64,000 bases of DNA from Zygnema circumcarinatum SAG 698-1b (taxonomy: Eukaryota; Plantae; Zygnematophyceae): positions 558,001 to 622,000 of the forward strand of contig CM074808.1 of the NCBI GenBank assembly GCA_037447605.1, given 5' to 3'. Below, in pieces: positions 1-64,000 of the stretch. The position numbers were made by a program, and so were the translations under genes. The notes beneath the pieces are model-generated. The model was not told the origin of the DNA. It ran no database searches and saw nothing but the letters and a program-made list of their open reading frames with translations. Each line of letters opens with the position of its first letter. The stretch's first letter is position 1.

Positions 1-3000
1 GCGTCTTTACGTGTGGCAAGGCAGCCACTACTAGAGGCCCCAACTGCAACAAGAGTCCCCAAGGCCGGGGAGGAGGCGGCGCCCGGCATTACCGGCAGAA
101 GAAGGCTTCAAGGGGATACGCTTCAAGTGCAAGAAGCGGAGTCTGAAGCACCCGGGTGAGAGGGTGAAGATGAGACCAATCTGATGATGGGCGAAGGCGA
201 AGGTTCGACTTTGTTGGGAAGATCGAGTTCGAGGATCTGAAGCGGCCACAGTTGTCGACTCGGCTTCCACACATGTGGCGACAAGCGGAATGTTCTCCCG
301 CGTTGGACCATTTGGAAGACTACGTCTGTTCACTTTCGGCTGACGGAGAGGGTAGCGGATCCGCGAGATTAGGTAGTTAGATGATTCTCGGAGAGCGGCT
401 CTGTCATCTGAAGAGGAGAGAAGGCGTTTGTGTATACGGTGATGTACTCCACACCCCGGCGCTGAGAACTTCATGTCTGATTGCTTGAGTGTGTAAGAGT
501 GCGAGATCGCGTTCAAAAGGAGAGATCTTAGCGTAGCTACTCGCCCATTGGCGGGGAAGCGGTACATTTGAGGGGTATGAAGGGAGGCACGTATTATCTT
601 CATTATAGAAAGGGCCGAGGAGGATGAAGATGTGATGGGCGTGGCTGAAAGCGCCATAAATCTGGCATGGTAGACTTGGACATCTTAACCATGGGGGTTG
701 CAACAACACTGGCACGCTAAGGGGCTGGTCCGTGGGTTAGGCGTAGATGTAGGTGGAAGAACCGGCTTTTCTTGAGGTGTGTAGGGGAAGGCGCATCGAA
801 ACCATTAGCGAGGCGGAGGCGTACCGTCGCAGCGAGGGAAAGCTGAGTTGGTTTCACACCCGACCTTTGTGGCCCATTGACACGACAGCAGTGGAGGAGC
901 TTCGATTGCTTCATCACTTTTCTCGATGATTTTTCGAGGAAGGGTAGGTGAAAATTCAAGAACAAGTAGAGGCTTCGGGCCTTGAGATTGGCAGAACTTC
1001 GAGATGGAGGCGAGAAGGCGAACTGGCCCGAAGACTTCTGCTTTCGGACAGCGGAGGGAGTTCAAGTCGAAGGAGGTTCGGCAGTACCTCAAGACTCGTG
1101 GAATTGAAGCATGAACTATACACTCTACTCCCCTCAAAAGTAATGGAGCTCTTCCGAAGAGATGCAAATAGGGCGTTGGGGACATGGCGGACCATGCTCA
1201 TAGATTCCCCCTTCCCGGCTTCTTTCTGGGGAGAGGCGGTGATGACCGCAGCTTACCTTAGGAATAGATGCCCATCTTCTGTGCTCAAGGACCAGGTTCC
1301 TGAGGAGGTGTGGAGTGGGAGAAAGCCCGCGGTTTCCCACTGAAGAGGAGAGAGAGGCTTTGGGCCTTGGCTGGCGGTCGGCGATCTTGAGGCGGAGCGA
1401 GAAGAAGGAAGTTTGACCCATGACCCGTTGAGATATGTTCTCCGGCTACAACATGAACCGCAGTGGCACCCTCTGAGGATTTGGAACATGTGGCGAAGGA
1501 AGTCGCGAGCTTCGAGGGACATCGCGGTGTGGGCGAGAAAAGGCGGTAACTGCGGCTAGGTGAGACCCGGCCCAGGCGAGAGATTGGAGATTGTGTATGA
1601 GGGCGTGGAACCCGGCGGAGAAGGCGTTGAAGCCTCTGGGACCGGCTTTGGAGGAGGTCGGCATCAGGGCCCGAAGGCGACTTCGGGAGGCGTCTTGCGG
1701 CGATAAAGGCGGTCCCGAACCGAGAAGTGCATAAGCGAAGAGCAGGAGAAATGAAGCGGAGAGCGGCCCACTACACACTCACTGTCGGATGAGGAAGACT
1801 ACGGTCAGCCTTACCTTTACGCGGGCGAAGTGAGGACTTAGATATGGCCAGAAGAGCAGCGATGAGGCGAGGATGCCTCGAGTTTGTTCCGAATTTTCTT
1901 CAACTTCGAGGAAGTGGGGAGAACGCAAGGGCCGTGAGGAGGAGCACCCGTGTGGTGAGGAGCCACGAGCGATACGGGCGTCCATGAACTAACGATGCGG
2001 GGAGAGTGCTACGGACCTGTGACCTGAGAGTTGCCCTTTAGCACATGATCCGAGCCGCCAAACCTTGAGGAGGCTCACGATGGGGCCGATGGAGGCGAAG
2101 TGGCTGGCGGCGATCGATGGCAGTGGAATAGTCGATAGAAACGGGGCGTGGCGGCTGGGCTGCCCAGAAGGGAAGGAGAGAGCCATTGGATGCAAGTGGG
2201 TGTTCAAGGTGAAGCGAGAAGCGGACGGGAGTGTCGACCGTTACAAGGCGCGGCTGGTGGCGAAGTGCTACAGCCAGAAGTACGGAATCGACTACACGGA
2301 GACTTTCGCCCCGGAGGTGAAGTTTAACTCCCTCCGTGCCCTAATCTCGATCGCAGCTGCTGAGGGGATGCATGTCCATCAGTTAGATATCAAGACCGCG
2401 TTTCTGTACGGAGATCTCGCTGAGGAGATCTACATGGAGCAGCGAAGGAAAGTTGTCGGCGAGGAAGCATCTGCGTCACGTCGCCCTGAGTGAAAGTGCG
2501 GCATGCGGTTGGCGAGCACCGGGGATGCAGTGCGAAGGTGCGGCGATCTTCGAGGAGCAGCGGATTTGCTTGGCGGTTTGAGCGGATCATTCCGTCTGAA
2601 ACAAGAGAGGAGGGAATCTCGCCTCGTTGGGATCTCACGTGGATGACCTTATGGTGAGTCTCTCAACTTTGGAGAGAATCGATGATAAAGAAGAAGCTTT
2701 TCTGTTAACTTCCAAATGTCGGATCCCCAGGGGTATTATCTCCTGAGGGATCTGGTGAAGAAGGCGAGGCGGAGTGTTCCTAAGTCAGGAAGAATACTTG
2801 GCGGATGTACTGAGATTCAATATGGAGGAGTCACCGGGGCCGTGCACCCGGTCAGATGGAGATCGTAGCGAGATTGTCGAAGATATGGAGCCAGCGTGGA
2901 CCTTGGTCACAGTAGCGTATGCAGTCTTGCGTCTGAGATCTGCTATCGGAAGTTTAATGTACCTAAAGATTGGTACCCGGCCCAGGACTTGGCGAAGGCG

Positions 3001-4592
3001 TGGCGCCGCCAAAGTCGGTTCATGGAAGAATCCGACCACACGAGCATTGGGGCGTAAAGCCGAATATCTTTTCGGTTTATGCGGGGGACCACAGATGCGA
3101 CTTAGATTACGAAGAGGGCGGCAATTGTCGGATACACCATTTCTACATTTGGGAGGTGGCGATGGACTTTGCTCAGCGATGCGACCTCGGTTTACATTTT
3201 GCACGAGCATGGTGGAGGCGATCTCATGGGCTTTCGAAGGCTGAGGATTGATTTAGCGTTATGCCTTGCGGCGGTACATGGGAGCATGTCGCGGCCCGAA
3301 GGAGGGAGTTTGGTTCCAACATTTCTTTGATGAGTGTAAGAGGCCACAAAGTCCCTTGACTCTCTTCACAGATAACCAGTCATCCATAGCTCCTGTTGAA
3401 AACCTTGTGTTTCATAAGAGGACAAAGCACATTAAGTACAATACATTATGTGCGGGGGTGTAGTAGGAGGAGGGATGATTGTTGTGAAGTTAGGTGGGGA
3501 ACTGAAAGGGGCGAGCTAGCGGATATGTTGACTAAAGGAGTTAGTGGTGAGACGCTACTAGTGAATAGCAGACTCATTGGGCTAGGGCCCATGAGGAACT
3601 GAGGCCCAAGAGGGGGATTGTTAGTGTTAGTGTGCTATAGTTAGACATTGTACGGGTTCACACTAACATTGTTGTGGTCCTCAGTTGGGAAACATGAGAT
3701 CTGCTAGTAGTGTTCCTAGGAAACTCTGATTAGGGCAAATGTGGAATTGGCCCGTACAAGCTTCGGTAGCCCCAGGAGGATAATATGGGGTGATGCAGTA
3801 GGAACAGCGTCGGACCCTTAGTGCGATCCTTGATTTGTGGCCAGGTCAACTTCACAGGAGGGCAGTGGCCGACCCACCTTGAACCAGAATATTAACAGCG
3901 AAATCACGTATGGAGAATTCCCCATTAGCGAATGGCCTTGTTAGAATAATGTATGCTGATGCTTGTAGCAGCTTGAACATCTTGTAGCGTGAACCTTGTC
4001 TGGGGCGGGTTGGCGGAAGTTACAGCTGAGCGAGGGCGACAAGTTCAGATGGGGCTATGCGGGCGGCGACTAGGTGATGTCTTGGCGTAGGTTCGAGGCA
4101 CGCAAGGCGGATGTTGAGCGTACACAGGCTGGCGGAAACGCATGAGGCAGCGTGGCGGCATCGGTCAACAAGGAAGTATCCTGCTTTCACGGCCATATGG
4201 CGGTATAAGTTTAGCTTTGTTATGAAGAGATAACCACATTAACTCACGTAGTCCGTGAACTTGATACATTGCACCTTTCGTGTTCTTTGGGCTGCCTTCT
4301 TTGTGTGTCCTTAGTGTAGTGAGTAAGGGGAGTAGCTAGTGAGAGGGAGAGAACTTCATGTGGGTATTCTTATTATAAAAGGAGTTTTAGAGTAGTGAGC
4401 TTTCTCACAATACTCTGGGTGTGTGATTTCCCTGTGCTGCGTCTGGCGTTCGTTACATGAGTTATGGGCTATGAGTGAAGTGAGATAGAGTGAGAGAGAG
4501 TGAAGATGTCTTCATCGGTGGGAACCGGAGTTCCAATGGAGGGCGACACGCGAGGTGGCGCCGGGAGCAGCGAGCAGATCCAGACTCCAACA
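1..4592 (+). mobile_element. Ty1/Copia LTR retrotransposon A, degenerate, 5' end outside window
   Basis: Motifs occur in Copia order across frameshifts: gag knuckle (FKCKK ~120), protease VDSAS-TH (~253), GAG-pre-integrase WHGRLGH (~663), integrase DLCGP (~863) and FWGEAVMTAAYLRNRCPS, RT IGCKWVFKVK..RYKARLVAK..HQLDIKTAFLYGDL (2065-2493), RSAIGSLMYL, and RNase H TDNQSSI..FHKRTKHI..ADMLTK. These are followed by PPT AAGAGGGGGA (3608-3617) and an LTR. Confidence 0.93.
3619..4592 (+). repeat. 3' LTR of Copia A
   Basis: Starts TGTT just after the PPT, has a TATA-like TATTATAAAA at 4371-4380, and ends CCAACA at 4592 like LTR B (CTCAACA). Sequence after 4592 is minus-strand gag of another element. 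There is no second copy in the window, so the right boundary is inferred. Confidence 0.6.
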
Positions 4593-5105
4593 GTGGTGAG
4601 ATCAACCCGTTGACGTACTTTAAGAGGCCCTTGCTCTGAAGAAGAGTTGTCATCTGCCACGCCAATCCTTATAGTGAGTTCCCGAAAAGATAGGGATGGT
4701 GCAGCACATCACCTTGACTCACGATACCACTTGTTGAGATTGAGGGGTCAAAAACTGAGCCCCCTCTGGTCGTGTCTTCTCCCGTGTTGTTCTCGGCCAT
4801 GATGACTACCGTGAGCCAAGCAAGAACTGAGAGACAGTGTGTAAGAAGAAAAGCCGCAGGCGAAAACCTCTTCTTTATACAATAGAAAGATACAACGGTA
4901 GCGGGCAGCAAACTACTCCGGCTGCGGCTCTATCCTCGCTCTCTACTAAGCGTTGCTACTTGTTTGCTTACGACTACGCACTTCATAAGGGACGGCTACT
5001 TACACTTTCGGGAAGCCTTTGCTCCCGGTCTCTTGCACGTGCTTGATGAGCATGAAACCCCTCCCCGCTAAGGCTTCGGGTGATTAGGATATAAGCTTCT
5101 CCCCC
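4593..5105 (-). mobile_element. Inverted Copia B' fragment: partial 5' LTR, PBS and gag start
   Basis: 4732-4813 is the reverse complement of 11043-11124 (end of LTR B). On the minus strand it is followed by a PBS-like TGGTATCGTGAGTCAAGG (tRNA-iMet type) and a gag N-terminal motif WQMTTLLQSKGLLKYVNG. Confidence 0.85.
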
Positions 5106-5114
5106 CTTTGAGAA

Positions 5115-8100
5115 TGCCATGGCGGACCACGAGCCCGTGAGAGTGCAATGCGGCACATTGCATCGCGGTGGCGTGGCCAGTCAGCGCGGCCGAGCTACAT
5201 AAAGCGGCTCGGCGAGAAGAAGCTTAGTATCCCGAAATCACCCGAGGCCTTTATGGGGAGGCTCGCCTTCTCTTGCCTACTTGCCTTTGAGGCGGTGCTT
5301 CCCAGGCTCTTCTTTCAACGAAAGAAAGAACATGCGGCAAGACAAACGGCGCATTTCACTATTATATCTTTAAACGCAAAAAGAAAAGAAAGGATTTTAA
5401 ACTACCTGGCAGCTAAACCCGGCTGCGGCGACGAAGCAAATTTTATTTCCATCTCAACAGCCAGTGAAGCGATGTGCGGCTGGCGGCTAACGCGGCGTGG
5501 CTGGCAACGAAGCAAGAACTAACTGTCGTCAGCATCACCACCCGGCTTTCACCCTCCCTACTTCACGACGGCGGGAAGGCGGGGTGGTGGAAGAAGGGCG
5601 TCCAAGTGAGGGTGTACATGCGCCTCAATGAGGAACCGGCGAGAAGATGCTCAGAGCTCAAAAGCTGCCGCAGCGAGATGTGGCGAAGCTCCGCGGCCAT
5701 CTCACGACACCATGCGACGCGAGCACGTGAAGTTCGAGCTCTCACGGCAGGTAGTGCCCGAGATGAAGATGGGGCCAGGCGGAGGCGAGCTTCCTAAAAG
5801 TCGCCGAGGTTGACGAACTAATGGATAAGTTTGTCATTTATTTCACAAGCAATTGACAATGACCAACGGATCATCCCGGTTTCTACGAGGCACGCCGGCG
5901 CCCGTTTTTGCACCAACCACCATAAAGCTTCGTTGAAAGCGGTACAACAAGTCAGAACTTCGCTCACCCTTGAGGAAGTCTCTTTGAGATCTTGGTGGGG
6001 AAGGAGGCATAAAGGGGCAAAAGTGGAGTCTCGAAGGCGTCGTGTCGCACAGAAGAGCCCGTGTGAAGAGGCACCCACGGGGGCACGATGCACGCAGCCT
6101 AAGCGGAAGGGACATCTCGAAGCCCGATTAATAGGTACCAAGAAAGGCGGCCGAGAGGTGGAGGGGCGACCCGGCGGTGTCCCTCGCGGTGACAAGAAGA
6201 AAGGCTTAGCGAGATGTTTATGTTTTCGGTGCGGGAAGCGGTCATCTGGCCGGAGCTGTCGAGGGGTGAAGTGGCTCAGATAGAAGGCGAGAGTAACATA
6301 ACCCCAAGTGATGCCAAGCCAGCGAATTTGTAAATCAATCTTTATGAATAAAGATAATCATTCACCGTCGCACATAGACACTGGTGCCTCTAAACAAATG
6401 TGTGGTGATAGGTATATATCTTTACGAGAGATGGCGTTGCTTGACCCGATCCGCGGTAACCCGGCAACCCGGAGGCGGGTCTCGTCACCCATCGGGTAGG
6501 TTAGATCGGTATACCTGGGGGAGAGGGGCAGGCTTCCAATGAAATTGGTAGTGTGCTTCATACCCCAACCCTGAAGAATAACTTCTTCTCGGTTAGTCAG
6601 ATTTGCAAGGGCGGATACGAGGGGGTCTTCCGGGAGGAGTCCTGTAAGATAGTGCATAGAAAAACCAGGAAGGTTCTTTGGAGAGGAACTACAGAGGATG
6701 GACTCTACTTCACAAGGCGCTTCCTTTACAGCAAGGAATCCGTCTGGCCGTCTTTGTCTTGGGGTACTGCGCAAAGAGATCGGCCGCGGAGAGCCTCTCC
6801 CGCGGCCCGTTCAGCGTCGGGGAACTGCCAGCGCCGCGATGTGCGGCGAGCGGCGAGGACAGCGCAGGGAAGCGTAGCGAAGCGTGGAGTCTCATCTGGC
6901 AGGGAAGCGCCCAGATAAGCCCGGTCTAGCAGCTGCGATCACACCCACAGCACCACGAAGGGGCGGCGACAAAGAGACGCGCCCGCCTTTCGGGGAGGAA
7001 GCGCGAAGGCGGGGCCGCGCGCGCTTTGGACAGCGCGCGAAAGGACCGTAGGGACGCGAAACCGAAAAGTGGAATTTGCGATGGTACGGCAACTTCCGGA
7101 ACTAGTGACGTGTCACAAAGTTCCGAAGCGAAGCGCCGTGACATGACAAGTCGAAATATTCAGAAGAGTACGGCGACCGACTTCATTGAAGAACAGGAAT
7201 CCGTACATGAAGCTTCAGACGCGGCGCAATTGTGGCACCGCCGACTTGGTCATTTGTCGTTTAGTGGCCTGGAGGCCCTCGCGACACAGAGCCTGGTCCG
7301 GGGACTCCCCTCGACGAAGATCTCGACACCAGAAGCTGTCTGCCCCGACTGCGCGGCGGGCAAGATACACCGGCACCCTTTCAAGAGCTTTGGGCGGGGA
7401 GAAGCATCCCATGCGTGTCAGCCGAGGTTGGTCCCTGGCGATCTATGCGGACCCGATCACTCAGTCAAAGAGGCGGTTCAGGCAGGCTCATCACCTTCCT
7501 TGATGATTATTCAGGGAAGATATGAGTGAAATGCTTGCTGAAGTTTAAAAGTGGCGTTTGAGACCTTTGGACTGGCGGTTAGAGTAGAAGCGGGAACCCG
7601 GAGGAGAAGGTGCGAAGGATCCGAGAGCAGTCAATGGAGGTAGATCTGGTCCCTCAAATTCTCTGCTCACCTCAAGTCACTCGGGATTCGACACGAGTTC
7701 ACCGCTCCCTACAGCCCGCAAAGCAACGGCGCGGCTGAGAGGGTGAACCGAACCCTCGGTGACATGGCAAGAGCCATGCTGAGTGAGTCCCCCTTCACCC
7801 TCGATTTTTGGGGAGAAGCAATACTCACGGCAGCTTACATCCGGAACAGGTGTCCTTCCAGTGCCCTGAAAGATGAGAAGAAAGTACCCGAAATGTAGGT
7901 GGCAGCAGCCCTCTGATTCAGCGCAGAGTGCAGGGGCTCAAGTGCTGGATAAGCGGTTCCAAAGGTCAAAAGGATTAGATACAAAGTTTAGCCCACGGCG
8001 AGTTAGGCTGCTTCCTACACTGGCTACAACGCCCGACAACTTGACCCTACGAGAATTCTGGAACCCTTCCGCAGCGAAGGTTATGTCCAAACTGCGTGAC

Positions 8101-11100
8101 CTTCAAGTCGGCGGGGAATTCAGGGAAGCGGCAGATCGCGAGCAGTGTGCAGAGCCACCTCGGAAACGTGAGTTCCTTCCGGTAAAGGGACATCTTTGGG
8201 GAGTAGGTCCAGCTTCACCCCCTACCGCGCCCCGCCTTGTTTCCGGTGACGGCAGCCGAGGTCGCCAAGAAGAAGAATTACATACAGCGCCAGGGGAATC
8301 CCGAGCACACCTCAGAGGGCGCCCGGAGGAGAAAGAGCCGAAGGCAGCGATTTTGACGGGGAGTCCACGAGAGGAAGAAGCAGTGAGGCACGGCACCCGT
8401 ACACACGGATTCCGCGCCCGCGGTATGGATCCACCCTTGTATGCAAATGCAAAGGGTTCACTCCGAACTTCACGGCGACAAGCCACCCCTCTGGGTAAGG
8501 CATCAGCGAAATGGTTGGTGAGGAGGGCCAACGAGGAGGCCCGGCGAAGGGAGAAGAGCACGAAGAGCTCCCCTTGACTCCGCGTTTTTCGCGGGAATGG
8601 CGATCACGCCTCATAACGAAGGGGAGGCGCAGCGTGCGGCGTTGGAGTGTGATGATCACGGCCAAGTGGGAAGGGTGGCCCGCCAGAGTGAACTTCGGCG
8701 GCCTCATATGGAGAGCGGGCGGTGGCGGAGCCGCTACCTCCGGGCACCAAGGCCATAGAGCACACGTAAGTGGGTCTTCAAAATCAAGAGGAAATGGGGC
8801 GGGAGTGTAGACAGATATAAAGCGAGGAGGCTAGTGGCAGAGGATTTTGCTTATGAGGTAGCATAGATTACTGGAGGAAGCGATTACTTTTTGATGCGTC
8901 AAGTTTAATTCCACCGCGTCCTACGTTTCCATTACTTGTTGAAGAAGGAATGTATGTCCATCAACTGGACATCAAAACTGACCTTCCTCACGAGGGATTT
9001 AGAGGGGAGAGCATACACATGAAGCAGCAGGAAGGGGCGGTTGGAGCAGGGGGCCAGAGCACGGGCTGCAGGGCTTGGCCGAGCACTCACGGGCTCAAAG
9101 CAAGCTCCCGAAGAGATCTGGTAGCCAAAAGATACCTGAGCTGCTCTTACGGTAGATAAGCTACCGCTTCCCAGCGGGGCCATTGATGCACAAAACCCGG
9201 GAGAAAAGGCGGCTCAGGAATGTTAGATGCGGCATCTCAAGTAGAATGACCTTATCATGGTGGCGCTTGATGAGTGGTATTGGGGCCTCAGGAACCCTGG
9301 CGAGAGAGAAAAGAAACTTTGGGATAGTGATCTTGGACTGCGGAGTACCTCTCTTAGGAATTCAGCTTAAGAGGGGGAAGGATAGCAGCATGTTCCTAAG
9401 CCAGGAGAAGTACGCTAGGGAGGTGCTAGCACGCTTCAGAATGGAGAAGTGTACCCCGTGCTCCTCCCCCATGGACGGGAGCACGCAGCTCAGCGCGGAC
9501 ATGAGCCCGCGGACGGCAACGGGGAGAAAGGAGATGGAGAAGATTCCGTACAGGTCTGCGATCGGCAGCCTGATGTACCTCATGGTGGGAACGCGCCCAG
9601 ATCTTGCCAAGGCCGTGAGTACGGCCAACCGGTACATGGAGAATCTGGGGGTACAACATTGGGAAGCGGTTAAGAGGGATCTTGGGTACCTCCGAGATGC
9701 GGCTTCATTATGGAATCGGTCGAGGAGGGCGGCAGCGAAGTGTCTGGATACAGCGGTGGGGAGGTGAGGCCGGATCACGGCCCGGATGCGACATCACGGA
9801 TGCAGCGTTTACGAAACTGGCGGCGTCATTCTTGGAGTTGGCCTTGCAGCCGTTGGCGTTATCTTCTACGAATCGAGTATATGGCCCGCGTGTCCGCAGC
9901 GGCGGGGAGACACGTGGTCGCTCTTCTTTGATGAGTGTGACCTGCGACCCACAACTCCGGTCGCGGTCTGTCAGGGACAACAATCTTGATCGCTCGTGAG
10001 AACCACATGTATTTCGCCGAGGAAGAGCAAGCATATCAAGATCGATTACCGCGCCGAGAGAGTTGTAGTGGATCTTTGGAGATGTGATTGTCATTACGTC
10101 TGGGGCCGGGCGACATGGGCGCGGATATCTTGGCGAAGAGTTGGAGTTGACAATGTGGAAGGAACAATCACCTCTCGGATTGGGACCACTGTCGTGCAGC
10201 CCAAGAGGGATTGTTTATGCAATAGAGCCGTACAACTGTTTGGGACATAGACTCTCACAGGACGCAGAAGGACTGCGGGACTTAGGCGGCGGGCATGGCG
10301 ACAAGGATGGTCGGCCTTGAGCGGCGGAGCCTTGAAAAGTCGAGTTAAAATCATGAGCCCACCCGTGGCGTGGCGAACCGAAATGTTGAGCGTCGCAGGG
10401 CGGCGGCGGTAGCGGCGACTAAGGCGTGAGGTCGGAATGTGAGCGGGCGGCGGCGTGACAAATATTAGCCAGCGACTCGGAGCTGAAACTTAGGGCCGAG
10501 GTTTACACAGGTTAGGCCTTGAAGAAGTTTAGCACACCGAGAAAAGCAGCGTTTGAAAACTGTAGCGAAGCGTGAGCGCACTCACTCTGAGTGTGCTCCC
10601 TCCCAGCGAGGCCATGCCACCGTGCGGGAACCTGCACGCGGCTGCCTAAAGCGCCGAGAATACCATAGCCGGACCACGAGCCCACGTGGGGAGTGCATGC
10701 GGCACTTTGTGCATGCAGCGGCGTGGCGAGGAGTCCTTGCCGGCGAGCTACATAAGCCGCCCGTGAGGAGAAGCTTAGTATCGGAATACTTGAGCCTTTA
10801 TGGGGAGGCTCTAGTACTCTTGCTCTTTGCTGCTTGGGGCGGTGCTTCCCAGTGTAGGTAGGCCCCATGCGAGGAAGGGTGTGTAGTAGTGAGGGGGCAA
10901 CGCAGAAGCAGCAGCAGTAGAAGCGTGGGATAGAGCGAGCGGGGAGGTAGTTTCTTTGCTAGCGCTGTGTATCTTCATTGTATAAAGAGGTTTTTAGGCG
11001 GTGGGCTTTTTCTCTTACAGCATCTCGAGTTCTTGCCAGCTCCACGGTAGTCATCATGGCCGAGAACAACACGGGAGAAGACACGACCAGAGGGGGCTCA

Positions 11101-11124
11101 GTTTTTGACCCCTCAATCTCAACA
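5115..11124 (+). mobile_element. Ty1/Copia LTR retrotransposon B, near full length, degenerate
   Basis: Partial 5' LTR 5115-5459 (5122-5264 aligns to 10670-10811; ends ATCTCAACA). Internal motifs: knuckle CFRCGK (~6219), protease IDTGASKQMC (~6373), WHRRLGH (~7233), integrase DLCGP and PQSNGAAERVNRTL, RT HQLDIKT, PYRSAIGSLMYLMVGTRPDLA (9183-9767), RNase H KSKHIKIDY. PPT AAGAGGGA (10203-10210), then 3' LTR. Confidence 0.93.
10212..11124 (+). repeat. 3' LTR of Copia B
   Basis: TG...CA ends, begins after the PPT, TATA-like TGTATAAAG at ~10979, and homologous to the partial copies at 4732-5105 (-) and 5115-5459 (+). Confidence 0.85.
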
Positions 11125-13080
11125 TGTTTCAAGATGGTCAACCTCTGGCGTATGAAAGTCGCAAAATGAATCCCGCTGAGCGCAACTATTCTGCAACAGA
11201 ACAGGAACTGCTTGCAGTGGTCCACGCCCTGAGGACATGGCGGTGCTATTTAGAGGCCAGCCGTCCGCGGTGATCGCGACCACCGTCCGGTGGCGTTCCT
11301 CTCAACTTAGCGGAGATGTTGTCCTAGCTGGCCCGACACGGTGGTCTAGCAGGGGTCCCCTCAAAGGTTTATTTGCCGATTAAGGTGTCGGCGGGGAAGG
11401 CTGAATGCTACTTGAGACCCAGTGGCGGCCTGCGGCATCTTTACTGCACGGATGGTGCGCTCGTCGACTCGGTGTTGGTGGAGCGAGATGGCCAGTGAGG
11501 GCGGCCAACCCCGGTCTCAGTCTCCGGGTATGCTTTGTCATAGATCCCTCCACGATGGCGCGGTCAACCCTCACCGCTCTCCTAGAACTTCCGAGGCCAG
11601 ATGATCGGGGAGGGGTATCGCGTGATCCTTTGTTCTGGATGGCGAGTAGCCCAGCTATAAGGACAAAGTGGTGTACAGGGCCAGGATTACAGTACCCGCG
11701 GCCCGTGAGTTAGTGGGTACCCAAGGCGGGGGTATGCGGCAGCTCGTGCAGGTGAGCTACATGATCCTCCGTACCGAGGTCACATGGGAGTTGCCAAAAC
11801 CCATGAGGCACTGCTCTGAGAGTTCTGGTGGCCTGGACTCTCGAGGGATGTGAAAGCGTATGTGTACTACATTTGTCCAAACATCAGCCAGAAACAAACC
11901 CCTTGCTTGGCGGGATCCACATTTAAACGACCCCTCACACCTCCTTTTTAGGAATGGAGACCCGGTGTGGGTTATGGACTTGATCTGGTCTTCTGCCCGC
12001 CTCGGGGGCATGACTCCATCCTGCGTCTTTGTCGATGTTCGGCAAGATGGTGCATTTGCACCAAGCTACTAAAACGTTGCCAGGGCCGGCGACGTGCGGT
12101 TGTATGTTGACAAAGTGTGGAGCGGCATGGTCTTGGTCGAGAAATTGTGTCGACGTGATCCACGATTCACCGGCCATTTTAGGGCCGAGTGCTCAAAATC
12201 GTTGGGACGAAGCGGCGTTGAGTAAACACCACCCACTTAAACCGATGTGGCGGGGAGCGGAGCGGGTGAGCGGATCCTGGAGGGATTACCTCCGGCGTAT
12301 GTGGGACCCCACCCGGATGGGTGGGATGAGCTTGCTCCCGATGGTGAGTGCATCGTGTAATGCTTTCCACGAGGTCCATTGGGTACCACCCCTTTCTTCC
12401 TGAACTTTGGCCAGCATCCCCTAAATCCCTTGCAACCAAGGGATCAGCCCCCTGACCCGTGGAACATGGGTGTCCACAGAACCCCAACCCTTAGGCGAGA
12501 GGTGATGGGACTCAACCTCCGCCCCTGATCGAGATCTTTTCAATGGAGCTAATGCGAGGCCCATTTTGCCGAGGGGCCACATGGGAATACGCTGAAAGCG
12601 GCCGATCGGCGACAAAGGCCTATCTTGACCCGTTAGGTACTTCCAGCTCACCTTGATGAGGCGATGAGGTGTTGTAGAAATACGGCGAACGAGACTCAAA
12701 GCTTATACGGCGGAACCGTAAAATTTGGCAGCCGCTTCATTGGACCTTCGAGAATTGAGCGAATCAATGATATAATAAACACAGTTGGATTTACCACCCA
12801 TGAAGGTGCATCGGTCTTTTCATGTGGGTTTTGCTAAGGTCTACGTAGTAGCGATAGGAGGTGTCAACACACCCTCCCCCACAGGTGGAACTTGAAGGTG
12901 AACTTGGTATGAAGTTGAAGTAAATTCAAGCCCGCAGTATTGTGAGAAGGGTGGCTCTTCCGTCCGCAGAATACCTCGTGAGAGGAAGTGTGGTTGGGCT
13001 AGGGTTGAACATAGCACATGGGAGGCAGGAGCAACTTAACCAATTGCAGGAGCTCATCAGCTTATGCTTGGGAAGCATGG
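11125..13080 (+). mobile_element. Ty3/Gypsy chromovirus pol fragment (RNase H, integrase, chromodomain)
   Basis: FQDGQPLAYESRKMNPAERNYSATEQELLAVVHALRTWRCYLE (RNase H) directly follows LTR B. Then GHMGVAKT and WWP (integrase Zn-binding region, ~11780-11835), FIGP and FHV (GPY/F module, ~12737-12827), and YEVE..EYLV..STWE (chromodomain, ~12908-13025). Many frameshifts. Confidence 0.85.
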
Positions 13081-13099
13081 CCTTGAGGCCCGAGGCGAG

Positions 13100-14630
13100 C
13101 GGCTCAGTGCGTGGCTGAGAGGAGGAGCGAAGGATTGCGGCTGAGGTCGGCATTCTTGGTATTCACAGTAGGAACGATGAGTGACCTTAAGCACATTATA
13201 CTCCTCCAACTTCATCCACTTGTCGTGCAAACTTGGGTGCGTAGGGTAGCCATGATGTCTGACAAGTGAGGGGCATGTGGTGGAGTCGGATGATAGCGGG
13301 CTGGTAGGCAGCCGTGAAGCTTAGCGAACTGCGAGAGTGCCCGAGGAAGGATGTACTTGGCCTCTCCCTCCCCTCAGTAGGAGCTATACTTGGTCTCGGT
13401 TTTGAGCAGACCACAACACCCAAAAGCCCAGCTAGGGTGTTCCCCTCCCGAGAATGCTTGGGCGGCCTTTGCCCCCAAGCACAGCTCGGAGCTCCCGGTC
13501 CCGGCGTCCCGATAGTGGGAAGGGTGGAGATTGAATTGATGCACAAAATGAGGAGCTGGAAGGAGGAGCACTCTTGGCTTGGAAGGCCAAATCTACTGCG
13601 CCGCGGCTCCGTGGTAGTGGACTCGTGCTTCTCCGGGGCATGTAGGGGCAGCGCAGCCAAGGCTGCAGCCCCGCCCAGTAGACGGCGATAGAAGGAGGTG
13701 AGTCCCAACGAAAGACTTAGCTGAGTGAGATTACATTGGAATGGGCATAAGAGTGTCGCTTGATCTTTAGCCGGTATTCGAGAGGCCAGTGATGCGGCGG
13801 TGCAGGAGTAAGAGTGATCTCTGGTGGCCCCATTTGCACTTCTTGGGTGCAATCTTCAGACGCGCACTGATGAGCTGTTGGAGGACTTGGTCAATGTGTT
13901 GCGGTGGGAGGACGGTCGCTGGCGTGGAGGGAGGCATAAATCCGTAAGGTTAGCGAGAGAAGACTTGCGGCGGTAGAACACCTGGTTGGCCGGCTGGAGT
14001 GCGTCGTGGAATTCTTGAGCCGAATGAGCTGCTTGCACAGCGGCGTGGGCACGTCGCGGCCTGTCTTCGCGAAGCCGGTCGGCTGCCCAGCGGGGATTTG
14101 CAAGAAAAAGTTTACGCATGTCCAAGTGCAGAACCACCGGTCATCGGGGCGCGCCGTGGAGAATCAGGTCCACATCCGGTAATGTGTAGGGATCCCACTT
14201 CGTTATTGCATTCAGTTTCCGGTAGTCCCCACAGAAGCGGAGTGTGCCATCCGGCTTTGGGGGCAGAACGGCCGGGCTGGCCCACGGCCCTTCTCCAGGT
14301 TCCATCAATCCGGCGGCCACGTTCTCGTCGATCTGTCGTTCAACATCGGCCTGCTGCGCGGCGGAAAAGCGGTAGGGAGTTAGGGTCATCACGGGAGGCG
14401 CATCCCCCGTATCGATGTGGTGCTCAATCAAGTGAGTCTTGCCGATGTCGAGTGAATGTCGTGCGAAAACTAGGTGATTTCGGCGCAGCACTTGTCGTAG
14501 TTGAGAATGCTTGATCGGGTCTGAGAGGACTGCAGGCCCCAATCGCATCTGCCCCTCTATTTCCAACCACTCCTCATCACTGATGGTCTCATGTGGGGGA
14601 AAGCTGGGTGCAGGTATCACTGGCGGCAAC
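13100..14630 (-). mobile_element. Ty3/Gypsy pol fragment (RT and RNase H), truncated by assembly gap
   Basis: ORF 14141-14629 reads IEHHIDTGDAPPV..PYRFS..GPWASPAVL..KPDGTLRFCGDYRKLNAITKWDPYTLP. ORF 13196-13852 holds a degenerate connection domain NLTQL..LGLTSFYRR..PLH and an RNase H-like YSSY/TEGE remnant. Confidence 0.85.
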
Positions 14631-14682
14631 NNNNNNNNNNGAACGGGCGCGGATCCGTCGAACGCAACTCCGTTACGCTACA

Positions 14683-15000
14683 GGGTTGCCAACCGTTGAC
14701 AACTAGTGTAACAAGCCTGATGCGTACAGATACGTACGAATTCGTACAGCCGAGTCGTATGATTGTACGGAGATTCTGTACGGCCGAACCATAATAGTTT
14801 TCTCCGAAACGCCGACGACATTTTGGTAGCTGTAGCGTTTTAGTGATTTAATGGTTGCCAACCATTTGATTTAATGGATATAACCATTCGACTGGTTGCC
14901 AACCAATGCCGCCAGATCGAAACAACCATTCGACTGATTGCCAACCAATAGACGTCCAATCATTGCCATCCAATGGTTATCCAATGGTTGCCTATCCACT
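14683..15000. repeat. Cluster of GGTTGCCAACC palindromic motifs
   Basis: Copies at ~14684, 14850 (perfect AATGGTTGCCAACCATT), 14894 and 14938, with partial copies to ~14990. Same motif as at 33611 and 45968-46235. Confidence 0.7.
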
Positions 15001-16899
15001 GGTCCGAGCTGTGAATTGTTGTTGCTAGTTTCCTGTTTCTAGCCGTTCGATACAGTGTTCTGAGATCGTTGGATTATGCCGTGCCCATAACAATGGGTGC
15101 TGTGGCACTTAGCCACAAAGTTACGCTTTACGGTAGTTAACGTTTCGTGCTTAGGTCATTTGCGACGAGTTCGTCGTGGTTCCCCATGATGCTGATGTTG
15201 TCCATGTACATGTGATGGCATCATCGCCATCGTGAGATCAATGCCACATCCCTCATTCCCTTTACGCTATTATTAATTATCCATTTATTTTAAAAACTAC
15301 TGCGGAGATGACGTTCAATGTCACAGAAACGAATGTGTACGAGGCACGTCAAGCAAAGCAATGCAATAATATTAAGGCAAGCACCGGGGTCAGACGGAAG
15401 GCCGACTATATCCATATCTAAAATCTGCTTTTTCCTTTAGAGACACTTGCCGTTGAAGATGAAGAAAAACTCTTTGGATTTCTGCACTGTCTTAAAAGGC
15501 ATAATTCACCTGTGTGTCATGAGTACCTGGCAAAATGTAGGCGCTAGACGTACCCAATTGGCGAGAAATTCACGACCAAAGTCAATTCGAGGAATTTAAG
15601 AGAGAGAGGGAGGGAGAGAGAGAGTGGGAAAGAATACAAACAGAATTCGTCCATACATAGTTGCTTCCTTCGCGTCTTGAGTCACCCTACGAACCTGTCC
15701 GCAACATTGTGAGGAGAGAAGCGAGAAAGGAGATGGGAGAGATACATGCAACAAGGAGCAGGGCCAATAGAGAGAGGGAAACAGAGAGGGGGAGGAGAAG
15801 AAACAGATAGAGAAAGAGGAAATGAGAGAGAGAGCCTCGAGCAGCTCAATCATATAGCTCATCTATCGTATGACCCACACAGACCATGAAAGCAAAACTT
15901 ATCGTAATCGACGACATTGACAGCAGCTACCTCCTCTGATAACTTATGTAAAAGAAAGCGAAACAAAAAAGCAAGCATGAATTACGCTGGAAGATAACAA
16001 GGAAAATAAAAAACCTGCAGGCCCTTTCTGATGAAACAAAACAAAGGGCAGTCTGTTACCTTGTTGCATGCAGCAAATCCTTCATCACTTAAAAATTATT
16101 ACCAAAATATTTATCAAACCAACAAAAGCAAAGTGCTTGAAAGGAAAACGAGCAGAGACTGCTCCTTAGGAAAACGACTCCAATAGAGTATACACGACGC
16201 AAATGTTAGCGTGTCTGTGCGAAGCGTCCAGGTCTTTCACTCAATACGTCCGCACTCCATATGCATGACAACAAAATTTCGTCAAAAAAGGTCCCATTCA
16301 AGCGTCTCAGCTTTCTGGATTGCACCTTGACGAAAACTCCGCCGTGAACACAATAGACATTCCTGGTTCGAGAGGCTTCGCCAGCCTGCAGACGAAATCG
16401 TCACCACCTTTTCTAAAGAGTAGAACTGCACTTGACTCTCCACACAAGAGGATATCACATCAATATAAACTTCCTCAACACCAGCTCAAGCACTACAGGA
16501 ACCTCCAACCTGCTTCCCTGCAAGAATGTTGCTTGCAAAGCACACACGTCCACGCGATTCAAATCCGTGCGTCAAAGTCGCCATCATTGCGTCATTGTCA
16601 TGTAGGCGGTTGAATATCCGAGACTTTCTAAGCACTTGCATACATTCACCTTTACAAGTCAAGTGCTCTGAATCCACGCTTTGCGTGCAGGACCGGCACT
16701 CGCCCGCAGGCTGACAAGAACACCATAAACAGCAAATCCAATCCTTTCAGGACCTACCCTCGTGGTTTCTCCAACTTTTTCGGGCAGACCGCAAAAATAT
16801 TTCTCCGCCTCCCAAGAACGAACGTCGCCGATCAATTGAAACATTCTTCGGCCACAAGTCGAGGGCAGGTACGGTCCGAGGCGCTTCGCACTTGCGGTT

Positions 16900-17290
16900 T
16901 TCACACGTGTAAACTTGACCGTATGTTGTCGAAAAAGGTCGCTGGAGCCAATGATTCGGGTCCGTCACACGTGTACTTTATCGCACGTGTGGTGTTCACA
17001 CAGTGAACCCTTCCATCCCTACCGTACGTTGTCGGAAAAAGTCGCTGGAGCCAATGATATGGGTCCGTCACACGTGTAGTCCCTTTGGGCCCTTGTCGCC
17101 GCGGCTCGCCGCGGTGTGCGCAGCGACACGTGTCGTCAAAGGAGCGGATGTCCTCGGGCGGAGCGTCAGCCAATCAGAGCGCAGGAAATGGTACCCGATG
17201 TCATCACGTGGTTATATGTGGATTTCTGATTGGCTGGGAGAAGTGGAAGCCAGTAGATATGAGCCACGTGGCGTGTAGCATCCAATCGGC
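16900..17290. promoter_or_regulatory. G-box/CCAAT-rich region upstream of GS with a 56-bp direct repeat
   Basis: Seven CACGTG hexamers (16904, 16968, 16984, 17071, 17127, 17205, 17265) and several CCAAT boxes. 16920-16975 is nearly identical to 17023-17078. Confidence 0.5.
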
Positions 17291-17802
17291 AGCGTCAGGT
17301 CCGTAGTGATTTTGTCTGCTGACGTTTTTCTGGTTCATTTGTGGGGGGCGGCCGTACGGAATTGCCCGGGGAAAAAATGTATTTTTTGAGGATATACCCG
17401 TTTTGTACCCGTCGTTAGTGCGCTTTTTCTTGAGGCATTTTGTGGTTCGGATCGGTTTGCTCTGGAAAGTTTGTAGCTTGCTGACGTACAATCGACAGGT
17501 TTGCGGCTTTACGATCCATTTCCGGTTTCTGCAACGTCAGCGCCAAACCTTGATCAACAAAGAAATTTTGATCGTCCGGTCATGGTTTCAAAAGTTTTAG
17601 TCCTGACCCGTGGGCAGGCAGAAACGTTTTGAGGACCCCCCCCCCCCCCCCCCCNNNNNNNNNNCCCCCCCCCCCCCCCCGCTGTGCAGTAAAATTTACC
17701 TTCCAGAGCTCCTGGTTTCCTGCAGCAATTGTCGCAGGACCTGCACAAGGCAGAGCAGCACTCCAACCAATCTCCTGCAGCTGGAGCCTCCTCTCGGCAG
17801 CC

Positions 17803-20800
17803 ATGGCCAACCTTTTGGACTTGCAGAAGCTCGAAGTTCCCGCGCCCTTCGTCATTGCCGAATACATTTGGTGAGGGCGGTAGACAGGGACGCTCTGCTG
17901 ATGTGAAGTGAAGTCGAAATCAAAACATTTTGCTGGATTTGATTATCGTGCCTTCTTGGCGAGGATTGACACGACGTTTTTAATCTGTGCGTTGCAGGAT
18001 TGGAGGAAGCGGCATTGATCTGCGCAGCAAAGCCAGAGTATGAAACTTCTACAGTTCCTGACAGGAGCCGTCATTTTAAATGATTCACTCGCTCTTTTGG
18101 CGGCTAAATGTTTAGAGAGCTTTGGGAAGTTTGGATCGGCCTCTGGCTTCTAGATCATGTTTGCAGTGAAACAGAAGATCTTCTAATAGAATGATAGCGC
18201 GTGCTTCCGCTGCGGCTTGCAGACCCTCAAGGGACCGATCACTGATCCGACGCAGTTGCCGAAATGGAACTACGATGGTTCCAGCACAGGCCAGGCTCCC
18301 GGAGAAGACAGTGAAGTCATTCTCTAGTAAGGCTTTCACGAATTCGAAGTTCTCGGAGTTCGCTTGTATTTTGATTTCACTTGCCGCTCTATGTATTGGA
18401 TTCTCAATTCATGCTAGAGCTGCTTAACTTGTATCTCTGAGCTCATATGACATGAAATGAAATCTTTGCTGAAGCGATTTGTCTGCTGCATTGCTGAATT
18501 GTTTCCTCTGCTCTCCATTCTGGATGGATGTTTAGTTTTGTCTCTCTTGTGCGTGCATGTCCTTTTCTCTCTCAGTTTTTATGGTTATTTTTGGCACTGA
18601 ACACTGTTGCTGTTTTGCAGCCCGCAAGCAATCTTCAAGGACCCGTTCCGCGGAGGAGATAACATTCTGGTAGGGTTCGTTCGAGCCTTTCTTCTACGGC
18701 TTGGAGAATTGTTTAAGTAATTTAGGAACTTTTTTTTGCCAGACGCCAAATTTGTCTCTTCTCATCGGCTGGTTTTTCAATGCAGGTCATGTGCGACTGT
18801 TACACACCTGCTGGAGAGCCCATTCCCACCAACAAGCGCTTTGCAGCGGCTGAGATATTTGAGAAAGTGAAGGATCACGTGACATGGTAAGTAAACCTGC
18901 CTGTCATTTCTGACTCGTCTTGTCGGTGTCCTCATTGACCTAATTCTTCATCTCATTTTTTGTTTCAACCTTTCAGCTTGGTGGATTTCGAGTCGAATAG
19001 CAAAGCAATGTGTGGATGTCGTTTAAATTCTGACTGACAAAAGAACTTAAATTCGGTTCCTTTTTTTTTTGGCAGGTTCGGTATTGAGCAAGAATACACT
19101 CTTTTGGCGGTACGTTTTTATAGATTTTAGCCCAAGTTTTCGTTGTATTCATGCCATACATTTCGTATGGAGTGTTGGAAGTTGATGGGTTGTCTTGTGT
19201 GTACGTGTAATCCATAGTTAAATGTTTGGGCTTGCTGTTGTTTGAGCTGTGGCAGAAGGACAAATGGCCCCTTGGCTGGCCTACCGGTGGATTTCCTGGA
19301 CCTCAAGTCAGTGTTCTCCTTTCCGGAACGCCTGGAATGTTGTCTCGTTTGATCTAGTACTGGCTTTCTGATTTTGTTTCCTGCAAGCTGAAGTGGAAGC
19401 TGATTGTGCACTTTAAGAGATTGACTGAGAAACTCTTGCCTTCACGTTTTGTCCGGTTCCTGGTTTTCTGTTGCTGAACTTTCATGTCGGACCCTGCTTA
19501 CATTGCTTATAATCACAGTACGCTTTTCACGTTGGAGCTCACTGCCAGTTTGTATCAAATGCAGGGTCCATACTATTGTGGCATCGGAGCAGATAAGGCG
19601 TGGGGTCGGGATATTGTAGATGCGCACTACAAAGCCTGCGTCTATGCTGGCATCCAGATCAGTGGAGTGAATGGAGAAGTGATGCCAGGACAGGTAAGTC
19701 TTCTGTATCCTGTCTTGATAACGTCTTCTTGCTTCCTGCGAGCATTTGAGGCTGTGGTTTGTGCTGTTCTTTGGCATTCTTAATGTACATTATAGGGCTT
19801 AGACGCTCTTGTTCGGGTTCGCTTAACTTATTGGAAAAGCTTAGACTTTGCTTGAACTCTCGTGGACTCTCGCCAATCTGATCAATACTCCTGTATTCAA
19901 TATCTTGCAGTGGGAGTACCAAGTGGGCCCTTGTGTTGGCATTTCCAGCGGTGATCAGTTGTGGGTGTCGCGCTACCTTCTCGAGGTATGCACCCGATTA
20001 GGATGTTTTGATGTTGATTGTAGAGCAGTGTATTTATTTTTCCTGATCGTATAGAAGCTTTCTCATTCTTCATATGAAATATGTTTCAGTTCACTACGTT
20101 TTGTTTCCCGTCCACGTTACTTCAAATGCTTGTCATGTTCTGTTTTGCCACCTTCATTGTGAAATTGTGCTTTGAAATTAATTTTCTCAGTCCTATTTTG
20201 CCAGTGTGACAAATCAGTAAATAAAACTGTCTGGGATGACTCAGCTATTTTCTAGTTGATTTCTCGGATTTTCGAATCGTTGGAAGAAATTTCTCATGTT
20301 CTTGCATCAAGGCCACGTTGTCGTACCCTTGCTGAATTTTGCTGGCACCTTTCATTGATCTAGCTTCTCTTTTCGATGAGAATTCAGTGAAAAGCGCATC
20401 AATAACTGCTACAGCTGTATGGTTGAGGTGTATTTGGTTGATCGGGAAAAAAACATGGAATTTGCAGAGGATTACGGAGATTGCTGGAGTTGTCCTCACA
20501 CTTGACCCGAAGCCCATCCCAGTGAGTTGAAAGGACTCCGGGTCTCCCAGTCAAAAAAAAAAAGACTTCTCTTTTTGTTTTTTCCTGATGGTCTATTGCT
20601 TGACAGGTATTTGGAGTTTCATTGTAGTGGTTCTACTTGTCCCGTCTTTTGTACTCCTTTTGGCGTCTGCCATTCCCTCCTGCGGAAACATCTTTTCTGG
20701 TCTATGACATTCTATCCAAAGAGTAGAGGAGACTGACATAGTTTGCTTCAATTGTGCAGGGTGACTGGAATGGTGCAGGTTGCCATACCAACTACAGGTT

Positions 20801-21688
20801 AGTCTCAGCTCAGTTTCAGTAACCATAGTAGCAAACTCTCATCTCTCTCTCTTTCTTTCTCTCTCTCTCTATGGAAGTCCGATACGTGCAGTCGATTCAA
20901 AGTACGCATCCATTTCCTTGTAGTAGTGGTAGTGTATCTTCCTGCCTCGCTGACTGACGTTGCTTCTGTTGTGGCTTCAGCACCAAGGCAATGCGTGAGG
21001 AGGGTGGATATGATCACATCGTCAAGGCTATTGAGAAGCTGGGACTGAAGCACAAGGAGCACATTGCAGCCTATGGAGAGGGTAATGAGCGGCGGCTGAC
21101 AGGCAAACATGAGACTGCTGACATCCACACCTTCTCATGGGTAAGGCTTACTGAAGTTTAGCAAGTTGTGGCCTCCACTGCTCCTTTGGTGGTTTCAAAA
21201 GCGGATACGACTGAATTAGATCATAACTAATTCTCCTCTTGCTAATTTTCGGGTGTTCAGGGTGTTGCTAACCGTGGATGCTCAATCCGTGTTGGCCGTG
21301 ATACTTTTGCCGAGAAAATGGGTACGTTTTGCCGTTTTTTTTCCCCGAGAAACGTTTTAAGGCTTTCAGAGACTTGCTGGAAGGAGTGGTGTGTAGAACC
21401 TGGCGACTAGCAGCAACCCTCTACACTTGCCCAATTACTGATTGCGTTCATTGGAAGAAATGAATCGCTCGGTGTGCAGACTTTCGTGTCTTCCTCTTCC
21501 ATCAGTGCGAGAACCATAGAAAGCTCCAATCTCAAAAAGGTTGATGTTGGTACTCCGTTTCTCTGTTCTCATTTGCAGGTTACTTTGAGGATCGCCGCCC
21601 TGCCTCCAACATGGATCCCTATGTGGTGACGGCCAAAATTGCGGAAACAACCATTCTCTTCAACCCTTGTAAGCCGTTTTTCTTATAA
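17803..21688 (+). CDS. GLN1: Glutamine synthetase, cytosolic GS1-type (GSII), 14 exons, 357 aa
   Basis: GT-AG exons 17803-17870, 17998-18037, 18223-18326, 18621-18669, 18786-18886, 19076-19109, 19256-19306, 19565-19693, 19911-19985, 20468-20521, 20760-20797, 20981-21140, 21261-21321, 21579-21688 splice to a 1074-nt ORF. It contains [64 protein letters not shown] and [15 protein letters not shown]. No transit peptide. Confidence 0.98.
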
Positions 21689-22904
21689 CCGGGAAGTGAG
21701 TTTATGCAAACTTGTCTATGCGACTTTTTCCAGAACTGGACTCAGTTCTGGAATTCTGGAGTTCAGTTAAGAAGTTTGAATGCCAAGTACTGATATTGAA
21801 AGGTGGCTGATATTTAAAGAAAATGTCACTTTTTCATAGAATCAATTTCTATGAAATGCATTTAAGGCTTTGGGTTCGCCCAGCTTTTAGGGCTTTTTTT
21901 GGATGTGGTGAGGCTGTCTTGAATGTGGACGAAGCACTGGGTGGGTTTATCTCGGTACAGAGATTTGATGCCTTCAAAGAGAGGACGCTTATGTGATGTC
22001 TAAGGTACGATATCTCGAGTACAATTTCAATCTCAATTCAATTCCTATTCCAATTCCTTTCAATTCAAGCGAGAATTAGACGTTAGTTGAAATTGTGAGA
22101 AAGAGATCGAGAGAATTCAGTGGGAGAAACACAGCCTCGATCGTAGTCAAGGGCAGAAACCATGAACCGTTCGTCTGGTTGTTTACATGTGTCAAGCCTT
22201 ACAACAAGTAATCTCTCCCGCTCTCTGTTGCTCCCCTTCATCTCCCCTTCACTTCCTCTTCCCTCCCTCGTCCCCTCCAACTCTCGTCTCTCTCTCTCCC
22301 CCTCGCCGCCCTTCGGCCCCCCGTCTCCCTTCCCTCTGTTGGTCTATCAGTCTGTCTTTATGCAATCGACTTGCTGATCCTCCCAGAATCTTATCATTGT
22401 TCAAAGTTCATGTGAATCTTTTTTGTGGAGCTCACATGCACTGCAGGACGTGGCTGAAACTTTTCCTTTTTCTCATGTCTCTGTAATTACTCTGTATCAG
22501 CTACTTATCTCGTGTTCATTCCTCTGTAATTTCATGTGCAGATTCGCGCATCAACAATCTTGTCAGTCCCGCAGCTTCATGTGGGCACCAGGGGACTGTA
22601 TGTTACGAGCTGAGAAGGCAGAAAGGTGGCAGTTTCCATGTGAATGGTCCACGCCTGCTTGTGAAGTTTAGTGTGTGTAGGACTTACAGGAGGAGTTGTG
22701 CAGGTGTAGTCCAAGACACTGATGTGTCTAGAAGATTTCTTCCTCTCATAGTTATTTCTATTCCAGGTTTATTTCCAACATCTGACGATGCAACTTCGCA
22801 GTTTCAGTTTCTGTAATTTCGTCACTTAAATGTACTTCGGTGCTGTGTATGTTCGTGTTTCTTCGGGTGTTCTCTCATTGGACGGGGGAGTTATGTAGGC
22901 TGAG

Positions 22905-23960
22905 ACGAAAGAGAGAAATTAGATGGGGAGAGAGATAGGGAGAGGGAGAGGGAGGGATCAAGGAGAGAGGAGCGGGAGAGCGGTGAAGGAGATAAAGGGG
23001 TTGGGAGATGGGTTGGGGACCAAGTTCTGGAGAGGGAGAGCGAGTTGAGGGAGGGAGATGGGGCTGCAGGTGGGGACAGGAGTGGGACAGGTGCACAAGG
23101 GAGGAAGGGGGGGATGGGGGAGGGGGGAGGGGGGAGGGGGGGGGGAGGTGGGGAAGAGTGAGGGAACCAGAGAGCTGAAGTGGTGTGAGTGGGAGAGAGA
23201 TAAGTGAAACGGGAGAGGGGTGTGGGGCAGACGAGGGAGGGAAGGGAAGAACGAGGGAATACGGTCAGTGAAAGGGGTGTGGTGCAGACGAGGGTCGGAA
23301 GGGTTGAGGGAAGGGAAGAACGAGGGAATGCGGTCAGTGAAAAGCTGGAGATGGAAGGTAACGCATGCAAGGGGAAGGCGAAGATAGGAACGGGAGGGCG
23401 GGGAGGGGGAAAGAACGAGGGAGCGGAATGAAAGGTGATGGGGAGGGAGGCAGGGTGATCGAGGGGGAAGAGGGAGTCCGTCCTTCATTCCCTTTCCGAC
23501 TTCCTCCCTTTCCCCCACCCGGAAAGGGAATGAAGGACGAAGGCGGGGATGGCTCTGCTGGGGAAAAGGGAGAGAAATGTGGGATGATGGATGAAGGGGG
23601 GGTGGACCGTTGAGTGATGCGAAGCTGAACAGGGGTAAGAGACGAGGAATGAGGAATGAGGGAAAGGAGAGGGGAGGGAGAGGCAGTGGGAGGCGGAGAA
23701 AATGGCACGGAATGGTGAGGAGGGCTTGAGAGGGGGAAGGAGATGGAGAGATAGGGGAGATACAGAGGGGAAGGATGAGACGGAAGGTGGAGAAAAGGGG
23801 AGTGAGAAGGTAGGGAGTTGGAGACGGAGGGGTGTGGGGGAGAAACGGTAAGGAACACCAATGGAAGGTGGGGAGGGGAAGTGCAACGACGAATAGAAGG
23901 AGAGGCGAATGGGGAGGAATGAGAGTGGGAGAGGTGTGCGAGGGATCATAGAGACGAGTG
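22905..23960. repeat. Purine-rich (G/A) low-complexity tract
   Basis: Almost only G/A on the + strand, with a short internal duplication (~23215-23345) and a 20-bp inverted repeat. Confidence 0.8.
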
Positions 23961-24259
23961 AGGGAGGAAAGTGCGTTGAGGCAGAATGTAGTCGTCGTAC
24001 AGTCCTTCCTTGCCGTGCCCTTGGCAAGCACCGCATTAGATATCTTCAGAAACTCGGAACCTTTGAGGGCTCTTTCCCACTAGCGTTGTCCGTAACGCCT
24101 TCCATTGGATTGTGCGTGGAGAGTTCGCTCACGAGCCGGCCGTTCCCTGTGCCCGTTGGCGCCATGGCGTCATCCGCTGTCGCCGCTCTTCCGTCCTGGA
24201 GACATTCAAAGCGAAAGCTCTACTGCTATACCCCCTTGCCCGTTTTGGTGTCCACCCAC

Positions 24260-25265
24260 ATTTACCTCTCTCCCACCCCCCTCCCAGCCCCCTTTATCCC
24301 CTTTCTCGCCTGCCTCTCCCCCTCCCCTCCCTCCACCCTCTTCCTCTCCTTGTACCCTCGAACCGCCGTCGGAGTTCCTGCTCTTGGCCTCCTTCCCCTC
24401 TCCCCGTCCTTCGACCACTCTGCCCCTTCCAGTCCTGGCTTGAAGTTCGAGAACCTCCCTCTCATCCCTCTCTCTCCCTCGTCCCTCCCTCCTCCCTCCC
24501 TCCTCCCTCCCTCCTCCCTCCTCTCTCCTCCCTCCTCCCTCCGTCCTCCCTCCTCCCTCCTCCCTCCTCCCTCCTCCCTCCTCCCTCCTCCGTCCTCCGT
24601 CCTCCGTCCTCCGTCCTCCGTCCTCCGTCCTCCGTCCTCCGTCCTCCGTCCTCCGTCCTCCGTCCTCCGTCCTCCGTCCTCCGTCCTCCGTCCTCCGTCC
24701 TCCGTCCTCCGTCCTCCGTCCTCCGTCCTCCGTCCTCCGTCCTCCGTCCTCCCTCCTCCCTCCTCCCTCCTCCCTCCTCCTCCTCCCTCCTCCCTCCTCC
24801 CTCTCCTCCCCTCCTCCCTCCTCCCTCCCTCCCCTCCTCCCTCCTCCCTCCTCCCTCCTCCCTCCTCCCTCCTCCCTCCTCCCTCTCCCTCCTCCCTCCT
24901 CCCTCCTCCTCCTCCCTCCTCCCTCCTCCCTCCTCCCTCCTCCTCCTCCTCCCTCCTCCCTTCCTCCTCCCTCCTCCCTCCTCCCTCCTCCTCCTCCTCC
25001 TCCCTCTCCCTCCTCCCTCCTCCCTCCTCCCTCCTCCCTCCTCCCTCCCTCCCTCCTCCCTCCCTCCTCCTCCCTCCTCCCTCCTCCCTCCTCCCTCCTC
25101 CTCCTCCCTCCTCCTCTCCCTCCTCCTCCTCCTCTCCCTCCTCCTCCTCCCTCCTCCCTCCTCCCTCCTCCTCCTCCCTCCTCCCTCCCTCCCTCCTCCC
25201 TCCTCCCTCCTCCCTCACTCCCTCCTCCTCCTCCTCCTCCTCCTCCTTCCTTTCCCTCGCCCTTC
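24260..25265. repeat. Pyrimidine-rich simple repeat (CCT/CCCT, with (CCTCCGT)n core)
   Basis: Heptamer CCTCCGT in tandem at ~24586-24750, embedded in a CCT/CCCT run. Confidence 0.9.
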
Positions 25266-26024
25266 CCATCTCAGAAACTTGCATAAAACAAGCTGAACAA
25301 CCAGTGCAAGCACAGAGACAGTCACAAAGTGTTAACGAGAAAGATTACATGGGAATGACAACTCGCCACCTCTATGTGCGCCTATGGAGGCTCGTATACC
25401 GAAAATGTTGAGAATTGAGTTCAGGGTTCAAAAAGCAAGTTGTTTACAGTCCGCCCCATTTAACCACTCTGGCACCTCTGTCGATACAAGTACGCATAGA
25501 CACTGCTAATCCATGAAACTCATCCCTCCGTCAACCTGCACTTCTCTCGTAGTAGTGACTCGAACTATTAAAAAAATGTGCTAATTTCTTTATTTCTCGG
25601 TAGTCTCACCATGGCTAAGATAAATAAACAATCGAATCAGCAGAATTGCTGGCAAAGTTAAGGAGCCTACAACGCCCCAGTTCCACACTCATCTATGAAA
25701 GCCCACATTTCTCTGACACAAATAATCAAGAATAAAAATGAATACCACGTTGTTGGCACACCTCTCCTTCTACTTTTCCATCATTCCCTACTTCTGCAGA
25801 AGCAGCAATCTGAGGCTATGAATTTCGATACTCTGCTCAGGTTGAGCCGGCACTTGAAAGGCGCCCTCCCTCCTGCTAGACGTCTTGAAATCCCGATCAC
25901 CAGGCAATGCAGCATCCCAATGTATTCTTCTCTAGTCCACCCTCTGACTGCACAGTTCCTTCGCAGATCCACCTTCAGTCAAATCCTCCACCTTAAAGGA
26001 TCAACCGCCTTCAGCCGCAACCGA

Positions 26025-28926
26025 CTACCTGTTGGGCCTATCAGGATCAACGGAACTGGAAACATATCCCCACAGGTTGTCTCTGTCTGATACAGAACTC
26101 CCCAACTCCACAGGTTCCATTTCCACCTCACTTTCCCGCCCACTGTGAGTCTGCTCTGATGAATTATGGTGGGTCGCGAGTCTTCTAGATACATCGTCAG
26201 CACCATATGTTGCATGGACCCCATAGAACACATATACAAGTATTGTGACAATTGTCCATATGAAAAGGCGGTAGTAAGAACGGTAGTCAAGTGTGGCGAG
26301 AAGGAAGACGTTGAGAAGCATAGAGAAGGATGCCAGCCATGGCATACTTGGGGCCACAAATCCTTCAGGTCTGCGAGCTTCCGGAATAAAAATCTGCAAA
26401 AAGGGCCGAGAGATAGAGGTCAGCTTCTTAGGCCCTACAACCCCCCGGAAAAAGGAACTATAAACCGAGTCTCTGGGGGTTCAGGGCTCTCAGAAGCCAT
26501 GAAACGGTTTTACACGTCCGTGCAGAACTCCGTAGACTTACCCACAGAGAGAGGGTGGTGAGAAACCAGAGAGTGAAGAAGACAGCTGGGCCCATACTGC
26601 TATTTCGTTGGTACGAGATTCCCAACCCGAGGGAGCTGACAAGAATGGCTGCAAGGTGGCAAAGTATAGGCACTGGCGATTTTTGTCCAGGAATATAGGA
26701 CCGCCTGTAACCCCCACCAATGGATGAATTCCACTCTTAAACGAAACGTGAAGGCTAACCAAGTAAGGCAGGGGCTACGGCAGTGCTGGGATGAAAAATC
26801 TAAAGTCGTATCCTAAAGGTATATTTTTCTACGCAGGTGAAGCAGTATGTGAATTCACATGCGGCCGGAAAGTGAAACGACGGGAGAGGACGAAAGAGGA
26901 AGTAGTTAAGGAGTGGCCATACCTGTAGAGCAGCGCAGCAGCTACCATGAGGAAAATAAAGAGAGTTCCAATCGAGACCATGTTGGTAAGAGTTTCAAGA
27001 GATGTGAAGAATGCGATCAATGCGGTAACAGCACCTGTGAGGCGCAACAAGAAGAGCAAAATGAAGTGAGACTAAATGGCAAGTCCGGCTAGGTAAACTA
27101 CATCTATGAGAAGTTCAGAAAGGGAGAAAAAATGCTTATGCCCTTCCAAACACTTCGTGAGTCATTAAAACAAGGTGCTCACCTAGCCCTATCGTAGAAG
27201 CGACTGGTGTCCTCGTCTTCTCATGCACATGCGCGAATGCCTTCGGTAGTAAATGCGCCCTCGACATCACCATAGTGATGCGCGCTTGCGCAAGGAGACT
27301 TACCAAAAGTGATGTCAAGATTCCCATTACCGCCCCTAAGGCCACTACATAACGTGCCCATCTCCATCCGGCTATTTGAGAAAAAGCGGTGGAAAAAGGG
27401 GCATTCAGATCAATCTTTTGATATGGCACCATGAGGCACAATGACAACGACATAAAGACGTAGAGAACCGTGACGATGGAAACAGAACCGATAATTCCTA
27501 CAGGCAGATCCCTGGCAGGTTTCTGAACCTCTTCAGCCAAAGTAGCCACTGCATCGAACCCGACAAAGCTGAAGAAAACTAGAGCTGCCGCGTTCACAAC
27601 TCCATGATTACCATACGGTTTAAAGTTCCGTGTGACATTTTCCGCTTTTCCCTCAATGAAGCCGGCTAGAATCACGAAAAGTATCACCAATATAGTCAGA
27701 ATAGACACTACCGAGTTGACTATTGAGCTATCTTTTGTTCCGTAGCATAAAAGGGCCACTAGAAGGCCTATAACCAGCACCGCCAAGGGATCAAGCTCCA
27801 AATTTCCTGCCTGAATTCTGAAGGCGTCTGAATTTTGACCACATAGTGAGGCAAAGTATGATGTGAACCCACGAGCCACAGCAGCGCTTGATAGAATGTA
27901 CTCAAGAAGTATATTGGAAACTGTAATAAAGGCCGGAAATTCTCCGAACGTTACAAGAAGGTAGGAAAAGGCTCCACCAGCAATGGGCATTTCGACAGCA
28001 AATTCAGAGTAGCAGATAGCAGAAAGAAAAGCAGAGAGAGCCGCCAAAATAAAAGAAATAGCAACAGCAGGGCCTGCATAATCTCTTGCAGCCACACCTG
28101 TGATTACAAAAATACCTGCACCCAAACATTTCGTAAAAGGTTACAACATGCAAGCTTGGGATTGCAGTCCACAAGGGTTTTGATTCGACAGAAAATACAG
28201 ATTGAAAGTTGTTTGACTCTACGCTGGACAGTGTAACTTCAACAGAAGTGTGTTAGCACAGTATCTTATTGGCCAAACATCTGAACATCGCCAAGTTAAT
28301 GACTTTTCCTTTTCCTTTATGATCTTCACTAGGGGGGAATGGTTATCATAGCAGAAACTCTCAAAAAAATGTTCTAGAAAACATCCGAAATCATGATTCC
28401 GATCATTCCGAAACTGTTGTTTGCGGTTAAAACCAATTTACTTCTGCGAACTACAAATCTTCCAGAACATTCGACTTCAACAACTTGACCTGAAGGACAA
28501 TGAACTAGCTTTGTCCATTCGTGACCCTCGCAAGAAACCACTTGCATTATTGAAGTTGGTGAGAAGTTAGAAACTTGGATCAGTCATCGCTTCATCAACC
28601 AAGGAACGACTACTATCACTTCCTATGCTCCATGTTAGGCATTCAAATTTGTAGTCTCTTTCTGACCAAAGTAAGGAAACAATCCTGATCAAAATCTGCA
28701 AGTTTAGCCAAATACCTGCGCCAACAATGCAACCAATGCCGAAAAAGAGGGCGTCGAATGCAGTCAAGTTTTTTCTCATCTCATTGCTGCCCTCCGAGCT
28801 CTGCTGTGCCATAAGATCGTTTGCATCCTGAGCCAAAAACATCCTTTCTCGGAGCCGTCCTGGTATTGCTTTTGCATTGGCGCTGAACTGCTGCCAGGCA
28901 TCCTTCACGGACTCCCTTCTTCCCAT
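26025..28926 (-). CDS. Cationic amino acid transporter (APC superfamily, CAT family), 5 exons
   Basis: Exons 28926-28716, 28115-27183, 27034-26923, 26704-26542, 26393-26025 with GT-AG and consistent phases. Motifs GIGCIVGAGIFVITG, GPAVAISF, YSEFAVEMPIAGGAFSY, FFSFVGFDAVATLAEE, VSIGTLFIF and a C-terminal AA_permease_C-like segment (F.AP.MPWL..YGVH). Confidence 0.96.
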
Positions 28927-29519
28927 ACTGATGACAGAATATACCTTAACTTTCTCCAGAAAAAAACTGTAAAACTGTATCCTATTATTGATCAGAATTT
29001 CTTCCAACGAAAGACTATTATTCCGCTTGCATAAAAGAGCTATTCACAAAACCAAACAGTTGATTAAGCAGGCATTGTAAGCAGGTCGATCGACCGCTTC
29101 TATAGCGTTTCAAACCCTAAAAGACCGATTTCGAAGCCCTCATTGTTCAGAAAGAAATAAAAATTATAGAAGAAGAAGCTGTATCACTACACTGGATATG
29201 AAATTTTGAATTTTTCTTCTTAAAAAAGAGAGAACCGGAGCGATCGCTTGGTAAGAAAAACCGTGTTTGAAAGTAGGGGAAAGTCTCTGAAAGGGAAGAG
29301 GTGTGGGCATGAGAGCATCTGGCAAAGGCCCTTATGGGCTGGTCCTTGGTAACTTTATCGAGGGTGTCTTTCTTTAGACAGAAAAAGATAGCTAATCAGA
29401 GACTGCCACGTAAGAAAGTATGTCCGACGTGAAAAGTTATGATTGGTCCACTACTAAAGTTCACACCAATAGAAGCTTCCCATTTTTTTCTCTTTCTCTG
29501 TACCTCTCTCGCTCTCTCT

Positions 29520-32320
29520 CAGCGCCGGCTGAAGATTTAGATTTGAAGATTGAGCTCCATTTTCTGGCAAGATTTAACCAGAAACAAGAGTATTCTGAAT
29601 CTGTTGAAGCGGTTTCTTTCACTGAATAGCAAGAGCAGAGCGGCTTTTTTGGGTGGGGGAGTCTCCGGCATTGAGTATGGGTGCAGGCGCCACGCGAGCC
29701 AGAGGGAGTCCGGAAGCTGTTTCTCCACCAGCAGGTTCGAGATTTCATTCAGGATGATTTGGCTAAACCGACAGGATGTATGATCGGGAGAATCTCTATT
29801 CTGTGTATTCCCAGCAGGTTGTTGGCTTCTCGTTGAATTTTCTTGCATGAGGCTCTCAGATGAATGCACGAAGATGTCTCTTTTCCTCCTTAGTGCATTC
29901 CTTAGTAACATTACGTAGTGTTTATGTGGCAGACCAGAGCAGCAAGTCCCTGTGTATGCATGTGCAGGAGTTGGTAGCATTCTCAGAGGTATCAGCCAAC
30001 TGACTTTTCAGACAAAACATCTATTTTCCTACATCTAGATTTGTGATCACATTTTCTTTGTTTCCTGCAGGTCAAAAAAACCGCGGGCGAGGCGGGAGAG
30101 GAATATCCCATGCAGTGCAATTGAATTCAGGGCGAGCTTCTTCAGGAAAGCTTCAGACTAACAATGCTGCTGAACCTGAAGCTCAGGCTGCTGAAGACCT
30201 CCTTGGGCCTGCAACGAAAGCCTATCTGGCAGTTCTGAGGCAGCCAGTTTTAGGGTTCGTACCAGGAGAAGTGACTTCAGCAACAGGGAGGGAAGGAGGG
30301 AGTGCTACTCCGCAGCATCAGGAGGGTTCTGCCATAGAGGACGCCAATACTGCTGGGCCGGGTAACGGCGGCGAAGTGTGTAAAAAGCTGAAGGGAGGGA
30401 GTGGTGAAGGTAGTGTGAGCGATGTGGGTGGACAAGCATCGGAAAATGGGCAAATATTCGGCTCATTGTCGCCCCTGCAAATGCAGCCTGCTGAAGTAGA
30501 ACCTGAGCAAGCGGTTGCCTTCGAACCACAGTCAGTAGTTGTGACCAGAATGAAAGAGGTTTCAGAAAGAGAAAGAGCAGATTTTGGAGCGGAACAGATG
30601 TTGGAAAGGAGAGAATTGGAAGCACTTTCGGAGCAGCATAGCAGCGTTCCCGCAGGAAGGATGGGGAGCTCACAGGAGCAGAGCGCAGGCGACAACTGTG
30701 CAAAGATTGAAGTTGGAACGGTCCTACCCGTTATTGAAAGGAACGAAGTCTTGGTGACGGAGTTGGATGAGGACGAAGGAGAAGGAGAAACGACAGAACG
30801 CCGTGGAGTTTATCAGGAGGCAGCCCGATGTCGACCTGTAAGTGGTGTCTGTGCAGTCCACGGAAATGCAGGAGTCAACTGGAGTATTGCTCATCTGGAA
30901 GTTATAAGTATACAGGGCAAGTTAAAAGTTGACGGATGGTGATTGTGGACAAATTAGAGTTTGTGAGAAGATACCGATTCCGACACATAACCATGAGGCA
31001 CAGAAAGAGATGTGGAAGGAAAAATGGGGGTGGGAATAGGGAGCGCGTTATTGAGGCGCATATGAGAGACAGGGGAAAAGGAAGGAAAAAACTCAGTTGT
31101 GTTTTCAGCTGCCAACGGCTGCAGGAGCATGGTGCAGAGCCTGTACGAGGGTGTATTGCCTACAGGAGCATGAGGATTGAATCTTGAAATGTGGTACTAA
31201 TAATGAACTGTAGTTTATTGAGGCTCACTGGCATACGAGGGTGTGAAATTGAATGGCCCGGGAGAAGTAAAGTAGAGAGGAGGGAGGTTGGGCAAGGAAA
31301 TTGAGGGAGGGTTGGCGGGGAAAATGAGGAGGATCGAAACGGAAATAGGTCGAGGGAAGGGAGAAACTTGTGAGTAAGAGAAATTGCTGACGTTTCTTTT
31401 TTTTAGATGGTGGAACAAACTGAACACACGTAGTCGGCATTTTTGTAATGATTTGAAAATGGCCTGTCTGCTCTCAGGCGGAGGTGTATGTGGGAGACCT
31501 CTGTGTTCCCATTTCACCAAATGTGACCCAGCGAAAGAGGCATTCTACCACTAAGAAGCCCTCTACATTGAACAATACTTCCAGGAAACGACCCCAGAAT
31601 TACGACATATGCATTGAGGATCCAGCAGAGGAGGAGAGCAGGTGAGTTTTGGTTACAAACTTGCTAAAGAAAGGTAGTGTTGGAGGTGGAGCAATGGACT
31701 TGAGCCCTAAGGGCCTTCTAGAAAGAAAGCCCTTTTCAGAAACAGTTAAATACATTTTAGGTGAGTTTACATCAGGAAGTGATAACTTTCGGTGCTTTTG
31801 TCAGAAAGGTCAGCCTTTTGCAGAACAACGTTCTAATGGTCAGGGTGCTCCTTTCTTTGTCGCTTAAATGGAAGGAACTAAGATATTTTTCCATGACTGT
31901 ATGCCTGTTTCTCTCTCCTCCCTCTTTGGGAGGGGACAATACTTCACTCCACTTCTTCGCTTGTCTATTCTTGACCCCACACATTTACTGTATGCAGAGC
32001 TGTGAAGACCGGGAGATATGAGCTTCGCTATCCTTCAGTTGACCATGATGTGAAAGAGAGGCATGGAGGATATGCCGCGAGATATGAGCTTCGCTATCCT
32101 TCAGCTGACCATGATGTGAAAGAGAGGCATGGAGGACATGCTGGGGGGGAGCACAGCAGCGCATAGAATGTCCCAATGCAGGTCCAAACTGTAAGACATC
32201 TCTACTTCTTACCGCCTCTCACCATTGCGTTTCCTTACCGCTCTTGTACTCTACAACATCCCTGTGAATACCGATGCTGAAGTAAATCTTTGCGGTGGAG
32301 TTCATCAGGTTGATTACTGT
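29520..32320 (+). pseudogene. Possible relic or orphan spliced gene of unknown function
   Basis: A 299-aa acidic low-complexity ORF (30043-30942) behind a TTTCCTGCAG acceptor at 30070, further acceptor/donor-like sites (31407, 31641, 31997), and in-frame stops in the later segments. No recognisable family. Confidence 0.25.
32013..32141. repeat. 66-bp tandem duplication
   Basis: GAGATATGAGCTTCGCTATCCTTCAG(T/C)TGACCATGATGTGAAAGAGAGGCATGGAGGA begins at both 32013 and 32079. Confidence 0.9.
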
Positions 32321-32899
32321 ATATGTTGGAAGCATGTTAACGTTTGGGCCTTTCTATTGAGCCCACGATTGAGGAGATACCGGTTTGGGATACCAGTCAT
32401 GGGGTGAAAGGGAACATCTGAAATGGGAAGAGGGACCTTTCTGCACTGAAAAGTGATATCACCAAAGGGTTGGAGGAAGCACTGAAGCCTTCGATGTATG
32501 AAGACACCGTCTAGTTACTCCTATTCGGACACGTCCTATCTTTATTTTATTTTTTTGAAGTGTGTAAGTAAAGTAAGTTGGAGGGAATTTTGTTATTTTT
32601 TTCTTTGTGATAGGAGAGATATTTGCTTGCATACGTCTGTAAATGATGGTTTCTTACAGGTTACATTTTTGCGATAAAGGGAGATGAGGTCGAAAGTAGT
32701 GCGCATGGCAAAGGCGAAATGTAGAACCAATGTGAAACGGTCACAACTGACCTGTAAAACGAAAGAATGGCTATGGGGGGGTCTCGGCTTCTCGGCCTAA
32801 ACTCAAGTTTTCGATGAAAAGCATGCAATGGAGAAGATTAAAGCAACAAAATGCAATCGTATGGAATTTAAAACTGTTCCCATCGTCCCACGTACATCG

Positions 32900-33560
32900 A
32901 TGCAGTCGCTCCCTTTGCCTCCTTCTTCCAGTTCCAACTCTCTCGATCCCTTCCAGGTTCCATTGCGTGATGCCCATAATTTGCTTCCGATTAGTGCCCA
33001 GGCTCGTCTCGTGCGCCCCCATTTGCTCCTTGCCGTTGAGTCTGTCCCGAGTGTCCAACCCACTTTGACTGAGGAGGTGGTTGTTGCTGAGTTTTGTACC
33101 CTTATTGCGGCTCTCCCTTCCGATGTTGCGCGTGCTAGGCTTCGCTCTTGTGCTGGTATTGGGGCAGGGGCTTGGTTGGCTGTAACCCCTATATCTTCCA
33201 CTCTTTGTTTTACCCCCGGCCAGTTTCAGCTTGCAGCGTGACTTCGTCTTAGGCTCCCCCCACCCCCATTGCAGGGTTTTCCTCGTTGCGTTTGTGGTGA
33301 TTCGATCGATGTGCAGGGCGTCATCTTCCTCGATGCGCGAACGGTGGCAAACCCATTTTGGCTCATAATGTTGTGTGCGACGTGATTGCTGTTGTGGCAC
33401 AAGAGGCCGCTTTCTTGTGCGACGTGAGCTGAGCCACATTGTGCCCCCTCGAGCGACTATTCGAGGCAAGGACGGAGTTCGCCCTGATTTGGTCCTCCCT
33501 AATGGACGGTGCTCGGCACATTTTTGGGGATGTTGTGTTGGTTGATCCGACACGTAGCGA
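32900..33560 (+). mobile_element. Degenerate CRE-clade non-LTR retrotransposon C-terminal fragment (CCHC knuckle and restriction-like endonuclease)
   Basis: RARLRSCAGIGAGAWLAVTP..F.LA*LRL..RCVCGDSIDVQG.H..RC..G..AHNVVCDVI, then GVRPDLV (~33474) and GDVVLVDP. This is the layout of RLE-bearing CRE-like elements. Contains a stop and frameshifts. Confidence 0.75.
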
Positions 33561-34395
33561 GTTATTGTCGCGTGTTGCGTGATTGTCCTTAGGTCCTTCG
33601 ATCCGGCGCCAATGGTTGGCAACCAGTCGATTGGTTGCTCTAATGGTCCGACCTGTGAAAAACTTTCAATTTATGGCGCAAAACCAACCACAATTGTAAT
33701 AAAAACATGGCACATTTTGCAAATCAGGACACCCCTGAGCCTGAATTCCTTGCTCCCAGTTGCAGTTCCGTTCTGTCCCGCGTGACCTGCAACGGTAAAC
33801 GGAGCGTTCCTTGCATGGCCGGTCCGGCGCGCGTGACCGGCCGCCGTCGCGAGACGTGACGTGACAGCGAGAGGCGTCCCTCTCCGCCGCTCTCGCCGGC
33901 TGCGGTCGACGGGCGAGCTCGGGACCCGCTCGGCCATGGCGGCTGGAGGGGCTCCGGTCTCTCATTTTCAGCAAGGCTGGCATTTCAGGTGATTTTTTCG
34001 TCACCTTGACTATAATGTCCACGGAGATGTGGGTTTTGATGTTGGGGTTTAGTGTTTTGAAGAAGCCGAAAGTGATTTCGCGTAGTTCTTTGGAGGTCTG
34101 GTTTTCTATTATAGCGTTTGCACGATTCCGCGATTTCCTTTGAGAGAGTTGGAAATGGAAGGGGGCAGAGGGACTGGGTTCTTCGAGAGAAGATCGATGA
34201 AGGGAACGATTTATAATTCGGCGGGATTGCAGTTTCTTGCTATAATTTTTTTCGTTACATGCTTTCTACCAAAAGGTAACCCAGATAATTGAAGAGCTGT
34301 TCTCGAAATCGAGATATCCCACGAGAAAACTGGAGGGGACGAGATAGATAGAGGGGTGGGGAGAGAAGAAAGATGGAAGAGGGAAAGGAAGATGG

Positions 34396-34604
34396 GAGAG
34401 GGAGAGGGAGAGGGAGAGGGAGAGGGAGAGGGAGAGGGAGAGGAGAGGAGAGGGAGAGGGAGAGGGAGAGGGAGAGGGAGAGGGAGAGGGAGAGGGAGAG
34501 GGAGAGGGAGAGGGAGGAGGGAGAGGGAGAGGGAGAGGGAGAGGGAGAGGGAGAGGGAGAGGGAGAGGGAGAGGGAGAGGGAGAGGGAGAGGGAGAGGGA
34601 GAGG
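34396..34604. repeat. (GAGAGG)n microsatellite
   Basis: Direct reading of a hexamer tandem. Confidence 0.95.
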
Positions 34605-34709
34605 GTGAACATGCGGAACGTGGTGTTTTCAATACAAGATGACGGAAGGCTGATTTGCAATTTTGTTGACCGGGACTATTTTTCATCGGAATGTAATTTT
34701 CGGGTGCAG

Positions 34710-38525
<3,816 letters not shown>

Positions 38526-39746
38526 AGAGGAGGATAGAGATGAGAGTGATTATGGGTAGTGGAGGTGGGCATGAATGAGTTTGAATTTATTTGGGTTTGC
38601 ATTATAGTTCTCGCTTTGGTGGTGGGGAGTGGTTAGAGAAGAGCGTCAACATGAGCATGTACTACTGCAGTAACAAGAAACAAGGCACAAGGGCGATCAG
38701 CATTGTGTCGTTACTTTTACACTACCCATCTCTCCCTGATGAATAGAGGATATCTATCGCGTCTACATTGATGTAAGGATACAGGTGCATCTGTTCAAAT
38801 CCTGTCATCTATCTAAACTTCTCCTTTGTTGGATAAAGAAGAAAATGCATGTGATGGCTAGATGCATGTGTGCATGCATGTGGAGATTGAAACACATTTT
38901 CTTTGGCCCCCCTTCCCATCCTTCCCCTTTTTCTTTTTCTTGTTCATTTTCCTTCGTTCTCGTGGTTCCCCATGCTGATTTCGTCCATGTAAATTTGATG
39001 GCGTCATCGCCATCCAATCGACAACCTCCGTCAATAACTCCTCCCTGCGCTGTGCTCAACATTAGCCGTCGTCATCTTCACATCGAAGAAGTGCTAACGC
39101 CACAGCGAAAATGTCACCGCCAATCGACTAGATGTCGGTGGAAACATAGCCAATCAGAAGTCACGACAATATGTCAATCAAGAGCCATCGACCATATGTC
39201 CGTGCTACTGCAGCCAATCAGGCAATTGGCAAGTTCTGTCGTTTGTGTGTGACCATGTAGTCAACTCGCCGTCGTATCGAGCTTGAATTACAGCTATCGT
39301 GCGGGTATCGGCCTGTCGGCGCTGGCGCCATTACCGTACTTTCCGCTGGCCGGTGGAAGATCGCCGACGAACCCAATCGAGCTTGCCGTCGAAGGGAGAG
39401 AGAGGGAGAGGGGAGGAAAGAGAGGGTGAGGGCAAGAGAGGGAGAGAGGGAGAGAGGGCAAGAGGGGGAGAGAGGGCAAGCGAAGGAAAGAGGGAGAGAG
39501 AGGGATAGAGAGGGAGAGAGGGGGGAGAGGGAGTGAGGGAAAGGGAGGGAGAGAGAGGGAGAGGGGGAGAGAGGGAGAGTGGGAGAGAGGGAGAGAGTGG
39601 GAAGGGAGGGAGAGAGGGGTAGAGCAGGAGAGAGGGGGAGAGAGGGAAAGGGAGGGAGAGAGGGGGAGAGAGAGGAGAGAGTGGAGAGAGGGAGAGAGAG
39701 ATAGCGGGAGTGGGAGAGAGGGCGAAGGAGAGGGAGGGAGAGAGCC

Positions 39747-42700
39747 ATGTTACCACGTCTCCGCTCGCATCCCTCCTCCCTCTTCAGGGGGGCGAAAAAA
39801 ACCCTTCCTTCTCTCCAATACCCCACACCCAAAAGCTCCAAACCATTCGAAACTCCCCCTGCCAACCCCAACCTCTCCCACAATGGAAACATTCGTATTT
39901 TTATCACCAAAAACTTCAAAAACCATAATCATTCTACCAACAGTTCTATCCAAGATATCTCCAACAGCATCTCAAAGTTGACCGCTTGTCACGGATTTCA
40001 GACCCATGTGGAGCTGCCACGTGGCAGCTTAAACGCAGACAAGGCCACCCGCCCAGGGCAGCACCGATCGCCAATAACTGACTCCCTGTGGAAAATTGCG
40101 TCCGAAAGAAATTGGGACGGGCCGCCCCAAACAGAGCTCATCACAAAAACGGCCTCCGATTCGCTAACGGAGGTGCGTTACGCTTTTTCAACGGATTCAG
40201 TTTTACGGGAACGCTACAGAAATCCGTGGGGAGTCGTGAAAATAGGTCAAATTTTGGAGGATCTCGACTCGATCGCTGGCGCGGTGGCTACAAAGGTGAG
40301 GAGGGATTTGGATCACTTTTGGGGATTTTTATTAGATTTTAGGGTTTAAGGGTATTGAGGATTTTGCGGGGTTTAGGGTTGAAGGGTTTTAGGGCTTGAA
40401 GCCGGGCATTCCTTCCTTCAGGTTTTTTTTTTTTCTTATTCTTTGATGAAATTCGCGTTCAGGATGTTGAAAAATGTTGAGGGTGCTTAAGACCACCCCT
40501 TTGCAGCTTCCTTCAGACCCTTCTATTTGCTTGCTCCTATTTATTCATTCATTTTTGGGTTTATTAATTTAAAATTCCTTCTTTCTGATTGGAAGTAGAT
40601 CATGGAGCTTAAAAAATCCCGAGCACCTGCACACCCCATCATTTCATTCTCCCTCACTTTCCCATCGTAAAGGCGTAGCCAATGGCGGGGTGCCACCTGG
40701 CAGCACTGCGATGATAACGACAAAACCACCCGCCCGCTGCTCCTCGTGACGGCCTCCATCGACAAGATCACCCTCAGAAGGCCTCTTCTCCTGGATGCTG
40801 ACGTGGCAGTCAGGGGAGCTGCCACGTGGGTAGGAAGGTCATCCATGGAAATCGCCATTGACGTCATCCAACCAGACGCACAAGGTGCGATAGATTCCGA
40901 TTATCATTAAAAAAGAAAAAATTGGGCGCAATTTGTGTACATGTACTCCATGCGTAGACATACGAAAAGAAATAAATTTGCATTTGGGATTTTCCACAAC
41001 TGATGCTCTTAACCTTTGAAGACCTAGAAAGTTGTCAACCTGAAATTGCAAAACTAGGTTGATCCTCCCTCCACTCTCTCTCTCTCCCCACTCTCCTCTC
41101 CCTCACTTCTCATCTCTTCACTCCTCACTCTCTCTCTCCCTCTTCCCACTCTCTTCTCTCTCTTCTCCTTTCTTCACTCAACTCTCTCTCTCTCCCTCTC
41201 CCCACTCTCTTCTCTCTCTCTTCTCCCCTCTTCTCTCTTCACTGAAAGCTCTCTCTTTGCATTCTCTTCTCTCACTCTCGCCTGCCGTCACTCAACACAC
41301 TCTCTCTCTCTCTCTCTCGCCCTCTCTCTCTCCCACAGACCCCTCCTGCGATCCAGTGGCTGTCCATGCCAAGTTCACATTCGTAGGGCGAGACGCGAAG
41401 TCGAACGCGGCCGCTCCCCTGAACCGCCTCCGCCCCGAAACGGACCGCGAAAAAAAACTTTTTGCGGACGGCGCGGCGCGGGACGCTCAGCGCAAAGCCG
41501 AGCGCTCCAAACGGACCGGGGGAGAGGCCCGGGGCTCGGACCCATTCCAACCGGGAAGGTGCATGCATGCACATGCACATGCATCTCTAAAACAAGCATT
41601 CCTCTCTCTCTCTCTCTCCCTCTCTCTCTCTCCCCCTCTTTCTCGCTCTCTGTCTCTCCCTCTCGCTCTAGACCATGCATATGCTGAACCATACCCCCAA
41701 ACCTAAAACTCGAAACCCTCAACTTAACACCCTAAACTCTGAATCTTGGCAGCGATTTGCGGCTTATGGAGCTTCTAGAAGAGGGCCGGCTGATGTGTGA
41801 GATGCCGGCCCTTACTAGGGGAGACGCCCTCCTTGTGCGAGACACCCGCCTGGAGAATGCGATCATCTGTCAGCCGCAGCAGCGCAACAGCTATGGCCGC
41901 ATCTTCGGAGGGTTTCTGATGCGGCGCGCCTTCGAGCTCGCATTCTCCACCTGCTATGTCTTCTGTGGGGCACGCCCTCTCTTCCTGGAGGTTGACTATG
42001 TCGACTTTCACAGACCGGTACGGTTTAGGTTAGTTGTTTTTTGTTATTTTTTTGTTGGTTTTGGGATTTTCGAGTTTCTTGTGGTGTTTGTCTTTGGGTT
42101 CTTTTGGGTCTATGTGATAGTAAAGAAGTTGAGGATGTCTAAGGTGAGCGGATTCGCTGTTCTTAGGAGGATTTTGAAGTTTTTAAGCTGATGTGGGACC
42201 CGTCTCTTGCTGTTAGGTGGACATTGGAGACCTCCTGCGCTTCAAGTCGTGTGTTTTGTATACGGAGGCAAATCTTGAACGCCCAAAAATTCATGTTGAA
42301 GTGACAGCTATAGTCATGCAGCCGGAAGTGCGAAAGTCAAAGGTAGGGAACAGTTCTCTCCCTCTCCCTCTCCCTGCCTTTGTCCCACTGTACAAAGAAG
42401 TGTCACTTGCAGGGAGATAAATCTCAGACTAAAGCACTGAGCACTCCCACAGCCGTCTGAAACCTCAAAACCCTAAAAAGCCTAAAAAGTTCAGTCGTAT
42501 TCGTGCGTATCACTGCCCTCATCATGTGGGCGAGGGAGGGAGGGCAGGTCTCCAACACGTTCTACTTCACGTTCACGTTCGATCCACTCCCTTGCGGCCA
42601 CAGGGGGGGCGTAGTGAAGCGCGTTATTCCCACAACGGAGGAGGAGGCGCGCTCCATGCTAGCGCGCTATGATGCGGACCATTTGGACCATGCCTTGTGA
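39747..42700 (+). CDS. Acyl-CoA thioesterase, ACOT9-like double hot-dog fold, probable organellar targeting peptide, 6 exons
   Basis: Exons 39747-40295, 40704-40884, 41339-41558, 41753-42017, 42217-42342, 42548-42700. Motifs LRERYRNPWG..IGQILEDLDSIAG, LLLVTASIDKI, TWVGRSSMEI, FTFVGRD, PQQRNSYGRIFGGFLMRRAFELA, VDFHRPVDIGDLL and VSNTFYFTF. N-terminus MLPRLRSHPSSLFRG is R/S-rich. Confidence 0.95.
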
Positions 42701-43440
42701 GGATGGGCATGGCAAGGTGCTGGTTATCTCAAATTCACAGAGCAGAGGGAATGGGAACATAGCGGATACAATCTCAAACCTTGCCTAAGAACTTCTGCTT
42801 TTGAAATTTCATTTCTTAAGGAGTAGAAATAGAATAGACATGTATATACATATATATTTTGTATGAGAATGAATAAAGGATTGCCTAACGATGCAGCTGC
42901 ATTCTCCTTCTAGATCACTTCAGCTCGTCGAATGCGCCGGAGATTTCAGTGGTGCTTGTGAATTCCAGCCAGTTGAACTCACAAATCAGTGTAAGTGTGT
43001 GTGTAATAAGTTCTAAGTGTAGAGTGTCTACGGGCCTCTTGGCACGAAGATAGAACACCACAGTTCCACACGCACGACATGCTCTGTGCTTATATATACA
43101 AATAAAACTGTTGAAATCCGAATAAAGTAGTTCGCAGTGGTCTCCATACAGTTAACCAGAATTGGAATCAGCCTCAAACCCAGCTCGCTACTAAAAGATC
43201 TAGTTCTAACGAACAATATTCAGAACACAAGTACCCTGGAAAAAGGGAAAGGAAAGGAGGGTCATAATCCTGTATTCCTGTGCTCCCTATGCATACGCAT
43301 GAGTATTCATACTTCCCACACGGCAGAAGGAGGACATGGCCTAGGTAGCCTTGTAACTCGAATCTGCGAGACCTCTCCTTACAAACAGCTCCATATGCCC
43401 CTTAACGTTTGACACAAACCAGAATCCCTTCCTCCCGTAC

Positions 43441-45222
43441 TCAAGGCTCGGCTCCCGAGTTATCCCCAGGATGGCGCGGCTTCCTGGGAGGAGCAGGAGC
43501 CAAAACCACCTTTTCCACTTCTGAAGGCCTCCGCTTTGCGGGCTTAGCCAAGGCTGCGGGCACTCTGAACCCCTCGGCCCTATGGGAGGTGTAGGTGTCA
43601 TAGGAAGTATAGGAGCCGACTGAGGAGGGGGACCCTTTATAAACGACAGGCGACCTCTTTCCTCGATCATCAATAGACGCAGCAGGACCAACACTCGCCT
43701 TCCCAGTTTCCACATCAAGTGCAGGATCAACACGCGCCTTTCCTGCTTCCACATCAAGCCGAGTGTTTGATTGCTCAGACTTGCTTCTGGGAAGCTGTGA
43801 AGCTGCGCTTGGAGGCGATTCAGTGGCAGTGATGAGTCTAGTTGGCGTATCAATGTTCCCTGCAATTGAAAACAGGCAGATTAGACCCAAATGTGCTAGT
43901 TCAAAAGCTCAACACAAACAAAAAAAAATGGGAATAGATTCGAGTTGTTACCGTTAGCCAACATGGCTCTGCGACTTGAGGGCCACATGACTTCTGATGG
44001 AGGCCAAACTATCGCGTCAGCGTTTTTCTTGGGGCTCTTGGAAGAGGCCACCATGTCGACGTCCTTTGCAATAATTTTCAAAGGTGCTTCGTAGAACGGC
44101 ACAAAGTGCAGAATAAAGTACACCACGAACAATGCTCCCGCACATGCTCCATACACGCCAATGTAGACCTACATCAGGAAATCACTGCATTGTTTATCAG
44201 ACATATCAGGACAAAACAAGACAACAAAAAAAATCCTCCTCCACAAAACTAAAATTCGACGAAAAGGGCGGGTATATTAAGCAAGACTCCACACCTTTGT
44301 TCCTTTTATAAAGCGACGGTTCCCCTATTGACCAACATGCACATAAATCAGCACGCTCACCCATTGTCTAGAGTCCGCAGTAAGATCGTGATACAGATAT
44401 ATGCCGTTGTAGCTCTCATACCCTGCTGCCAGAATAACCAGGACGCCTAAAAACCTGTGCAGTTTAGACCAGAAGCCTGTGCGTTTGCCACTCGCAGACT
44501 TTCTCCGAAAGCAGATACAGAAGCCGTTTAAGGCGATCAGCAGCAAAACGAAGAGGACAGCTGCGCCAAGCATGCCATGCCGAGACTTGAGCTTATCAAC
44601 ATTTCTAATCTCTGGAATTTTCCAATAGAGAATGCCGCTTCCTCCAACCGCGGCAACGCAAGCCGCAAGCGCCGCGATAAAGTGGAGAGCAGAGAAAAAT
44701 CGCTGTCCCGCTGTGATCAGTGAAAATCTGCAGACGTTGGCAGCAAGCGTTGCTAGAGGCGTCATTTCTAGATCAAACGGATATATGGTGATAAAGGAGG
44801 AGCCTCCATGCAGGACTTATGCAAGAAACAGAAAACTGAATGACTGCTTTACAAAATAAAGTGTGCTAAAATCATCGCACACGCTCCTGTAGTCAATCTG
44901 AGTCGCTCATTTTTTAGAAAAAAAAAACAGAACCTGGAATTTCGTATTGAATCTGGATCCTGATTTCTGATTCAGACAACCGTAAGCTTTGCTCCAGAGT
45001 CCAACGATTATTGCTAGTCCGGATCCTGATTCGCAAAGCATTAGAAACGGTCTTCACATTTGCTTCACTTGAATTATGATTGAAAACAAATAAAGCATAC
45101 CGAATAAAACACCTTATTGACAGAGCTTCTCACCTTCCCAAAACGAGGGAAAGCGGCAAAAATACAGCGAAGGCAGCTGCTGACGCTATTCCATGGAACC
45201 TATACCACCATACTTCATCCAT
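43441..45222 (-). CDS. Cytochrome b561 / ferric reductase-like membrane protein (CYBDOM-type b561 domain without DOMON), 4 exons
   Basis: Exons 45222-45134, 44727-44361, 44168-43952, 43859-43441. Four candidate heme-ligand His in TM helices (YRFHGIA, SALHFI, KSRHGMLG, SKLHRFLG), five hydrophobic helices and a long polar C-terminal tail. Confidence 0.85.
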
Positions 45223-45967
45223 GTTTTGAATATCTCTCTCTCCCTCTCCCTCTCCCTCCTCCCTCTCCTTCTCCTGCTTTCAGATTCCAATTATCTCTCT
45301 ACTCCTCCTATAAGCGACTCTTAAACACTTTTCTATCCAGACTCTAGCCTGCTTACGCTCGATACGGGCACATAATTTGAATAAGTAGCCAATCGCGTTC
45401 AGTCTTCTGCAGATGGCAGCTGCCATGGCTCCCAGCCTGCCACGTGGCATGCCTGCAATTGCCTTGAAAAGAGGAAGTCCAGCCATTGTACGACGCGCCG
45501 CCCCATGGCTCCCAGTCCATGCGCCGGCACGCTGGCAGGCCGACCCGATGCTGCGGACAGGCCCCTGCCTGCCCGCCCGCCCTGCCTGCCTGCCTGCGCG
45601 TGATGGCGACCCCTGAAAGCGACCGCCATGGCCCGGCCTTGCAGGGAGCTGTCCACGCCAGCGCCGCCGCCCTTCTGCTTGGCGGCCCAAAAACAGGAAA
45701 AATCTGAGAAAAATGGGAAAACTGTTCTACGACACGTTCGCATGTAGCTTGGTAAGACTAGTTCCCGTTTCAGTCTTTTAGTTTTTGATTAGTTTCTGCG
45801 CTGACGTTTTATCTACGTCAGTACAGAAACCACGAGAGTCGTCCGGACCCCCTCCTCGCAGTTGCGCACATGGAAGGGCGCGCTGGAACTGGAACCTGGC
45901 TGGTCCTTTTCCATGTGCAATTTCCCGTTCCAGTTTCCTGCAGAAGTTGCGAACGCAGCCCGAATCC

Positions 45968-46235
45968 AATGGTTGGCAATCATTGAATTCCAATGGTTGG
46001 CGACTATTCCATTCCATTCCAATGGTTGGCAACCACTCCATTCCATTCCAATCCATTGGTTGGAAACCATTCCATTCTAATGGTTGGCGACCATTCCATT
46101 CCATTCTATTCCAGTCCATTCCATTCCATTCCATTCCAATGGTTGGCAACCATTTCATTTCATTCCCTTCCATTGGTTGGCAACCATTCCATTCCAATGG
46201 TTGGCAACCATTCCATTCCCTTCCATTGGTTGGAG
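45968..46235. repeat. Array of ~9 AATGGTTGGCAACCATT palindromes separated by (ATTCC)n pentamers
   Basis: Copies start at ~45968, 45992, 46021, 46055, 46079, 46138, 46172, 46196 and 46225. Those at 46138 and 46196 are perfect. Confidence 0.9.
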
Positions 46236-48926
46236 ATGCCCTTTCCATGAAAGCACCTTGTAACGCATGTTCCAATCACGGATCTGCACAGCGTCAAGGT
46301 GCCCACGTGGCAGATTTCATTGGCCCTGTCCCTCCAAACGTGAATCCCAGCCTGCCATTTGGCGGCGTTTTGTCGGTGTTCGTACGCGTAACAACCGTCC
46401 ACTCCCTGGCCGTCGCGTAGCGACATGCCGCCTGCAAGCGCACCGGCCTAGGGCCCTACGGTCAAGGTGCTGGTCCAGTCGTAGCCCTGAGCTGACACGT
46501 GGTCGCCCATCATTCGCCTTTGCCGCGGCCAGTGGTCCAGAGACTGCGGCACCGACACTCTGACACTGGCACGCCAGCAGGGCAGAACTTCATTATGCTC
46601 GGAACTGCTGGGCAGAAAAATATTTATGGGTCCTGTTAGCTGCCCGCCAGCGTAATTGCGCGCCACTATTGGTTCGGACAGGGTAAAAATGGCTTGATTT
46701 TGTTTTGGTCCTGACCGAAGAAGGTTCTGGCTTCCGGGCGGCGAGGCGGTTTTTTGGCAGGAGTTGGACGGTGGCCGACGAACGGTACGGATCGGTGTCA
46801 TGCCGTACGGAGCGTCACCATTCGCCGTCAGATCTCGCCGACGGATTTTTCGGCTGCTAGATGATAAACTGGTCGTTTATGGCCGGTCGGTTTGGGTGCG
46901 GCACAGGAGTGACAGGACCTATACGAAAAAGTTCTTTAGTGCTTTGTACGAATTCATTGTACGAAACTGGCGCAGTTTTCAGTTTCTTCTTATAAACCCA
47001 GTTTTGATCTCCCACAACTAAGTTTTCCATGACGAACTACACTCGGACATCATCCAATGCAGACTCTCCACGTGGGTAAAATTGCCACATGGCGAATCAC
47101 CATTGGTTGATGGACAACTACAGCTCGCGCACGTCAGCAAGGAGTCAATTAGCCGAAAACTGGTGGGGCGAACCCTTGTGTACGGTACAACATTTTGTTT
47201 GCGCGTTCTTGAGTTTTCTGTAAGGTGCCGTACCGTAATTCGAACATTTCCCGAACATTCCGGAACCCGGAACTATTCGAGTACCGTACGCTGGCAATCA
47301 TTCGTGCAGTTCCCACCCCTTTTAAGGGAATCATCATTGGCCGGCGAGCAAGTGGCCGTAATTCAATTCGCGCCGCTTTGGCAGAAGTCTCGCTGCCCCC
47401 TGCCATCTGCCCTCTGCCCCCTGCCCCCTGCCCCCTGCCCCCTGCCCCGCACTTCTCCTTTCTCCTGCCCGCCCGCTCCTCCCTCCGCCCCTCAGTGACA
47501 CCGACACCGACGGACACCTTCGGGTAAAATTTCAAAGTTCAATTTGTTGATTCTACAATTGAACGATTCCTTATTCCACTGGTTCAACCTTCCAGATCGA
47601 AACTACAGCGTCGTCGCACGTGGCGACACCATGTTGCGAATTCCCGATCGCCGCGATCTGAGCCGTCCAATGCTATCCCAACGGCCGTCACAACATGGAG
47701 CGCTATCACAGCTTCGTGGAGTCCACCTGCTGAGTCTTTTACGCAGCTGTTCAAATCTGTACAAAACACGTAAAATTGCCTTTTTCCAGATGTTGATCAG
47801 GTTCGAATCGAGTTCCACCTTCAACCTGTCCCCGGAAAAAAAAAAATTCTTATGCTTGACGTTTAAAATTTTTACAATTCTTACCAAAATAATCTCAGCT
47901 GTACGAAAATTCGCCAATCTGAACTTTCCGGTCCAGTCTTGCCTTGCCCGGATTGGACGGCGACCTGCCCACAAAACATTTCCCACCAACCACGGTCCCT
48001 GCCCGTCCCGTTCCCCTGCCCCTGAATTTTCCGGTCGCCCCTGACCGTCGCCTTCAAGTTGACGTTCCGGAAACTCGGGAGATCCCTCTTCCTGATTGGC
48101 TATTGACCATTTCGACCATTCACAGAGCACCACGTGTAGACTCGGCGCGCTTGGCGGCATCTGTTTAAGCTGCCACCTGTCCAGTCTGGCCGGTGCCGAC
48201 CTGTCAGCTGGCGCCACGTCATCCCCCACTAACTGGCTGGACCCATTTCTTGGCGGCCAGTTGTAAATCAAAAAACTAAAACAAAATAAAAAGAAATAAA
48301 CGAATCGGCGTCGTTTCATCCGACGCTTCAGAGATCACCACGTCATCCAATCCGACGACTGGGATCCCATCTTCATTCCGAACCAGCCAATGGGAGTCCG
48401 GCCTTGGCACAACCAGCAGGACTTGTTGAACAGAATCCAATGGCCGCTCTCCACGTGTACAAATGGGATACATGGCGATCTATAATTGGCTCAGGTTCAA
48501 CAAGTCAACCTTGAACCTTGACCCGTCCTCTGACAGCCTCAGTGCACGTCCCCGCCATCGCCGTGTCCCAAAAACAGCCCATTTTTCGAAATGCGTAGTT
48601 CGCTCAGTAGTTATGCTGGCTTGACCTCCTCACAAAAGTCTGAACGTTTACAAAGATATTTATCGATTCTATTCTTTGTCCATGGGTTGATCCTTGTATT
48701 CCGAGGGCGCTGAAATTTGGGGCTGTTCCGAACCTGTCCCGAGCCTCCGCTTCGCTGCTTCGGAGGGACTGAGCCAGCTGGAAGATCCCTGCTCAGTACG
48801 AGAGGGAGGGAGAGAGAGCGAGCGCGGGGGAGAGGGAGGGAGAGACGGAGGCCCTGGCAGGGGGCGCGAATGTATTGATTGTATTGCAGTATATTGTATT
48901 GGAGAGTGTTGAAGAGAGCGGCAGCC

Positions 48927-51900
48927 ATGAGAGGCTGCCCCAGCTCCAACGGGAAGCTGGCGGCGGCTGTGGCTCTGTGCGCCATATCGGTGCTGGTTCT
49001 CACTGAGGGAGCGGCAGCCGCGTCTGCTAAGAGCAGAGGATGGATGAAGCCATGGAGCTCCTCGGAGGAGCCGGAGTTTTTCGCCGCAAGGAGGCGCATG
49101 CTGGAATCCTATGCGTTTCCTTGTCCTTCCAACCCTCTTGGACAGTGCGCCTTCTACTTCAAAGGATACGAAAAGTCTGTTCCTGTTTTCAGGTGTGTTA
49201 TTCGATGATACAGTTGGCTGGGGGCTTGCTTTACGGTGGGAAGCTTGTACCTAGGCTGCATTGCATTTTCCGATGCAAGTTTCGAAGCAAGGAATGTACC
49301 TTTGACGTGTTTGGTTTATTCTCTCCACCAAAGTAACTCTTCCTGTGTAACTCCGAGAATTAGAAGTTGCGGAGGGCACGTGGCTGCTTTCGGCGGAGTC
49401 TCTGGCCATTTATCGTTCTGGTCTTCGAAAGCGACTTACTGGGATCACATTCGTGACCCCTTGTATAGCACGTTCGAGCTTTATTTTGTCGATTTTTGTT
49501 TTTGCGTTATTGTCAGAATGTATTATTGGAGCCTCTGTTCTAGCTCTGAATCGTCCGTCGTGTTTGTTGCCGCTTTTATTTTTTTTCAGAGACCTTTTCG
49601 GTTTTATTATTTGACTGTTCTCATTCCTTTTTACAGTAAGAAATTGGAGTTGAGATAAGACCGAGCTTATTTCTCATGCAGTTTTCGTCATTGACGTGAA
49701 TAATGAATTTTGATTAGAGCAATGTGTAAAATTAAAAATGAGATGTAGGGAAGTATGTAAGAAAACGTGAACTTCAACTCTACATACTCGCTGGTGCCTG
49801 ATTTACACTAGTCAGGTGAGCTGGGCCTACATGCTGATTAAGCCTGTGCATGTTTGCAGTCTTGATGGGTCTCCTGATACTCCAATCAGTCCTGCTATTG
49901 TCGACTCTCTATCGACTGACGAAGTGGAGGTGGATCAAGCTGGGAACGCAAATTTCCTTTGCCCTCTAATTGGGACTAAGGTGTCTGCCGGAAACCAGTT
50001 CTATGTTTCAAATTTTGGAGGCGACGCCAAGCTTACCTTCCGAGCTTTCAATCAGGTAACTGACTTTATTCTTTAGACGATCAAAATCTTACTTCTGACC
50101 GAGCCTGTCGTATTTTTTCAATTCGATTCGACTGTATTGTTTTTTATTTGTTCGTCATAGTTGACTGCACGTTGTGTGGTCGTTCGTATTAGCGCGCAAT
50201 TGCTTTTGACTCCTTAGTTTTTATATTTCCATGAAGTTCTTTTCCTTTCTGGGTTGTGTCCGTGCGACTTTTAGTCTGTGTCACCATCAGCGATTTACAA
50301 AAGTTTTTACTATCGATGAAACTGTTTATTCAACATTTTTCTCATGTCTTTTGCGGTTTCAGGAACCGAAGGTGTTTTATGAGAACCAGTGCTACGTTCT
50401 GCCGTTGAACGCCATTCAACTGAGATCTTCAAACGGCCAAAACTTCAACCTCAGAGCTGGTGACGGAGTCACAGCCTACCCTGAGCAAAGACGCTGTGTG
50501 GTATTCCAGACAGGGCCAAGTGGGGCTTCCTCCACTTGTGTAAATACTACAACGTTGGCACCGCCTGCCACGCCTGCCATGACGCAACCACCTCCCGCCT
50601 GCCCCGTTTGTCCCCCGCCAACTGCGTATCCTTGCGCTCCGCCTCCTTCTCCTCCGCCTCCCTCACCCCCACCACCGTCTCCTTCGCCCCCTTCTCCTCC
50701 GCCACCGTTCCCACCGCCGCCGTCTCCATCACCACCAACTGGGAGACCTTCTGGTCTAGGAAAAGCTCCGCCTCCAGTCGTAGGTAAGAGCCCGCCACCA
50801 CCATTCTCTCCTTCACCACCACCTTCTCCACCTTTTCCACCTGGTAAAGCACCACCACCATTCCCACCTCCATCTCTTTCACCCCCTCCTCCATCTCCTC
50901 CACCTTCCCCACCCCCATCACCTCCATTCCCTCCTGGGAAGGCACCTCCACCTTCCCCTCCCACACCCCCATCACCACCTCCCCCTTCTCCTCCGCCACC
51001 ATTTCCGTCCCCTCCCCCTCCTTCCCCACCCCCCTTACCACCTTTCCCTCCTGGAAAGGCTCCTCCCCCTTCTCCACCCCCACCCCCATCTCCCCCTCCA
51101 TCCTCTCCCCCCCCACCCTCTCCTCCCCCACCTTTCCCACCACCTCCCCCTTCACCTCCACCATTGCCCCCCTTTCCTCCTGGGAAAGCACCACCTCCTT
51201 CCCCACCACCAAGCCCATCTCCACCACCTCCCTCTCCCCCCCCACCATCCCCGCCCCCTCCTTTCCCTCCCCCTTCACCTCCACCACTACCCCCCTTTCC
51301 TCCTGGGAAAGCACCACCTCCTTCCCCACCACCAAGCCCATCTCCACCACCTCCCTCTCCCCCCCCACCATCCCCTCCCCCTCCTTTCCCTCCCCCTTCA
51401 CCTCCACCACTACCCCCCTTCCCTCCTTCGAAGGCACCACCTCCTTCCCCACCACCAAGCCCATCTCCACCACCTCCGTCTCCCCCCCCACCATTCCCAC
51501 CCCCTCCTTTCCCTCCCCTTCACCTCCACCACTACCCCCCTTCCTCCTGGGAAAGCACCACCTCCTTCCCCACCACCAAGCCCATCTCCACCACCTCCCT
51601 CTCCCCCCCCACCATCCCCGCCCCCTCCTTTCCCTCCCCCTTCACCTCCACCACTACCCCCCTTTCCTCCTGGGAAAGCACCACCTCCTTCCCCACCACC
51701 AAGCCCATCTCCACCACCTCCGTCTCCCCCCCCACCATCCCCGCCCCCTCCTTTCCCTCCCCCTTCACCTCCACCACTACCCCCCTTCCCTCCTGGGAAA
51801 GCACCACCTCCTTCCCCACCACCAAGCACATCTCCACCACCTCCCTCTCCCCCCCCACCATCCCCGCCCCCTCCTTTCCCGCCTCCTTCACCTCCACCAC

Positions 51901-54900
51901 TACCCCCCTTTCCTCCTGGGAAAGCACCACCTCCTTCCCCACCACCAAGCCCATCTCCACCACCTCCGTCTCCCCCCCCACCATTCCCGCCCCCTCCTTT
52001 CCCTCCCCCTTCACCTCCACCTCTACCCCCCTTCCCTCCTGGGAAAGCACCACCTCCTTCCCCACCACCAAGCCCATCTCCACCACCTCCCTCCCCACCC
52101 CCACCATCCCCGCCCCCTCCTTTCCCTCCTCCTTCACCTCCACCACTACCCCCCTTCCCTCCTGGGAAAGCACCACCTCCTTCCCCACCACCAAGCCCAT
52201 CTCCACCACCTCCCTCTCCCCCCCCACCATCCCCGCCCCCTCCTTTCCCTCCCCCCTTCACCTCCACCTCTACCCCCCTTCCCTCCTGGGAAAGCACCAC
52301 CTCCTTCCCCACCACCAAGCCCATCTCCACCACCTCCCTCCCCACCCCCACCATCCCCGCCCCCTCCCTTCCCTCCTCCTTCACCTCCACCACTACCCCC
52401 CTTCCCTCCTGGGAAAGCACCACCTCCTTCCCCACCACCAAGCCCATCTCCACCACCTCCTTCCCCACCCCCACCATCCCCGCCCCCTCCTTTCCCGCCT
52501 CCTTCACCTCCACCACTACCCCCCTTTCCTCCTGGGAAAGCACCACCTCCTTCCCCACCACCAAGCCCATCTCCACCACCTCCCTCCCCACCCCCACCAT
52601 CCCCGCCCCCTCCCTTCCCTCCTCCTTCACCTCCACCACTACCCCCCTTCCCTCCTGGGAAAGCACCACCTCCTTCCCCACCACCAAGCCCATCTCCACC
52701 ACCTCCTTCCCCACCCCCACCATCCCCGCCCCCTCCTTTCCCTCCCCCTTCACCTCCACCACTACCCCCCTTCCCTCCTGGGAAAGCACCACCTCCTTCC
52801 CCACCACCAAGCCCATCTCCACCACCTCCCTCCCCACCCCCACCATCCCCGCCCCCTCCTTTCCCGCCTCCTTCACCTCCACCACTACCCCCCTTTCCTC
52901 CTGGGAAAGCACCACCTCCTTCCCCACCACCAAGCCCATCTCCACCACCTCCGTCTCCACCCCCACCATCCCCGCCCCCTCCTTTCCCTCCCCTTCACCT
53001 CCACCACTACCCCCCTTCCCTCCTGGGAAAGCACCACCTCCTTCCCCACCACCAAGCCCATCTCCACCACCTCCCTCCCCACCCCCACCATCCCCGCCCC
53101 CTCCTTTCCCTCCCCCTTCACCTCCACCACTACCCCCCTTCCCTCCTGGGAAAGCACCACCTCCTTCCCCACCACCAAGCCCATCTCCACCACCTCCGTC
53201 TCCCCCCCCACCATCCCCGCCCCCTCCTTTCCCTCCCCCTTCACCTCCACCTCTAACCCCCTTCCCTCCTGGGAAAGCACCACCTCCTTCCCCACCACCA
53301 AGCCCATCTCCACCACCTCCTTCCCCACCCCCACCATCCCCGCCCCCTCCTTTCCCTCCCCCTTCACCTCCACCACTACCCCCCTTCCCTCCTGGGAAAG
53401 CACCACCTCCTTCCCCACCACCAAGCCCATCTCCACCACCTCCGTCTCCCCCCCCACCATCCCCGCCCCCTCCTTTCCCTCCCCCTTCACCTCCACCACT
53501 ACCCCCCTTCCCTCCTGGGAAAGCACCACCTCCTTCCCCACCACCAAGCCCATCTCCACCACCTCCCTCCCCACCCCCACCATCCCCGCCCCCTCCCTTC
53601 CCTCCTCCTTCACCTCCACCACTACCCCCCTTCCCTCCTGGGAAAGCACCACCTCCTTCCCCACCACCAAGCCCATCTCCACCACCTCCGTCTCCCCCCC
53701 CACCATCCCCGCCCCCTCCTTTCCCTCCCCCTTCACCTCCACCACTACCCCCCTTCCCTCCTGGGAAAGCACCACCTCCTTCCCCACCAGAAGCCCATCT
53801 CCACCACCTCCCTCCCCACCCCCACCATCCCCGCCCCCTCCTTTCCCTCCTCCTTCACCTCCACCACTACCCCCCTTCCCTCCTGGGAAAGCACCACCTC
53901 CTTCCCCACCACCAAGCCCATCTCCACCACCTCCCTCCCCACCCCCACCATCCCCGCCCCCTCCTTTCCCTCCTCCTTCACCTCCACCACTACCCCCCTT
54001 TCCTCCTGGGAAAGCACCACCTCCTTCCCCACCACCAAGCCCATCTCCACCACCTCCCTCCCCCCCCCCACCATCCCCGCCCCCTCCTTTCCCTCCTCCT
54101 TCACCTCCACCACTACCCCCCTTCCCTCCTGGGAAAGCACCACCTCCTTCCCCACCACCAAGCCCATCTCCACCACCTCCTTCCCCACCCCCACCATCCC
54201 CGCCCCCTCCTTTCCCTCCCCCTTCACCTCCACCACTACCCCCCTTCCCTCCTGGAAAAGCACCACCTCCTTCCCCGCCACCAAGCCCATTTCCACCACC
54301 CCCCTCTCCCCCCCCACCATCCCCGCCCCTTCCTTCACCTCCCCCATCACCTCCCCCATCACCTCCACCTCTACCACCTTTCCCTCCTGGTAAGGCACCT
54401 CCTCCTTCACCCCCCCCAAGCCCATTCCCACCCCCTCCCACCCCTCCACCACCATCTCCATTTCCACCTCCACCTGGGAAGCCATCAGGTTTAGGCAGCG
54501 GTCCGCCGCCACTCGTAGGTAAGAATGCCCCTCCACCTTCTCCACCACCTCCTTCCCCACCCCCACCATCCCCGCCCCCTCCCTTCCCTCCTGGGAAGCA
54601 CCACCTCCTTCCCCACCCCCACCATCCCCGCCCCTTCCTTCACCTCCCCCATCACCTCCCCCATCACCTCCCCCATCACCTCCCCCATCACCTCCCCCAT
54701 CACCTCCCCCATCACCTCCCCCTCTTCTCTCTCCATCCCCACCTACTTTCCCTCCATCCTCTCCTTTCCCTCCTGGGAATCCTTCCCCACCACCAAGCCC
54801 ATCTCCACCACCTCCCTCCCCACCCCCACCATCCCCGCCCCCTCCCTTCCCGCCTCCTTCACCTCCACCACTACCCCCCTTTCCTCCTGGGAAAGCACCA

Positions 54901-57900
54901 CCTCCTTCCCCACCACCAAGCCCACCTCCACCTCCCTTCTCTCCCTCTCCATCTCCACCTCCCCCGCCCATCTCTCCATCTCCACCTCCACCTTCCCCCC
55001 CATTCCCTCCTGGTAAAGCACCTCCTCCCTCTCCCCCAAGCCCGTCCCCACTGTCTCCCCCATCGTCCCCACCCCCTCCTTCGTTCACTTCTCCTCTCCC
55101 ATCACCACCCTTACCCTTGGAGAAAGCACCTTCTCCACATCTAAGCCCATCGCCGCCTCCTTTTCCATCTCCATCTCCCCCTCCTCCCTCACCACCCCCA
55201 TCCCCTCCTTTCCCTCCAGGTAAGGCACCCCCTCCTGTCCCAAGTCCACCCCCACTACCCTCCTTCCCCCCCATTCCCTCCTGGTAAAGCACCTCCTCCC
55301 TCTCCCCCAAGCCCACCACCACCCCCCACACTTCTCTCTCCATCCCCACTTACTTTCCCTTTATCCCCTCTGTTCCCTTCTGGGAATGCACCACCTCCCT
55401 TACCACCACCAAGCCCACCTCCACCTCCCCCTCCCCTCTCTCCATCTCCACCCCCACCTTTCCCCTCATTCCCTCCTGGCACAGCACCTCCTCCCTCTCC
55501 CCCAAGCCCACCACCACCTCCCCCTCTTCTCTCTCCATCCCCAATTACTTCCCCTCCATCCCCTCCTTTCCCTCCTGGGAATGCACCATCTCTCTCTCCG
55601 CCACCAAGCCCACCTCCACCTCCCTTCTCCCCTCTCTCCATCTCCACCTCCCCCGCCCACCTTCCCCCTCCATTCCCTCCTGGTAAAGCACCTCCTCCCT
55701 CTCCCCCAAGCCCACCACCATCTCCCCCTCTTCTCTCTCCATCCCCACCTACTTTCCCTCCATCCTCTCCTTTCCCTCCTGGGAATTCATCACCTCCCTC
55801 TGCACCACCAAGCCCACCTCCACCTCCCCCTCCCCTCTCTCCATCTCCACCCCCACCTTCCCCCCCATTCCCTCCTGGCAAAGCACCTCCTCCCTCTCCC
55901 CCAAGCCCACTACCACCTCCCCCTCTTCTCCCTCCATCACCACCTACTTTCCCTCCATTCCCTCCCTTCCCTCCTGGGAATGCATCACCTCCCTCTCCAC
56001 CACCAAGCCCACCTCCACCTCCCCCTCCCCTCTCTCCATCCCCAACTACTTTCCCTCCATCCCCTCCTTTCCCTCCTGGGAATGCACCACCTCTCTCTCC
56101 GCCACCAAGCCCACCTCCACCTCCCTTCCTCCCTCTCCATCTCCACCTCTCCATCCTCCACCTTCCTCCACCTTCCCCCCCATTCCCTCCTGGTAAAGCA
56201 CCTCCTCCCTCGCCCCCAAGCCCACCTCCACCTCCCTTCTCTCCCTCTCCATCTCCACCTCCCCCGCCCATCTCTCCATCTCCACCTCCACCTTCCCCCC
56301 CATTCCCTCCTGGTAAAGCACCTCCTCCCTCGCCCCCAAGCCCACCTCCACCTCCCTTCTCTCCCTCTCCATCTCCACCTCCCCCGCCCATCTCTCCATC
56401 TCCACCTCCACCTTCCCCCCCATTCCCTCCTGGTAAAGCACCTCCTCCCTCGCCCCCAAGCCCACCTCCACCTCCCTTCTCTCCCTCTCCATCTCCACCT
56501 CCCCCGCCCATCTCTCCATCTCCACCTCAACCTTCCCCCCCATTCCCTCCTGGTAAAGCACCTCCTCCCTCGCCCCCAAACCCACCACCACCTCCCCCTC
56601 TTCTCTCTCCATCCCCACCTACTTTCCCTCCATTCCCTCCCTTCCCTCCTGGGAATGCATTACCTGCCTCTCCACCTCCAAGCCCACCCCCTCCTCCCCT
56701 CTCTCCATCTCCACCCCCACCTTCCCCACCATTCCCTCCTGGTAAAGCACCTCCTCCCTCTCCCCCAAGCCCACCATCACCTCCCCCTCTTCTCTCTCCA
56801 TCCCCACCTACTTTCCCCCCATCCTCTCCTTTCCCTCCTGGGAATGCATCACCTCCCTCTCCACCACCAAGCCCACCTCCATCTCCCCCTCCCCTCTCTC
56901 CATCCCCAACTACTTTCCCTCCATCCCCTCCTTTCCCTCCTGGGAATGCACCACCTCTCTCTCCTCCACCAAGCCCACCTCCACCTCCCTTCTCTCCCTC
57001 TCCATCTCCACCTCCCCCGCCCATCTCTCCATCTCCACCTCCACCTTCCCCCCCATTCCCTCCTGGTAAAGCACCTCCTCCCTCGCCCCCAAGCCCACCA
57101 CCACCTCCCCCTCTTCTCTCTCCATCCCCACCTACTTTCCCTCCATCCTCTCCTTTCCCTCCTGGGAATGCATCACCTCCCTCTCCACCTCCAAGCCCAC
57201 CTCCCCCTCCCCTCTCTCCATCTCCATCTCCACCTTCCTCCCCATCCCCAAGCCCACCACCACCTCCCCCTCTTCTCTCTCCATCCCCACCTACTTTCCC
57301 TCCATCCTCTCCTTTCCCTCCTGGGAGTGCATCACCTCCCTCTCCACCTCCAAGCCCACCTCCCCCTCCCCTCTCTCCATCTCCACCTCCACCTTCCTCC
57401 CCATTCCCTCCTGGTAAAGCACCTCCTCCCTCTCCTCCAAGCCCAACACCACCTCCTCTTCTCTCTTCATCCCCACCTGCTTTTCCTTCATCCTCTCCCT
57501 TCCCTCCTGGGAAAGGATCACCACCTCCACTCCCAAGCCCTGCACCATCTCCTCCTTCTCCATTCCCTCTCCTTAATCCGCCTCCAGCGCCTCCATTCCT
57601 CTCTGGTAAGGCACCCTCTCACTCTTCGCCCCTCAGCTCAAGATCTTCTCTTTTTCCACTTCATTCACCTGAACCCCTCCTTTGCCTCCTGGGAGACAGC
57701 TTCCTTTTGAACCTCCATCTTGCCTATTCCATCTCCTGCCCCCCCACCATCCTTTCCTCCTCTCTCTCCTCCACTTCCTTTTCCCTCTCGGAAAGGGAGC
57801 CTCCTTCACTCAATTCCCCTTCTAGCTCGTCCTTCGCTATCCCTCTCATCCACGCCCCGTGCTTTCCCTCTACCTGCGGAACAGACTCCTATTTCTCCAT

Positions 57901-60900
57901 CCCTGAACCCTTCGCTCCTTCCTTCTCCTCCATCCTCAACCCTAACCCCTCCATCTCTCCATCGCCTCCTTTTCCTTTCGGGATGGCACATCCCTTTTTT
58001 TTAACCCTCTTGGGTTTCAGTCCCTCCTTTCTCTCCTTCATCCCATTTCCTTCCTTCATTTTCTTCACCCCCTCTTACAACCGAACTGGCGCTCCCTATT
58101 TCTTCCCCCATCCTCACCCTCCTCTTCCCCCAACCTCACCCTCTCTTTTCCCTTTCAGGAAGGCACTCCCTCTTTCTCCACCTCCTAGCGCGTCACCCCG
58201 TCCTCCCTCAGCTATTGCCTTAACCTCAACTCTGCCCTCTTCTCCCTCTATCCCTTCCTTTCCCTGCTAGGGAAGGACGACCTCTTCCTCCACCTACCCT
58301 CTCACCATCTCCTCCCTCTTCCTTCCGCAACCCCTCCCTTCCCTTCTTTCTCTCTCGATAAGGAAATCCCACTTTCTCCAACACCTCTTGTTACTTGGTC
58401 CATCCCCTGGCCCTCCGTCTTCTCTTCCTCAACCCTCCCTTCCACGCCCTCGAAGAAGAGAGCCCCTTCCTTCTCCACCCACTGTCTTATCACTACTTCA
58501 ACTCTCCCCCTCTCGCCCCACCCTCTCCTTTCCTTTTACCTCCACTACTACCCCCCGCAGAAGAAAATTCCCGTCGTTTCCCTCCACCTCTCCTTTCCTA
58601 CATCCTCCTTTCTAATTCCCAAACCCATTTCACCCTATCCTGCCTTCCCCCTTCTCCTGTTTTTGTCGTTGGCAAGAAACTACTTCCTACTTGTCCTTNN
58701 NNNNNNNNCCCCCCCCCTTTTACCTCCATTTTTCCCTTCTCCACTTTCTTTTTCGTTGTTTTTTCCTTCCGTCCTTATCTTCCCAGAAGGAAAGTCCCCC
58801 CATTTTCCCGCAAGCCCATTGCTATCTCTACCCTGTTGTTCGCTTTCCCTGGCCTTTCCTTTTCCCCCCTCTCACCTCCTTTTCTCTCTGGTAAAGCTTG
58901 CTTTTTTCTCCCATCCCCTAAACCCATCCCTTCAGCAGGTAGATCTCTTTACCCTTTTGGTTTGAAGATCAGCATGCTTAGCCTCCCATTCCCTTCCGTC
59001 CGATCCCTTCTATTCGCTGCTAGTTCCTTCTGTTCTCTGTTCAGATTATCGCTTCCAACAGTAAATCATTTACTACCATTTGTTGCGCATCTCCTTGCAA
59101 TTGGACAAGGATAAGGTCATTTTTACTTTGCCATTATTAAAAAGGGGTCTATTTCAAAATGTCTAACGTCCAATATGACGGACTCACCTTCGCTCCCCGT
59201 CAACAAGCTTGTCCTCCTTTCGGTGACTTTTTCTGAGTCAAATTGCGTATATTCATTTGCTTCTTTGACTCTGCTGTGAATTTGCTCAGATGTGGGATGA
59301 GGATATGTACGTCACGGTTCAAATACTGTTTCATTCGTTATTGCCTCTGGTGTTCTGCGATCTATTTTTCGCGCAGTGCAAGAAAGACTTATTCACTTTC
59401 TCGTATTGTGGCTGTTTGCAGCAAGTCCGCCTCCTTCACCTCCGCCCCCTTCGCCTCCACCGCTACCGCCTTTCCCTCCCGGTAAGGCACCACCACCTTC
59501 TCCACCTCCGCCGCCATCTCCTCCACCCCCATCACCCCCTCCACCACCTCCGTCACCTCCTCCACCATCTCCACCACCCCCCTCACCGCCACCATCACCC
59601 CCACCACTACCGCCTTTCCCTCCCGGTAAGGCACCACCACCTTCTCCACCTCCGCCGCCATCTCCTCCACCCCCATCACCCCCTCCACCACCTCCGTCAC
59701 CTCCTCCACCATCTCCACCACCCCCCTCACCGCCACCATCACCCCCACCACTACCGCCTTTCCCTCCCGGTAAGGCACCACCACCTTCTCCACCTCCGCC
59801 GCCATCTCCTCCACCCCCATCACCCCCTCCACCACCTCCGTCACCTCCTCCACCATCTCCTCCACCTCCATCACCCCCCCCACCACCTCCTTCACCTCCT
59901 CCACCATCTCCACCACCCCCCCTCCTTCACCTCCTCCACCATCTCCACCACCCCCCTCGCCGCCACCATCACCCCCACCACTACCGCCTTTCCCTCCCGG
60001 TAAGGCACCACCACCTTCTCCACCTCCGCCGCCATCTCCTCCACCCCCATCACCCCCTCCACCACCTCCGTCACCTCCTCCACCATCTCCACCACCCCCC
60101 TCACCGCCACCATCACCCCCACCACTACCGCCTTTCCCTCCCGGCAAGGCACCGCCACCTTCTCCACCTCCGCCACCATCTCCTCCACCTCCATCACCCC
60201 CCCCACCGCCTCCTTCACCTCCTCCACCATCTCCACCACCCCCCTCGCCGCCACCATCACCCCCACCACTACCGCCTTTCCCTCCCGGCAAGGCACCGCC
60301 ACCTTCTCCACCTCCGCCACCATCTCCTCCACCTCCATCACCCCCCCCACCGCCTCCTTCACCTCCTCCACCATCTCCACCACCCCCCTCGCCGCCACCA
60401 TCACCCCCACCACTACCGCCTTTCCCTCCCGGCAAGGCACCGCCACCTTCTCCACCTCCGCCACCATCTCCTCCACCCCCATCACCCCCTCCACCACCTC
60501 CGTCACCTCCTCCACCATCTCATCACCCCCCCCACCACCTCCTTCACCTCCTAGGCTCCTCCACCATCTCCTCCACCTCCATCACCCCCCCCACCACCTC
60601 CTTCACCCCCCCCCCCCCCACCACCTCCTTCACCTCCTCCACCATCTCCACCACCGCCTACGCCACCACCATCACCCCCTCCACCATCACCACCTCCACC
60701 ATCTCCACCTGTTCCAGTTGGAACACCTTCACCTCCACCATCACCCCCACTCCTCTCTCCTTCCCCACCTCCACCATCTCCTCCACCTCCCTTCCCTTCC
60801 CCTCCTCCCCCATCACCCCCACCACCATCGCCTCCCGTTCCTGTGGGTACACCTTCACCTCCTCCATCACCCCCACCCCCCTCTCCTTTCCCACCTCCGC

Positions 60901-62792
60901 CATCTCCTCCACCTCCTTCTCCTTCCCCTCCTCCCCCATCACCCCCACCGCCGTCTCCTCCCGTTCCTGTTGGCACCCCTTCACCTCCTCCATCACCACC
61001 ACCTCCTCCACCATCACCCCCACCCCCCTCTCCTTCCCCACCTCCACCGTCGCCTCCACCTCCCTTCCCTTCCCCTCCTCCCCCATCTCCCCCGCCACCA
61101 TCACCTCCCGTTCCGGTCGGCACCCCTTCACCTCCTCCATCACCACCACCTCCTCCTCCATCACCCCCGCCCCCCTCTCCTTTCCCACCTCCGCCATCTC
61201 CTCCACCTCCCTCTCCTTCTCCCCCTCCCCCATCACCCCCACCACCATCACCTCCCGTTCCTGTCGGCACCCCTTCACCTCCTCCATCACCACCACCTCC
61301 TCCACCATCACCCCCGCCCCCCTCTCCTTTCCCACCTCCGCCATCTCCTCCACCTCCCTCTCCTTCCCCACCTCCCCCATCACCCCCACCACCATCACCT
61401 CCCGTTCCTGTCGGCACCCCTTCACCTCCTCCATCACCACCACCACCTCCACCATCACCTCCACCTCCCTCTCCTTCCCCTCCTCCTCCATCACCCCCAC
61501 CACCATCACCTCCCGTTCCTGTCGGCACCCCTTCACCTCCTCCATCACCACCACCTCCTCCACCATCACCCCCGCCCCCCTCTCCTTTCCCACCTCCGCC
61601 ATCTCCTCCACCTCCCTCTCCTTCCCCACCTCCCCCATCACCCCCACCACCATCACCTCCCGTTCCTGTCGGCACCCCTTCACCTCCTCCATCACCACCA
61701 CCTCCTCCACCACCTCCACCCCCCTCTCCTTTCCCACCTCCACCATCACCTCCACCTCCCTCTCCTTCCCCTCCTCCTCCATCACCCCCACCACCATCAC
61801 CTCCCGTTCCTGTCGGCACCCCGGCTCCCCCTCCATCACCCCCTCCTCCACCTCCGTCTCCACCGCCGCCCTCTCCCCCACCGCCTTCTCCACCACCTCC
61901 ACCTCCCTCACCACCCCCGCCCTCCCCCCCACCCCCCTCTCCTCCACCCCCTCCTCCCTCGCCACCCCCTCCATCTCCACCACCCCCCTCTCCTCCACCA
62001 CCACCTCCCTCACCACCCCCTCCCTCTCCCCCACCTCCCTCTCCTCCACCACCACCTCCCTCACCACCCCCTCCCTCTCCCCCACCTCCCTCTCCTCCAC
62101 CACCACCTCCCTCTCCTCCACCACCACCTCCCTCACCACCTCCTCCCTCTCCCCCACCTCCCTCTCCTCCACCCTCTCCTCCCTCACCGCCCCCTCCCTC
62201 TCCCCCACCTCCCTCCCCACCACCCCCTCCTCCCTCACCTCCTCCAACTTCGCCTCCACCTCCCTCTCCTCCCCCTCCACCTCCCTCACCCCCGCCTCCC
62301 TCACCGCCACCTCCTTCCCCACCTCCACCCCCTCTCTGTCCGACCGATTGCCCAGCAAACCCCTTCGACCTCTGCGACTTTTACTTCCTGGGCTATGAGT
62401 TTGAGGTTCCCATTCTGCCCATTGGCTCTTCTGGGCCTGATGAGTCCATCAGCCCCCCCATCTACTTCAACGACACTGGGATCACCATTCCTGTGGAAGT
62501 CGACAACTCCCAGCAGGGCCGCTTCCTTCAATGCCCCGTTCCTGCAAGTGGAGGCTCTGCCGGTGACCAGTTCTATGCTGTTGGCCAAATTGCCCGTGTC
62601 CTTGTTCGCACCTTCCAGACAACTCCCGGTCGGGAGTTCTTTGAGAACCGCTGCGTCCTCCTGCCCTTGGGATCCATTCAGCTCGTCCTCACTATTGATG
62701 GGGTAGAGCGCACTGTCAATGTGCCACCGGACTTCGACCTCCTCCCCACCACTCCGGAGCGCATGTGCGTTATCTTCAAGACCTCGGCTTAA
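48927..62792 (+). CDS. Secreted extensin-like proline-rich glycoprotein with homologous N- and C-terminal globular domains
   Basis: Signal peptide (LAAAVALCAISVLVLTEGAAA). Exons 48927-49192, 49860-50055, 50363 to an undetermined donor, and last exon 59422-62792. SP3-5 rod with PPGKAPP and PVPVGTP repeats. The two terminal ~140-aa domains align. Frameshifts lie in C homopolymers, and an N gap at 58699 leaves the single-gene model unproven. Confidence 0.8.
51176..54300 (+). repeat. Coding tandem repeat, 123-bp unit, ~25 copies
   Basis: Unit encodes PPGKAPPPSPPPSPSPPPPSPPPPSPPPPFPPPSPPPLPPF (41 aa). The GGGAAAGCA anchor recurs every ~123 bp (51182, 51305, ...). Confidence 0.9.
59475..61830 (+). 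repeat. Coding tandem repeats: 144-bp PPGKA unit (~7 copies), then ~110-165-bp PVPVGTP unit (~9 copies)
   Basis: GK anchors at ~59481, 59625, 59769, 59999, 60143, 60287 and 60431. VGTP anchors run from ~60717 to ~61812. Confidence 0.85.
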
Positions 62793-64000
62793 AGCCATTG
62801 AGAGAACGAACGGGGGACCGGGCGGCAGTCAAGCTGGCTGGCAGCTTCCTGGAAGCTTCCTTGCAGCCCTCAGCAGCTGTGGCTGGGGTCGTTTTCTACG
62901 TGTCTTGTGTACGTTGGTGTGTGAAAGTTCAAGGCAGAAGGTCCGTTCCTTTCCTTGGAACGGCAATGTTCCTGGTAATAACGGCTGTTCCTTGGGTGGG
63001 TGGCTATAGAGGTGGGTGATAGCTGTAGTGGTAGGAAGTTTATCGAGGTAGGGGCCTTGTTTGCAGGTCGGTTGTTTGATTTTTTGTTCCTTTGTTTCAA
63101 TAGCTCGAGATCCTATTGTTGATTACTCTTCAACTTCGTCTCAAAATGATTTTGTTCAATTGGTTTAGTGTTTTGACTATTTTTGGTGTTGAGGTTTTTG
63201 GGTTTTACGGCGTATGCCGATCTTGCTGCATTGCACGAAAGCCCGTGATGTGATGCACTTGATCGTCTCATTCGAGCACATTGGTTGACATGATTTAATT
63301 TCATAAACTGGCCTTGATGTGATATACTGGATGTGGTGTGATCAATCGGTTGGGACATGGTCAGCGAAGTGTCGTGTTTGGCTGTCTAAAATTTGAATGT
63401 TGCATTGCGAATCATCTCCCTATTTGGATGGGTGTTCTGCATGTGACGGGTTTGGATGTCACGAACTGTATACGCAGTCGCTGGTCTCTGCAGCCATGCA
63501 GGAAATTTGGGACAGGAGAACAGGAATAGACTGATGAATAACAGTGACTTCTTAGCCATTAGCTGCCTCGAAGGAATTCAGAACCAGTCGGTTAAAGCAC
63601 GAGCTTCTCGTGTCTGTCTCATCTCACTTCAACACGACGCCGTACTTTAGGACATGGCCCTAAAGTCAGTCACACCTTCCACTTTAGTCTGAGTCTTAGT
63701 AAGAATGTGCTCATGAGGTGACTAACACCTGCCGTTGTAGCACGCGTGACGGGCAGTTGAGTGGCTATTTCTAGTTACTGTATTCTGACCAGGGACAGGT
63801 CTGAGGCGGCGATCATTGGAAAGAGCGCCCCACCTCATGTCCGTTGATCCTGACTTGAGAGTACGTCCAATGGCCACATTGGCCTGGCCTTACTTTTGTA
63901 TGACTGGTCGACCACGGCTTTCCAATACAAAATTGGTCCATTTGGTATTATGCGAAATTGTATGGGGGAGAGGAAATAGCAGAGGATGTGGCATTGGTCT

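Follow-up and report, generated by a model that had tools for sequence, protein, structure and literature searches.

Classical land-plant extensins consist of SP3-5 repeats throughout, without any other domain, and most members carry YXY cross-linking motifs. In titin, the length of the Pro-rich PEVK spacer is set by alternative splicing, via the skipping of cassette exons. The volvocine pherophorins have a dumbbell build, globular domain, Pro-rich rod and globular domain, with a matrix rod that is hydroxylated and O-glycosylated and whose length varies between family members. Chimeric extensins combine a signal peptide and an HRGP domain with at least two SPPP repeats with a further domain that is neither HRGP nor LRR, kinase or formin; in a survey, the long representatives (>2,000 residues) were found only in Ostreococcus, Chlamydomonas and Volvox, and in neither Klebsormidium nor land plants (PMC4769139). 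The walls of charophytes contain extensin epitopes, about whose location and role little is understood (PMC10762512).

Here we describe a gene of the streptophyte alga Zygnema circumcarinatum SAG 698-1b, which encodes two globular heads together with a Ser/Pro rod. The gene lies in a window of 64,000 nucleotides, the whole stretch of DNA analysed (contig CM074808.1, positions 558,001 to 622,000), and coordinates refer to this window. The product is probably a secreted chimeric extensin of the order N head, Ser/Pro rod, C head; this moderate confidence covers the best explanation as a whole, including the one-gene dumbbell, its splice forms and the presumed tethering of glycans. The protein is pherophorin-like in build, but it is not a pherophorin: neither its heads nor 46 family members have a pherophorin Pfam match, the host is a streptophyte rather than a chlorophyte, and rod length varies within a single gene through the choice of splice donor. 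With classical extensins it shares SPn repeats and scattered Lys, but differs in having two heads of 140-150 aa and no YXY motif. The resemblance to titin PEVK, a spliced Pro-rich spacer, is one of analogy between unrelated proteins, the alternatives here being 5' donors within one repeat exon. As in chimeric extensins, the rod carries SPPP repeats (343 SP3+ motifs), a signal peptide is indicated by hydropathy, and the heads are domains other than LRR, kinase or formin; unlike those of the surveyed long chimeric extensins, however, the heads are unnamed (PMC4769139).

The gene provides a concrete case, among the algal relatives of land plants, of a pherophorin-like build achieved via a different domain. 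With rod length set by splice donors within the repeat, one gene may yield two very different spacer lengths. A limited literature search found no publication on a wall glycoprotein of plants or algae whose rod length is set by splicing, which is weak evidence.

Gene structure and splice forms

The first-pass annotation of this locus placed one copy of a Cys-containing domain at each end of a Ser/Pro rod, and both copies were recovered at these positions, the N domain divided over three exons and the C domain in one (Table 1). A family profile aligns consecutively with exons 1 to 3 of the N domain (profile positions 2-25, 21-93 and 89-142) and also matches the C domain. The N domain has its first Cys at about 49122 and reaches about 50545, following a predicted signal peptide of about 28-32 aa (hydrophobic stretch at residues about 10-30, by hydropathy only), and a relative on contig L002 is interrupted at the same domain position as intron 1. 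The C domain codons occupy 62337-62789, with a TAA stop at 62790-62792.

Table 1. Features of the Zygnema dumbbell gene in window coordinates
Feature	Position	Strand	Description
Exon 1	48927..49192	+	ATG 48927, signal peptide, spacer, N-domain start; phase 2 end
Intron 1	49193..49859	+	GT-AG, 667 nt, T-rich, phase 2; predicted junction
Exon 2	49860..50055	+	N domain, middle
Intron 2	50056..50362	+	GT-AG, 307 nt, phase 0; predicted junction
Exon 3, constant part	50363..50783	+	N-domain end, Cys/Thr/Pro linker, first SPn stretch; phase 1
Rod A, optional exon 3 extension	50784..57605	+	6,822 nt = 2,274 codons, SPn/GKAPPP repeats
Decayed repeat-array tail, intronic	57606..58938	+	Stops in all frames; contains gap
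Assembly gap	58699..58708	.	Inside intron of both splice forms
T-rich intron remainder	58939..59421	+	Phase-1 GT at 58939; shared acceptor
Exon 4, rod B	59422..62336	+	About 970 codons SPn; 144-nt and 147-nt units, then near-pure SPPPP
Exon 4, C domain and stop	62337..62792	+	151 aa, six Cys, intron-free

RNA contigs reveal two phase-1 donors within Gly-Lys codons of the rod, at 50784 (AG|GTAAGA) and 57606 (G|GTAAGG), which share one acceptor (TTTGCAG, directly before 59422) at the start of exon 4. The donors are 6,822 nt apart, in frame with each other, and were used in different RNA runs. The short joint, 50783|59422, occurs in runs X1 and X3 (X1 contig of 1,055 nt, depth 112), where the contig letters preceding 59420 match 50752-50781. 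The long joint, 57605|59422 (GT..AG), occurs in run X8 in a contig of 271 nt with 0 mismatches and a depth of 311. Both forms stay in phase 1 and their totals are multiples of three. The run type is guessed for X1 and goes unrecorded for X3, X7 and X8, though the spliced joints imply an RNA origin; the two forms come from different samples, possibly from different strains. Three further GGTAAG donors in rod A (54390, 54519 and 55220) have so far shown no use in the contigs.

The short joint rules out two genes flanking the gap at 58699-58708, and the earlier proposals of a single gene and of a globular-rod-globular build are thereby borne out, the latter also by the homology of the two domains. 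The gap, unbridged by any listed contig, falls in the 57606-59421 intron defined by the joints. The short form has about 1,420 aa with a rod of about 1,050 residues, while the long form would extend to about 3,690 aa with up to about 3,300 rod residues if rod A is whole, exceeding the 2,000 residues of long chimeric extensins. As neither rod A nor rod B is covered end to end by an RNA contig, we infer the full length of the long form and the link from rod B to the C head; the runs with splice joints also contain the C domain and its 3' flank.

Composition of the rod

The whole rod comprises about 3,290 codons (67% Pro, 16% Ser), of which a single one encodes Tyr, and together with the lack of YXY motifs in the rod this means that Tyr cross-linking is not available. 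The thousands of Ser/Pro codons described in the first-pass annotation thus apply to the long form, but not to the short form, from which 6,822 nt of rod are spliced out. As assembled, the rod is not a single uninterrupted frame, with frame shifts in both segments, and an intron (57606-59421) separates the two. Rod A consists of 29 units of 123 nt followed by units of 96-123 nt, and contains six single-base shifts as assembled; otherwise identical 123-nt units show one-base slips in C runs.

The head domain and its relatives

The N and C domains are identical at 58 of 137 positions (42%) with a local alignment score of 217, compared with 30 ± 5.5 (maximum 61) for 1,000 shuffled sequences. Five Cys align, as had been noticed from the sequence; beyond these, each domain contains one further Cys, its sixth. 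AlphaFold2 predicts a beta-sandwich for the C head with a pLDDT of 93.9. The unnamed head of about 140 residues folds well in prediction and could be expressed alone.

The proposal that the domain lies outside the pherophorins and other named families agrees with the searches made. No Pfam family was found for either head or for the 46 aligned family members, single weak unrelated matches aside, and PDB sequence searches with the heads gave no match; remote searches for the N domain were made exon by exon. Foldseek searches of PDB and BFVD returned nothing significant, and neither did feature-based or structure-based searches of the ESM Atlas (structure matches with TM <= 0.41). Structure comparison indicated a weak resemblance to Ig and cadherin folds, and no known lectin or CBM matched (the best Z was 5.4 and that of CBM46 was 4.7, without a clear leader). 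Matches to prion proteins were dismissed as noise (E >= 0.07).

About 50 relatives of the head were found in streptophyte algae, including Closterium, and on giant-virus-like contigs, indicating a sizeable family with many other builds. Among the clusters looked up, many of them unnamed, there was no named red-algal match. Gap-free relatives on contigs L011, L002 and L003 share the domain-Pro linker-domain build; a search for long relatives with the 745-aa terminal frame found none. Secreted members with just one head are common, as are enzyme fusions, some of them to wall enzymes; the fusions include one to an aspartic protease (P0016) and, as read from the sequences, putative fusions to GDSL esterases (P0005, P0015 and P0033).

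On three giant-virus-like contigs (L004, L006 and L008; 28-41% GC, intron-free, dense, with eukaryote-type genes) a head relative lies beside genes for CBM49, chitin synthase, deacetylase, GFAT, UDP-glucose dehydrogenase and PL14. Capsid, DNA polymerase and packaging ATPase genes were not found on the 31.6-kb viral-like contig, and IMG/VR scans gave no match. Chloroviruses encode the same enzyme types (GFAT, chitin synthase, UDP-glucose dehydrogenase, polysaccharide deacetylase and PL14 lyase), but the viral-like contigs differ in having one compact conserved cluster that includes a CBM49 protein and the head domain; the UDP-glucose dehydrogenase gene of PBCV-1 lies at a distance of about 240 kb (PMC5408694). 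The enzyme fusions and the chitin/polysaccharide cluster favour glycan binding as the predicted role of the head and lend indirect support to the polysaccharide cross-linking proposed in the first-pass annotation, and the cluster suggests which glycans merit first attention.

Proposed function and alternatives

The rod would be both hydroxylated and O-glycosylated and would extend as polyproline II, reaching about 0.33 µm in the short form and up to about 1.0 µm in the long one (0.31 nm per residue). The heads, presumably disulfide-bonded, may bind wall or mucilage glycan, so that the protein would tether two sites with a spacing that depends on which donor is used. More tentatively, and we think on balance unlikely, this may constitute a regulated ruler, in which a single strain switches between Gly-Lys donors and changes the distance between heads about threefold, tuning the wall or mucilage mesh, the heads representing a new carbohydrate-binding family taken by algal giant viruses into the chitin/chitosan cluster. 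It is also possible, if short of likely, that rod length is unregulated and reflects strain variation or leaky GGTAAG splicing in an unstable repeat, with rod A becoming intron. The two splice forms come from different studies and no single run lists both, the repeat array has decayed in its 3' part, and a duplicated exon that contains AGGT can give rise to an intron by a known neutral route (PMC4974935). Against this, rod A retains a synonymous bias, with 9 of 12 repeat variants synonymous where 31% were expected (p=0.002), its units still have lengths divisible by three, and X8 contains the long joint in abundance, with zero depth in X1 over the flank unique to that joint. Unregulated length is compatible with the structural reading of a glycan-tethering dumbbell, and the two can coexist.

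A different role for the same gene and splice forms seems unlikely, in which the heads would bind protein, N-type and C-type heads attaching to each other or to further wall glycoproteins, and the molecules would polymerise head to tail into a network with a mesh governed by rod length. It would fit the nearest folds, which are the cadherin and Ig-like adhesion domains, albeit weakly, the weakly supported separation of N-type from C-type heads in the tree (80/74, 84/88) and the in vitro polymerisation of the Volvox pherophorins DZ1 and DZ2 (PMC9818292); the single-head secreted members, the enzyme fusions and the viral-like copies within a polysaccharide cluster argue against it. The single-head members and the occurrence of the family in Closterium could also suggest kinship with the sex pheromone PR-IP Inducer, making the head releasable as a signal and paralleling the link between pherophorins and the sex inducer in Volvox. 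That protein is a secreted Closterium glycoprotein of about 142 residues that is not known to have named relatives; as no family match among the clusters looked up bore its name, we regard such kinship as improbable. Least credible is a single-headed rod with an untranslated C head, which would follow if the three apparent one-base shifts in rod B (about 59916, 60518 and 60553) and the in-frame TAG at 60552-60554 were genuine rather than features of the assembly. Together the shifts add up to a multiple of three, and they resemble the C-run slips of rod A, and the C head is intact, transcribed and 57% identical to a relative, making this highly improbable.

Proposed origin of the splice donors

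The donors may derive from a repeated Gly-Lys codon pair spelled GGT AAG, and once splicing had moved to an upstream GGTAAG copy, the copies downstream would have been freed from selection. The decayed tail of the array (57606-58938), in which C>T is the commonest change, is real DNA, as it is matched by low-depth contigs with 0-1 differences. An alternative in which splicing ran from 58939 to 59422 and the degraded stretch was an assembly error was rejected, because contigs continue through 58938 and match the degraded DNA. The GT at 58939, although its use was not seen in the contigs, is probably an older donor. The locus displays a coding repeat becoming intron, with successive donors remaining visible.

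Gene structure and splicing across the assembly gap

The two homologous heads belong to one spliced gene with two rod forms. Four sequencing runs under one species label, from four studies (X1, X3, X7 and X8), were compared with window positions 57300-59700, which include the assembly gap at 58699-58708. A 1,055-nt contig of X1 (depth 112) reaches 59420 from unaligned letters identical to 50752-50781, a stretch occurring once in the window, and the same joint was found in X3; it corresponds to GT-AG splicing that joins 50783 to 59422. A second joint, 57605 to 59422 (GT..AG), is carried by a mismatch-free contig of X8 (271 nt, depth 311). Neither joint was among the matches listed for X7. Each donor interrupts a codon for Gly (G|GTAAG, phase 1), and the distance between the two is 6,822 nt (2,274 codons). 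Because both joints skip the gap, it is intronic in both forms, which rules out the two flanking genes that the first-pass annotation had weighed and upholds its assignment of the N- and C-terminal sides to one gene. That this gene carries both heads is highly probable. Upstream of its joint, the X1 contig continues for ~980 letters, a length that fits exons 1-3 after splicing together with a leader of ~100 nt; with only 30 of these letters displayed, introns 1 and 2 are supported by homology.

The predicted products comprise ~1,420 aa and up to ~3,690 aa, with rods of ~1,050 and 3,325 residues; the thousands of Ser/Pro codons originally placed between the heads hold for the long form and not for the short one. 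Contigs are not single molecules, and none in the four runs spans rod A (the optional exon 3 extension, 50784-57605) or rod B (exon 4, 59422-62336). Short and long forms were listed in different runs, among which condition and strain effects are inseparable, and regulated switching of rod length is proposed tentatively.

Features of the window and of contigs carrying relatives of the head domain
Feature	Position	Strand	Remarks
Decayed copia-type retrotransposon pieces	~2000-10000		gag-pre-integrase by Pfam; reverse-transcriptase-like frames by eye
Three further assembly gaps	14631-14640; 17655-17664; 36820-36919
Amino acid permease gene	27139-29043	-
Exons resembling acyl-CoA thioesterase	~39750-41700	+	by eye; one piece scanned, no Pfam match
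Short-unit repeat	~45830-46200		AATGG/CCATT-rich
Dumbbell glycoprotein gene	48927-62792	+	ATG to TAA
Intron 1	49193-49859	+	GT-AG, T-rich, phase 2; by homology
Intron 2	50056-50362	+	GT-AG, T-rich, phase 0; by homology
C domain (intronless)	62349-62783	+	aligns end to end with N domain
Conserved compact cluster	L004 2002-9550; L006 2440-12980; L008 3325-13127; L015		GFAT to PL14 lyase; giant-virus-like contigs

Rod composition and the decayed repeat tail

The Pro frame of the rod comprises ~3,290 codons (67% Pro, 16% Ser) with 343 SP3+ and 50 GKAPP motifs and a single Tyr; it consists of tandem units with main periods divisible by three. As assembled, this frame contains one-base slips (six left of the gap, three right of it) and, in rod B, an in-frame TAG at 60552-60554. 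Among twenty 123-nt units compared in rod A, nine of 12 distinct variants were synonymous, where 31% would be expected (p=0.002). Four of the units showed one-base length differences in a pattern as from homopolymer errors. Judged from its sequence, rod A is coding. A GxPSGLG...VGK motif is duplicated in frame at 50736-50800 and 54471-54535, 3,735 nt apart and each with AG|GTAAG; the duplicates could function as splice donor or acceptor, or in recursive splicing. Rod B bears four further phase-1 GGTAAG sites (59482, 59626, 59770 and 60000), with GGCAAG in later copies; no in-phase acceptor was identified downstream of these sites.

Past 57606, Pro falls to ~0.2 in all frames, stops are present and the commonest change is C>T, but the Gly-Lys-Ala purine island still returns at spacings of 86-114 nt (177 in one case) across the gap up to 58890. 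On this pattern, the tail of the rod A array reads as non-coding. It is real DNA, since X7 and X8 contigs match it with 0-1 differences (depth 11-29). A phase-1 GT at 58939 begins an ordinary T-rich intron, and contigs continue through it unspliced. This site may be an older donor, from which splicing would have shifted to an upstream GGTAAG inside the repeat, the downstream copies then decaying.

The head domain and its relatives

Removal of introns 1 and 2 yields a hydrophobic leader and a 144-residue N domain, identical to the C domain at 58 of 137 positions (score 217; 30 ± 5.5 in 1,000 shuffles), and its three exons were matched in order by a family profile built without it. The earlier description of two homologous heads flanking a Ser/Pro rod is confirmed by this 42%-level alignment and profile match. 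Terminal copies are also intronless on contigs L001, L002 and L003, and upstream copies have introns. In the family alignment (A2, P0002-P0060), the sixth Cys follows the domain in N-type heads and precedes it in many C-type heads; the Cys corresponding to C106 is missing from one subgroup.

Relatives of the head numbered 45 at E ≤ 0.001 in the full search, with five more by profile search. Named sources were Mesotaenium, Closterium, Netrium and Coleochaete, with no land plants or red algae among them; many relatives lack a named source. Conserved features are CP..P...CDFYF.G, QFY, an Arg and N.NPGDGN..P..RRC.VF.T, the last degenerate in the window's C head. Pfam gave no convincing family for the two heads or for the 46 members in the alignment, and no PDB sequence matched the head, in agreement with its initial placement outside named families. 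The AlphaFold2 model (pLDDT 93.9, pTM 0.88) is nearly all beta. Structure searches with it gave weak Ig/cadherin-like likeness without a clear leader (Z ≤ 5.4, rmsd 3-5 Å), Atlas matches of TM ≤ 0.41 and no BFVD match; from these model-based results, no new fold and no function can be claimed. The Closterium PR-IP Inducer is a speculative candidate relation of the domain.

Family members are built as single secreted domains, tandem pairs (P0002), Pro-linked repeats, or head or tail on enzymes, including an aspartic protease (P0016) and, by inspection, a GDSL-type enzyme. The N exons had their highest scores with enzyme-head types; the C head clusters with L001 (support 100/99), and the N-type/C-type split is weak. 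In L002, short Pro linkers connect three copies. Gap-free contig L011 encodes a leader, a Tyr-rich repeat, a domain, an SPn/YXY linker and a domain; the dumbbell is therefore not an assembly product. In this L011 relative (~9500-11212), the linker bears SPPPP, VYK and YXY motifs resembling those of land-plant extensins. A Closterium member adjoins a fasciclin-domain gene (L012, 10001-13750).

Proposed mechanism and comparison with known wall proteins

Established HRGP biology describes SPn rods as extended structures bearing hydroxylation and glycosylation. The protein would form a two-point tether with a contour of ~0.33 or up to 1.0 µm, assuming 0.31 nm per residue, which Gly-Lys-Ala breaks may kink. 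With six Cys per head, which would leave no free thiol, and no Tyr motifs in the rod, linkage would be non-covalent, via the heads. A glycan ligand is suggested by the fusions to secreted enzymes and by the polysaccharide cluster, and glycan binding by the heads is moderately likely.

Pherophorins are alike in architecture (PMC9818292), but the heads gave no match to the pherophorin domain, as the first reading of the sequence had anticipated. The gene product is not a classical extensin; it falls under the definition of a chimeric extensin, and the long form would qualify as a long chimeric extensin, a class that the survey of Liu et al. recovered from chlorophytes alone (PMC4769139).

A putative giant-virus-like gene cluster

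Five family members form a distinct clade (support 100/100). Three were placed on contigs, gene-dense, intronless, of 28-41% GC and from separate metagenomes. The order is GFAT, the head-domain gene and a CBM49 protein, then chitin synthase, two polysaccharide deacetylases, UDP-glucose dehydrogenase and a PL14 lyase, enzyme types typical of chloroviruses (PMC5408694). The three clusters were probably inherited from one ancestor and so count as one observation. The longest contig (31.6 kb) has no viral hallmark gene, and the giant-virus-like character is therefore putative. The CBM49 protein bears an unassigned C-terminal domain, and the 31.6-kb contig also encodes a mitochondrial carrier, PIF1 helicase, CAP protein and pyruvate phosphate dikinase.
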